Shown here in pieces: positions 1-64,000 of a stretch of DNA of 64,000 nt. The notes beneath the pieces were generated by a model. The model was given only the letters and a program-made list of their open reading frames with translations. It was not told where the DNA came from and made no database searches. The stretch comes from Mobula hypostoma (taxonomy: Eukaryota), in contig NC_086097.1 of assembly GCF_963921235.1 (NCBI RefSeq), forward strand, positions 134,728,001-134,792,000, given 5' to 3'. Position numbers and translations under genes: made by a program. Positions within the stretch are counted from its first letter, which is position 1. Each line of letters begins with the position of its first letter.

Positions 1-107
1 CTGTGGCTACAGGGTCTAGAACTGGGAGCAATACTTCAGGACAAAGATTGTAATAAGGAGATGTTAGTTTAACATGGTTGTGATGCTTCATTCCAGAGGG
101 CTATGTA

Positions 108-658
108 CACTCAATGGCCACTATATTAAGTACCTCCTATATCTAATAAAGTCACCACTGAGTGCACGTTTGTGGTCTTCTGCTGCTGTCGCCCATCCAC
201 TTCAAGGATTGACATGTGCGTCCAGAGCTGCTCTTATGCACACCGCCGTTGTAATGCATGGTTATTTAAGTTACTATTGCCTCCTATCAACTTGAACTAG
301 TTTGACCATTCTGCTCTGATTTCTTGCATTTTTGCCCACAGAACTGCTACTCACTAAATACTTTTTTGTTTTTTTGCACCATTCTCTGTAAACTCTAGAC
401 TGCTGTGCGTGAAAATCCCAGGAGATGAGCAGTTTCTGAAATACTCAAACCACCCCGTATGGCGCCAACAATCATTCCACAATCAAAGTCACTAAAAAAA
501 AAATCACATTTCCTCCCTATTCTGATGTTTGGTCTAAACAACAGCTGAACCTCTTGACCATGGCTGCATGCTTTTATACACTGAGTTGCTGCCACATAAT
601 TGACTGTTTAGATACTTGCTTTAACAAGCAGGTGGACCTAATAAGCGGCCATTGAGTG
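108..658 (-). mobile_element. Non-autonomous Tc1/mariner-derived element (MITE-like) with transposase HTH remnant
   Basis: TA flanks (106-107, 659-660); TIR cactcaatggcc...ggccattgagtg; ORF 395-595(-) has DFDCGMIVGAIRGGLSISETAHLLGFSRTAV, the Tc1 N-terminal HTH. Confidence 0.85.
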
Positions 659-661
659 TAC

Positions 662-830
662 ATTCAGTCAGTGAGTGCATTCAAAACAGAACTCAATGGG
701 TTTTTGATATTAGAGCATTCAGGAATATGGGGATTAAACTGGACAATGGGCTTTAGGTACATGATCAGCCATGATCTTATTGAATGGCAGATTAGGTTTC
801 AGGAGATATATGGCCTCTGCCAACTATTTC
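662..830 (+). mobile_element. CR1-type LINE 3' end fragment
   Basis: gatcagccatgatcttattgaatggc... CR1/HER1 3' tail, also seen at ~15215-15300. Confidence 0.55.
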
Positions 831-1074
831 TTTTGATCTTAACATTGTCAAAAGGTATGTGCTTGGCCATTTGCCTTCAAAACACAAAGCTGTAAGTAAA
901 ATCCTAGCAAAACAATTGGGCATGAAAATGTGGGTTGTCACTCCAAGGCTGTACTGAGTTAGAGCACAGTACACAGAGCAGTCGTGGAACTCGAGTGAAC
1001 ACAGAAGCTCCTGTGCCGTCACTCAAAAAGATGATGATCTACTTTCCCAGGAAAGGGGATCTAAAACCTAGTGG

Positions 1075-2750
1075 GCATAGGAGAATTGATTTATTGTCAT
1101 ATGTACTAAGGTACAGTGAAAAAAATCTTGCATACCATCCATACAGATCAATTCATTACAATGATGCATTGAGTTAGTACAAAATTAAGAGTGTCGAATA
1201 AAGTATCAAAGTATAGAAGTGTAGTGCAGATAGATAGTAAGGTGAACGGTCACAAATAGGTAAATTGCAAAGTCCATTTTATCGTTCTAGAGAAACCAGC
1301 CTGGTATCATCTGCCTAATAGGAGTCGGAAAAGAGGCATTTCTGGGGTGGGTGAGATCTTTAATTACACTGGCTGCTTTAAAGATGCAGACAGAGTTCAT
1401 GGAAGGAGGGCGAGTTTCCATGATGTGCTGAGCTGGAACCACAACTGTCTTTGGTTTCTTGATATAATGGGCAGCGCTATGACGCATTGAATGTGGAACT
1501 GATTTATTATTGTCACATGTACTGAGATACCGTGAAAAGCTTGTCTTGCATACTGTTCATACAGATCACAGTGCATTGAAGTAGAACAAGGTAAAACAAT
1601 AACAGAAAGTAAAATAAGTTATAACAGCTAGAGAAAGTACAGTGGAGGCTGACAGCAAGGTGCTAGGTCAGAACGAGGTAGATCGTGAGGTCAAGAGTCC
1701 ACCTTATTCTACTAGAAAACCACTTAAGTAGACTTATAACAGCAGGGTAGGTGACCTTGATAGTTGTGGTATGTGCTTTCAGGCTTTTGTATCTTCTGCC
1801 CAATGGAAGTGGGGAGACAAGAGAATGTTTAGGGAGTATGAGGTTTTTGATTATGCTGGCCATGTAACTGAGCCAGCTAGAAGTATAGAGAAAGTCACAG
1901 AGCGGAGGGGAGGCTGGTTTTCATGATGTTCTAAACCTAAAGGGAGTTGTGGACAAGAACAGCAATTGCCACATCATGCCGTTATGAATCCAGATATGAT
2001 GCTTTCTTTGCTGCATAGATAAAAATTGATGAGGGTCAAAGGGGAGATGCAAAATTTCTTTAGCATCCTGAGGAAGTAGAAACACTATCTTAGCTATGGC
2101 AAATACATAATTGGATCAGGACAAGTTGTTAGTGATGTTCACTCCCAGGAACTTTAAACTCTCAAACTTAGCTCCACTGATGTAAACAAGAGCATGTGCA
2201 CCTCCCTCTGCTCCCCCCTCCACCGTAAACACACATTTCTTGAAGTCAATGACCAGCTCTTTTGACACCCCGTCTTCTTCCTCTCCTTCCTGTACTCTAA
2301 CTCTTCATTCGGGTTATGGAGGGCTGTGGTCCCGGTATAGGTTGATGGGAGTAGGCAATTTAAATGGTTTGGCATGGACTAGATGGGCCAAAGGGCCCAT
2401 TTCTGTGCTGTTCTTTTCTATGACTCTATTTGAGATACAGCCCATTACGGTGGTGTTACCTGCTGATGGAGTTCCAGCTGAAATTTGCCACACTGTCGTG
2501 AGTGTGCTGGTATTAGAGTGGGGGGGGGCTGAGGGCACAGCATAGTGGGGCACTCGTGTTCAGAGTTATCATGGAAGAGGCGTTACTGTCTATGCTTACT
2601 GATTGCAGTCTACTGGTCAGGAAGTTAAGGATCCAGTAGCCAAGGAAGGTGCTGAGTCACAGATTTAGGAATTTGGAGATGAGTTTGCTTGGAATTATAG
2701 AACTGAAGATGGGGCTGTAATCAATAAACAGCAGTTTAATTAGTGTCTTT
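1075..2750 (-). mobile_element. Cluster of decayed Rex1-type LINE 3' fragments
   Basis: Minus ORFs encode KAASVIKDLTHP and LPLGRRYKSLKAHT, the Rex1 C-terminus; 3' UTR tails gatttattgtcac. Confidence 0.7.
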
Positions 2751-3007
2751 AATTAGATCAAATAGTTCCATTTATTATCAGAGTATATAACCTGAAATTC
2801 TTACTCTTTGCAGACACCATGAAAAAAATGACAGAAAAACATTAGAACCCCAAAGCCCACTCTCCCCCTCCCCCCATTTCAGCAGAAAGTGTCAGCGCCA
2901 ACCATCCACAAAGCAATGGCAAAGCCCCTAAAGAGAGACCTTGATCTGCAGTCAAAAATACTAGTTTACCTGACTGCTTGGCATGCCACAGACTCTGACA
3001 CTCTGAC

Positions 3008-3011
<4 letters not shown>

Positions 3012-3038
<27 letters not shown>
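3012..3038. repeat. (CT)n microsatellite
   Basis: Direct dinucleotide run. Confidence 0.95.
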
Positions 3039-3043
<5 letters not shown>

Positions 3044-3459
3044 ACTAAGAGGACAGAAAGATTTTACCCATTTCACAGCGAAAAGGGAGACTAACAGTCG
3101 CTGTTACTATGTTACAGTCTGCCACGTGACTTTTTATTCCAAGATTCTCCAACTCGAGAACTGGCAACAAACTCCCACCACCATCAAAGAGAGAGAGCGA
3201 GCAATCACTCGACTTCAGAGACCTCTGTTCAGATGCTCCACAGATGAGATGAAGGGCAGAGAGATAGTGTCAGCCATGATCCTGGTTTGGTGGTAGGTAA
3301 ACTGCAGTGTGTTGAAGTTTAAGATGAGAGGTAAAAAAATTTTAAAGGGGACCTGAGGAGCAGTTTGTTCAAGCAGAAAGTAATGAATATATAGAAAGAG
3401 GTGCCCAAGAAAGTGCTTTGGGCATATAGAGTAAATAAAACTCTTAAAAGGTACTCGGA

Positions 3460-3845
3460 ACATGCATCATCACAGGCACCAGCCTCCTCAGCATCGAGGA
3501 CATCTTCAAAAGATGATGCCCCAAAAAGGTGGTAGCCATCACTAAAGTTCCCCATCACCTAGAACATGCCCTCTTCTCATTGCTACCATCAAGGTGATGG
3601 TGAAGCTGCACACTCAACATTTTAGGAACAGCTTCTTCCCCTCCACTATCAGATTTCTGAATAGAATATGAACCCATGTACACTACCTCAGTATACTTCC
3701 TCTTTTTGCCTTACTTATTAATATACATTTCTTATTGTAATTTTAGGGTTTTTTTTGGATTATGTATTACAATATACTGCTGCTGCAAAACAACAAATTT
3801 CACAACTATGCTACAGATATGAAACCCGATTTTGATTCTGATCCT
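3460..3845 (+). mobile_element. Rex1-type LINE 3' end
   Basis: catgccctcttctcattgctaccatca... followed by 3' UTR ending gattttgattctgat. Confidence 0.7.
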
Positions 3846-3955
3846 GATGGATGAATTGGGTGAAAGGGCGTGTTCCCATTCTCTATGAGTAGGGAAGTTA
3901 TCACTAGCACCCTGACTCAATCCCTCATTGGCTGTCAGACATTATGGTGATCTCT

Positions 3956-4430
3956 CTCTCTCTGGCTATCCATCCCACAGGATGATGATGGTTCCTTTCA
4001 GTCAGTTAGTGGGGTTGACCCCACTCCTCAGAAAGGAACGTGTGCGTGAATGGATCTTAGGTGAGTGGGGGGTTGCACAGGTCCAGACCCACCCTCTCGA
4101 CATCCCCTCCCCGATCCAGTGGCATGGTGGGGTCCAAGACGGCTGGGGGAAGTTCTGTTGCAGTGAATGGCCAGACCAAGCTTCGATGCAAGGGATGCCC
4201 TTCCCACGCTTCACGGCACGTGTTTGCTAGATGGCCATTGACCCTACGGGAGGGTTCATTCGCCCTTTGACAGGTCTTGTTTTTCGTCCTGCAGGGCATC
4301 TAGCCACCCTGCTCACCAGGCAAGGCCGGTGGGGAAGCCGGTTTAGTCGCCGACCACCCGACCATGTGATAGGTAGTACTGGGTTACATGGTACCAGTAG
4401 CGCTCAGACGAGTGACCTGACCAGAAGATC
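3956..4430 (-). mobile_element. Non-autonomous, probably RTE-derived (5'UTR+3' tail) structured retroelement
   Basis: TSD atggtgat(c/a)tct at 3944-3955 and 4431-4442; GC/CpG-rich; 3' end ...gatggatagcc followed by an (AG)n tail resembles RTE tails; no protein similarity. Confidence 0.55.
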
Positions 4431-4881
4431 ATGGTGATATCTTGAGAGGTAAAAAAGTTACCACGTAATTGCAAGTTGTTCTTTCAAATACACACATTTA
4501 TGACGTCCAGGCCCCCCACTTGCCCTGTTGTGTTTATCTTCCTTTTCAAATTCTTATCTACTTGATTTGAAAACTCTTACTGAATCAGCTTTCACTATCA
4601 TTCTACATTATAGCAACTTGCTACATTGAAAAAATACTTATCTCCCCTCACGTTCTTCTGACAGTTGATTACAAAACTGCTTTAATGTATATAGTGTCTT
4701 ATTATATCAGGATGCCTCATAGGATTGCACAGCATGAACTACTCTTGAAGGACACTGCTGGTCATTCTGCATGACCAACATTGCAGCAAGGATGAATTGA
4801 CTGGATAATCTATCATTTTAGCAGTATTAGCTTCAGAAAAGAATAATTGAACAGCAACGCAAAGCCAATGATACAACTTAC

Positions 4882-4932
4882 AAATGTCTCCCTGAAAAGC
4901 AGGTCACCTGCGTACGCCCAGATCCTGCCATG
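4882..4932 (-). CDS. Candidate 51-nt exon of the leftward host gene; may contain the start codon (MAGSGRTQVTCFSGRH; other open frame HGRIWAYAGDLLFRETF)
   Basis: Minus strand ttcttcag|CATGGCAGG...GACATTT|gtaagttg; CpG-retaining, non-repetitive context; protein not recognised. Confidence 0.35.
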
Positions 4933-5085
4933 CTGAAGAATATCAACACATCAGATCAGAGAGAAAAATGGTGCTGAAGTAAGCCCACGTCATTTTAAAA
5001 TTTCAACGAGCCGGAAGAGCGAAGCCATTCAGTTCACTTTGCCACCAAAGCAAAACCGGGAAAACTAACTTGGGAAAAAGACTTG

Positions 5086-5702
5086 TGTTACGACCCATGG
5101 CACTAGTAGTGTGCAAATCAACCAGCAAGTTAAGGGAATGAAGATATGGATTGTGAGTTAAGATTGCTCAGGACCTGCTGTTGATTTATGCTGTTCTGCA
5201 GTTGGCTTCATATAAACTGCATCTTGCCTGGGCCTCTGTTGTAGGATTAAGAATTGTGAGAGCTAATAACTAGTAAATGGGGATGTGCATTGCGTTAACA
5301 TAGTAACAGGGAACTACAGACAAAAGTAGACACGGAATGCAGCAGTGATGACACCCATGTTTCAGGAACTTCACTAATTATGTTAGAGTATAATTATTGC
5401 TCTAATATTGTATTGATCTAATAGAAAACTGGACTTGCTGTTGGACCTGTGGATATTCATTTTATTCTGTAATCAGGACCAATTCTGTTAATTAATTAAG
5501 TCTTCCTGTAGCCACCATTCTGTTATTAAAGTGTAGTTTTACTGGTAATCTTGGCAATTTATAATATAAAGGCTGTACCAAATTCATACTCAGGTAGATC
5601 ATCTTTGGCTGGTCTCCCAAAGCGCACCAGTTTTTAATAAATCACCCATTAGTTCAAACACGAGCTCTGGGTGATCTTTTAGTTTACTCCTACAGCTTCA
5701 CA
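5086..5702 (+). mobile_element. Possible solo LTR
   Basis: Starts tgttacg like the LTR at 53886; AATAAA near 5636, ends at a ...CA; no convincing TSD. Confidence 0.3.
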
Positions 5703-5784
5703 TATTTCTGAGAATTTTCTGGATGTGCAGAGCAATTACGCATTTGTTGAGGCTGGAACTTAACCAACAAATGTGATTGTTGTC

Positions 5785-6400
5785 AGGAACAGGTTTATCA
5801 TCTCTGACATTGGTCATGAAGTTTGTTGTTTTGTGGCAGCAGTACAGTGCAGTACATAAAAAAATCACTATAGATTACAAAAATAAATAGTGTAAAAGAC
5901 AAATAACGAGGTCATGTTCATGGACCGTTCAGATATCTGATGACGGAAGGAAACAAACTGTTCTTAAAACATTGAGTGTGGGTCTTCAGGCTCCTGTACC
6001 TTCTCCCTGATGGTAGAAATACAAAGAGGGCATGTCCCAGATAGTGACTGTGTTCAATAGTGCTGCTGTCTTCTTGAGCACCACCCCTTGAAAACGTCCT
6101 CAATGGCAGAAAGGGTTGTGCCAACGACGAAGCTGGCTGACTCTGCGATCCCCTGCAGCCCCTTCAGATCCTGTGCATTGGAAGCTCCAAACCAGGCTGT
6201 GATGCAACCAGTTAGAATGCTCTCCATCATACATCTGCAGAAATTTGCAAGTCTTTGGTAACACATCAAATCTCCTCAAACTTCTAATGAATCAGAGCCA
6301 CTGGTATGCCTTCTTTGTGATTACCTCAATGTGTTGGGCCCAGGATAGATTCCCTGAGAAGCTGCTGCCCAGGAGCCTGAAGTTGCTCACCCTTTCCATC
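5785..6400 (-). mobile_element. Rex1-type LINE 3' fragment
   Basis: ORFs 6054-6269 (ESILTGCITAWFG) and 5918-6124 (LPSGRRYRSLKTHT). Confidence 0.8.
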
Positions 6401-7554
6401 AGTGACCTGTCAGATGAGGACTGCAGTCCTCACAAAATGGAAAGAATTGAAACTTCTGCTCTTATTCTTACACGTAGTCAACTCTTGTTACATATTTAAA
6501 AGCTTCAAATTTTTATTTTTTTTTTATCTTTCCCTCACTTTATAACTCTTTCTATACATAATCCAAGTTACCCCATTTTGTCTTCTGATATTCCTTTATC
6601 TTCCCGTAGTGCCTCAAATCTAACCTGCAGGTTCCTTTATTCAATATGGTCCCATTTGTCACTTAGCCATAGAACCGTAGAAGTTAGGAATTGGGAATAG
6701 GTCATCCAGCCCCTTGAGTGTTCTGCGACAAAATATGATCACAGCAGAACACCCAAAATACTCTGTCTGCTTTCACCCTATATTCTTTGATCATTAACCA
6801 CTAGAACAGTATACTCTAAGAATTAGGTAATAATATGACTTGAAATACATTCTGTAAAAGTGAATGCTAGAGATTCACCACTCTCTGGATGTGGAAGCAT
6901 GTTCTATTACCAAAACAATGAAGCAATACAGAAGGTGAGGAGTAAAGTTTAATGGGTTTCTTAGGTTTTGTTGTAATTTTCTTTTAGCTCTCCATGACAA
7001 ACATCTTATGTGCAAAATATTTCCTTCCACCTTAGTGTTATGGATTTCTTATTCATTTGTTTTTAAGTGAAGTACCACAACTGAGTTAAAGGCTCTGCTG
7101 TTTACAGGTGTAATACAACAAGTCCCAAACTCAAAAACCAAGCACACAGCAGCACCCCTCAAAATTACAGCTAATAATTCTGCTACACCCATCAACACAT
7201 CCTGGACTCCAATGTGCCCCTATACGTCTGATAGCACCATCACCCCATTCATCTCTCTTTGCTTCCAGCCTGTCACAAACTTCTATCTTGATCTCCTTTT
7301 CTACATTCCTCAGCCATCCTCAAACATTTCCCTGCACTTTACAACACTGGATCTCAGATACCTTGGAACAGGATGAAAAGTTCATCAACATAAAACACAG
7401 ATCTCTCTACACATGCAGCTCACCAGGTGAGTTTGTCAAGCTCTGCACTTTTATTTAGGATTTCCTGCATCCACAGTGTGGCTTTGTATGCAAAACCCTT
7501 ATTGTTTAAATAATATATTGCCCAGCTTTGAAATCCAGCATCACATTATATTGT

Positions 7555-7735
7555 TCCTTTCCATGCCTCGTGGTGCATCGGGCAGCAACCTTGCTGTTAC
7601 TTTTGCATTTTTTATGACTTTTTTTTAGGTCGAGATATGACCTCAATGCTCAACCCAGCATGGATGGAAAGTGTGCAGGGCGCTGGCTGGATTCAAACCA
7701 GGGATCACTTGCCTCACAGTCCAGTGTGGGCCAGC
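7555..7735 (-). mobile_element. tRNA-derived SINE, decayed copy of the family at 48245-48495
   Basis: Shared ctcaacccagcatggatggaaagtgtgc core and degenerate B-box. Confidence 0.55.
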
Positions 7736-8482
7736 TATCACATTATATAGGTTTTACTTAAAGCACAGGACACCTGCTCTGAACTGTTCTCCTAGCACAC
7801 GGCCTTGATAACATTCCTACTGCTTTTGAAGTATATACCTTTTGAAATAATGGCAAATGGGAAGTGAAAGAGTGACAAAGAGACAGAGGGCAGCAGCTGC
7901 TTCTGAAGGCCAGGTACAAGCTAAGATTCCCAATCTTGAGTTTTTAAAAAGAAAATTACTCTGGCTTCAAGTAAAAGAAATCATTTAAGATTTGTTTGAC
8001 TTACACTTAAGGTAGTTTGCATTCACTGACAGATGGTGTTAATAAAACAGTTTCCTCCCCGCCCCCCCAACACATTGAGCAGTGAAATTCTGAAATGGAA
8101 GCTGCATGAAAATGCATGCAGCCATAACGTGATAAATGAACACTTCCAAATTCGTTTGGGCTACCATTGCAACGTGTAACCTTGCCAAACCTCAGAGTGA
8201 TTTTAATAATTCAGGCAGACATCTACAACAGATGCATGAAAACTGCACAAACAATCCCATTATCAGGAAGCAAAAGCCCATTAACGAGTGGGAACAGTAC
8301 ATGCATGCATTGAACTTGCCAGTGTCACAGAGTAAGCCTGACTTGACACAGCAACTGAAACTCCCAGCAGACAGTGATCCATTCACCAGCCTGTACGTAC
8401 TTGTTAAATAGAAACAGAAATTCAAGCTCCAGATTTCCTACAGTAGCTAGGCACTGTGCATGCTTCCAAATTTGGAGCATGC

Positions 8483-8498
8483 CTGACACCTAGTGGCC
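8483..8498 (-). promoter_or_regulatory. Candidate CTCF site
   Basis: Minus strand GGCCACTAGGTGTCAG, one mismatch from the CTCF core CCASYAGRKGGCRS. Confidence 0.4.
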
Positions 8499-8811
8499 AC
8501 TGATTAGATGTGAAGTGACTAACAGCGCAGTTATTTGGTTCATTAAAGCTGGACTGACTCACTTGGAAAGTCATCCAGTTAATCCCATTCCCCTGCTCTC
8601 TCACCAAATCACTGCAGCCGTTTTCTCCTTCAGGTGTTTATCCAATTCCATTTTGTAAGTTACAACTGCCACAGTCGAGCAGTGCTTTCAGTGCCGAACC
8701 ACTCTGAACAGCAGGCTTATGCAATTAAAAAAATGCTCAAACCAGGCCAGACGGTGACTCAGTACACATGGACTGCACCTTCCTCCTTGCAAGCTTGCTG
8801 TCTTTACAGGA

Positions 8812-8948
8812 ACACACACAAAATGCTGGTGGAACTCAGCAGGCCAGACAGCATCCACAGGAAGAAGCACAGTCAACGTATCGGGCCGAGACCCTTCATC
8901 AGGACTAACTGAAAGAAGAGATAGTAAGAGACTTGAAAGTGGGAGGGG
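8812..8948 (-). mobile_element. Penelope pLTR fragment with mutated hammerhead (8871-8906)
   Basis: Matches the pLTR of the Penelope elements at 22.4 and 40.6 kb. Confidence 0.8.
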
Positions 8949-9289
8949 CTCCATATCAGAGAGTCAGATGCTCAGTTAAAGGACAGGACCTCAAAGCTGT
9001 GATCTCAGGATTGTTACCCATGCCACGTACTGGTGAGGCCTTCAGATTTTTGGATCATTCAGCTCTCTTCTAGGGAAGATGGAAGCTATACAGAATGGAC
9101 AGTTTGCACCTGAACTAGAGGGGGACAAATATCCTTGCAAGGTTTGCTGGTGCTGCACAGTGGGTGGTGGGGGTTAAAGTTGAGTTGTAGAAGGATGGGA
9201 ACCAGAGTGCCATCTATGAATATCGAGATGGTGTTCATAGGTTTATGGACAAGTAGAAAGTTGTTTCCCCAACACCACAAACAATTCAA

Positions 9290-9600
9290 GTCTCAGTCTC
9301 TTTCCTAGTGTTGGTGAATCAAGAACTAGAGCACACATGCTTAAGGGGAGGGAAAAGATTTAATAGGAACTTGAGAGGCAACCTCTTTTTTCTAAAAAGG
9401 GAGGCATCTGTGTGGAATGATCTGCCAGTGGAAGTACCTCAGGCAAGGACATTAACAATTTTAAAATACAGTTAAACAGGTACATGGATAGGGAAGGTTC
9501 AGAAGGTTATCAGCCAAAGACTGGGACAAGCTTGTATGGGGCATCTTGGTCAACATGTGCCAGATGGCCCGAAGGGCCTGTTTCCGTGCTGTGAATCCAC
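9290..9600 (+). mobile_element. CR1-type LINE 3' fragment
   Basis: Similar to the 3' end of the CR1 at 29.3-30.2 kb; tail gggccgaagggcctgtttccgtgctgt. Confidence 0.7.
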
Positions 9601-12600
9601 GTTCAGTCTCTCACAGAAATTACAAATCAAAAACTGCAGATGCTTGAAAGCTGAAATAAAAACGAAAAATGCTGGAAACATTCAACAGGTCACGCAACAA
9701 CTGTGGGAAAAGAAACAGTTAATGTTTCTCCTCTTTCTTGGATCCATCAGGAGGACTGGGAAAGTGAGAAAATAAAATAGTTTTAAGCTACAGAGGGGAT
9801 GGAGGGAGCTGAAAAGTATATTTCTGTTGAGGTGATTCCAAGCACTTCTGACCTGCATTTCACATTCTTTCATGACTGCTCATTTTCTCCCCCTTTAACT
9901 TCCCTCATTGATCTATCAACCAGTCAGCCCCATAAAATGTGGATTCTGCCAGAAAACCTGATAGTCCTTTTGTCTACCATGCTCTCTCTGCAACTTAAAT
10001 TAACTTGTTTTCACAGTTCAGGTGAAGGGTCCCAGATCTGAAGTATTAATTGTGCTTCCCTGTCCACAATTACTCCTTACCACCTGAGGGTTTCCAGAAC
10101 TTTCTGTTTTTCTTTCACTTTTCCTGCAGAGCCAGCATGAGAAATTGATAACTGGAAGTTACCAGAGTAAAGATGATCTTGACACAGATTGGAGTACTTT
10201 CCTGCACAATCCTTCATTTCAGCCAAATATATCCTTTCCAACTCTTTCTGTGACAGCTCATGTCTATTTTCCCAGCCTGGTACTCTTTCAGCTCTCAGAA
10301 AATGTACCCCACCCCCAACCCCCAGTCATAGTTCTACTTTGCTGGCTTAGGTAGTTTGATCATTCTTATCAATACAATATAGTTATTAGAGTTGCAGAAT
10401 CTAAATGCATTTATTTTTAAACTAATCACCATCGTTTAAGTTGCAAGAAATGCAAAAGAGGGCTGGTCTGATTTAAATGAAACTTTGCATAAAGCTCATC
10501 CTTTAAAAGCACACGCACCAGGGAAGTCTTTGAATTTGAACTTGGTTGCTGATACTGGATTTTCCCTGGCACAAAGTGACCCTTATGTTCACTTTCTCTG
10601 TCGAATAGCTTTGGAAGGCAAAGCAACCCAGAAGGAAGCTGCACTTATAATAACTGATTAGATCTTTTTCCTCTCCTTTCCTTCATTCTTTATTGCCTAT
10701 TGAATCCATGCTCTTTCCATGGAAAATCCTGGACCATTCTTTGTCCGTCTATCTTCCCTCACCTCATCCCACCAACTGGGCTGCATTACTTCTACCTAAA
10801 CTGCTAGTTGCTACATAGAAAAATGCTACCCTTACACAATAAGGGACCTTAAATGAAACTACTTAATACTGTAAAGCCTTACAACCTTGTTCATCTTCTG
10901 AACTCAACCAAGAGATGAATAGAAGATGAAGCTGGATAAACATGAGGGAGGACCGATGGGTGAAATGAAGAGTGAGAGGAAGCATACATGCAGAATAATA
11001 GTCTTGATTCACAATGACTCCTCCAAAAGACACAAAGAACTCAAAAGCTCATTGTAAGGCCAGAAAAGGTACCTAGGCTTTAAAAAAAAAAGTTCTGCTT
11101 CTCAAAATCTCAAAAATCACATCTTGCATGTGTGATAAGGTACCTGTAAATTTAACACCTGGAGATGAGATAACCCTATTTTACATTATGTTCCATCTGA
11201 TCAACAAACGACATGAAAGATTAAGTAGTCACTTAAATTTAAAAAGGTGCATTATGTTATTTAAGAGCCATCTTGTTAATTATGTGAGATTTCTTGTTAA
11301 TATAAACATTTTTTCCACTAATGCTGATCTTGCCACTTCTCATCAATCCATATTGGAATCAGTGCTAAAATAAAACATTCTAACTCACTTTATACTCTAG
11401 TAATCAAGTACAATTTCTTGGCTGCAAGAGAAGTAACTCAAGATGCTGACAGTCCTAAACTCTAGACTCAATGGTTTGGGTTGACGTAAAGCTGACTGCG
11501 AATATAAACAATTGATGCACTTGTTTAGATTGGACAGCCTTCACATTTGTTAGGTGTGAGCAGAGATGGAATGAGACACAAAAGCTAAGTGATCTATCCC
11601 AGGGGGTCAGAGGGTAGGGATATGCAAGCTGACCTCTTAACATCAACATTCATCACAGTCAAAACTAAGTGGCTGGAAACTGCATTGGTAAAGTTTAACT
11701 TATTGATGCACACAACACTGACGCTAATTTTACATGAAGTTTGCATCAATGTTTTGTACATCAGTGAGTTGATAATGCTATGGTCATTCACAAAGAAGAA
11801 AAAGGGCAATAGACATATTTATCACAATGTGATTTCCCTTGGATCACTGGGTAGCACTCTTACCTAAATCAGAACAACTTGGATTTAGTTAAAGTCTTGT
11901 GTGGCCTCAAAGACATTTGTGAATGGTAGTCACTCAATATATCCCAGCAAGCTCCTGCAACCCATGACTTAAATCTGTTTAGTTGGTTCCATTTGTCAAT
12001 GGAGCAGAACACTCAGAAGGCAGATACAACTCAACAGATATGCTCTACAGTATAGTACTCCTGGGCTTTGGAGACCTGAGACGAATTTCATCCATAATCT
12101 ATTTTAGTAATATAGCGTAAGGTTGACCAGTGTACTGGCAGTGTACTCTTCCTTGCATAATGCCATGGGATTCCCTCAACAATATCTTCCTGGAAGTCAG
12201 AAAACAAACATTTTGCTCAAAGTAAACAGTTTTAAGAACACAAGAACTAAAAAAAAGAGGCAGGAATAGGCACTTGCCTACTCTTCTGTTTAATAATATC
12301 ATGGATGATCTTTCAGCTTACCACCACTCTCACACACAACCTAGCAATCCTCAATATCCTGAAGGCTAATTATCTCTTCCTCAAAAGCACCATCAACCAA
12401 CACTTCACAGCATTCTTGGGTACAGATTTCCAGAAATCTATAGCCCTCTAAGTGAAGGAATCTCCTATCTTTACTGAATAACCAACCAATTATATTTGAG
12501 ACTGTGGCCCCTGATTCCAGACACCTTAGGCAAGTGAATCTCATTCCTGCAAAAACTCTTTCAAGTCCAATAAGAATTCAGTAATATGCCCAATGAGATC

Positions 12601-14199
12601 TCTCATTACTCTAAACTCTGGGGAGTACAGGCTCACTCTGCTAAAGGAGACATTAAAAGGAGGAATTTAAGGAAGCACTAAATTCATACTTATAAAGAAT
12701 GGACAAAATTTGTATCTATGTTTGTGATGTTGCAACAAACAAGTTTTACGATGATCCTGTACTTTAAAATACCTGTGCACATGACAATAAAATCAACTAT
12801 TGACAAAAGTTACTCATTAAAAGTTCACTGACTGAAGATGACCTTTCCCCTGTGTGTGCATTTTAACACACTAATCAGGACTCAGCCCTTTTCCCCAGAT
12901 TTATCCATGTCCATAATTAACCGCATGGTACAGAGGGACTACTACCATGTGAGCTCTCAGAAACCTGAAGCTCAGTGCTATAATCCAGATGGTAACTGTG
13001 CTTCAGGTGAGGACCAGCTCCAAATTACCACTCACAGTCAGCAAAGTTGGATGTGGGGTATAACATCCGTGAAACCTAGGAGTCATGTTACGTTTTAAAA
13101 TGTCTCTGAAATTGAGGAATTGCAAGAGTGGTAAAGTCAAAGTAAACACTTTTTTAAAAAAATTAACAGAATGAAAAACACAAAGTCATTAAATTCAAGT
13201 GAACAAGTTTTTAAAATCTTATCCCTTCTTTTGCCTCCAAATATGTAAACATACAACAGTAACTACAGATGAAGAAAGTGAACCTACCTTAGTGACTCAC
13301 ATGTGTCACACCCAACACAAGTAACTATCATCCATCACCCATGTGGACAAGAAATAAAAATCACGATGAAAAGCAGGTAGAGAACCAAGAACAGTCCACA
13401 AATTAAAAATCTACATTTTTCTTTTTCTTCTCCAAAAATATCTCTCCAAGAGTCAGCATTGTTTCCCAAAAAGCAATCAAATTGCTTCTACAATTGCCTC
13501 ATTCTATTTTCGCTCCTATTCTTCTTCTAGTTCATATACTGTCACACCATTTTGTCTTCAGCTGCAGAGACAAAGTTATACAATTCCAAAGAAAACAAAG
13601 GAATATTTTTAGTGGGCATTTTCTGTGTTCAACACTCCCCTAATATCCAGGAAGACAAAATTATGTTAATTGACAATATATCAGCAGAGGATTTGTCTAT
13701 TTGCATACCCAACTAGATGCACAACAGAACAGTTGGACCAAACAAAAGTAAACTCGAAATTCAAAATATTTCATAGTAGATTTCAAAACACATTTTGGCA
13801 AATGGGCAAAACCACTTCTGCGCATGAGTTGCCTCCTGGTACTAACTCTGTGATTTAAACCTTATGTCAAAGCATCCATTCATACAAAAAAAATCTGAAT
13901 TTTCAGATCACGGCAAAGTTACACAGGGAAGAACTCACACCAGTGGATCAGAAGGTAATGGTTCAAGACCTGTTCTAGGGATTCAAGCTCTCGATCCAGG
14001 CTAATGCCCAAGAACAGTACTGGAAGTGTGCAGACTATCAAAGATATTTTGTTTCAGATTAAAAACAATGTTCTCCAATGTGGACACAATAGCTTCTTTC
14101 TTCTACTTTTGTAGAGTGGTGCAATGCAACTGCACCATAAAAATTACTGAGTTATCACTTAGTTGCTTCCTACATTACATCAGTATCTACACATAAGAA

Positions 14200-14950
14200 T
14201 GGATCTCTCACTCAATGTCAACAAGACCAAGGAACTGACATTAGACTTCAGGAGGGGGAAGCCAGAGGTCCAGGAGCCAGTAATCATTGGAGGATCAGAG
14301 GTGGACAGGGTCGGTAACTTTAAACTCCAAACTCCGGAGCGTCACTATCACAGAGGACTCATCCTGACCCATCATATAAATATGATTGTGAAGAAAACAC
14401 GACAGTGCCTCTACTTCCTCAGGACTCTGCAGAGATTCAACATGTCATCAAAAACCTTGCCAAAACTTCTATAGATGTGTGGTGGAAAGTGTGCTGACTG
14501 GCTGCATTACAGGCTGGTATGGGAACACCAAAGCCCTTGAGCAGAAAATCCTACAGAAAGTAATGGATTCTGCCCAGCACATCACAGGTAAAACAGTTCT
14601 GACCATTGAGTACACCTACACGAAATGCTGCTGTAGAAAAGCGGCATTAATTATCAGAGATCCTCACCACCCAGGTCATGCTCTTTTCTGGCTGCTGCCA
14701 TCAGGTAGAAGGTACAGGTGCCTCAGGAATTGCACCACCAGGTTCAAGAACAGTTACTACCCTTAATCATGGAGCTCTTGAACAAAAGGAGATAACTACA
14801 CTCATTTAAAGACTTTAAACTTGTTATTTCACACTCGTTATTAATTTACTATCTGCATTTGCAGATTGCTTACAGTTTACAGATTCCATTTACTGTTACT
14901 GTTCTATAGATTTGCTAAGAATGTCCACAGAAAAAGAATCTCAGGTTGCA
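14200..14950 (+). mobile_element. Rex1-type LINE 3' fragment
   Basis: ORFs 14163-14474 (LNVNKTKEL..KKTRQCLYFLR) and 14479-14766 (ESVLTGCITGWYG..LPSGRRYR). Confidence 0.85.
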
Positions 14951-15699
14951 TCCTTACTGTAGCTTGCTTTCCCAAATAGCTTTGGGCAAAGGTAAAAAAT
15001 GTGGAAACTTTACATTTGGGCCTTTTATCTGTGTAAAGAATATAACGTGTAAGGAGTTGAGGTTCCATCAGAGATCATTTAAGCATCAACTAATCTGGCA
15101 ACCTGAAAAATAATCATATGTAGTCAACACAATGGAGCACAATAAAACATAAGAATGTGAGTCAAACTACACATTGACCCCAAAGAGCCTGATTTAGCTT
15201 AACTGAAGCAAGAGACTGATCAGCCATGATCTTATTGATGGATGGAGTAGGCTCAAAGGGCCATATAGCCTATTCCTGCTATTAGCTCCTAAATTCTTAT
15301 ATACACATATGCAGGCATTGGAGATAAAGCAAGGACTAATCGCAAAGTCAGTCTCCTGTGTCACATGAGTGAGCTACTGTATGAAAGGAAGCCTTGGATA
15401 TATTTGGGCTTTGGACCATCAGAGGCAGTTAAAGTGGCTTTTAAGAAACAAATACAAACTAACATTTAAGAAAGCAGTTAATCTGGCACATTAGTGGCCA
15501 TGGGAAAGCAGAAATGGATTCAAACTAGTGAGAAATAAATAACAGGCACATATTGATCATTATGAATCTTTCAATAAGTGGAAAGTGCCAAGAAAGCAAA
15601 TTCCTTGGAATTATTTTGATGACACAAAGTTTCTAGGAGGAATAAGTTAACACGATATAGTTGTCTGAAGTTATTTGTATTTTGTAAGGGTTAGGTAGA

Positions 15700-15970
15700 A
15701 CAGTGATGATGTTGCTGAACTAGTTATTACTTAATACTTAGACTATTGATGCAGCGGCACGTCCAAATCCAACTACAGCTGCTGAAGAAGTTAATTTTAG
15801 TTCATTAAAACTGAAATATCATGCAAGCATCAGTGATGGTGACAGAATTGTTTTAAAAATTCATCGAGCTCACTGATGTCATTCAGCAAAAGAAATGTGC
15901 CATCAGTCTCGGCTAAGTACAGCTTCTGATTCACCAATATGGTTGATCCTTAAAGGCCCTCAGAGAGCCT
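15700..15970 (+). mobile_element. Old SINE-like repeat (related minus-strand copy ~43460-43750)
   Basis: Degenerate similarity between the two loci; resembles an old elasmobranch tRNA-SINE. Confidence 0.35.
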
Positions 15971-18399
15971 TATTTATGGGATTTATACACTTTTTCCTCA
16001 TTCCAAGTTCTACTTTAGAAACCTACATTACAAGGAGCACCTACCTCAAGTTCCCGTAGAGCACTGAAGTACACTGGACTGAAAAGGCTTTCTCTTTCTA
16101 CAAGAATTTCACAAAGCATCATTTTTCTTAAGATGCATGACAGTGGACACATTATAAAAATATACTCTGAACAAGGTATAAGCAGTAATTCAATGCTCAG
16201 CATCTACAGAATCTCAAGATTGAATTTCAGATCTGCTCTCTAGCTTATTTTTCCTTCATGCCAGCTACAAGTTAGTTAAGAGGGTTTAGACTTCACTGAA
16301 TAAAGTGGGTTTTTTCCCTCCATTTTGCTCTCTTGTAGTAACTGAAATACTCAATGTCCTACAACAGAAAGAATGGCAGGCCAACAACCTCTTAGACAAT
16401 TCCTCACAACTGAGGATTATTTGCTTCCACTGCAGATGTGTGGGTTCTCAGATGACTGGTGAAGCCAGTGTGGAAATCTCTTTCACAGACAGGACAGGAG
16501 GTGGCTGATGGGTACTTGCACTGGTGCTCTGTGTGCTCTTGGTACATAGATCCAAGGTTCTCAGTACCATCCCAGATGTTTCATCTCTAGTTTTCAGTGG
16601 TCATGGACACAGATTCTCAGGAATCAGTGGGAATGTTGCATTTCAAGGGGCATTCAGTACATTATTGAATCTTTTCCCTTGTCCATGAGATAATCACTTT
16701 CAAGTCAGGGCTCAAGATGGATGGATGGTCTGTTTTGGGAAACTGGTGCTGGGCAGGCAATGGAGTGGCCTGCATACAAAGCAAGCTCCCACAAACAATG
16801 TGATAATGACCATCTGCTGATGTCAGTTGCAAAACAGCAGACAGGGCAATTAGAACATTTACTTACAGAGTCGGCTGAAAGACAGTACCATGGACAGTGC
16901 AACATTCCCTCATCTGATGCAGGGTGTCCCAAATTCTTATGTTTTGATGTCTTTGTTTAGTCCTTGGGCTTGGGTCGACACAGAGCCTTTTTCATGAGCT
17001 AAATTAATGGGAAATCAACAGCCTGGCATTGCAAAATGCCAGAAATGTCACTGCAGATATCTGCAGCATTCAGAGCTTTTGCAAAGCTTTGTGCCCTCAA
17101 CGTATTTAAGATCAGAGATCAGAGCACCCATGGACATCTGTGCACCAGTCAGTGAGTCGAAAGGTGGGGAACACACTTCAAAATTCATGTTACAGCTGAA
17201 AATGTTTACTCAACAAAGCAAACTGCCTACAGTCTATTGAAACAGGAACAAAGTGCATTGGAGCAACTAGAACTCATTATCCAAACTTCAGATCCTGAAG
17301 GAAGCAATATTATTCATCCAGCAGAACACTGTTAGTATGATGCAAATGATGTGCAGATAGTAAATTCTAGTATCTCACATTACAGTGAGTTCCCCTTGAG
17401 CTTTCCAGTCAAATAACTCAATATTCCAGCTTCCAAGTACGGAGATGTACATGTATGCAAAATTGAGTCCAGACCTGGATCTTAATTGACAGTGGCAAAC
17501 TTGAACCCAATTCAAACCCCAGGTGCTTATACTTTTTGCCTAACTCGGTCCTAGGCTCTCAATATGCTGATTGCTGCTGTTCTCTGCATGCACAGATTCC
17601 TGAACTTAACATAAACAGAAATGGTTCACAAATGCATTCAATGACCCCACATACACAATCACATCTCGTCAGACCTGGAATACTGGAGTGAAAACGCTGG
17701 CATTTAACAGTACCGAACTGTTGATTTCCCACTGATTTAGCTCATGATAGAAAAAATGCTGCATTGATATAAACCTGAAGGTTAAAGATGGTCATGAGAA
17801 TTTGAGGCCAAGTACAGCAAGGGAGGGCTGCAACGCCCATGGCTCTTTCAGATGACTCATTCAGCAGAAGTTCTAACCGCGCACTTAGTTGGCTGTAAAA
17901 GATCCCAAGCTGAAATTTTGATTCAGAGCTGGGTTCCTCTGCCTGGTGTCTGTCCACTGACATTAACAGCTGGTCATTCTTATATTGTAGCCACACTCCT
18001 GAGTATCACAGATTTTAATGGCTCACTTCTGGCAGCTGTACTAATCCTCTAACTTCCTATCCCTCTTTCAGACACACCTGAAAATCTCCCAAACCTCTTC
18101 TGAGCAAGCTTTTGGTCATATTTTCTGAATATCTCCTTATCTGACATTTTGGTACATATTCTTACAGGACTTTAGATGCTTTACAAAAAAAAACAGAAAT
18201 GTTGGAAGAACTTAGCCAGTCAGGCAACATCTGTGGAAAGAGAACTCAGTTAATGTGATATATTAAATGAGAAACAGTAAAACATTAACTAGCAGAGTTG
18301 TTCAGTACTTTCTATATTCGATTCAGATTCCAGCATCTGCAATTTTAATTCATTTTCCATTGGAATGTTTCATAATGTGCACAAAGGATGGACATTGAA

Positions 18400-18595
18400 T
18401 CTTTGGACACTACCTCACTTGTTTAAAAAAATGTACAGTATTTCTGTTTTTGCACATTTCTTTAATCTATTCAATATACATAATTGATTCACTTGTTTAT
18501 TTTTTTCTCTAAATTATATATTGCATTGAACGGCTGCTGCTAAGTTAGCAAATTTCGCGTCACATGCCAGTGATAATAAACCTGATTCGGATTCG
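18400..18595 (+). mobile_element. Rex1-type 3' UTR tail
   Basis: Near match to 32280-32440 in reverse; ends gtgataataaacctgattcggattcg. Confidence 0.7.
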
Positions 18596-19114
18596 CAAAT
18601 CTACATTTCTGTTGTTAAGAGTTGGAAGTAATTGTAATAAATTGGCAAGCTAGTTCATCATTTATCAAGGTACAATGAAATATTTTGCTTTGTATGCCAT
18701 GCACACAGATCAGTTCATTACAACAGTGCACTGAGATAGTACAAGGGAAAACAATAACTGAACACAGAGTAAAGTTTCACAAGTTACAGAGAAAGAGCAG
18801 TGAATGCAAACAATATTTTACAAAATGACTAAGAATTGGTTAAAAGATTTAGAAGGTATTCGAAACTTCAACACCAAATGATGTTGCAAGTTTATTTTAT
18901 TTCTGTATCCAGTGTTAGTGTGAAGGAAGTGCCTGTCAGGAAGTAAGTGCTGAAGATTATGCACTCTTAAAATTGACAGTGACTGTAACACCTAGGATAG
19001 CTTTGTAACGGATTGTGCTAAAAATTAAGATTTCAGCTCTTGTCAATTTGATGTTTTGCTGAACATATAAGAGTGCAAAACAAAGTTTGGAGCAGAGAAC
19101 AGTACAGCACTGAC

Positions 19115-19717
19115 AGACCAGACAGTGATGCAGCCTGTCAGAATGTTTTCCCCATTACAACTATAGAAGTTTTTCTGCCTATTTGCTGACATGCCAAATC
19201 TCTTCAAACTCCTAATAAAGTATAGCCACTGCCTTGCCTTCTTTATAACTACATCAGTATGTTGGGACCAGGTTAGATCCTCAGAGATCTTGACACCCAG
19301 GAACTTGAAACTGCTTACTCTTTCCACTTCTGATCCCTCTATGAGGATTGGAATATGTTCCTTCGTCCTACCCTTAGCTGAAGTCCACAATCAGCTCTTT
19401 CATCTTATTGACATGAGTGCCACGTTGCTGCTGCAGCACCACTCCACTAGTCCTGTACGCCCTCTCATCACCCCGAGATGGTTGTATTGCCAGCAAATTT
19501 ATAGATGGTATTTGAGCTATGCCTAGCCACACAGTCTTGTGCATACAGAGAGTTGAGCAGTGGGCTAAGCACACACCCCTGAGGTGCGCCAGTGTTGATC
19601 GTCAGTGAGGAGGATATGTTATCACCAATCCGCACAGACTGTGGTCTTCCGGTTTGGAAGTCGACGACCCAATTGCAGAGGGAGGTACGAAGGCTCAAGT
19701 TCTGCAACTGCTCAATC
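19115..19717 (-). mobile_element. Rex1-type LINE RT fragment
   Basis: [21 protein letters not shown]...KFA and KKARQWLYFIRSLKRFG in minus ORFs. Confidence 0.9.
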
Positions 19718-20249
19718 AGGGACCATCTCCCAACCATTAAGAACATCTGCAGGTAGCAATATCTCAAAGAGGCAAAATCCATCATTAAGGGTCCCCTATC
19801 ATCTGGGCAATGTCTTTATTGCATTGCTGTTATCAGACAGGAGGTACAGGAGTCCGAAGGCCCACACTTTATGATTTCAACAACAGATTCTAATTTGGAC
19901 TATATTTTTCTCAACTTCCACTAATGATATTGTGCAGGTAATATCTAAATATTAATTTTTAAAATTTATATTCTCCTGCAAAAAGCTAATTTTCATAGAA
20001 TTTATACCCTGTGTATGTATGTCCATGACAACGTACTCGAACAAACTCAAAAGCAGTCACTTACAATCATTATTCATTATCTGACAACAATTTTAATATC
20101 CACCATGCACACTTTAATATTCAGGCTCATTCAACATTTGTGCACTATGCTTGGTCTGTTAAGGAGTCTACCAGCCCACAAAACAAAGTTTTTCCGGACA
20201 GAATAACTAAGCAAAAATAAGAATTCTTGACATTTTTTATCTCTCTAAA

Positions 20250-20740
20250 GTTCAAAGTCCAAAGTAAATTTTCTTATCAAAATACATATCTGCTACCACG
20301 TACAATCCCGAGATTCATTTTCCTGCGGGCATACTCAGCAAATCTATAGAATAGTAACTAGTACAAGATCAACGAAAGGTCAACCAGAGCACAGAAGACA
20401 ACAAACTGTGCAAATGCAAATATAAGTACAAAGTAAATAATGAGAAGATGAGATAATGAGATAATGAGATAGAGTCCTTAAAGTGAGATAACTGGTTGTT
20501 GGAACATCTCAATAGATGGGCAAGTGAGTGTAGTTATCCCCTTTTGTTCAAGAGCTTGATGGTTGAGGGGTAGTAACTGTTCTTGAACCTGGTGGTTTGA
20601 GTCCTAAAACTCTTGCACCATCTATCTGATGGCAGCAGCAAGAAAATAGCATGGCCTGGCTGGTGGTGATCTCTGATGATGGATGCTCTTCATTTAGATG
20701 TCCTCAATGGTTGGGAGGGCTTTACCCATGATGTCAACGT
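20250..20740 (-). mobile_element. Rex1-type LINE 3' fragment
   Basis: Reverse match to 14600-14950; (ctttga)n-like tail at 20250. Confidence 0.7.
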
Positions 20741-21130
20741 TATACAGAACTAGACAGGTCCTTTGACCTGACTCAAAGACAAAGATGCCTATTTCAGCTA
20801 CTACCAATTGGCTATGTTTGGCCTATATCCTTCTCTGCTCTCAATGTACCCATCCAAATGTCTTTAAAATGCTATAGTAGTACTGTTACCCCCAAAACAA
20901 TTATCTCTAATGGGGGTTAGCAGACAGAATTCTTGATTCTGTGTCAGAAGGTTGGAGCAGCCAAAGAGAGCATAAAATTTAGCCTGCTACTCCAACTGCA
21001 GTAGTTTAGCTGTGAGGGACTGCAGCACTGTTCGACTGCAACAGGATAAGCTGAAACCCTGCCTGCTCCCTCAGGGATTTCTAAAAAATTTTCCAGACAG
21101 TATTTTTCTTTTTACCAAGGAACAAATTAC

Positions 21131-21158
21131 CTGCTTATCAACATTTTCTGGGGCATCC
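21131..21158 (-). other. Candidate 28-nt micro-exon of the leftward host gene
   Basis: Minus strand gatttttaatacag|GGATGCCCCAGAAAATGTTGATAAGCAG|gtaatt. Confidence 0.2.
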
Positions 21159-21871
21159 CTGTATTAAAAATCAGCTGATTTCTTCTGTAAGAATTGAGCT
21201 ATTCACTGTCTATACAGAGCTGGTAAGATCACAGGCACTAAAGCTGCTGTTACACTCAGTCAGCTCTGCTACGCAAACCACCTTGCTCACCCAGCATCAC
21301 CCATTTCCTGCTCTGCCTCAGGAACAGGTGACCAGGTGGATGGAGAAAAGGTTTGAAGGATGTGGCAAAGCCTCCTTGAAGAATGCATTATCTCAATCCA
21401 CTCATGGGACCCTCTGCCTTACAACTACACACAGTGCAGAAGGAGCACTTGGGAAGTTATTGAAAATCTTGAGTAAGCACACAGTGGTCCCACATAAATG
21501 GCGGGAGTACAGTACCTCAGAAACCACCTCCATCTTGCCCAGTCAGGCACCTGCTAACCTATCCATGGAGGAATCTAAAATTTCAGCTTTGGTCACCTCA
21601 CAACAGAAGAAGGGGCCAAGATTATGATTGGCACACAAGATGAAGCTAGCTTTGCTTTCTTTTCTAAGAAACATATTATTAAATTACTAGCTCATTTTGA
21701 AATTGCAATGCTAATGCAATATTAGATTTCCACATGAACCATGGCATGTTAATCCTGAAAGAACCAGTAATCCAAAATTTTCATTTTCATTTTACATGGC
21801 TTGATGTTAAATATTAACTGAATTACAGCTCACTGAAGCTCTACAGCACTCCCATTTCTTCAGTAAATATA

Positions 21872-22432
21872 CACGAAGTGGCCACTTTATTAGGTACCTC
21901 CTGCACCTAATAAAGTAGTCAGAGTGCATGTTTGTGGTCTTCTAGTGTTGAAGCCCATCTACCTCAAGGTTCAACATGCTGTTCAGAGATGCTCTTCTCC
22001 ACACCACTGTTGGAACGCATGTTTATTTGAGTTACTGACACCTTCCTGTCAGCTTGAACCAGTCTGGCCATTCTCCACTTACCTCTCTCATCAACAAGGT
22101 GCTTTCACTCACGGAACTGCCACTCACGGGATGTTTTTTCTGTTTTTCCCCCACACCATTCTCCATAAATTCTAGTGGCTGTTATGTGTGAAAATCCCAG
22201 GAGGTCAGTGGTTTCTGAGCTACACAAAACACCCCGTCCTGCATCAACAATCTTCCCACTGTCAAAGTCACATTGATCACATTTCTTCCCATTCCAATGT
22301 TTGGTCTGAACAACTGAACCTCTTGACCATGTCTGCATGCTTTTATGCATTCAGTTGCTGCCACTTGATTGGCTGATTAGATATTTGCATTAACGAGGAG
22401 TAGAAGTATACTTAATAATGTGGCCACTAAGT
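21872..22432 (-). mobile_element. Second Tc1-derived non-autonomous element (same family as 108-658)
   Basis: TA then cacgaagtggccactttattaggtac; HTH remnant DFDSGKIVDAGRG...ETTDLLGFSH. Confidence 0.85.
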
Positions 22433-22434
22433 AC

Positions 22435-24825
22435 AGACACAAGAAAATCCGCAGATGCTGGAAATCCAAAGCAACACACACAAAATGCTGGAAGAACCCA
22501 GCAGGCCATGCGGCATCTATGAAAAAGAGTAAACAGCTGACGTTTCGAGCCGAGACCCTTCGTCAGGACTGGAAAGGAAGGGGGAAGGTCAGAATAAGAA
22601 GGTGGGAGGAGGGGAGGAGGTGATGGGTGAAACTGGGAGGGGGAGGCGTGAAGTAAAGAGCTGGGAAGTAGATTGCTGGAAGAGATAAAGGGATGCAGAA
22701 GGGGAAATCTGATAGGAGAGGATAGAAGACCATGGAAGAAAGGGAGAAGGAGAAGCGCCACCCAGAGGGAGGTGATGGACAGGTAAGGAGATAAGATGAT
22801 GGGGGGAAAACAGGAATGGGGAATGAAGGGGAGGGGGCAAATACCGGTAGTTCAAGAAATCGATGTTCATGTGACCAGGTTGGAATCTAAGGTGTTGTTC
22901 CTCCAAACTGAATGTGGCCTCATCGCTGCAGTAGAGGCGGCCATGGACAGACATGTCAAAAGAGGGATGGAAAGTAGAGTTGGAATGGCTGGCTACTGGG
23001 AGATCAGGCTTCTTCTGGTGGACAGAGCAGTCTCCCAATCTACGTCAGGTCTCATCTGTTAACAGGTGCTCGGCAAAGCAGTCTCCCAATCTACGTCAGG
23101 TCTCATCTGTTAACAGAAGGCCACACCAGGAGAACCGGATACAGTAGATGACCCCAAAAGACTCACAGGTGAAGAGTCGCCTCACTTGGAAGGACTGTTT
23201 GGGGTCCTGAATGGTAGTGAGGGAGGTGATGTAGAGGCAGGTGTAGCACTTATTTCCCTTGCAAGGATAAGTGCCAGAAGGAAAATCAGTAGGGAAGGAC
23301 GAATGGACAAGGGAGTCATGTAGGGAGAGAAAGATGTGCTTGGTGGTGGGATGCCATTGGAGATGGCGGAAGTTACGAAGAATTATGTGCTGGACACGGA
23401 GGCTGGTGGAGTGGTAGGTGAGGACAAGAGGAACCCTATTTCTAACAGGGTGGCATGAGGATGGAGTGAAGACAGATGTGTGCGAAATGGAAGAGACATG
23501 GGCAAGGGTAGCATTGATGGTGGAGGAAGGGAAGTCCCTTTCTTTGCAGAAGGAAGTAATCTCTTTAGCTCTGGAATGAAAATTCTCATCTTGAGAGCAG
23601 AGACAGAGACTGAGGGAAGGGGATGGCATTTTTACAAGTGACAGGGTGGGAAGAGGTATAGTCCAAGTAGTTGTGAGAATCAGTGGATTTATAAAAGATA
23701 TCAGAAGATAGACTATCTCCAGAGATGGAGACAGAGATCAAGAAAGGGAAGAGAGGTTTTGGAAATGGACCTAGTAAATTTGAGGGCAGGGTAGAAGTTG
23801 GAGGCAAAGCTGATGAAGCCAACAAGCTCAGCATGGGTGCAGGAAGCAATACCAATGCAGTCGCCAATGTAGCGTGGGAAGAGTTGGGGAGTGATACCGG
23901 TGTAGGCTTGGAACGTGATAGCTGACAAAAAGGCAGGCATAGCTGGGACCTTTGCAAATGCCCATGGCTACACCTTTGGTTTGAAGGAAGTGGGAGGAAC
24001 CAAAGGTGAAATTATTGAGGGTGAAGATCAGTTCTGCCAGACGGAGGAGAGTGGTGGTGGAGGGGAAATGGTTTGGTCTGTTGTCCAGAAAAAAGCAGAG
24101 AGCTTTAAGGCCCTCCTAATGGAGCATGGACATCCAAAGTGAACTTTGGCCAGGGAACTTAAAAGTCTTTGGAAAAAATCAAGAGTGTGTAAAGTGTCAC
24201 AGATGTAGGTAGGAAGGGACTGAACCGGGGGATAAAACAGAATCGAGGTATGCAGATACAAGTTCAGCGGGGCAGGAACAAGCAGAAACTATGGGTCTAA
24301 CCGGACAGGCAGGTTTGTGGATCTTGGGTAGGAGGTAGAAATGGGAAGTGCAGGGCAAGGGAACTATGAGGATATATCCGTTGCTAAGTTCAGTGATAAT
24401 GTGGGAAACAATGGCCTGATGCTCTTTAGTGGGGTCCCGTTCGAGGGGTAAGTAAGGGGTGTCTGAGAGTTGTCGCCTGGCCTCAGCACGGTAGAGATCA
24501 GTCCCTCAGACTACTACAGCACCCCAACTTATCTGCAGGTTTGATGGTGAGGTTAGGATTAGTGCACTTGATGAGAGGCCTTAAAGTTTTTTTCCCCCCC
24601 AACATCAGTAAAGGTTTCACATTTATCTTCACATTTCAGCCCCCTCACTATCACCTGCCAGTTTGTACTCTTTCCCCTCCCCCACCTTCTTATTCTGGCT
24701 TCTAACATTCCTTCCTCATCCTGATGAAGGGTCTTGGCCCGAAATGTTAACCGTTTATTCCCCTCCATAGATTGCTGCATTCCTGTGTTGCTCAAGATTT
24801 CCAGCATCTGCAGAATCTCGTGTTA
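22435..24825 (-). mobile_element. Penelope-like retroelement (decayed RT + GIY-YIG) with a 3' pLTR and an inverted pLTR fragment at ~24620-24825
   Basis: RYIGDCIG RT motif, IFYKSTDSHNYLDYTSSHP, GVIYCIRFSWCG; frameshifted; ~51-nt tandem duplication at 23026-23116. Confidence 0.92.
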
Positions 24826-26140
24826 GAGCAAGATAGTCACTCAGAATCCAAATGAGAGGGAAAGAAACACTTCTTCTGAATACCCTATGAGAGATTAAAA
24901 CATGAAACTTGCTACCACAAAATGTGATTGAGATAAATAGTAGACTGGGAAAAGCACGTGGAGAAGAAAAGGTTAGTTGTACTGAGGAAGTGCAGGAGCA
25001 GACTCAGGTGGAGCACAACTGGTGGCTGAGCTGTGCACTTTATGTAATATGGTAAAAAACATTCCACAGCTAAAAGGATAAAATTCTCCTCCCACTGCTC
25101 TGTCGCTCGGATATAGTTACCCAATAAACAATAGAACACATGAAATAATGGTTTAAATAAAATAAGGTAACTAAAAGACAAAATACCAAATGTTATTATA
25201 AATATAGTGATCAGTTATTAAGATATTAGCTTAACTTTGGATAGACCTCTTGAAAAGTGGGAAGATTAAAGTAATCCAAACCTCTAACAAGATCATTCTT
25301 ATCGATACAGAGAAGGTAGGTTTCAAGATAAAACAAAATTGAAAGACAAAACTTCTGAAGGTTAAAAAACAATTAATTTTTTTTACTTGTTCAAAATTTA
25401 ATGAATGTAACACTTCCACCAAAACAAATCCAAGAAACGGCAAATATGCAAGGTAGCTACTTGACCCATTACTAATACCCATGTCAGCTACTCAAAAAAA
25501 TTACCCATACCAGGATAGAAATATTTGCAAGAGCAGTTATTCATCTCACGTTGTTTCTGAAATGTTTTCCAGAACTTGCATTCACAATGCCTTAAGGCCA
25601 GGGATTCCCCGCAACCCGAGGTCCACACACCCCTCAGTTAATGGCAAGGCTCCATGTTATTAAAACGTTTGGGAAGGCCTGCTTTAGGCAACGTGTCACA
25701 TACCATAAAAATCATTCTTCTTCTGCCAGTTACATCTCGTTACTGCCTCTCCTGCCAAGGGAATCAGTTTCTCTGTATTTGAAATTGCTAATAACACTAA
25801 ACTGTTCAATTAGATCTCCTCTTAAACTTATTTGCTCAAGGACAGCAATAGTGGTTTCTCCAATAGTATATCTTCAGTCCCTCTACTCCAGTAACCTTGA
25901 GCATTGAGTGTACAAGAAATATTTTGAAATATAGAACAGGCTGTGCATAGAAATATTGCTTTTCCAAAAATGCTGAAAATCTGAAACACAAACAGAAAGT
26001 GCCATAAACACTCAGCAGATTAGACAGCTTGTGGAAATAGAGAGAGTTAACTTTTTCAGGTTGAAGACTTACAGATTACAATTTCTAAAAATCTAGCTGA
26101 GATAGATCTTCATTTTTGACATTTTACTTTACATTATATA

Positions 26141-26188
26141 CAATACTGTCCAAAGTCATATATATACACATACTTTTGCACAGTACTG
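26141..26188. mobile_element. Mini-MITE (Tc1/mariner-type, TA flanked)
   Basis: caatactgtccaaagt...acttttgcacagtactg. Confidence 0.6.
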
Positions 26189-26460
26189 TAGCAGTTTTAT
26201 GTATCGTACTGCTGCAACAACAAAAAAAAACAAATTTCATGACATACGTGAGTGATGATAAACCTGATTCTGATATGGGTCTCTTTATGGAAGGGGACAG
26301 GGAGAGAGTAATCATTGTTGGTAAAAGGGGAAGAGAGAGAGGAATGCACAGGAAGCACCAGAGAGATATTCTGTAATCATCAATAAATCAATTGTTTGGA
26401 ATCAAATGACCTTGCCTGGTGTCTCAGGGCTGGGTGTGTCTGCACTCACACCACTCCCAA

Positions 26461-28092
26461 CCCTGGCACTCCTTCTCTGCCACCTGTCCCTCACCACCCT
26501 CTGCCCATGGCACTCCTTCTCTGCCACCTGTCCCACACGACCCTCTGCCCATGGCACTCCTCTGCCACCTGTCCCTCACCACCCTCTGCCCATGGCACTC
26601 CTTCTCTGCCACCTGTCCCACACCCCACCCTCTGCCCATGGCACTCCTTCTCTGCCACCTGTCCCACACCCCACCCTCTGCCCATGGCACTCCTTCTCTG
26701 CCACCTGTCCCACACCCCACCACCCTCTGCCCATGGCACTCCTCTGCCACCTGTCCCACACCACCCTCTGCCCATGGCACTCCTCTGCCACCTGTCCCAC
26801 ACCCCACCCTCTGGCCATGGCACTCCTTCTCTGCCATCTGTCCCTCACCCCTCTCTCTGCCCATGGCACTCCTTCTCTGCCACCTGTCCCACACCCCACC
26901 CTCTGCCCATGGCACTCCTTCTCTGCCACCTGTCCCACACCACCCTCTGCCCATGGCACTCCTTCTCTGCCACCTGTCCCACACCCCACCCTCTGCCCAT
27001 GGCACTCCTTCTCTGCCACCTGTCCCACACCCCACCCTCTGCCCATGGCACTCCTTCTCTGCCACCTGTCCCTCACCCCACCCTCTGCCCATGGCACTCC
27101 TTCTCTGCCACCTGTCCCTCACCACCCTCTGCCCATGGCACTCCTTCTCTGCCACCTGTCCCACACCCCTCCACCCTGCCCATGGCACTCCTCCTCTGCC
27201 ACCTGTCCCTCACCCCTCCACCCTGCCCATGGCACTCCTTCTCTGCCACCTGTCCCACACCCCTCCACCCTGCCCATGGCACTCCTTCTCTGCCACCTGT
27301 CCCTCACCACCCTCTGCCCATGGCACTCCTTCTCTGCCACCTGTCCCACACCCCTCCACCCTGCCCATGGCACTCCTTCTCTGCCACCTGTCCCACACCC
27401 CACCCTCTGCTCATGGCACTCCTTCTCTGCCACCTGTCCCTCACCCCACCCTCTGCCCATGGCACTCCTTCTCTGCCACCTGTCCCACACCCCACCCTCT
27501 GCTCATGGCACTCCTTCTCCGCCACCTGTCCCACACCCCACCCTCTGCCCATGGCACTCCTTCTCTGCCACCTGTCCCACACCCCACCCTCTGCCCATGG
27601 CATGCCTTCTCTGCTCCTGTCCCTCACCACCCTATGCCCATGGCGCTCCTTCTCTGCCACCTGTCCCTCACCCCACCCTCTGCCCATGGCACTCCTCTGC
27701 CACCTGTCCCACACCACCCACTGCCCATGGCACTCCTTCTCTGCCACCTGTCCCACACCCCACCCTCTGCCCATGGCACTCCTTCTCTGCCACCTGTCCC
27801 ACACCCCACCCTCTGCCCATGGCACTCCTTCTCTGCCACCTGTCCCTCACCCCACCCTCTGCCCATGGCACTCCTTCTCTGCCACCTGTCCCACACCCCA
27901 CCCTCTGCCCATGGCACTCCTTCTCTGCCACCTGTCCCTCACCACCCTCTGCCCATGGCACTCCTTCTCTGCCACCTGTCCCTCACCACCCTCTGCCCAT
28001 GGCACTCCTTCTCTGCCACCTGTCCCACACCCCACCCTCTGCCCATGGCACTCCTTCTCTGCCACCTGTCCCTCACCCCACCCTCCACCCTG
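26461..28092. repeat. Minisatellite, ~36 units of 41-49 bp (modal 46 bp: cccatggcactccttctctgccacctgtcccacaccccaccctctg)
   Basis: Direct tandem repeat; explains the long ORFs in all three + frames. Confidence 0.98.
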
Positions 28093-28152
28093 GCCATTCC
28101 CGACATTCTTTGCTCCAACCAGATTTTAAAAACTCGCTCTCCATTCTAAATA

Positions 28153-28230
28153 CAGTACTGTGCAAAAGTCTTAGAACTATATAAAATATATATATATAGT
28201 TGGGGTGCCCAAGACTTTTCCACAGTACTG
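28153..28230. mobile_element. Mini-MITE (Tc1/mariner-type, TA flanked)
   Basis: TIR cagtactgtgcaaaagtctt / aagacttttccacagtactg around an AT-rich core. Confidence 0.8.
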
Positions 28231-29069
28231 TAAAATTCTCCCATATTCCAATTCCAACACTTCAGACACTGCTTCATCTCCAGCCATGGGCTCTCTCAAC
28301 CATCCCAATCCCCACATACTTGTAATAGGGACCAGGGTACAAACACGAGGAAGTGGTGACTAAAATAACTTTTCATAAAATTAAAAGGCACATCTTAACC
28401 AGTGTTAAAAGATGTTTTCATGTATACATTCAATTGCCAAATCAAAACACTTCATGAAACCTATTAATAATTCGACACATCTGCCATTTTAAAAAAATAT
28501 GAAGAATATCAGGTCAAACCGGTGTCAATTTAATTCAAACAATTCCATCCAAGAGAGGATACCTTTAAAAGTATTACAAATGCTAATAAACAGTTGCATC
28601 CACATACTCCAATAATTATAGGATTAGTCATGGCACCTACAGCAATTGCATCGGGTGTGATTACAGAGGATCGCACATTTTCCACTGCATCAGCAAGTTA
28701 TGGGTTCACGTCCTACTCTGAACATTTGAGCACAAACACTGAGGTGACAGCTGAACTGAAGGGGAGCAGACCATCAGAGGCACAATATATAGAGCCCGAA
28801 GCTGATCCTTCACACACTGCTTGGCCTTGCTGTGCACTGGTAGACAAAGTGGTGAAGAAGATGCATGTCACATTTGCCTTCATCAAATGGAATGATGAAT
28901 GAACACAAAAGTTGGGATATCGTGCTGACTGCTTTAAGGACATTGGTGAGACCACACCTGGACCATTTTATGCAGCTCCAGCTGCCATTCAATAGGAAGG
29001 GTGTGGTTAAGCTGGAGAGGATGCAGTTTCATGAGCATGTTGCCGGAAATGGAAGGCTTGAGTTAAAAG

Positions 29070-30251
29070 AATTTATTTATTTAGTGTTACAGTGCAGAGG
29101 CCTTTTCAGCCCTGCGAGCCATACTGCCTCAGTAACCCTGTACAACCCTGATCAACCCAACCAAACCACGGGACAACTTACAATGACCAGTTTACCTACA
29201 CGTTATGTCTTTGGACTGTGGGAGGAAACAGAAGGAACCGAAGAAACACCACACATTCCATGGGGAGGATGTACAGACCCTCCTTAAAGAACGGCGATGG
29301 AGATGACTGCAAGTTGTGGATAATGAGATAGATTTTCAAAGCTTGCAGAGAGATTTACACCACTTAGAAGAGTGGGCTGAAAGATGGCAGATGGAGTTTA
29401 ATGCTGATAAATGTGAGGTGTTACATTTTGGTAGGACTAATCAAAATAGGACATACATGGTAAATAGTAGGGCATTGAAGAATGCTGTAGAACAGACAGA
29501 TCTAGGAATAATGGTGCATAGTTCCCTGAAGGTGGAATCTCATGTGGATAGGGTGGTGAAGAAAGCTTTTGGTATGCTAGCCTTTATAAATCAGAGCATT
29601 GAGTATAGGAGTTGGGATGTAATGTTGAAATTGTATAAGGCATTGGTGAGGCCAGATTTGGAGTATTGTGTACAGTTTTGGTCACCAAATTATAGGAAAG
29701 ATGTCAACAAGAGAGTACACAGAAGATTTACTAGAATGTTGCCTGGGCTTCATCTCCTAAGTTACAGAGAAAGGTTGAATAAGTTAGGTCTTTATTCTTT
29801 GGAGCGTAGAAGGGGGGGGGACTTGATAGAGGTATTTAAAATTATGAGGGGGATAGATAGAGTTGACATGGATAGGCTTTTTCCATTGAGAGTTAGTGAG
29901 ATTCAAACAAGAGGACATGAGTTGAGAGTTAAAGGGCAAAAGTTTAGGGGTAACATGAGGGGGAACTTCTTTACTCAGAGAGTGGTAGCTGTGTGGAACG
30001 AGCTTCCAGCAGAAGTGAATGAGGCAGGTTCGATGTCATTTAAAGTTAAATTGGACAGCTATATGGACAGGAAAGGAATGGAGGGTTATGGGCTGAGTGC
30101 AGGTCGGTGGGACTAGGTGAGAGTAAGAGTTCAGCACAAACTAGAAAGGCCGAGATGGCCTATTTCCGTGCTGTAATTGTTATATGGTTATAAATTCCAG
30201 AACACCCTGAGCTGTAAGAGTCACGATAACCACTATGCTACAGTGGCACCC
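29070..30251 (-). mobile_element. V-SINE (HE1-like), split by the CR1 insertion
   Basis: V-domain revcomp ctttggactgtgggaggaaac at ~29210; tRNA-like head at 30195-30251. Confidence 0.7.
29305..30192 (+). mobile_element. Young 5'-truncated CR1 LINE, open C-terminal part of ORF2
   Basis: ORF 29316-30116: WQMEFNADKCEVLHFG...LVRPDLEYCVQFWSP...GDLIEVFKI...FFTQRVVAVWNELP. Confidence 0.95.
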
Positions 30252-31189
30252 AGGATAGGTGGGACTGTTTTCCCTAGAGTGCAAGAAGCTGAATAGTGAC
30301 TTTAAAGAGGTTTATAAAATCACGAGGGACAGATATCAGGTATCTCCAGGATACCTGTTTTCCGTAGAGTAGGAGAACGTCCAAACTAGAGGGTTTAGAT
30401 TTAAGGTGAGAGTGAAAAGGCTGAAAGGGGACCTGATGGGCAAGCGTTCCACACACCATGTGGTACAAATTGCAAGAGGAAATGGAAAAGCAGATATGCA
30501 ATGTCTGAAAGTCATTTGGACAAATATAGACATAGAACAGTACAGGCCCTTCAGCCCACAATGTTGTGCCAACCCTTAAACCCTGCCTCCCATATAACCC
30601 CCTCCCCACCTTAAAGAGATAGGGAGATGTGGGACAAATGAAGGTCAATGGAACAGAAGCCATGGATAAACTGGGTCAAAGGACTAACTTCTGTGCTGTA
30701 TAACTCTGACTCTTCCCAACATGATAACATGGACTATGCTGCCCTGGGGGTATCTGATGGATCGGAAAGGGTGCTGATGGCAATATCTTACAAATAATAG
30801 AACACATAATTTGTTTAGGTTTCTGGAAAATGAAGAAGGGCAAGATTGATGCAATTTTTGGGTGTGGAAAACACTGATGGCATGAGTTGAAGAGCTACCT
30901 TCTATACCACAAGGAAATAAATAAGAATGTGAAGTTGCTTGAATTAATTTTTCCTTGTGTGTCAAAACAGAAAATTCCTGGCTTAATATAAGCTAAGCAG
31001 CAGGAGTTATTCTGAATCAATATCCTCCATGTCTGTTCACATTTCCAACCACTCTAATGACAATAGGAAGCCACCAATTCCATCACATCTATATCAGCTC
31101 AGTGTAATCCCATTCCCCCACTTTAATCTGCAGCAGCAATCTCCATCACTGGTAGAATCTTCCCCACTGCTGAAGGCAGTTTTAAGAGG

Positions 31190-31462
31190 CAATGCTTTGT
31201 GAAGGCAGTATCCATCACCAAAGAATCTCACCATCCAGCATAGGCGCTCTTCTCGCTACTATTATCGGACAGGAGGCACAGGCGCCTGAAGACCGACAAG
31301 CCAGTGATTCAGGAACAACTCCTTCCCCTCTGCCATCACTATTATACACTATTTATTATTTTTTGTAGTGTACAGTAAATATGTCGTTGCTCTGTACTGG
31401 TACCGTGAAGAAAAAGCGGACTTCACGCCATATGTCACTGATAATAGATCTCATTCTGACTC
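31190..31462 (+). mobile_element. Rex1-type 3' fragment abutting the CpG island
   Basis: gaaggcagtatccatcaccaaag...ttcccctctgccatc; CpGs retained. Confidence 0.65.
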
Positions 31463-31476
31463 GGTTCAGCACTCAC

Positions 31477-31590
31477 TTCCTGGTACTCTTCCCTCTTCCT
31501 CCTTCTGCCCAGCTGGAGGCGGAGCAGATCAACGTAAATTAAAGTGACAGGCCAAGCGGCCAACCGGAAGGCAGCACTGCCAAGGCGTGG
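31477..31590 (-). other. Non-coding first exon of a leftward host gene (5' end approximate)
   Basis: Donor GAA|gtgagt at 31476-31471 on the island edge; ETS site cttccgg (31565-31571) and GC box ggggcgg (31591-31597); no ATG in the exon. Confidence 0.6.
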
Positions 31591-31975
31591 CCCCGCCTCC
31601 TTCCCACCCCACGGTAACGGCCGCTGACTGGCGGTTGGAATGACGGCAACGCAGAGGCCCAAAAAGCCTTGGACGGAGCGATCTCGGCCGCCTGCCCTCC
31701 GCAGCAGCTGAGAAAGGATAACGCGGAAGCCGCTGTGCCCGCGCTGCAGCGTAGAAGTTTAGGGGGGCAAAGAAAAATGAAACTGCCCCGCTATTTGCAC
31801 GTACCTGCACGCGAAGAGATCACGTCCGCTCACCGTGTACTTAGTCACAAGTGGCCTGCCGTAGCCCAGAGTTGATGTCACCGAAAACGAGGTTGAGCGT
31901 GCGCAGAGCTGACAATAGCACGTGATTCTCATCCCCACGTGATCGGGAGCACGTGCTGCCGATAGCTGGGTTTTA
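31480..31975. promoter_or_regulatory. CpG island promoter
   Basis: Only dense non-repeat CpG cluster in the window; ETS (ccggaag, gcggaag), GC box, NRF1-like gcgtgcgca, three CACGTG E-boxes. Confidence 0.85.
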
Positions 31976-32278
31976 TGTTAGTTCATTTTGGAGAGGGTTG
32001 CTATTGCACTCACAGCAGGATGCTTAATAATTCACATTTATGGCCACACCCTGGGACCTATTGTTCAATAACCCACAGAAAACATGTGATCTCAACACTT
32101 TGACCAGAGGATTTCTAGGTTTAGTGATCCACGTACCCAGCATACATTGTCCAATCAAATGTAGACATGCCAATGCAGAAGGACGTAAAGCCACTGGCAG
32201 GCAGGGCAGTTTCAAAGTTTGAAGTAGACTTATTGTCAAACTGCATATGTGTCACCATATACAACCCTGAGATTGATC

Positions 32279-34790
32279 TCAGAATCAGGATTATTATCAC
32301 TGGCATGTGTTGTGAAATTTGTTAACTTAGCAGCAGCAGTTTAATGCAATATATAATACAGAAGAGAAAAAATAATAATAAATCAATTACAGTATATGTA
32401 TATTGAATAGATTCAAAATCATGCAAAAAATATATTTAAAAGGTGAGGTGGTATTCACGGGTTCAATGTCCACTTAGGAATCAGATGGCAGAGGGGAAGA
32501 AGCTGTTCCTGAATTGCTGAGTGTGTGCTTTCAAGCTTCTGTACCTCCTTCCTGATGGTAACAGTGAGAAAAGGGCATGCCCTGGGTGCTGGAGGTCCTT
32601 AATAATGGACGTTGCCGTTCTCAGACACTGCTCCTTGAAGATGTCCTGGGTGCTTTGTAGGCTAGTATTCAAGATGGAGCTGACTAGATTTACAACCTTC
32701 TGCAGCTTCTTTCAGTCCTGTTCAGTAGCCCCTCCATACCAGACAATGATGTAGTCTGTCAGAATGCTCCCCACAGTACATCTATAGCAGTTTTTGAGTG
32801 TATTTGTTGACATGCCAAATCTCTTCAAACTCCTAATAAAATATAGTCGCTGCCTTGCCTTCTTTAAAACTGAATTGATATGTTGGGACCCAGTCAGGTC
32901 CTCAGAGATCTTGACACCCAGGAACTTGAAGCTGCTCTCTCTCTCCACTTCTGATCCTATGAGGATTGGTATGTGTTCCTTCATCTTACCCTTCCTTAAG
33001 TCCACAATCAGCTCTTTCATCTTATTGATGTTGAGTGCCAGGTTGTTGCTGCAACACCACTCCACTAGTTGGCATAGCCGCTCTGTACACTCTGTCATCT
33101 CCATCTGAGATGCTACCAACAATTATTGTATTGTCAGCAAATTTAAAGATGGTATTTGAGCTATGCCTAGCCACACAGTCATGGGTATAGAGACAGTAGA
33201 GCAGTGGGCTAAGCACACTCCCCTGAGGTGCGCCAGTGTTGATAGTGAGCGAGGAGGAGGTGTTATCACCAATCCGCACAGATTGTGGTCTTCTGGTTAG
33301 GAAGTCGAGAATCCAATTGCAGAGGGAGGTAGAGAGGCCCAGGTTCTGTAATATCCCAATCAGGATTGTGGGAATGATGGTGTTGAATGCGGAGCTATAG
33401 TCAATGAATAGCATCCTGACATGTTGTCCAGATGGTTTAAAGCCATGTGGAGAACCATTGAAATATTTGGCTGTCATCTGCTGTTGATCTATTGTGGCAA
33501 CAGGCAAATTGCAATGGGTCCAGATCCTTGCTGAGGCAGGAGTTCAGACGAGTCATAGCCAACCTCTCAAAGCATTTCATTGCTGTCGATGTGAGTGCTA
33601 CCGGGCAATAGTCATTAAGGCAGCTCACATTATTCTCCTTAGGCACTGGTATAATTGTTGCCTTTTTGAAGCAAGTGGGAACTTCCGCCTGTAGCAGTGA
33701 GAGGTTAAAGATGTCCTTGAATACTCCCGCTAGTTGGTTACACAAGCCTTCAGAGCCTTACCAGGTACTCCACTGGACCTTCCGCCTTGCGAGGGTTCAG
33801 CCGCTTTAAAAACAGCCTAACTTCAGCCTCTGACACAAAGATCACAGGGTCACCGGGTGCAGCAGGGATCCTCACAGCTGTCGTTATATTCTCCCTTTCA
33901 AAGAGGGATTAGAAGACATTGAGTTCATCCAGTAGTGAAGCATCACTGCCATTCATGATATTGAGTTCTGCTTTGTAGGAAATAATGTCTTGCAAACCCT
34001 GCCAGAGTTGTCGTACATCCAATGTCGCCTCCAACCTTGTTCAAAAATTGTCTCTTTGCCCTTGAAATAGCCATCTGCAAATCAAAACAACAGGAATTCT
34101 GCAGATGCTGGAAATTCAAGCAACACACATCAAAGTTGCTGGTGAACGCAGCAGGCCAGGCAGCATCTGTAGGAAGAGGTGCAGTCGACAAAGCCTGACG
34201 AAGGGTCTCGGCCTGAAACGTCGACTGCACCTCTTCCTACAGATGCTGCCTGGCCTCTTGCGTTCACCAGCAACTTTGATGTGTGTTATCTGCAAATCAA
34301 ACCTGGTTTTCTGGTACAGACCTGGGTCATCAGACTTGAATGCCACAGATCTAGTCTTCAGCAGATGATGTACCTCCTGGTTCATCCATGGCTTTTGGTT
34401 TGGAAATATACAGTAAATCTTTGTAGGCACACACTCATCCACACAGGTTTTAATGAAGTCGGTGACAACCGCAGCATACTCATCCAGATTCAAAGATGAA
34501 TCCCTGAATACAGTCCAGTCCACAGATTCAAAGCAGTCCTGTAAGCGCTCCTGTGCTTCCCTTGTCCAAACATTCTTGGTCCTCACTACTGGTGCTGCAG
34601 TCTTCGGTTTCTGCCTGTACTCAGGGAGTAGAAGTACAGCCAGGTGACCAGACTTCCCGGAGTGAGGGTGTGGGATAGCACGGTAGGCATTCTTGATAGT
34701 GGTGTGGCAATGGTCCAGTATGTTGTTTCCTCTAGTATTGCAAGTGATCAGTTGATAGTAATTGCTTAATGATTTTTTAGATTTGTGGAC
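32279..34790 (-). mobile_element. Rex1/Babar LINE, ~2.5 kb, endonuclease C-terminus through RT to 3' UTR
   Basis: [73 protein letters not shown]; frameshifted. Confidence 0.95.
34087..34287. mobile_element. Fold-back Penelope pLTR insertion with a 14-bp TSD
   Basis: TSD atctgcaaatcaaa at 34073-34086 and 34288-34301; two opposed pLTR arms. Confidence 0.9.
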
Positions 34791-34829
34791 ATATTCAATA
34801 AATCTAGAGAATTTGGGCATTCAAACTGT

Positions 34830-35227
34830 TGCAAGTACGAAAAGCATGAAAGAATAGTAATAATAAATAAATAAGCAAATAATATTGAGAACATGAGATG
34901 AAGAGTACTTGAAAGTGAGTCCATGGTTGTGGGAACATTTCAATGATGGGGCAAGAGAAGTTGAGTGAAGTTATCCCCTTTGGTTCAAGACATGATTGTT
35001 GAGTAATTACTCTTCCTGAACCTGGTGGTGCGAGTTCTGAGGCTCCTGTACCGTCTTCCTGATGGCAGCAGCGAGAAGTGAGCATGTCCTGGGTGTTAGG
35101 GGTCCCTAATGATGGATACTGCTTTCCTGTGACATTTCATGCAGATGTGCTCAATGGTGGGGAAGGCTTTACTTACCCATGATGGACTGGGCCATATCTA
35201 GGTGCTGCCGTGCTTTCTTCGTAATTA
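34830..35227 (-). mobile_element. Older Rex1-type 3' fragment (continues from 32210-32278)
   Basis: Same family as 20250-20740. Confidence 0.65.
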
Positions 35228-38200
35228 TGTAGGGTAACGTAATTGGTAGAAACATACATAATTCACAATCGCCGACTACTGCACTTGTTGTGTTCAGTGC
35301 TTGGAGTACAATAAATGAGTTGTTACGGTTTTTCTTAAACATAAAATGTCTCATTTTATTTGCAAAGACCTACATTGGTGATGCTGATGCTCTAGGACAA
35401 TTCTAGAATTATTAAACATGTCGGCCAATGCAGTCACCTTGAAACTGTCTGAGTTTTGGGAGTGAAATGCTGATCCCTGGTTTGTACAAGCTGAGACCCA
35501 ATTGACGCTGCGAGAAATCTCCGCCAACAACATCAAATATTTCTATATGGTTAGCGTTGCTCAGCAACGCCACGGCTGCAAGTGTGGTGAGTCTACTTGA
35601 ACGCCTTCCTCAACACGATAAATACTGATTACAGACTTTCGGGCAATCGGAATCTGAGCGTGCCAAATAGTTCTTCTCCCTGCCCAGCCTTGGCGATGCT
35701 AAGCCATTGGAGCTTATAGACCACGTGCTGTCTCTCCTGGGAAATCACCATCTTTTTTTATTAAAGAACTTTTCATGCAGCAAATGTACTCGCTAATGCA
35801 CCCGTGAATAACTATATGGAGCTTGACATATGGCTGATAGTGCACACTCAGCCAGGCAGCAGTGGATAATTCTCGTTTCCCTGTCTCAGTGACCCCGGTC
35901 AACAAGGCCTCCAACATAAGCACGCGAAACAGACTACCCTGGGTCTGTGTCTTTACCACGGTCTCTTTGGTATGAACACTTGGAGGTGCTGACTGCCTTG
36001 CAGCTTCGACAGTGCCAGCACGTTGGGACATCAGAGGTCTGTGAACACCAAGGGTTCCATTTGCTAGGGTCGTCTATTGTTCACTACGTTCACCCTTTCA
36101 GGGCGACATTTCCCGTGTGACACAGGTGCTGAAATATGTGCTGCCAGAATTGCCTATTGATGAGAAGGCAAAGAGCAATGAAACTTCGCTAGAGGCCACC
36201 GACGGCAGACGTACAGGACATGACGGTCTGCCCCAGTGAGTGACATTACACATGGGACTTTGTCCTGGCTAAAGTGGCTAGGCCTCTCCTCGGTGCAGTT
36301 TTCCCGTGTGCCCAAGGACGATTAGTTGGCCTTAAGAACTGCTGGCTTGTGGATGTCAAGGACTTTGGGTTGTTGCCTGCTGCCCAAGTAAGTTCCCCAC
36401 AACAACTCAGTCAAGAGCATGCACCACCGCTGTGAGTTTACCCGACTACTGGGCGAAATCCAAAACCTCAGCAAGCCCACATCGTGCACCGGTCAAATAG
36501 CCCCTGGGCTTCGCCCATGCCTGCGGTTCCTAAGTCCGATGGTGGTTGCCACCCATGTGACGATTACTGACACCCTAACAAGGTCACCGCGCCCAAATGT
36601 TAACCGTTTTCACACATCCGAGACTTTTCCGCACGTTTAGCCAGAAAGTTAATTTTCTCCAGAGTCGATTTAGTTAGGGGCTACTATCAGGTGCCTGTGT
36701 GCTCGGAGGATATTCCCAAAATGGCTGTGATAACCCCGTTTGGCCTCCTTGAGTGTCTATGCATGCTGTTTGGGCTGAAAAGTGCAGCACAGACTTTCCA
36801 AAGCCTTATGGACTCTGTACTAAAAGACTTACAGTAGATTTTCTTTCTGTTTACCTGGATGACGTACTCGTCACCAGTGCATCCAAATCCAAACACGTAT
36901 CCCATCTCCGCAGACTTTCCCAGGGCTTAAGCCAACACGGGTTGATTATTAACCCTGCTAAATGTCAGTTTGGGCTGTCAACCATTTACTTTGTCAGCCA
37001 ACGCATCTCTGCAGAAGGGACAAAGCCTTTCCCATCAAAAGTAGCTGCTATTACGGATTTCCCACCGCTCCGCACTACTACAGGTGTTTTCAAGGATGGT
37101 GAATTTCTATCACCGCTTCATTCTATGAGCTGCCGAACTTACACTCCTCCTGTATAGAGCGCTTAAGGGCAATACCCCTAATTAAGTGCTTGACTGGTCA
37201 GTGGACATGACCAGGGCATTTGATGATACCAAACGAGCTCTTTCCAATGCGACCCTTCTACCAGACCCGCTCCCTATCGCATCTAGAGCCATCACTACTG
37301 ACACGTTAGACTATGCTGTGGGTGCTGAGCACAAAGAGTTGGTTGAAGGTGTGGGACAACTGCTCTCTTTCTTCAGAAGGCAACTCCGTCCCCCCAAAAG
37401 GGAGTACAGCGCATTTGACTGTGAGCTTCTTGGTTTCTAGCTGGCTGTTCGCCGTTTTTGTCTTCTTCTAGAGGGTCGCCATTTTACAGCTTTCATTGAC
37501 CACAAAACCCTCATGCACGCGATGGCCAAAATATCAGACCCTTGGTCTGCACAGCAGCAATGCCAACTGGCCTATATATCCATAGTCATAGTCATACTTT
37601 ATTGATCCCGGGGGAAAATGGTTTTCGTTACAGTTGCACCATAAATAATAAATAGTAATAAAACCATAAATAGTTAAATAGTAATATGTAAATTATGCCA
37701 GTAAATTATGAAATAAGTCCAGGACCAGCCTATTGGCTCAGGGTGTCTGACCCTCCAAGGGAGGAGTTGTAAAGTTTGATGGCCACAGGCAGGAATGACT
37801 TCCTATGACGCTCTGTGCTGCATCTCGGTTCCGAGTTCACAACTGATATACAACGTATCAAGGGGGAAAATAATGCCGTGGCTGATGGTCTCTAATGGCT
37901 AGCCGTTGAGGCCTACACATAGAGGTTGGCTATGTTGTCATGGCAGCCAACCATGTTACTGACGCAGAGGTCCAGGATTACAGAACGGCAGTCACAGGCC
38001 TGCGGTTGGCTGACATTAAGTTTGGGGAAGCTGGGGTTTCTCTCCTGTGTGATACCTCAGCCGGTCTCCCTCACCCTCTAGTGCCCGCAAACTGGAAGCA
38101 AACTGTTCTTAACTCTGTATATGGCCTTTCAAATGCAGGCCAGAAGGCCTCACGTAAACTGGTTACACTAGAGTCTGTGTGCCAGGGCCTCAGAAAGGAT

Positions 38201-38630
38201 GTGCGTGATTGGACTGCAGCCTGTGTAGAGTGGCAGCGGGCAAAAATTAACCATCATGTCCAGGCGTCACTGGCACCTTTTGAAGTCCCTGAAATATGGT
38301 TTGACCATGTCAATGTGGACCTTGTTGCTCTTCTCCCCCACCCCCCCAACATGTTTCACACACCTCCTTAACATGTCGGACCATAGCACCAGAGGTCGTC
38401 CTTCTGGCATCGATGATGGGCCACAGATGCTGGCTTGGGTCGCTCGGTTTGGCACCCCATCTGATATTTCCCTTGACTGCAGTCCCCAATTCATATCAGA
38501 CCGCTGGGTTGCGATGGCCCAGAACCTCAGCATTAGGCCACATCACACCACAGCCCAATGGCCTGTGCGAGCGGTTTCACTGCTGCTGTGAGGGATTCCC
38601 AGACGAATGTGTGTTGGCACAATCGTCTCC
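35228..38630 (+). mobile_element. Decayed Ty3/Gypsy LTR retrotransposon (5' LTR, gag, PR, RT, RNase H, partial IN; 3' end lost)
   Basis: LTR tgtagg...cctaca 35228-35374, PBS-like tggtg; gag MSANAVTLKLSEFW at 35418; CDTGA protease; VDLVRGYYQVP, YLDD, TTDTLDYAVGA; integrase FDHVNVDLV. Confidence 0.93.
37581..37829 (-). mobile_element. LINE 3' end fragment inserted in the Gypsy RNase H region
   Basis: (catagt)n tail plus AATAAA on the minus strand; the Gypsy frame LAYI|SEFTTDI resumes after it. Confidence 0.8.
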
Positions 38631-39139
38631 TGTAGGTCTCATGATGTTCCTCCATGTTTTGATGGTCAAAGCGAACATAGAGGGCACTGAGCTCATCTGA
38701 AGTGAAGCCCTGCTGTCGCCTATATCACTTGACTTAAATTTATAAAAGGAGATAATATCCTAGCATTGCCACAACTATTGAGCATCCTTTGTTGATTCAA
38801 GTTTAGTCCGGAATTGCCAGTTTGCCCATGAAATGGCTTTCCAGAGATTGTACCTGGACTTCTTGAATCTTTCTTGGTTATCAAACTTGGATGCCTCTGG
38901 GTCTCATGGTTCATTCAGAGCTTCTTATGGAGGAAGACGGAATAATTTTTGTGGGGACACACTTGCCTACAACTGTTAAAATAAACTTCTTTGAGGCTTT
39001 CAGAGCCCAGTGAAGTCAGTGGCTTGTGTGATGTCCTGCGATATTTGCCTCCTCTCTGCTATATTGACTACGTAGCATCTAGTTGGGCAGCAAAAGGTGT
39101 AGATGGAGGCAATGGAGGGGAGACGAGCTATCGTGAGAC

Positions 39140-39345
39140 CACGAGACAAAGGAGCAGAATTAGGCCATTCTTCCCAACAAGTCTGCTCTGCCATTCCATC
39201 ATGGCTGATTTATTATCCCTTTCAACCCCAAAGTCCTGCCTTCTCCCTGTAACCTTTGACACCATAACTAATCAAGAACCTATCGACCTCCACCTCAAAT
39301 ATGCGCAATAACTTGGCCTCCACAGCTGCCCGCGGGAATGATTTG
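39140..39345 (-). mobile_element. CR1 3' fragment
   Basis: ggagcagaattaggccatt...catggctgattt CR1 tail in reverse. Confidence 0.7.
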
Positions 39346-40597
39346 AATCTAGTTCATGACTCATTTTGTCACTGTTAACCAAAGCATGAATATCACTCTC
39401 ATTGTGACCAGTACAGCCACGTATCTTGTCCTCTTCCCCCCCCCCCCGACCTTCTTATTCTACCATCTTCCCCCTTCCTTTCCAGCCAGGAGAAGGGTCT
39501 TGGCCCAAAACAACAGCCATTCATTGATTTCCATAGATAGACTGAGCTATATTCACAACTCTGCAATATCTTGTGGTCTAGGGATGAAAAGTTGCTATTT
39601 CATCTGTAAAAGATGGGGAAGATTATGCCGAAGCCCCCTGAGCACATTAACTCATTCTTTATTTTGTTTACCTCACATCATCTCCGCTACTTTTGACTGC
39701 CACCTTACACCTCCACTCTCTGGTTACTTTCCCTTCCAGCCGGCCTGGTGGTTTGAACAATGCTGGATTTACAATTGCAAAGACGCATTTGATTAGGTTA
39801 CTGGAAAATGAAGGGGAATGGCTTTGATTTGATTGTTTTTGGAGCCAGCGTAGATGCTAGAGGTTGCAAAGCCTCTTTCTATGCCATAAGGAAATGAGTA
39901 TGAATGTGAAGTTGATTGTATCAATTTATTTCCTCTCACGTATCAGACAGTGGATTGTTGTCTTCCTGTATCCTGAGCAGCAAGTGTTCTGGTGGATCAA
40001 CACTCTCCATTTCTATCCATATTTCCATACATTCTAATGACATAGGAGACCATTGAGCCCATCAAAATTTATGCCAGCTCACAGAATAACCCTACTACCC
40101 CACTAGTTTTCCCAGTAACCTCACTACTCACTACATCCATTCATAGAGTTCTACAGTGCAGAATCAGGCCTTTTGGTTTGAAGGTATTTGACACCTGCAG
40201 CTTCCCATCTGTTCATGCCTACCCCATGGTAACAGCAGGCATTGCCTGTTTGTAACACTTCGCATCCTAGCAACATCAGACAGTAAAGAGAAACAAGGTG
40301 CGTTCACCAGCAACTTTGATGTATGTTGCTTGAATTTCCAGCATCTGCAGAATTCCTGTTGTTTGCCTGATAACATGGTAGCCATCAATAGTTAAATAAG
40401 TCAAAGGCATTCTTTGGCCAAAGATCTTGTTGATGCCATTAGTACCTTACTCTCTCAATAGCCTGTAAAAATGCTTTTCTTACATGGTGACTGATATGAG
40501 TCCTTGCAGTGCCATTTTATGTTCATTTTCCATCATCAGAAATTCTTGCTTCGTTAGAACATTTGCACGCTGTGAAAATGACATTGCTTGTCATGCA

Positions 40598-42763
40598 TAA
40601 ACACAAGGAATTCTGCAGATGCTGGAAATTCAAGCAACACACATCAAAGTTGCTGGTGAACACAGCAGGCCAGGCAGCATCTCTATGAAGAGGTACAATC
40701 AATGTTTCAGGCCAAGACCCTTTGTCAGGACTAACTGAAGGAAGAGCTAGAAAGAGATTTAAAAGTGGGAGGGGGAGAGGGAGATCCAAAATGATAGGAG
40801 AAGACAGGAGGGGGAGGGATGGAGCCAAGAGCTGGACAGGTGATTGGCAAAAGGGATATGAGAGGATCATGGGAGAGGAGACCCAGGGAGAAGGTAAAAG
40901 GGGAGGGGGGTAAAAAATCAGAGGATGGGCAAGGGGCATAATTTGAGGGACAGAGGGAGAAAAAAGAGAGAGAGAAAGAATGTGTGTATATAAATAAATA
41001 ATGGATGGGGTACGAGGGGGAGGTGGGGCATTAGCGGAAGTTAGAGAAGTCGATATTCATGCCATCAGGTTGGAGGCTACTCAGACGGAATATAAGGTGT
41101 TGTTCCTCCAACCTGAGTGTGGCTTCATCTTTACAGTAGAGGAGGCCGTGGATAGACATGTCAGAATGGGAATGGGATGTGGAATTAAAATGTGTGGCCA
41201 CTGGGAGATCCTGCTTTCTCTGGTGGACAGAGCGTAGGTGTTCAGCAAAACGATCTCCCAATCTGCATCGGGTCTCGCCAATATATAAAAGGCCACATCG
41301 GGAGCACCGGACGCAGTATATCACCCCAGTCAACTCACAGGTGAAGTGATGCCTCACCTGGAAGGACTGTCTGGGGCCCTGAATGGTGGTAAGGGAGGAA
41401 GTGTAAGGGCATGTGTAGCACTTGTTCTGCTTACAAGGATAAGTGCCAGGAGGGAGATCAGTGGGGAGGGATGGGGGGGGTCGAGTGGACAAGGGAGTCG
41501 CGTAGGGAGTGATCCCTGCGGAAAGCGGGGGGGGGGGAGGGAAAGATGTGCTTAGTGGTGGGATCCCGTTGGAGGTGGCGGAAGTTACGGAGAATAATAT
41601 GTTGGACCCGGAGGCTGGTGGGGTGGTAGGAGGATGGAGTGAGAGCAGATGTGCGTGAAATGGGGGAGATGCGTTTGAGAGCAGAGTTGATGGTGGAGGA
41701 AGGGAAGCCCCTTTCTTTAAAAAAGGAGGACACCTCCCTCGTCCTAGAATGAAAAGCCTCATCCTGAGAGCAGATGCGGCGGAGACGGAGGAATTGTGAG
41801 AAGGGGATGGCATTTTTGCAAGAGACAGGGTGAGAAGAGGAATAGTCCAGATAGCTGTGAGAGTCAGTAGGCTTATAGTAGACATTAGTAGATAAGCTGT
41901 CTCCAGAGATAGAGACAGAAAGATCTAGAAAGGAGAGGGTGGTGTTGGAAATGGACCAGGTAAACTTGAGGGCAGGATGAAAGTTGGAGGCAAAGTTAAT
42001 GAAGCCAATGAGCTCAGCATGCGTGCAGGAAGCAGCACCAATGCAGTCGTCGATGTAGTGAAGGAAAAGTGGGGGACAGATACCAGAATAGGCACGGAAC
42101 ATAGATTGTTCCACAAAGCCAACAACAATACAGGCATAGCTAGGACCCATACGGGTGCCCATAGCTACAACTTTAGTTTGGAGGAAGTGGGAGGAGCCAA
42201 AGGAGAAATTACTAAGAGTAAGAACTAATTCTGCTAGACGGAGCAAAGTGGTGGTAGAGGGGAACTGATTAGGTCTGGAATCCAAAAGGTAGCGGAGAGC
42301 TTTGAGACTTTCCTGATGGGGGTAGCCTCCAACCTGATGGCATGAACATTGACTTCTCTAACTTCCACTAATGCCCCACCTCCCCCTCGTACCCCATCCG
42401 TTATTTATATTCACACATTCTTTCTCTCTCTCTCCTTTTTCTTCCTCTGTCCATCTGACTATACCCCTTGCCCATCCTCTGGGTTCCCCCCCCCACTTTC
42501 CTTCTCCCTGGGCCTCCTGTCCCATGATCCTCTCATATCCCCTTTGCCAATCACCTGTCCAGCTCTTGGGTCCATCCCTCCCCCTCCTGTCTTCTCCTAT
42601 CATTTTGCATCTCCCCTTCCCCCTCCCCCTTTCAAATCTCTTACTAGCTCTTCCTTCAGTTAGTCCTGACAAAGGGTCTCAGCCCGAATCGTCAACTGTA
42701 CCTCTTCCTAGAGATGCTGCCTGGCCTGCTGCGTTCACCAGCAACTTTGATGTGTGTTGCTTG
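40598..42763 (-). mobile_element. Penelope-like retroelement, 5'-truncated, with ~440-bp inverted pLTR ends and a 14-bp TSD
   Basis: RT VAMGTRMGPSYAC...HYIDDCIG (41458-42285); GIY-YIG GVIYCVRCSRCGLLYIGET...RFAEH (41031-41885); 42322-42763 is the inverse of 40631-41080; TSD ttgcttgtcatgca at 40584-40597 and 42757-42770. Confidence 0.96.
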
Positions 42764-42854
42764 TCATGCAGGTGGCCCTTGTTTCTTTCATTCAGCATTT
42801 AGTGGTTCTGATACCCTGATTTCTGGCATTTGCTTCACTCATTTGTCTCGGCTC

Positions 42855-43085
42855 TCCACGGTAGCAGGGCAGTTAGCACGATGCTATTGCAGCTTGGGGC
42901 ATCGGAGTTAGGAGTTCAATTCCAGTGCCGTCTATAAGGAGTTTGTACGTTCTCTGCATAGGTTTCTTCTGGTTCTTCTGGGTGCTCCGGTTTCCTCCCA
43001 CAGTCCAGTTAGTGGGATAATTGGTCATTGCAAATTGTCCTGTGGTTAGGCTAGAGTTAAATGGATGGATTGAAGGGGTTGCTCC
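42855..43085 (+). mobile_element. V-SINE (HE1-like)
   Basis: tRNA-like head (gagttcaattcc B-box) plus V-domain gggtgctccggtttcctcccacagtcc. Confidence 0.8.
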
Positions 43086-44368
43086 ATGCAAAAATATAAA
43101 TGTGAATCAGATGTACAGCTGGTGGTCTGGAGTGTGGCCAAGTCCAGGGTCTGACAGCTGGAAGCTGGCATCGGGACCCAGAACACCAGGAGACAGGATT
43201 ATGGGTATGTCTGTGGATCGAGCCAGAGTCTAAAGTGCTGAATATTTCCCTCTTCACTTAGGTTCACTGGGCTTCCTGGAAAATTTTATTATTGCTGCAG
43301 TGGAGTATGTAAAAAGCAGTGTGTTAGGCCATGAATTGAAATGATGTCCAATAGTCTGGAATATCTGCTCATACGACACCAAAACCATCAAGGTTCTGGA
43401 TTATTAGAGTTTTACTACTTCACATTAAGATTTCTTCTGTATTTAAGGAATGTACATCATAAGCAATGATGGCATTTATTGTCATTCCCGACTCCTAATT
43501 GCGCAGAAAATCTGGAGTAACACACAACTCAGATCACGTCAGGACAGCAGATTTGTCTCCCAAAAGGCCACGAGTGGACGATTGTCTGCCCTGATAATTC
43601 CGTCATTCTGTGGTCACCCCAATCAATCCCAGCTTTTCATTCCTGATTTATTCCACATTTAAATTCCCCACCTGCCCTTCAAAGGATTTTGAGTTATGAC
43701 TCTACACTGTCAGTCCACATTTTCAAAATAATACCTCAGTAACACAACCTCTAAAATCCCAGATCAATGTACCTGAGCAGCCTTGATGGCATAATAATAA
43801 TGTTAACATAATAAAAGTCAGGTAAGAAACCACGTTTGATTTCTTTTGGCAACTAAGATATTGAAAATTCAGAAAACAGTGTGTGATTTGAGACACCATT
43901 TACTCTTTCATAATATAGATATGGTGATTGATCACCTGGATAATGTAAGTGGGTTTACATTTTCAACAAAATAGCAGGCATTCTTTAACTTAATGCTTTG
44001 TCGATGTCAATAATATTCAAAGGAACATCTTATTCTGTGGGAAGCCCATAAAAATGCTATCCTGACATCATGACAGATTCCTATATTTTTGGTGCTGTTT
44101 TGTCAGATCTGCCAAGAGGAACAGTAATTTTTCTTTTGTTAGAATCTCTGTTCACTGAAAATTATATTGCTTTACCTCCACTGTGAAAGTAGATCTTTGT
44201 TCAACTCAGATATTGGATTCAATATTTCCAGGATAGACGGCTGTGTGTGCTTTCAGGACTTAAGAAGGCACGAGAGAGAGGAGTAGAATTTGGCCTTTCA
44301 GCCCATCAAGTCTGCTGCATGATTTAATAATGGCTGACTTTTTTTCCAAACCAATTCTCCCATTTCAT

Positions 44369-45090
44369 TGACAAGATGGCGCCAGCGACCAACGTGACCA
44401 ATGGCAACCTCTGCGGACAGCTCACAAAACTACATCTACTACTTCTTTTAACTGCGCTTCTTTTCCTGAACTGCCATTGATTGCAGCCTGCAATTTACAT
44501 TTTTATTTTGTACTTTCGGGTCGACTGAGCAATCTGGCACTTTTGCTATCTCCTGGGGAACTCGGTGAGGTTGAGGGTGGAGCGTGCAGCTATCATCTCC
44601 TTAGGGCAGAACGCGAACCCTTGGTTGGCTCCAGTGCTCCTCGCTGATGAAAGTGTTGAGCAAGATTGAAATTAATGAGGATGAGAGAGGAGGACGAGCG
44701 GGTGTTCAGTGTAGTCTGCCTGCTCTTGACTGGTTACCCTGTCGCTGCTGCCGGTGGAAAGTGCAGGTTTGATCACCATGTTGCGGGTCATGGCCATAGG
44801 ACGTATGGGGGGAGGGGGGGTACTCTGAAGTTTGATGTAGTACTGAACACATTGCACAGTTACGTTCTTATGACTCAGTGACTGTGGCTCCTGGACCGTT
44901 TCTGGGACTCGGTGGTTTGACGTTTAATACTTTATTATTTGCTTGCTTTTTGCTGTTTGCGTGATTTCTTTCCTTTTATTGTGCGTTGGGTGTTTGATGT
45001 TCTCTTTAAATGGGGTCCATGGTGTTCTTTTGTTTTATAGCTGCCTGCAGAGGCCAAATCTCTGGGTGTATATTTACTTTGAAACTTTGG
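44369..45090 (+). mobile_element. Non-coding LINE-derived element (YY1-type 5' end plus Rex1-like tail) inserted in a minus-strand CR1 (44270-45550)
   Basis: Starts caagatggcg; ends gctgcctgc...tactttgaaactttg; the CR1 sequence resumes at 45090. Confidence 0.5.
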
Positions 45091-45889
45091 ACTTCTCCCC
45101 ATAACCCTTAAACCCTTTACAAATAAAGAAACTATCAATTTCTGCCTTAAAAGCACCCAATGACTTGGTCTCCACAGCCTTATGTGGCAACGAATCCCAC
45201 ATATTCATCAGCCTCCAGCTGAAGAAATTGCTGATCATCTCAATTTTGACGGGAAGCTATGTTCTCAGATTTTTGACACTCCCACTCTGTCTAGGCCTTT
45301 CTGTATTCAGGTTTCAATGAGAACACCACCCACAACACCACCTCCCCCCCTCCCCATGTCCTGCTGTACTCCATCAAGTACAGGCCCAGAGACATCAAAC
45401 ACTCTTCATACGTTAAACCTTTCAATCTTGAGACCATTCTTCTGAACCCCCTCTGGATCTCTCTATGGCCAAATACGGCCCGACCAATACATTCATATAA
45501 AGTCTCACTAGTACATCCTTGCTGTTATATTCTAGTGCTCTCAAAATGAATTAGTAACCTTTCTTATTCTTTCTAGAAAAAATTGTTCACTCTCTTCTCC
45601 TATCAGATTCCTTCTTCTTTTCCACCTATCACCTGCCACCTTCTCACTCCACCACCCTCCCCACGCAGTAGACTTCACCTACCACCTGCCAGCTAGTACA
45701 CTCCTCGCTCCTCCCCACCCCCCTTCTTATTCTGGCTTCTTCCCCTTTCCTTTCCAGTCCTGATAAAAGGTTGCAGCCCAAAAAATATTGATTATTTATT
45801 CCATTAATGCTGTGTTCTGCCAACATTTTGTGTGTGTTATGTAGAATTTATATTTTGTGTTTTTCTCGTGAATGCTGGTTATATGATTA

Positions 45890-45925
45890 TGTGTGTGTGT
45901 GTGTGTGTGTGGGTGTGTGTGTGTG
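45890..45925. repeat. (TG)n microsatellite
   Basis: Direct dinucleotide run. Confidence 0.9.
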
Positions 45926-46341
45926 ATGCTGCTGCAAGTAAGTTTTGCAATGCACCTGTGCATAATTACAATTTTGACCTCTTAAACATTAAAAGTATTG
46001 ATATTAAAATGTACAACAGATTAACCTGTGAATTTTTAAAATGAAAATTGTAAATATATAACAATAACTACCACTATATTCAGAAAGTTATCCTAAGGAA
46101 GTTCCACTTTTGTTCTGGTAGCAGTATTATTGTGTGAATTTAATTCACCACATAATGCATTTGGTTACTAGATTAGTATTTTACAAAGCAGACAGTTGTT
46201 GTTAAAGCTATGAAATCTCAGCTATACATGCCGCAAGTAACTCTGTTCCATTGATGCAGTTGTGTCTTAAAAATGAGAATGCAATATTTCATTAAAAACA
46301 ATATAATTTTGTGCAATAATTAAGTAAATGTTCAAGATCAT

Positions 46342-46715
46342 CACTCACAGCACGCTGGAGGAACTCAGCAGGTCGGGCAGCATCAGTGGAAACGAGGAGT
46401 CGACGTTTCGGGCCGGAACCCTTCGTCAGGACTGAAGAAAGAAGGAGGGGGAAGGATTTGAAGAATGCTTGTAGGTTCAGTTGAAAAACCAGTAATTTGA
46501 AAGACAAAGGGGTAGGGGAAGGGAAGCAGGGACGTCATAGGCAGGAAAACAATGGGTAGTAGAACAAGGAGGCGGAATCATGAGAGAGGTGATAGGCAGC
46601 TGGGGGAGGGGGCAGAGTGAAATAGGGATAGAGGAAGGGAGGAAGAGGGAATTACCGGAAGTTGGAGAATTCTATGTTCATACCAAGGGGCTGGAAATTA
46701 TCTGCAGACTATTTT
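46342..46715 (-). mobile_element. Young Penelope pLTR insertion with a perfect 14-bp TSD
   Basis: TSD atgttcaagatcat at 46328-46341 and 46716-46729; CpGs retained. Confidence 0.88.
46398..46433 (-). ncRNA. Minimal type I hammerhead ribozyme, intact
   Basis: AGUC-CUGACGA-A-GGG(UUCCGG)CCC-GAAACGUC-GACU: catalytic core, stem I AGUC/GACU, stem II, palindromic ACGU stem III. Confidence 0.85.
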
Positions 46716-47029
46716 ATGTTCAAGATCATACCAAGTGTAATTCACCCACCCCTCTCTGCTTGCTGATCTATAAGAGCTGCCAAGGTCCTGAACTTAAAAA
46801 ATCTCATCCCAGATTTCAAATTCTTTCCTATCCTCATCATGCCCCAAATCTCTAATCGCCTGCAGCCTTTCAAACTTCTCAGGACAAATGGTTCAATAAT
46901 AACATTTACTGATGATAGCAAATATCAAGAGAAAGTAAAACTAACCCTGAGGAAGAATGCAACTTGATGCGAGATGCTCTCAGGAAACGTCAAGAAGTGG
47001 GGTTTGAGTGATAAATGGGCTTTAACACA

Positions 47030-47530
47030 ATTAGTTCCATGGTAGTAAGATTCAAAGGTGGGCAAGTTATGTTCAACTTGTATATATCATTAATTAGGCT
47101 GCATTAATTGTGGAAAACTGCTCTGATCCCTAATCTGCAAGAGAGGCAGTGAAGCATTGGTTGGGCTTACAATAAGGGTAATGCAACTGAGAGATTACAT
47201 CTGTCAGGTTGCGTCTTCTTTATCCCAAGTAGACAGTCAGAATCTTTTCCCAAGGTGAAAGTGTCAACTACGAGAGGGCACGAATTTAAGATGAGAGGCG
47301 AAAAGTATAAAGGAGATGTTCAGGGCAAGTTTTCCTTTAGACAGAGTGTGGTAGTTGCCTGGAACCAGCTTCTAAGGAATATGGGGGAAGCAGTGGTGTT
47401 TAAGTGGCTGTTAAGCAGATCAATATGCAGGGAAAGGAAGGATATAGATCATATACAGGCAGAAAAGGCCTAGGTCAATTTGAAATTTTGTGCTGATGGA
47501 CCAGTTCCTGTGCTGTACTGTTCTATGCTC
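47030..47530 (+). mobile_element. Decayed CR1 3' fragment
   Basis: TRGHEFKMRGEKYKGDVQGKF...VVVAWNQL. Confidence 0.7.
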
Positions 47531-48084
47531 TACATTCTATATTCGAGGAAAGAGACTTCAAGAAAGGGAAGGAGAGCATTAGAGGGAGGTGATGGGCAGG
47601 TCAGGAGATAAGGTGAGAGAGAGAGAAAAACGGGAATGGGGAATGGTAAAGGGGGGAGACGATTACTGGAAGCCCAAGAAATCAATGTTCATGCCATCAG
47701 GTTGGAGACAATGGTGTCGGAGACAATTTTCTGATGGTACGGAGTGGGGTCCTTTTCAAAGGCTAAATAAGAGAATGTGTCTGTGAGTTGCTGTCTGACC
47801 TCAGCAAAGTAGAGGTCACTCTGCCACAAAGTGAAAATGTACAAACTCCCCACAAACAGCACTGGAGGTTAGGATTGAACCTGGATTTCTGCTCTACCAG
47901 ATGCATCACTGGGCCACCCTATCCTTTGCTTTGCCTTGGTGTGATCCCTACTGATCCCTGCTGGCAATATTCTTAGTGTCTAAGATTGCACAGCCCTCTA
48001 AAGTTGTGATCTCCACAGATTTATCACCCTCTGCTCTTCTCAACTCTTGTCCTGGAACCATTCACAGAAGATGGCCACCTCTTT

Positions 48085-48900
48085 GAGGAATCAGAATCAG
48101 GTTTAATGTCAGTGGTATATGTCATGAAATATGTTGTTATGTGGCAGCAGTACATTGCAATACAGAATAATAAAAAACTGTAAATTATATATATTAAAAA
48201 TGTTAGATTCTGTGTGTGTGTGTGCACGCGCGCACGCACTTAACTCTTGGTGGAGTCATCGGGGTGCCATCATGAAAAGCTTTTTGCACCGATCTTTTTG
48301 GTGATTGCTCATCGTACGGCGTGTCTTGGGCATCTGAAACCCTCTCCAGGTTGTTGTTTTTTTTTTTTACGAGGTCGAGTTGTTAGCTCGACACTCAACC
48401 CAGGCATGGATGGAGAGCGTGCAAGGGAGCCGGCCAGATTCGAACTCAGGACCTCTCGCCCCGAAGTCCAGCGCTGATGCCACTACGCCACCGGTCAATA
48501 TAAGTGCAAAAAAAAGAGAGAAAAAGTAGTGAGGTAGAGTTCATGGGTTCAATGTCCGTACAGGAATCTGATGGCAGAGGAGAAGAAGCTATTCCTGAAT
48601 TGTTGAATGTGTGTCTTCAGGCTCTTATACCTCCTCCCTGCTGGTAGCAATGAGAACAGGGCATAGCCTGGGTGATGGGGGTCCTTAATGATGGATGCCG
48701 CCTTTTTGGGGCATCGCCACTCCTTGAAGGTGTCCTGGATGCTTGGGGGTGGGTGTGGCTAGTGCTCATGATGGAGATGACTGAGGTGACAATGTTCTGC
48801 AGCTTATTTTGATCTTCTGCAGTGGCCCCCTCCACCCCCCCCCAAAAAAAAAAACAGACAGTGATGCAGATAGTTAGAATCCTCTCCACGGAATTTGTGA
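48085..48900 (-). mobile_element. Rex1 3' fragment split by a SINE
   Basis: gaatcagaatcagg tail; ILTICITV...AEDQNKLQ in ORF 48617-48925. Confidence 0.75.
48245..48495 (-). mobile_element. tRNA-derived SINE with intact Pol III A and B boxes
   Basis: A box tggcgtagtgg (48480-48490), B box gttcgaatc (48437-48445). Confidence 0.8.
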
Positions 48901-49227
48901 GTGTCTTTTGCAAGGAGAAATCCAATCCAATATCACTTTCTCAAAATCTTGGCCAGTTATCTTTTCCTCAAGTATTCATTTATTCCCCTTTTGAAAGTCA
49001 CAATCTATTCCACATTCACTTGGTATTCAAGTACATCCTGGAATGCAACAAATTTGCTACAGAGATAGGTTGGAATCTGAAAGTTCTCAGAACAATGGAG
49101 TGTTGAGAAGGAAAGTAAATGAGTATGAGCAAAAAAAAAGAGGAACAGGAAGTGAAATTGAGCTGAGGCAGAAGTAATGGGAGGAGATGTGGATCACCAA
49201 CACATTCTAGATGACCAAATGGAGTCA

Positions 49228-49560
49228 GACAGCACAGAAACAAGCCCATTGAGTCCACACCGACCATCAAGCACCCATTTCTACTTGTAGCACTCTAATC
49301 TCATTTTATTCTCCCCACAACCTCATCAACTTCCCCCAGCTTCTACCACTGACTCACACATTGGGGAAAGGTATTGTTCAATTAACCTCTGAACCTGCAC
49401 ACCTTTGGGATGTGGGAGAAAACCAGATCACTGGGGAGAAAAGGCCCCACGCATTCACAGGGAGAGCATGCAAGCTCCACACGGACAGTGCCAGAGGATG
49501 GGATTGAACCCAGGATACTGGAGCTGGGAGGGAGCAATTCTACCAGCCGCAGCATTGTGT
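49228..49560 (-). mobile_element. V-SINE (HE1-like)
   Basis: V-domain revcomp ctttgggatgtgggag..., B-box ggattgaaccc, CR1-like tail. Confidence 0.75.
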
Positions 49561-51062
49561 CATCCCTGCTGACCTGTCCTGTTGCAGTGTAGCTCTTGAA
49601 GCTGATTTTGTTACCTGCTGATATTTTCACCCTGAGACTGTGCTCTACCAATTGGTAGCCTCATCACATTTTCCTGCATTGCTTGTTGGAATGCACTGTT
49701 GATCAGAATTGTTCCTCCTGCTTGGATCAGCTCAGCTTCCACTCCAAATACTTTGCCCCAGTAAATGGGAAAAGGTACAACATAAGCAAGTCAAACTCTT
49801 CTGGTCGTCATCCTGAAATGCACTTCCTTCCCTCACTATTGCAGATGAATGCAATAGAAAGACCTGGTCCTTCTAAACACGCTAAATACTCACTCCCTGT
49901 TGATGAACCACCTATGGATCCTTAAACTCATGCGACAGGCCAAGGAGGGTTTAGTAATCATCGTGCGTGTGTTCAGACCCCTTCTCTGTGGCGTCAGGTG
50001 AACTTTCTTTGCCATGATTTTGCAGCTTCTACCGGGAAGTGGAGAAATATCAATAGTTGGCGTGCATCTGGAATAGGGTCAGGGACACGGGCAGGATTGC
50101 GGCTGGTGCTATGGTCCAGAGCATTAGGTAGCTGTCAAATCCAGGATTATTGTCATATGCACAAGAACATGCACAAGTTGTTCTCTGAATGGAAGTGTCG
50201 GCCACTATATGTCAAAGTCAAGGTCGAGTTTATAGCATCAGATAAGCAGCATTCACAAGAAAAACATAATGTCGGCAGAAATGAAGCAACCTTATGAGAA
50301 AGAGCCAAACCAGAATGAAATTAAAGTCACCAAAGTGGTGTGTGTTGCTAAACTCCAGTGATTAGGATTGAACCAGTTGCCTCAAGAACAGGAGGAAAGT
50401 AACTGTTCTTGACCTAGTGATGTGAGACTTCAGGCTTCTGCACCTCCAAGCTCAATGTCATTGCCAGCAGGCAGAAAGGTATCCTTCTTTGTTTTCTGCT
50501 CGTAGTCTGAGTTCCTATCTCTCATGAATAGGGAATTAGCGTATGTTTCAGTGAGACACCTGCTAGTTATAGAAATATATTGATTGCACACCACAGAGAT
50601 TCCACTGATGGTGTCAGCCGTGGTTCCATACACGTCAGAATGCTCTTGGTTTAAGCCCCGCTCCGGAGTTTTGAGCATGGAATCGTAGGCTGCAGCTGCA
50701 AAGCAGAGTGAAACACGATGGGAAATGCTGACTTTCGGGCAAGTTTTTGCACAGTCTGCCTTTCCTGTAGATATGCGTTATCGTGGACAGGGGCAGCGCC
50801 TCTGAATGTTTATCTGTCATGTCCAGAATGCAGTTAATACACACTTAGAATATTGCATCTCCAACTACACAACATTCACTCAGCAGCTCTGCACTGGGAG
50901 TGCCAGCCCCATTAATGTGTTCAGCAATTTTGATTCAGCGGCTCTGCAAGTGCTCATAACAATGTTGCTTAAGAGATAAACTTTAGCTCCAAAACAATAG
51001 AAGGACTTGTATAACATGAACTACTGAAAGAAGTAATTGAGGCAGGTACATTAACAAACAGA

Positions 51063-51352
51063 AACACAAGAAAGTCTGCAGATTTGGAAAATCCAAAGCA
51101 ACACACACACAAAATGCTGGAGGAACTCAGCAGGTCAGGCAGCATCTGTGGAAAAGAGTAAACAGTCGATGTTTTGGGCTGAGACCCTTCATCAGGACCT
51201 GCTAGTTCACCTCTCATGGATCCTGATGAAGGATATCGGCTGGAAACATCGACTGTGCTCTTTTCCATAGATGCTGCCAGGCCTACTGAGTTCTTCCAGC
51301 ATTTTGCGTGCGTTGTTTGGATTTCCAGCCTTTGCAGATTTTCTCCTGCTTG
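51063..51352. mobile_element. Fold-back (head-to-head) Penelope pLTR pair
   Basis: Minus arm 51063-51198 and plus arm 51219-51352, each ending at the hammerhead. Confidence 0.85.
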
Positions 51353-52094
51353 TGATTGGTTTCATGCATTTGTGTTTCCAGATGTCATTGCATTAGATGC
51401 TGCAAAAAGGAGCATGAAGTTCAGGGTAAGGGTAACATATTGGCAAGGATAAGGGTGTAGATCACTAACTGAAAACAGACTTAGGATACAGCTCATACTT
51501 GGATTGGCAATCAAGGTCAGTGTTGGGATTGTCTATCTTGATGTCTTGGATGAAGGGACGGACTAAACTACAGCCAGTTTTCATGATACTAAAAAGTGAA
51601 TTTGCAAGCTGTGAAGAGCCTATAAAGGGATATAGATAGGTTAAGTGAGTGGGAAAGAGATTGACAGTTGGAGTATAGTATGAGAAAATATGAGGTTGTG
51701 TATGGAAGAAAGAATGAAATAAAAGTAACTATTTAAATGTATGAAACAACAAAATGTTGCAGTAGGAAGAGATATGGAAGCCCTGATCTATTAAAAACAA
51801 AAGAGTTAGCACTAGGCAGAGCAAATAATCAGGAATTGCAAGGGGCATAAATGTAGGGAAATTTAGACATAGGCAACTTTACAGATTGCACTAAGACTTG
51901 GGGTGTTGCATAGAGTTTGGTCTCCATATTTAAGGAAGGATGTGCTTGCATTGAAGGCAGAAAGTTCACTGGGTTAGTTCCTGAAATGAGAAAGTTAACG
52001 TAAGAAGAGAAGTTGAAGAGGCTGAAGAGGGTGAATGCTTGGGAGGAAGCTGGGTCAAGCACTTAACTATGACTAATTTTGAAGCGGCATGTTA

Positions 52095-52455
52095 AATGGC
52101 ATGAACATCAATTTCTCGAACTTCCAGTAATGCCTCCCCTCTCTTTCACCAGTCCCCATTCCTGTTTCCCTTTCTCACCATATGTCCTTACCTGCCCATC
52201 ACCTCCCTCTGGTGCTCCTCCCCTTGCCTTTCTTTCATGGTCTTCTACCCTCTCCCATCAGATTCCCCCCTTCTTCAGCTCTTCATCTCTTTCACCTAAC
52301 AACTTTCCAGCTCTTTACTTCATCCCCTCCTCCACCTTTTTACTCTGACTTCTCCCCTTCCCTTCCAGTCCTGATGAAGAGCCTTAGCCCAAATCATTGA
52401 CTGTTTACTTTTTTCCATAGATGCTGCCTGGTCTGCTGAGTTACTCCAGCATCTT
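52095..52455 (+). mobile_element. Penelope pLTR fragment (another, minus-strand, at 52748-52872)
   Basis: Matches the pLTR; decayed hammerhead at 52367-52402. Confidence 0.8.
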
Positions 52456-53559
52456 CTCATGTTCAGAATATGAGGCGCTGGTCACCTAGTTTGTGTTTAG
52501 CCTCACGCTGGTAGTAGAAGAAGCTGAGGACAGACAAGTCCTTGGGAATGGAGGGGCAATTTGAAATGGATTGCATCTGGGAGCTTAAGATGACCTCCAC
52601 GGAGAGAACGCAGGCACTAGTCAAAGCAGTTGCCTAGTCTGTGTTCAGTCTTGCCACTGCAGAGGAGATCCAACATCTAACTGTACAGCCGAACCTTGGG
52701 AAATTCAGGACTGAAGACCTTTCATGAAATTACTTACACTTTTGTTACAAACGAGAGAAAATCTGCAGATGCTAGAAATCCAAGCAACACACACAAAATG
52801 CAGGAGGAACTCAGCAGGCCAGGTAGCATCTTTTGAAAAGAGTACAGTCAATGTTTCAGGCCAAGACCCTTCCAGAGCTCTGGAGCAGGTCAGAGGTGGA
52901 ACAGAGGGAGACCGCCAAAGATATTTGAAAACAAGGTTATGAATTTAAAATTGAGCTATTCCTGAAAATATGGGCTCATGCAAGTGTGACCTTCCCATAA
53001 AGCTGCTCAAAAAGATCACTGGATAAAAATAAGATAGAACTTAGTATAGTGCAGCACAGGAACAGACCCTTCAGATCACGATGCTGTGTTGAACTATGAA
53101 ACTGGTAAATAAATGCCAAACTAAACTAATTCCTTCTGCTCTCACATGATCCTTATTCCTCCATTCTCTGCATACTCGTGTGCCTATCCAAGAACACTGC
53201 TATCATATCGGCCTCCACTACCACCCCCGGCAGCACATTCCAAGTACCCACCACACACTGAGAAAAAAACAATTCGCCCCACACACCTCCTTTGAACTTA
53301 ACTCTTCCACCTTAAATACAGACCCTTTAATATTGGACATTGTGACCCTGGGAGAAATATACCAGCTGTCTACTCAATCTATGCTTCTCATCATCTTATA
53401 AACCTCGACCAGGGCTCCCCCTCAACCTCCACCACTCCAGAGAAAACAACCTGGTCTGTCCATCCTCTCCTTACAGCACAGGCAGCGTCCTGGCAAACCT
53501 CTTCTGCACCCTCTCCAAAGCCTCCTCATTTGTCCTATAGTGAGGTGACTGGAATTTCT

Positions 53560-54965
53560 ACAGGTGAACCATGGAGAACATTCTAACTGACTGCATCACT
53601 GGGTGTCCCCTGCACAGGGTCGTAAGAAGCTGCAGACAGTTGTAAACTCAGTCAGCTCCATCATGGGCACTGGCCTCCCCAGCAACCAGACCATCTTCAA
53701 GGAGCGATGCCTCAAAAAGGCGGCATCCATCATTAAGAACCCCCATCACCCAGGACGTGCCCTCTTCTCATTGCAACCATTAGGGAAGGAGGTACAGGAG
53801 CCTGAAGGCACACACTCAACAACTCAAGAATAGCTACTTCTCTTCTGCCATCAGATTTCTGAATGGACATTGAGCCTATAAACACTGTTACGTACCCCGT
53901 AACTGGGTTGCCAAACCAGCAGAGATGGATCACTCAGTTGGAGGCTGGATTACTGGAACTAAGAAAGTTTTATTAAAGAAATAAGCAACACAGTACTCCA
54001 ATCAAAAGGATAATAAATGCAACAGTTCAGCAATGATAATCACACATGTACACAGAATTAAGATAACAGGATCAATCAAGCTCTATCGTCGTCTAGGGGT
54101 AAATGACCAGTTTCAAAGTGACGCAAAGTTCAGTTCAATGGAGTTCAGTTCAGTTCACAGTAATCGCTGCCGTGGCGATGGACAGTGGGGGGGAAGGAGA
54201 GAGAGAGCAAAAGCGAATGAATATTCAAACGGCTTCCACACAGACCTTCGATATTCTTCGCAGTCAGCTTTTGGGCGAGCCCTTTGTGATGTCATCTGAG
54301 GTCACCGACCGTGACCCCCTCCGTTTCCAGATACGATCGTTTCTCTGCGGTGAACCTGGCACCCAGGCAAGGGTGGACACACACCAGGTTCCCGCCGATC
54401 GTACCTTTCCACCCTGTGCGTCCATGGCTTGGTCCCGCGACCAGCCCTCCAAAACTCTCACCGACTTGTGGGAGGCGCACCGCTTCCAGGGTCTCATTAC
54501 CTCGTGGTGTTGTGTGTCTTGCCTTAGCGAACCTGTCCCTTTTTATCCCCCTGCTGGGGTATCGCCTGTCCATCACTTCAAACAGTTCAGGGTTCAAAGA
54601 GGAGCCGATCTTGACAGCTCTCAGACCGTGTCTCCTTCCGTTAAACTCTCCCGTCCCTTCATTAACATCTCCAAATGCTGCTCCACTGTTTTCCTTATCT
54701 CTCTTTCTCCTGAAGACAGGTGGCAGACCAACTGCTCATCCCACTGGTGCCAGCACAGGACAGTTAACATCTTAGTCTATGTGTACTTTCGTCACAACAC
54801 TGCCTCATTACTTTTTTTTTGCACTACGTATTAAACTTTTATATATTTACTGTATAATTTTTATAACTATAGACTGTAGTTTTTATTATGTACTGTATTG
54901 TAATGTACTGCTGCCACATAACAAGTTTCATGACATAGGCCGGTGATATTAAACATGATTCTGAT
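53560..54965 (+). mobile_element. Rex1 3' fragment split by a solo LTR
   Basis: KKLQTVVNSVSSIMGTGLP...KKAASIIKNPHHPG; 3' UTR resumes at 54797. Confidence 0.8.
53886..54796 (-). mobile_element. Solo LTR (911 bp), 4-bp TSD
   Basis: tgttacg...cgtcaca ends; TSD acac at 53882-53885 and 54797-54800; AATAAA on the minus strand near 53970; CpG-rich. Confidence 0.88.
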
Positions 54966-55988
54966 TGAATATAGTATTACAGGTGCAGCTAAATCAGTTT
55001 TATAAAGCTGCAACATAACTTCCTGACTTGTACTCAGTGCCTTGACTAATAAAGGTAAACATGCTTTACACCATCGTTAACCCCAGCAATCCTGCAGCTA
55101 CTTTCAGTGAGCTACAGACGTGGACTCCAATATCCACTCTGCATCAACACTTAAGGGTCTTGCATTAACAGTGTACTTCCTTTTTTACATTTGATCTTCC
55201 AAAGTGCAGCACATCAAATTTGACTGGGTTGAACTCCAGCTACCACTTCTCTGCTCGTATCTGCAAATGATAACACTGATGCATTTCCAGGTAAAAACAA
55301 CTCATAGCAATTGGTAGTAGAAGGTCCTACACTCACCTGCACAGTGGTTGAACTAAATTTCTCGGGTCTCTGCTCGAAGCATTTTGAGGATAGCGTGATG
55401 AGAATATGAAAAAGTTTTGAAAAACTTGCATTGTTATAGCAGTGCTGTAACTGTTAAAATGTAGAACATATTTAAAAAATAGCAGCAGTAGAAATCCATT
55501 CCCCCATCAAGCCTGTTCTGCTATTCAATACCATCACCACTGACTCTCTGTCCGATTTCTCTGTACTGATGCCATGTGAATCTGAAAATCTATCTTTCTT
55601 CATCTGAATGATATTCAGTAATTTGGCTTCCATAGCTTTCTGTGGGACAGAATTCCACAGCTTCACTGAACTCTGAGTGAAGAAGTTTCTCCTAATTTAA
55701 GCCCTAATTATTTTATTTTTGTATCCTGAGATTGTGATTCCCTGGGTCTAAGTTCCCAGTCAGGAGCAACATCTTCCCTGAATCCAACGTATTAGATCTG
55801 GGCACATTTCAATGAGATTCCTTCTCAATTTTTTGAACTTTAGTGAGTAGAGGCCTAATCAAAGCAACCTTGAAGAACAGTTGCAATAGACCAGGAATTC
55901 ACCCTCTGAGGCAAGTGTATCCTTCCTGAGCCCAGAGTCCCAAAACTGATCACTTATCCCAGGTATGCTCTCACCGAGGCTCTATAAC

Positions 55989-56462
55989 TGTCAGCACCAC
56001 CAGTTGAACTCTGTCTTGTTGTGTGTTTTCCCCCTAGCTGTCAGTCTGTGGTTTTGTATTGCCATGTGCTCCTGTCCCTGCTCCTGGTCTACTCCAGCCC
56101 CTGTATTACTGAGTACTCCGTCTCTCATCTGTTCCTCATTGTTACCTGTATTGCTGCCACCTGTGTCTCATTGTGCTCCACCTATCATCTGCCTCTCTGT
56201 TTATTGCTCAGTGTATTTCAGTCCTGTGTTTTCACCTGTTTGTTGCCAGATTGTGCCAGTGAATTATCCTGAGCCTGTCCAGCATTCAAATCTGTACTCT
56301 GCCTGTTTCCCGATTCTGGTTTTTGGATTTCTCTGGATGTTTTGATCTCTGCCTAAACTTTGATGCTGACTTGGTTTGCACCTTGGGATTTGTTACTCAA
56401 TTAATATCACTATGTGCACAGTACTAGGTCTGTAATTGGATCCCTGCTCTAGTGCCCTGACA
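55989..56462 (+). mobile_element. Solo LTR (474 bp) inside a minus-strand CR1 fragment (~55480-56780)
   Basis: tgtcag...ctgaca inverted ends; TSD degenerate. Confidence 0.6.
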
Positions 56463-57082
56463 GTATCATTTAAGTAATAAAACCTTGCTCCTGCATTGAA
56501 AGCTACCATCCCAATTGCTTTCTGTACTGCTTTCTTCTTGGGTGTGGAGACACAAGACACTGGAGTTCCTAGAATTTGGAATCTGCCTGACCTGCGGAGT
56601 TCCTCCAATATTTTGTGTATTGGTCCCCTTGCGGGCTTCCTTTCTGTGGCTGGTGGGCAAGGACACCCCGATCCCCATGTACAACAACTCTGCCCTACCA
56701 ATCGCTATTAAAACAATATTGTCTTCCAGGCTTTCAGACCAAAGTGGATAACTTCACTCTTATCCACAATGTACTATGCCCAGTTGTCTAAGTCATCATA
56801 TAGTCACTATGCACAGAAATCTCCCCACAAACAAATACCCAGAATACCTGCCTTGAGATGCTGCCTGGCCTGCTGCTTTCACCAGCAACTTTGATGTGTG
56901 TTGCCTCTATCTTACAGTCTTGTGTGAGTACAAAGGTGAAGGCTGAGCTATCCAGTGCAGTGCTGAGGGAGTATTGGAGGTGACATTTTATGGAGGAGAC
57001 AGGAGATTGAGGCCCAGTATCCTCCCTTAGGCAGACAAACCTTTCATAATATTGTAGAGAGTGGCAGAGCTCTTTTCCTGGG

Positions 57083-57388
57083 CTAAATGCTGAATGAAAG
57101 AAACAAGGGCCACCTGCATGACAAGCAACACACATCAAAGTTGCTGGTGACCGCAGCAGGCCAGGCAGCATCTCTAGGAAGAAGTACAGTTGACGTTTCG
57201 GGCTGAGACCCTTCGTCAGGACTAACTGAAGGAAGAGGTAGTAAGAGATTTGAAAGTGGGAGTGGGAGATCCAAAATGATAGGAGAAGACAGGAGGGGGA
57301 GGGATGGAGCCAAGAGCTGGACAAGTGATCGGTAAAAGGGATATGAGAGGATCATGGGACAGGAGGCCCAGGGAGAAGGAAAAGGGGG
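57083..57388 (-). mobile_element. Penelope pLTR plus 39 nt of flank, copied from 42489-42802
   Basis: Reverse-complement match that continues across the element/flank junction. Confidence 0.9.
57188..57223 (-). ncRNA. Minimal hammerhead ribozyme (core intact, one stem I mismatch)
   Basis: AGUC CUGACGA AGGGUCUCAGCCC GAAACGUC AACU. Confidence 0.7.
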
Positions 57389-58619
57389 AAGGATCCTCTC
57401 TTAGTTTTACCACATCACCATATCTTAGTTTTATAGCGGAGTCTAGTGGCACCAATTCTATCCTTGAAGTCTTCTGGATCAAACTCAATTGTTTTGTACA
57501 AGAGAAGTTCATCATGAGCTAAAGGCACGTCTTTAATCGGTATCAGAAATGAGGACATGACCAGCTGAATTCACAAGGCTGTCTGAAATTTAATGAACAG
57601 GTTAGGGCAGCACTTGAAAATCAGTCTGAGCTGTAAGCATGAAGAAGGTGTGAGAGTGTTGGTTGTCCATTGTATTCCCTTGCAGAATTTGATTCCGTTG
57701 ACTCTGCTGTACATTAGATATTTTAATCTCCCCTTCTCCCGCACCCCAACCCTTCCCATACAACAATAAAGAGACAGACAGACACACACACAAAAAGCTG
57801 ACCTTCATTAGCTAATGCATAAGATACAAGAGCACAGTGCTTTTGATACAAAACATTGGCTGGATTGAACCTTGAGCAGTCTGTGCAGGTCACCAATCTT
57901 TAGGATGAGACTGCACAAGGAGGATTCACCTCCAGGTTCCCTGGGATGGATTGTTGAGGAGAGAGTGGAAGGGTTGGGTTTGTTTTCCTTGGAGTGCAGT
58001 GCAGGAGACTGAGGAGTGATCTGATTTACTGCCGTTATGAGAGGCATAGACATAGTGAATGGCAAGAGACTTTTCCCCATAATTGAGGCATCTTTGGTTT
58101 AAAGGTGTAATTGGATTAGAGAGGATCTGAAGATTTCATTTTTCACCCAAAGATGGCTGCAACCAGGAACACAATGCCTGAGAAGGTATTGAAGGGTGGT
58201 ACTCACCTGATATTTAAAAACTATCTGGTCAAGCACTTGAATCAGCAAGGCATTGAGGATTGTCATTTCTTCACAGCTATATGTGAACCTCTCCCTCTCC
58301 CACTAACACACTTTAAATTACAACTTAATGTGTAAGTGAAGTCCTACTGAGAAGGGCAATGAAGTCTGTCATTTCCTCAGAGACTGTTCCCTTTTAGCTA
58401 CTGGAGTGCAAATCTTGTTTCGTGCATTGTACCCATGTTACAAAAAGAATTCACAGGTTACATTTATCTGCAGAAGGAACTTTACTGGCAGCGTTGGCAC
58501 ATTAGATTACAACAATATTGGGAGGCAAAGGTCGAGGGAACTCTCAGAACAGCAGAAGGAGCAAGTGTTTCCAGGGGAACCAGTGGAATGAGGAAGGACT
58601 AGACATTGAGGACAATAGG

Positions 58620-59160
58620 GGGATGATTATTGGTAATTGGTTCATGTTTGTATGAAGTGGAAAGTTTTTTCATCGAGACAGCCTTTCCATATTGAAGTAT
58701 ATCGAGGTAATATAAAGAAAAACAGAATGCAGAATATCGTGTTGCAGCTACAGAGAAATTGTGGTGTAGGTAGTCAAATAAAGTGCAAGAGCCACAACGA
58801 GATAGACTGTGAGGTCCAGAGTTCATCTATAGTGTAAGAGTGGTGTGTTACAAGAGTCCGACAGTAGCGGAATAGAAGCTGTTCTGCAGTTTGGTGGTAC
58901 GTGTTCTCAGGCTTTCGTGTCTTCTGCCTAAAGGGATGGACGAAAAGAGAGAATGGCCAGGATAGGAAGGGCCTTTGTTTATATTGTCTGCTTTCTCAGG
59001 GCAGTGGGAAGTGCAGGCAGAATCCAAGATGTGCTCTCCACTGTCCACAACTCTCCTGCAATAGTTGCTGTACCAAGCTGAGATGCATCAGGATAGGGTG
59101 CTTTATATGGTGTATCGGTAACAATTGTTGTGTTATCAGTGACATGCTGAACTTCGTTAT
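58620..59160 (-). mobile_element. Rex1 3' fragment
   Basis: YPGHSLFSSIPLGRRHESLRTRTTKLQNSFY. Confidence 0.75.
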
Positions 59161-59549
59161 TCTTCACACCGAGGCACCGGAAAAGAGGTATCTTTCCAAC
59201 ACAAAACATATTTAATATTGGGAGGTGCAGCAGTGCCGCCCAATCCCATGCACATTTCTGTACTGGAAATTCAACGTTGTTGTTTCATCACTGCTGGAGC
59301 TTAATTCTGAAACTCTCTCTCCAGATCACTGTGACAACACCTTCAGTCATTGTTCATGGGCATCTTCAGATAGCACCTAGCGTTCACAGCATTTTACATT
59401 GACACTGATTGCATTTAATCATGAAAATGATCAGCTGAGGGGTTGAGATTGTCCATTTAACTCAGTACCTCTACAAGGAAATTGCAGACTCCTCAACTCC
59501 CATATGTCAGGAATGGCTTTGAACTGAGCCACAGAGAATCTGATATCCT

Positions 59550-62500
59550 GGTGCCTTCCACAAATTTGCTGATCCAATTAACCACATTATCAGCCAGATC
59601 ATTGAAGTGGATGACAACAAACCCAGCACTGATCCCTGCAGCACACCACTAGTCACAGGTCTCCAGTCAAAGAGGCATCCGTCCACAACCGCATGCTGGC
59701 TTCTCCCACAAAGCCAATGTCTAATCCTATTTATTACCTCATCTTGAATGTCAAGTGACTGAACCTTCTTGACCAACCTCCTGTGTGGGACATTGTCAAA
59801 TTCCTTGTTAAAGTCCATGCAGACAATATCCACTGCCTTGCCTGCATCAACTTTCCTCGTAACTTCCTCAAAAAAACTCCATAACACAACCTACACACAT
59901 GAAGCTATGCTGACTATCCAGAATCAGTCCATGTCTATCCAAATACTAATAGATCCGGGCCCTTAGAGTACCTTCCAATAACTTTCCCATTATTGATGAC
60001 AGGATCATTGGCCTATAATCTCCTGGCTTATTTTTAGAGCCTTTCTTAAAAAGCAGAACAACATTGGCTATCCTCTGGTACCTCACCTATCACTAAGGAT
60101 GATTTAAATATCTTTGCTTGGGCCTGGCAACTTCTGCACTTGCCTCCCACAGGTAATGAGGGAAGACCTTGTCAGACCATGGGGGATTATCCACCCTAAT
60201 TTGTCTCAAGACAGAAACACCTCCTCCTCTGTAATCTGTATAGGGTCCATGAAGTAAGTCCATGAAGTAAGTTTATCTCACTTCTATAGTCTCTGCATCC
60301 ATCTCTTAAGAAATACAGATGCAAGAAATTAATTTAAGATCTCCCCCATCTCTTTTGGCTCCATGTGTGGATCACCAGTTTGATCTTCCTGAGGACCAGT
60401 TTTGTCCCCCACAATCCTTTCGCTCATAACATACCTGTAGAATCCTTCGGGATTCTCCTTCACCTTGTCCGCAAGGGCAACCTCATGCCCCTATTTTAGC
60501 CTTACTGAATTCTTTCTTACGTGCTCTCTTGTATTTCTTATACTCCAGAAGCACCTCATTTATTCCTATCTGCCTTTACCTGCTCCGCACCTCCTTTTTG
60601 TTTCTTAACCAGGTCCTCAATATCTCTTGAAAACCAAGGCTCCCTAAACCTGTTATCTTTACCTTTTATTCTGACAGGCATATACAAGCTTTCTACTCTC
60701 AAAATTTCACTCTTGAAGGCCTCCCACTTACCAAGTACACCTTTGCCAGAAAACAGCCTGTCAAATTCACACTTGCCAGATCCTATCTCTCTCATTGGGA
60801 CTTCTACATACTGATTAAGGAATCTTTCCTGAATACATTTCACTAACTCTATCCCATCTAGTCCTTTTACAGTATGGGAGTCCCAACTAATATGTGAAAA
60901 ATCATCTACTATAACAGCCTTACGTTTCTTGCAACAGTCTGCGATCTCCACAAATTTGTTCCTCTAAATCCCTAGGGCTGTTGGGTGGCCTGTAATATAG
61001 CACCATTAACTTGGTCTTACCTTCATTATTCCTCAGTTCCACCCATAATGCCACACTGGATGAGTTCTCCAGTCTGTCCTGACTGAGTACTGCCATGAGA
61101 TTTTCCCTGGCTAGTAACGCCACCCCTCCTATTTGTTGATCCATGCCTCGAGCTCATATGTCTTTCCTATGATACTTCTCGCATTGAAAATATATGCAGC
61201 TCAGGACATTAGTCACACTATGCTCAACTTTTTGGTTCCTGACTTTAAGGTCTTTTTTTTTAATTTTATTTTTATTTGGATAATGTATTCACAAGTAATA
61301 CACAAACTTTTTTTTACATATATAAGCTTTTCCATTTTTTGTGTGAGTAAATCTATATTAATTTGTACATTCACAAGTGCACATTGAGATAATATAGAAA
61401 ATAATTAGGCACTTAAATAGATGTTTATGTGCAATTTTAATTCCACTCTATTAAACTAAATAATGATAATAGTTGTTATAAAAATATTAATAATAGTGGT
61501 TGAATACTAATTTCCATGTATCTCTTCCAGTCCATTTCTTTCTGGTCCAAAATTTCCCCAGATCTTTTCTTTACTTGTGTAATTCCACATTTTCCAAAAA
61601 AAAGAGCAGTAAACATTCCAGCCAAGGGTGCTTATGTTAAGACTATTACTATGTTGGTGAGACAAACAGTATAAACCATTAGGAGAGTCATCTAAAGTCT
61701 GCTTGCTCTGGGGTTATAAATTCAATCCATTTATTCCAAATTTGATAACATTTTTCCTTTTGAATTCTCAGAGAGTAGGTCATCTTTTCCATTTTAAATA
61801 TTTCCAAAATGATTTCACGCCAATCTTCTAATGTAGGTGACGTTGGATTTAACCACTTTCTGGTGATTGATTTCTAACTGGCTGCTAAAAGGGCCTGCAG
61901 CAGCTTTATATCTTTCTTCTGTTCAAAAAACAATACATACCCCAAGTACAGAGTCTCAAAGTTCAGAGGTATCTGAGTCTTAAATACCTTAACTAATGTT
62001 CTGTGAATACCTTCCCAATATAAACTTAATTTAGGGAAATCCCAAAAAATATGGAAATGATTTGCCTCCTTGGAGCCACACCTTCTCCAACACGCCACGT
62101 TTGTATCTTTATATTCTTCCTGGTATGGGGTCTTGAAGTATCTTATAATATTTTTCCAACAATGTTCTCTCCAAATCAAAGAGTTAGTCGAAGACCACTG
62201 GAAGCTGCATATTTTCCCCCAAGCCTCCTCTGAAAGTACCAACCCCACTTCTTTCTCCCACTTCTCTTTAATATACAATGTGTTTTCATTTTTGGCATGA
62301 GAGAGGGCATTATGTAATTGAGAAATTGATTTACTTGGTATTGAACTGTAAGCCGAATTCAGAATCTTGAAAAATTCTAATTCTACTGTTGGTAAGTACA
62401 ACTCTGTTGATATCTACAACTCTGGTTAACATGATGTTGTACTTGAAGGCACCTAAAAAAAGTCATTGTATTTGGCCATGTTTGTCCTGCAAGGACTGAA

Positions 62501-63228
62501 AACTTTGTAATACACTTTTATGTGTGAATGAGAGGTAAGTTGTAAGACCTTTCTTTATCCACATTTCAAATCTTTTATCTCTTCTGCTGGGAAGAAATTC
62601 GGTAATTTTTAATGTGAGATTTATCCAGCTGTTTTTAAACTTTTCCAATTGGGCCATCAATCCTTTGTCAGCTATTGAGGCCTGTAGAGGAAAACTGTCA
62701 ATCAATCCAAATTCTATTTCCTTCCATCTAGCCTTATATTCCCTATTACACCAATATAACAGAGGGGTTATCTGTGAAGCATAAAAATAATTTCTCAAAC
62801 AAGGAAGTGCCAAACCTCCTCCTTCCTTTCCTAACTGTAAGGTGTTAAATCGGATCCTAGGTTTATTTCCTTGCGGGAAATCCATTTGTCCCATTCCCTG
62901 AATTGATTATCATCCACCTCCACAGTTAAAGTCCGGAAAAGGTAAAGTAACCAAGGGAGAATATTCATTTTTATGGTATTTATCCTTGAATTTAAACTTT
63001 AAAAGGGGATAAGATTCTACCTATGTATATCTGCTTTTATCTCGGAAACTAATGGCCCATAATTTACCTGTGACAATATTGAAAGATCTTTTGGTAGGGT
63101 TATTCCTAAATATTTTAGTAATTTAGCTTCCCACTTAGACTTTGAAGTCTTAAGAACATCTGTCTCTATAGTCTCTTCGCGATCTGCTCTGGCACTCTGG
63201 TTCCCATCCCCCTGCAACTCTAGTTTAA
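59550..63228 (-). mobile_element. Decayed CR1 LINE (endonuclease + RT) interrupted by an L1
   Basis: GGVALL...WVELRN...YYRPPNS; VDIVCMDFNKEFDNVPH...VTSGVLQGSVLG; resumes after 63151. Confidence 0.88.
61255..63137 (-). mobile_element. 5'-truncated L1-clade LINE (ORF2 C-terminus, zf-RVT, poly-A)
   Basis: KYLGITLP, GGLALPCLRNYFYA, CWRRCG...HFHIFW; poly-A at 61255; TSD gacttt(aag/gaa)gtctt at 61241-61254 and 63138-63151. Confidence 0.92.
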
Positions 63229-64000
63229 TAGAACTAGATAGAATTTTACACTGAGTTTGAAAGGGTCACAGTTCAAGGAGTTGGTGGAGGCAAGTGAAAA
63301 CAAAGTACATAGAACATTACAGCGCACAATACTGGGGCAATCTTCTCCCTTGCATTCCCTGATTTCCAACTGTTTACTAGTGGCCATTCCTTCAGCTGTC
63401 CAAGTCCGACCACCGGAAATCTCTGCCTTCTTGAAGATTTTCCTGACTAACCTACATATTGGCCTTTTCATCTAAAAGCATCTTATATAGCTTGACATCA
63501 GAGTTAGTCTGTCAATGCTGTCATGCAACTTGAAACAGCTTTACTTCATGGAAGGTGGTATCTACATGCAAACTTTACAGAGGAAGTGACCAACTTGTTT
63601 CACTGTCTGAACTGCATGAAGCCAAAACAAAATCCTGCCCTTGTCATCTGAGGCACCATGACCATAAAGTTTACCTTGGAGAATTTCAGAAAGAAAAACA
63701 ATATTAAAAGGCAGGAAATTTAATTTCACTCCATAGCCCAATTAAAAACACCAGTGGAAGGAAAAATACAAATATAAAACACCAAATGTATGGAGCAAAA
63801 ATCAAGCTGTTTGAGTAACTCAGTCAGGCAGCAATGGACAGTTGACCTTCAGGTTGAGACCCTGTTTGGAAAGATGGAGCAATTTGGATAAAGGATCATG
63901 ACACAAAACATCATTTCCCTCCACAGATGCTGCCTGACTCAGTTCTTCAGACAGCTCTTCTGTCTCCAATGTTAAGGAGCAGCTTTACAATACTAGGTCT

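What the first reader, a model, noticed from the sequence alone, without database searches (positions are those of the whole stretch)
46398..46433. Penelope terminal repeats carry minimal hammerhead ribozymes (at least 12 copies, one perfect)
Seen: the minus strand reads AGUC-CUGACGA-A-GGG(UUCCGG)CCC-GAAAC-GUC-GACU. That is the hammerhead core with stem I (AGUC/GACU), stem II, and a loopless palindromic stem III (ACGU) that could only close by pairing two copies. The motif sits at the same pLTR position at 8871-8906(-), 22535-22570(-), 24717-24752(+), 34191-34226(+), 40697-40732(-), 42662-42697(+), ~45756(+), 51163-51198(-), 51218-51254(+), 52367-52402(+) and 57188-57223(-). The stem II loop differs between subfamilies (UCUCGG vs UUCCGG) while the stem is kept; many other changes are CpG decay. 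Established: Penelope-like elements carry minimal, dimer-cleaving hammerheads. Inference: this chondrichthyan genome carries a very large ribozyme load, some sense to the host intron (8871, 22535).
Basis: partly seen in the sequence, partly recalled or inferred. Interest (0 to 1): 0.75.

Follow-up and report, generated by a model that had tools for sequence, protein, structure and literature searches.

The report
Penelope retrotransposon ends carrying minimal hammerheads
This is a real, intact copy of the tiny RNA motif, predicted to cut itself, that Penelope-type jumping genes are already known to carry in their end repeats; an estimated 350,000 copies litter this genome, most of them broken or without a partner, so they likely do little cutting.

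Summary
The motif is real. All 12 listed sites are there, plus a 13th; only 46398-46433(-) is fully intact. It is the minimal type I hammerhead of Penelope-like retrotransposon end repeats (pLTRs), described in 2014 (PMC4209133), and it fits the published consensus. The focal copy lies in a 374-bp truncated stub between 14-bp target duplications. Full-length 3.5-kb elements with a 1,016-aa RT/GIY-YIG ORF carry the motif in both repeats. Genome-wide there are an estimated 350,000 copies, about 45,000 of them exact intact ones. The motif is far better conserved between subfamilies than its flank (93% vs 43%), but shows no compensatory changes. The 'ribozyme load' is mostly fossil: paired copies in the window lie on opposite strands, the monomer is predicted to fold into an inactive rod, and copies read across the cut site. 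Copy 5' ends pile up at the motif's first bases, about five times more than at the cut site, which points to a transcript start there and to uncut templates. The youngest subfamily has fixed a G·U pair at 10.1/11.1. The host-intron claim was not confirmed. The scan has reported this family, and the 5'-end pile-up, before in this and other genomes.

The parts
46398..46433 (-). Intact minimal type I hammerhead motif: stem I 46433-46430 with 46401-46398; core CUGACGA 46429-46423; extra A 46422; stem II and UCCG loop 46421-46410; GAAA 46409-46406; loopless palindromic stem III 46406-46403; predicted scissile bond between 46402 and 46401
   Evidence: consensus in PMC4209133 supplement
46342..46715 (-). 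Focal insertion: 5'-truncated pLTR stub (last codons of the endonuclease ORF, 3' UTR, hammerhead, about 57 nt beyond the cut site), with a roughly 20-nt inverted piece of the element's tail at its 5' end (read by eye)
46328..46341 (+). 14-bp target-site duplication, left copy
46716..46729 (+). 14-bp target-site duplication, right copy
8871..8906 (-). Decayed copy (core A14 changed) in a short solo stub, 8808-8948
22535..22570 (-). Copy with intact core but a mismatch beside the cut site; end of an old RT/EN fragment reaching to about 24565; head-to-head with 24717(+)
24717..24752 (+). Decayed copy (stems I and III broken)
34191..34226 (+). Youngest-subfamily copy (U11.1) that starts at -29, so the 5' strand of stem I is lost; hairpin insertion 34085-34288 with an inverted arm starting at -3
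40697..40732 (-). Decayed copy (G8 changed) at the 3' end of the RT/GIY-YIG fragment; head-to-head with 42662(+)
41031..42357 (-). Frameshifted, 5'-truncated Penelope-like ORF: RT C-terminal part, C-x4-C-x2-C linker, GIY-YIG endonuclease
   Evidence: (GIY-YIG E=0.0016, under the Pfam cut-off)
42662..42697 (+). Decayed copy (G8 and A15.1 changed), inverted arm
45756..45791 (+). Old decayed copy with an insertion; a separate insertion converging on the focal one
51164..51199 (-). Decayed copy (G12 changed); arm starts at -31; hairpin pair with 51219(+)
51219..51254 (+). Decayed copy (stems II and III broken); arm starts at -30
52367..52402 (+). Decayed copy (core changed)
52846..52881 (-).
57188..57223 (-). 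Copy with intact core and a mismatch beside the cut site; shares its 3' flank with the 42662 copy, so not an independent insertion

Best explanation
The motif is a minimal type I hammerhead sequence in the end repeat of a very abundant Penelope-like retrotransposon (likely Neptune type), and it likely cuts RNA only in the parent element's transcript, slowly and with help from a second copy or the element's own protein. Shown: the motif sits in both repeats of full-length 3.5-kb elements, about 140 nt before the ORF start and 65-102 nt before the copy's 3' end; nearly every insertion ends downstream of it and so carries it. Inferred: transcription starts at the motif's first bases; the protein binds the conserved block just downstream and starts reverse transcription at +65 or +102; it copies through the uncut motif and often runs off the RNA 5' end near -31, which leaves stubs and head-to-head hairpins. 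Cleavage would be a side step (release or circularisation of a unit from tandem RNA, or switching a transcript off) and not needed for most insertions. Genomic copies, this one included, are passengers that decay and likely do little to host RNA.
For: Architecture matches the published consensus in every column. Motif in both direct repeats 3,512 nt apart around a 1,016-aa RT + GIY-YIG ORF in L073, same layout in L080. 36-mer 93% identical between four subfamily majorities vs 43% upstream and 53% just downstream. 3' ends: 60 of 126 at +60..+74 and 47 of 126 at +95..+104, the two-start 'tail' described in PMC11167929. 5'-junction counts: -31: 2,339; -30: 1,073; -20: 88; -5: 90; cut site +1: 357; +5: 201 against 106,214 anchors. 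7 of 10 cut-site starters examined abut an inverted partner arm ending at -25..-37, where stem I gives microhomology. Predicted monomer fold is a rod that pairs the core with the cut site; the double hammerhead is about 9 kcal/mol above two monomers. Published: no monomer activity, low dimer activity; Anolis ribozyme needs the protein and is not needed for insertion in vitro.
Against: No cleavage was measured for this family. No compensatory base-pair change in the 13 window copies or between subfamily majorities, so conservation is of sequence and could reflect a promoter or protein site. The transcript start is inferred from copy ends only; position -32 was not counted genome-wide. Corrected for pattern stringency, +1 is about 2-2.5 times its neighbours, so a small cleaved fraction is not excluded. 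The -31 and -30 patterns also catch an older subfamily (6 of 30 loci examined at -31). Neptune placement rests on the cysteine linker, with no tree.
Confidence: 0.8

Rival explanations
1. Active genome-wide load: tens of thousands of intact copies cut host pre-mRNA, in trans between any two copies or with host chaperones, and so shape transcripts.
For: About 45,000 exact intact motifs (8,564 + 36,060). Stems are identical among copies, so trans dimers are possible in principle.
Against: In the window 1 of 13 copies is intact, and its nearest same-strand neighbours (40697, 51164) have broken cores. Pairs are on opposite strands. The dimer is predicted to be disfavoured. Low activity is published even for designed dimers.
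Confidence: 0.1
2. The 36-mer is conserved as a transcription-start and protein-binding element and has lost, or never needs, catalysis in this lineage.
For: No covariation. 5' ends pile up at its first bases. The youngest, most uniform subfamily fixed U at 11.1 in 52 of 52 copies, weakening the best-conserved stem II pair. Naiad elements spread without canonical hammerheads (PMC8557442 passages).
Against: The conserved letters are exactly the catalytic core, both stems and the palindrome, and the variable ones are N7, the loop and 11.1. G·U at 10.1/11.1 occurs in published PLE hammerheads of cichlids, coelacanth and Xenopus. The Anolis motif cleaves with protein.
Confidence: 0.12
3. Cleavage is central: two hammerheads 3.5 kb apart cut out a unit that is ligated into a circle, and the circle is the main template (Cervera and De la Pena model). 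Copies read across the cut site because it was re-ligated.
For: Full-length L073 and L080 carry more than one unit (upstream repeat reaching 416 and 530 nt 5' of the first cut site). L075 is almost exactly one permuted unit.
Against: A circle has no end at -31, yet that is the strongest 5' junction measured. Tandem read-through RNA explains more-than-unit copies as well. In Anolis uncut RNA is the main substrate in vitro.
Confidence: 0.2
4. The pile-up at -31/-30 comes from a 3' splice site (pyrimidine tract plus AG at the motif's 5' edge, as in Drosophila virilis Penelope), not from a transcript start.
For: All subfamily majorities have a pyrimidine tract and AG at the motif's edge; PMC4209133 describes this for D. 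virilis.
Against: 0 of 30 copies starting at -31 carry a shared upstream exon: 15 abut their own inverted arm, and at least five are clean solo stubs with target duplications, by eye.
Confidence: 0.08

Closest known systems
Minimal hammerheads (min-HHR) in pLTRs of metazoan Penelope-like elements (Cervera and De la Pena 2014, PMC4209133; parts 1-2 of 4 of the main text and part 2 of 3 of the supplement read)
   Same: Type I, U/pyrimidine-rich 5' flank, CUGANGA plus one extra base, G at 10.1, GAAA, loopless palindromic stem III, UH, short stem I; in both pLTRs about 3 kb apart; most copies single and truncated; opposite-strand pairs 100-700 bp apart already noted.
   Different: Stem II is 4 bp with a YYCG loop, shorter than the 7-8 bp of Schistosoma. 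Copy number is far higher (about 45,000 exact intact here vs about 4,000 in coelacanth and 9,000 in Xenopus, by different methods). No shark, skate or chimaera term was found in the searchable supplement file (one of two files was not searched).
Poseidon element PAc of Anolis carolinensis (Frangieh et al. 2024, PMC11167929; parts 1-2 of 4 read)
   Same: Hammerhead in the pLTR upstream of two RT start sites that define a 30-40-bp tail; insertion from uncut RNA.
   Different: In PAc the ORF starts inside the ribozyme; here the first Met lies about 140 nt after the cut site, and the protein has a cysteine linker of Neptune/Nematis type.
Neptune-clade EN+ Penelope-like elements (Craig et al. 2021, PMC8557442; passages)
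   Same: RT then C-terminal GIY-YIG, CX2-5CxxC linker, pLTR, inverted 5'-truncated copy, optional tail.
   Different: No difference found; clade not tested by a tree.
Non-LTR retrozymes of animals (bioRxiv 10.64898/2026.07.22.740005; first fifth and passages read)
   Same: Type I hammerhead derived from PLE pLTRs; reported in one chondrichthyan genome.
   Different: Retrozymes are head-to-tail tandem arrays; the window's copies are solo or head-to-head stubs of an autonomous element.

Membership tests
Minimal type I hammerhead of metazoan PLEs | Catalytic core CUGANGA...GAAA...UH | tested here: met
   focal copy; 6 of 13 window copies keep it
Minimal type I hammerhead of metazoan PLEs | Extra nucleotide between 9 and 10.1, and a G10.1-C11.1 pair | tested here: met
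   focal copy has both; the youngest subfamily has G·U, also seen in published examples
Minimal type I hammerhead of metazoan PLEs | Loopless palindromic stem III (15.2-16.2) | tested here: met
   ACGU in the focal copy and in the majorities of all younger subfamilies
Minimal type I hammerhead of metazoan PLEs | Located in both pLTRs of an RT/EN element | tested here: met
   L073 and L080
Minimal type I hammerhead of metazoan PLEs | Covarying stems across families | tested here: inconclusive
   no compensatory change; stems nearly invariant; only this one family group was found by the descriptor
Minimal type I hammerhead of metazoan PLEs | Self-cleavage after UH as a dimer or with protein | not testable with these tools
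   needs an in vitro assay; the genomic footprint of cleavage is weak
Rfam hammerhead families | Score against the curated models | tested here: not met
   expected for a form without stem III, so it lowers only the claim 'canonical hammerhead'
EN+ Penelope-like element | Single ORF with RT and C-terminal GIY-YIG | tested here: met
   1,016 aa; RVT_1 E=2e-05 and GIY-YIG E=0.0023, both under Pfam cut-offs
EN+ Penelope-like element | pLTRs, inverted 5'-truncated arm, 30-40-bp tail | tested here: met
Neptune clade | CX2-5CxxC linker between RT and EN | tested here: met
   C-x4-C-x2-C in the window ORF; shared with Nematis per PMC8557442
Neptune clade | Placement in an RT phylogeny | not tested
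   no reference PLE proteins were fetched
Non-LTR retrozyme | Head-to-tail tandem units, each with a hammerhead | tested here: not met
   no such array among the 13 window copies

The most novel reading that the evidence does not exclude
The genome holds a fossil record showing that the Penelope transcript begins at the hammerhead's first base and is copied uncut: the hammerhead is a normally-off switch at the capped end of the RNA, whose cut would remove the cap at the 5' repeat and the RT-start region at the 3' repeat, and the latest burst of amplification came from a lineage that fixed a weaker G·U pair and so cut itself less.
Probability: 0.25. Interest if true: 0.55.

Novelty: new member of a known kind. 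Interest (0 to 1): 0.22.

Why it matters
The motif and its setting are published, so the finding itself is ordinary. Its value is scale and statistics. The role of the hammerhead in Penelope elements is still open (PMC8557442 and PMC11167929 passages), and a genome with over 100,000 young copies lets one count where templates began and ended. Those counts favour uncut templates and a transcript start at the ribozyme's edge. The fixed C-to-U change in the youngest subfamily gives a natural pair of variants for a cleavage assay. I found no paper describing these motifs in sharks or rays in searches, but the library lacks most subscription journals and Lunse et al. 2016 was not available.

Tried and rejected
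Rfam: no hammerhead match. Covariation: none. Sequencing runs: no RNA holder listed; 22 runs listed, 18 only guessed to be RNA, all kept as contigs. Laid on window 3500-23400 they showed no spliced host exon among the joints shown (15 of 843). Laid on the L073 repeat, some contigs bridge the cut site and no splice joint at the motif's edge was among the 15 of 26 joints shown. Contigs cannot show ends, strand or level, so none of this is used as evidence. Host gene: Pfam on 288 stop-to-stop frames outside repeats gave nothing convincing near 8.9-22.5 kb. One M20 dipeptidase-like stretch at 63.6 kb(-) and one at about 64.8 kb(-) turned up; no later exon was found with recalled motifs, so a gene spanning the window is not shown. 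Splice-site origin of the -31 peak: no shared upstream exon in 30 loci. CpG decay as the cause of U11.1: rejected, 52 of 52 copies have it while the four other CpGs are 85-92% intact. U11.1 as a novelty: weakened by published G·U examples. The last tally had a coding error and was redone. The exon-guessing script was uninformative. Lunse et al. 2016 was not held and is known only through a review section. One of two supplement files of PMC4209133 was not searched, its figures are not readable, and bioRxiv supplements are closed, so a shark or ray example in print is not excluded.

Full report
Observation. The minus strand at 46433-46398 reads as reported. An ungapped scan finds all 12 listed sites with 0-13 mismatches to the 36-mer, two with coordinates off by one, and a 13th at 52846-52881(-). 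Six of the 13 keep the catalytic core; only the focal copy also keeps stems I, II and the palindromic stem III (45756 judged). Controls are clean: 98 hits in 864 kb vs 0 in reversed sequence, 22 descriptor hits vs 0 in reversed and five shuffled sets. Rfam does not score it.

What carries it. In 30 loci with an exact motif, the end of a GIY-YIG ORF, where present upstream on the same strand, lies about 200-300 nt from it. A search with the window's RT fragment found copies with open frames over 1,000 codons. I fetched 20 of the longest. L073 and L080 have the motif in both direct repeats. In L073 the unit is 3,512 nt cut to cut and the ORF is 1,016 aa with RT and GIY-YIG matches under Pfam cut-offs. 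The linker has C-x4-C-x2-C, which PMC8557442 ties to Neptune and Nematis elements (passages). The focal copy is a stub between 14-bp target duplications at 46328 and 46716. Four pairs in the window are head-to-head on opposite strands: 22535/24717, the hairpin at 34085-34288, 40697/42662 and 51164/51219. No window insertion puts two motifs on one strand.

How many. Exact full motifs: 8,564 with C11.1 and 36,060 of the single U11.1 sequence. Core pattern ending CGAAACGT: 28,491 vs 70 for the control. In 60 evenly spaced 10-kb stretches there are 61 copies, about 102 per Mb, or about 350,000 in 3.48 Gb (roughly 270,000-450,000 by Poisson, my arithmetic; only large contigs were sampled). Nine of those 61 pass all criteria, 8 with U11.1 and 1 with C11.1.

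Conservation. Between majority sequences of four subfamilies (built from 40, 7, 6 and 24 copies; 162 of 305 copies were unclassified and left out) the 36-mer is 93% identical, 31 of 36 columns invariant. Upstream identity is 43%, +5..+20 is 53%, and a second block at +21..+50 is 82%. The variable places are N7, the loop, 11.1 and one CpG in the old subfamily. There is no compensatory change, so structure is supported by pattern, not by covariation. The youngest subfamily (95.5% mean pairwise identity in 32 copies vs 88.4% in 15 of its older sister) has U at 11.1 in 52 of 52 copies while four other CpGs are 85-92% intact; 19 of the 20 long-ORF loci have it at their 3' repeat. G·U at this pair also appears in published cichlid, coelacanth and Xenopus examples (supplement text).

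Does it cut? Nothing here measures cleavage. Folding predicts a rod in which the core pairs with the cut site (-11.9 kcal/mol; the stem I+II form has probability 0.0008), and a double hammerhead at -14.7 against -23.8 for two monomers (nearest-neighbour model, no Mg2+ or tertiary contacts). The monomer is no more stable than shuffles (z -0.9). Published minimal PLE hammerheads show no monomer activity and low dimer activity (PMC4209133). The Anolis one cleaves only with the element's protein and is not needed for insertion in vitro (PMC11167929).

Copy ends. Among 126 copies covering the downstream anchor, 3' ends cluster at +60..+74 (60) and +95..+104 (47) (references end at +104), the two-start tail. 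So cDNA normally starts past the motif and reads across the scissile bond. To count 5' ends I asked for five non-matching bases before a given position. Counts were -31: 2,339; -30: 1,073; -20: 88; -5: 90; +1: 357; +5: 201; the anchor alone gives 106,214. Dividing by the chance of passing each filter (0.24, 0.24, 0.11, 0.16, 0.24, 0.24 at equal base frequencies) and taking 24 of 30 of the -31 hits as the young family gives about 7,900 at -31, 1,500 at +1 and 600-850 at the three controls. The anchors differ between patterns, so these are rough. The +1 excess is small and partly artefactual: 36 of the first 100 hits have the five bases expected from stem I microhomology (counted by eye), and 7 of 10 loci examined abut an inverted partner arm ending at -25..-37. 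At -31, 15 of 30 loci abut their own inverted arm, at least five are clean solo stubs with target duplications, and none shares an upstream exon. In the local sample 14 of 41 young-family copies start between -44 and -29. The simplest reading is an RNA 5' end at the motif's edge. PLE promoters lie in the pLTR (review PMC6765202, section read), and the edge resembles an initiator element (consensus recalled, not tested). The lead for the -31 test came from earlier notes; similar notes exist for this genome. They are not independent support.

Host gene. Not confirmed. Pfam scans of 288 frames and the laid contigs gave no exon near 8871 or 22535. Only dipeptidase-like stretches at the window's right end, on the minus strand, were found. 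Both named copies are defective in any case. The organism was not identified here; earlier notes call it ray-like.

Comparison and verdict. The focal motif fits the published consensus for metazoan PLE minimal hammerheads in every column and its carrier meets the tested features of an EN+ Penelope-like element. It is a new member of a known kind. Literature searches found no description in sharks or rays beyond retrozymes in one chondrichthyan (preprint passages), with the limits given under Tried and rejected. What adds something is the scale, the evidence for uncut templates that start at the ribozyme's edge, and the fixed G·U variant in the youngest lineage. Interest 0.22.

Noticed in passing
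window 63565-63741(-) and about 64,830(-), just beyond the window end: Two exon-like stretches resembling carnosine dipeptidase (peptidase M20; best PDB match E=1e-4). No later exons found, so possibly a diverged gene or a pseudogene.
   Followed up: partly
window 36604-38700(+): Decayed fragments with RT, RNase H and integrase zinc-binding matches, as in an LTR retrotransposon.
   Followed up: no
window 26300-28180: GC-rich tandem array that keeps long frames open on both strands.
   Followed up: no
pLTR +21..+50, e.g. window 46352-46381(-): Second block conserved between subfamilies (82%), just upstream of the two 3' ends; a candidate binding site for the element's protein.
   Followed up: partly
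L074:6889 and L075:3178: Near-full-length arms whose 5' ends fall at +103 and +62 of the upstream repeat, the same places where 3' ends cluster; L075 is almost exactly one permuted unit.
   Followed up: no
G000:C2:12242897-12243221: Three motifs on one strand 145 bp apart: a retrozyme-like head-to-tail array, the layout in which a double hammerhead could form.
   Followed up: no
window 57122-57396(-) and 42320-42763(+): The two copies share the same 3' flank, so one is a local duplicate of the other.
   Followed up: partly
window 29307-30116(+), 32712-34820(-), 59507-60963(-), 61874-62906(-): Fragments of other non-LTR retrotransposons, judged from their translations and one RT match.
   Followed up: no

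Follow-up and report, generated by a model that had tools for sequence, protein, structure and literature searches.

The canonical insertion of an EN+ Penelope-like element (PLE), as described in PMC8557442 and PMC11167929, has an inverted 5'-truncated arm and an optional tail of 30–40 bp. In vitro, the reverse transcriptase (RT) of a Poseidon-clade element starts at two internal sites that define this tail, at about +111 to +118, and, apart from a weak band, 3' additions make no difference; even so, the first 172 nt of the ORF are required (PMC11167929). Mobilisation of host DNA by PLEs is described in Adineta vaga (PMC3846280; treated as PLE transduction in PMC6431247), where the cargo lies between pLTRs and has an 8-bp TSD. 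In L1 3' transduction (PMC6431247), the 3' end of the element and its unique flank, with the donor TSD, are found at a new site, with 5' truncation. Finally, class 2 templated insertions (TSI/TSIP, PMC5110952) and MMBIR insertions (PMC8421209) are short copy-and-paste events, fixed in the germline, in which the donor stays intact, no TSD, poly(A) or poly(A) signal is present, the junctions carry micro-repeats and the insert is inverted with respect to a nearby template.

The window analysed here is a stretch of 64,000 nucleotides from Mobula hypostoma (contig NC_086097.1, positions 134,728,001 to 134,792,000). It contains a two-arm Penelope insertion and, 14 kb away and in inverted orientation, a copy of one end of that insertion together with the host DNA next to it, as the initial annotation had described. 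The copy is real; it is a single case and without sign of function. The features concerned are:

40584–40597, plus strand: left TSD of the donor insertion, 14 nt (word match).
40598–42321, minus strand: main arm, a 5'-truncated PLE with RT C-terminus, CX4CxxC linker, GIY-YIG endonuclease, pLTR and a 32-nt tail at 40599–40630 (ORFs, Pfam).
42322–42763, plus strand: second arm, inverted and tail-less, 89.6% identical to the main arm over 452 columns; 42491–42763 is the donor of the copy.
42757–42770, plus strand: right TSD, 14 nt, of which the first 7 nt are common to the pLTR end (word match).
42764–42802, plus strand: donor flank that was copied (within-window alignment).
56848–56904, plus strand: tail-less pLTR fragment of 57 nt, likewise from the young subfamily, placed tail-to-tail to the copy at a distance of 178 bp, 94.7% identical to the donor and 93% to the copy, with no TSD above null.
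56905–57082, no strand: host segment of 178 bp between two inward-facing Penelope pieces, with no paralogue in the window.
57083–57121, minus strand: copy of the host flank, 39 nt (7 TSD-only plus 32 nt), 39/39 identical to 42764–42802.
57122–57392, minus strand: copied pLTR part, with its tail-less 3' end at 57122, 5' truncation in a G/C run at 57388–57392 and a 6-nt deletion relative to the donor.
57195–57219, minus strand: boxes of a candidate minimal hammerhead core and stem II region, intact in the copy (motif scan, fold).
57390–57433, plus strand: junction scar, with about 28 nt resembling the copy inverted, 11 nt repeated directly (57399, 57423) and a palindrome of 8 nt at 57390 (scans against null, chosen post hoc).

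Among the described systems, class 2 templated insertions, or MMBIR insertions of longer range, appear closest to the copy in how they work; it shares with these the features named above, micro-repeats being seen at the distal junction. However, MMBIR templates were searched only within 100 bp in PMC8421209 whereas the template here is 14 kb away, which counts against the analogy with repair; TSIP donors, for their part, are described as distant (PMC5110952), whereas here the donor lies at 14 kb and the copy is 87% Penelope pLTR, including the canonical tail-less end. With the Adineta vaga cases it has in common that host DNA was moved with a pLTR, and a trans mechanism acting on unspliced templates is conceivable. 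In contrast to that cargo, the host DNA here lies outside a single pLTR, at the position of the tail, without a TSD and near its donor; the host flank at the tail position also sets the copy apart from a canonical EN+ insertion. From L1 3' transduction it differs in having no poly(A) tail or signal and no new TSD, and in its local rather than dispersed site. In composition, an element 3' end plus unique donor flank with the donor TSD, the copy fits a 3' transduction, but the hallmarks of TPRT are missing (no TSD, poly(A) or full second arm, and none of five single-arm PLE pieces in the window has a TSD either), and it is therefore not classed as one. L1 reverse transcription starts at the poly(A) tail, that of PLEs internally.

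The donor insertion (40598–42763) has exactly the canonical layout, with a 14-nt TSD: the GIY-YIG domain is C-terminal of the RT, the truncated second arm is inverted, the two arms face outward and the tail is present at the left end only. The arms differ from each other at 35 of 438 columns, 9 of these being of CpG type. Pfam recognised the GIY-YIG domain at 22.7 bits (cut-off 22.6) and the RT by a weak RVT_1 match only (E 0.15), and the longer donor ORF queries gave no Pfam match. A CX4CxxC motif precedes the GIY-YIG domain, and a CCHH motif was also seen by eye in the translation of 41031–41924. As characterised in PMC8557442, the Penelope/Poseidon clade is without a CX2-5CxxC zinc-finger linker between RT and EN, and the Neptune (or Nematis) clade has this linker plus a CCHH motif; judged by its motifs, the donor element is Neptune-like (or Nematis), not Poseidon-like. 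A random microhomology as the end point of the second arm was considered and rejected: pieces at 34287 and 56904 end at nearly the same point, so that this is the usual tail-less end. An old repeat left of the donor (40405–40589) has a 60%-identical direct paralogue at 43976–44172, the alignment halting at the donor insertion site. This paralogue was rejected as confirmation of the empty site, since it is not continued into the 39-nt flank and 170 of 300 shuffles score as well.

The copy at 57083–57388 is the reverse complement of 42491–42802 (93.3% identity over 312 columns, E 3e-134 in the within-window comparison), the source starting at 42491 and being separated from the copy by 14,280 nt. 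Its distal end possibly reaches 57392, within a G-run. The 39-nt flank is found at two places only in the window (42764–42802 and 57121–57083), any other match being of 19 nt at most. The initial annotation had taken it for the TSD plus 32 further nucleotides that do not belong to the element, and this was borne out: all 39 nt match, and the first 7 nt of the TSD coincide with pLTR sequence. It is extremely unlikely that the 39 nt are instead the standard tail of a pLTR subfamily, or that the copy is an assembly chimera. Of the 39 nt, the first 7 belong to the TSD and are also present left of the donor, which makes the carried sequence host DNA rather than the tail of a subfamily, and the normal tail is found at all three tailed young ends of the window. 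Unlike a read chimera, the copy differs from its donor at about 7% of columns, the 6-nt deletion included. A contig of the same species spans 57364–58900 with 0 differences, though it reaches only 25 nt inside the copy (below our 31-nt bridging rule), and what leaves some room for a chimera is that the junction 57082/57083 is not visible in contig alignments swamped by paralogous repeats.

In 261 three-way columns of the pLTR, 8 sites set the copy apart, 5 the donor and 14 the left arm (13 substitutions between copy and donor, 22 between copy and left arm). Only two of the 14 left-arm-odd sites are demonstrably derived and common to copy and donor. These are the variants that had been noted as shared with the 42.6-kb arm; both are indeed present but carry little weight, as both are CpG-to-CpA changes at hypermutable sites and recur in older copies in the window, the first in the 51-kb and 52.4-kb pieces and the second in the 22-kb piece. 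By our own count, the chance of an independent coincidence of both is about 0.05. The copy descends from the 42.6-kb arm, at least at its flank end. This restriction matters for a one-sided ectopic conversion, in which a pLTR would already have been present at 57.1 kb, a break would have occurred near its 3' end, and the resected strand, after invading the closest homologous sequence, would have been extended past the end of that sequence into 39 nt of flank and then end-joined, leaving only the flank-proximal part derived from the donor. Such a conversion would account for the locality, the involvement of the pLTR and the missing TSD together. Between copy and donor there are differences at 3 of 135 columns in the proximal part and at 11 of 175 in the distal part, with the terminal 68 nt identical (P about 0.03), and at one distal CpG the copy is ancestral where both donor arms are derived. 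However, the contrast between proximal and distal parts is not significant (Fisher P 0.10) and one CpG homoplasy is expected by chance, and we consider conversion quite unlikely.

Outside CpG sites, the changes form a star-like pattern (6 in the copy, 5 in the donor, 7 with the left arm odd), and non-CpG divergence is 4.2% between copy and donor against 5.9% between full arms. By likelihood, the age of the copy relative to that of the insertion was estimated as 1.0 (0.65–1.0) from non-CpG sites, 0.19 (0.05–0.79) from six CpG sites and 0.81 (0.47–1.0) jointly. The two clocks thus disagree, and copying in the same event and somewhat later copying are both compatible with them; divergence places the copying at or soon after donor insertion. 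Ancestral CpGs were lost unevenly (left arm 6/6, right arm 3, copy 2; 40631–40907 compared with 42486–42763), which suggests unequal methylation or chance.

Contigs were aligned to 39400–58900 at 85% likeness, from one run of this species, one of relative B and two runs of one sample of relative E. Divergence from the window was 1.9% for relative B (149/7998, over all eight pieces listed) and 8.6% for relative E (597/6938, all eight listed, one run). The summed contig depth at pLTR position 40649, which is not a copy number, was 5.4 million in this species, 10.8 million in relative B and below 2,000 in relative E, with single-copy depths of about 14, 45 and 14, respectively. Normalised depth at this position is thus about 2,700-fold higher here than in relative E, whose contigs were possibly assigned elsewhere, and the depths suggest that the subfamily is commoner by a factor of thousands both here and in relative B. 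This points to a burst of the pLTR subfamily after the split from E; donor insertion and copying probably both fall between the E and B splits. Pattern scans for further copies of the subfamily gave 0 in viral contigs and 0 in metagenome contigs.

The copy retains a hammerhead core that its source has lost, as the initial annotation had stated. Both core boxes and helix II are present in the copy, and the donor (second arm) has one substitution in each box; the core is broken in both donor arms. The boxes at 57195–57219 were called with the hammerhead core motif and make the structure a candidate ribozyme. An Rfam search returned no hammerhead match, its four sub-threshold hits all lying elsewhere than the copy, and a PDB sequence search found nothing. 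Minimal hammerheads of PLEs are treated in PMC4209133. Core boxes are also kept in several older Penelope pieces of the window, at 22542, 46405 and 51223.

The initial annotation had the copy land inside an old Deu-type SINE. The host segment at 56905–57082 is a putative sequence of this kind, and no second copy of it was found in the window. The SINE-like host sequence presumably continues across the copy, which would imply a simple insertion. Deu-domain SINEs are reported in skate and dogfish (PMC2746220). In relative E, a 2280-nt contig is aligned to 57902–58750 with its part from position 1438 on; a contig of this length is compatible with an empty site (it then reaching the repeat at about 55.96–56.46 kb) and also with equal spacing (its start then lying at the end of that repeat). 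This repeat, at about 55960–56463, is a high-copy sequence of some 500 bp with TG...CA-like ends seen by eye, possibly a solo LTR.

No clear TSD had been seen at the copy by the initial annotation, and the longest word common to both sides is indeed 5 nt, the mode of the null (1000 random window pairs). The copy has no poly(A), and AATAAA and ATTAAA are both absent between 42322 and 43100. At the distal junction, the sequence at 57392–57420 resembles the inverted copy, with 23 of 30 columns matching. Scores this high were reached by 19 of 3000 random windows in comparison with the whole copy, by 0 of 3000 in comparison with its nearest 80 nt, and by 32 of 2000 with the query moved one base later; part of this inverted near-copy may reflect host SINE sequence. 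The 11-nt direct repeat at 57399 and 57423 has equals in 4 of 886 windows, all simple or tandem repeats. The repeats at 57390–57433 were chosen post hoc. Inverted plus direct repeats at junctions are given as a signature of synthesis-dependent end joining in PMC2943611. At the flank-side junction nothing was above null. Two further candidates were rejected: the 8-nt palindrome at 57390 is not significant (194/3362), and a resemblance of the left target flank to the pLTR is due to chance (1903 of 2000 null windows).

The geometry of the locus is formally compatible with inverted duplications at the breakpoints of a 14-kb inversion (42803–57082), arisen through a staggered break or a botched Penelope insertion. 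Yet no convincing crossed TSD-like words were found among 14 ends, where the only 14-nt matches are the two true TSDs and the best other word is a 10-mer, about chance. If, as we assume, the SINE-like host sequence runs on across the copy, a simple insertion is implied as well, and we regard an inversion as very unlikely.

On balance, and with only modest confidence, we favour the reading that the copy is a break-repair patch templated by the nearby second arm and 39 nt of its flank. This would make it most likely a known kind of repair scar. The copy, its donor, its polarity, the missing TSD, the micro-repeats at the junction and an approximate age are seen in the sequence, and the break, the kind of template, the polymerase and the direction of synthesis are deduced. 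On this reading, a chromosome break near 57.08 kb would have been patched with 306 nt copied from the second arm and flank, at or soon after donor insertion, while the subfamily was active. Either the DNA of the donor or a nascent transcript that had not left the locus may have served as template, and synthesis would have been that of host repair (template switch, then end joining) rather than normal Penelope priming. The break itself was possibly a Penelope endonuclease nick. New cDNA of the second arm, still single-stranded, would offer an accessible template ending a few dozen bases into the flank; in a variant, a second broken end would, in the course of insertion or shortly afterwards, anneal in the G/C run of this cDNA and synthesis, directed towards the flank, would drop off shortly after entering it.

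Several observations argue for a repair patch. A random retrocopy would land within 14 kb of its source about once in 100,000 (our own arithmetic, for a genome of roughly 3 Gb). The distal junction has inverted and direct micro-repeats, the non-CpG changes are star-like with a copy age of 0.65–1.0 of the insertion age, and TSD, poly(A) and poly(A) signal are missing, as in class 2 templated insertions (PMC5110952). In addition, the tail-less donor arm ends about 90–95 nt past the equivalent hammerhead position, before the RNA needed by the Poseidon RT, so that read-through RNA should be a poor substrate; this last argument is weakened by its transfer of a rule from a Poseidon-clade protein to a Neptune-like element. 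Other observations count against repair. The flank of 39 nt is close in length to the tail of 32 nt, both taken from the same point, and the later date preferred by the CpG clock conflicts with copying in the same event. Host end joining also completes the 5' ends of retro-insertions, which lessens the value of the junction as a discriminator. A sequence-blind patch of 306 nt would show the anatomy of the copy about 0.5% of the time, so the pLTR was probably causally involved.

Both mechanisms put forward by the initial annotation are possible, and descent from the 42.6-kb arm at the flank end stands; its headline of 3' transduction, however, is less likely than repair. In a Penelope 3' transduction with local reinsertion, the promoter of the second-arm pLTR would read into the flank, and element protein from another source, acting in trans, would bind the chromatin-tethered RNA and nick nearby DNA; with reverse transcription beginning roughly a tail's length beyond the end of the pLTR, host flank would replace the tail. 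We hold this to be doubtful, though a serious candidate. Polarity and anatomy fit TPRT, with the flank at the primer end and the 5' end truncated, and the length of the flank is near that of the tail, but its excess of 7 nt is unexplained. The age of the copy falls inside the active period of the subfamily, and no other young duplication in the window involves DNA from outside the elements: with the minisatellite excluded, 19 matches reach 25 nt and 90% identity, all of them Penelope pieces, and only the copy carries non-element DNA. Two other pieces end in G-runs as the copy does (8948, about 46462). PLEs mobilise unspliced host DNA in trans according to PMC3846280, and a weak product primed at the 3' end is described in vitro (PMC11167929), although the same source has the Poseidon protein requiring downstream RNA that this template does not have. 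The copy shows no TSD or full second arm, against TSDs of 12–14 nt at both young two-arm insertions. Transduction also requires local reinsertion; in the literature searched, which falls short of most subscription journals, we found no report of local PLE reinsertion or of flank carried outside a solo pLTR.

A more specific form of this idea is that a Neptune-type protein acts in trans on the tethered nascent read-through RNA of an old insertion, measures the RT start from the pLTR, so that flank replaces tail, and inserts within the same chromatin loop. We think this unlikely. If it were true, short local duplications of flank would arise from every tail-less arm, and the 57-nt piece that faces the copy across 178 bp would mark a second nick made by one and the same dimer; local hopping of PLEs and 3' transduction of this ruler type were not found described in the literature searched. 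As a repair patch, the copy is a tidy example of a known mutational scar, and would matter if it were one of many. Given the massive expansion in this lineage, the genome is suited to asking how PLE RT chooses its start in vivo, where the tail comes from and whether elements reinsert near their donors.

The other Penelope pieces in the window served as controls. The TSD survey covered 11 intervals; for two older two-arm elements the ends are approximate. TSDs of 12–14 nt flank both young two-arm insertions. No TSD above null was found at the five single-arm Penelope pieces, the two older two-arm elements, the copy, or the copy taken together with the 57-nt piece. Since single-arm pieces are also without a TSD, the missing TSD does not separate the mechanisms, and to that extent it is compatible with transduction. 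The second of the young two-arm insertions, at 34085–34287, is a miniature of the same subfamily with a tail on its left arm only and intact hammerhead boxes in its right arm.

Young insertions are clustered, two gaps of 250 bp or less being present among five (simulated P 0.0017, uniform placement, post hoc), which is in line with local reinsertion as transduction would have it. The elements may prefer to insert close to copies already present, or nicks may be made in pairs separated by roughly one nucleosome. A tailed young piece of 66 nt (40299–40364) lies tail-to-tail with the donor insertion across 233 bp. It has the tail variant of the 34-kb element and not that of the donor, so that this pair, at least, looks independent. 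At its 5' junction (40289–40298) stands a 10-nt word of the reversed 39-nt flank, at about chance level.

Older Penelope subfamilies, 70–85% identical to the young one, are present at 8808–8948, 22437–24830, 39426–39538, 45679–45838, 46339–46462, 51055–51358, 52096–52872 and 56583–56618. Decayed frames resembling LTR-retrotransposon pol were seen at 36753–38700, with an integrase zinc-binding match of E 0.0003, below the cut-off. A 46-bp minisatellite of about 36 copies (92% matches) occupies 26464–28085 and yields long spurious ORFs.
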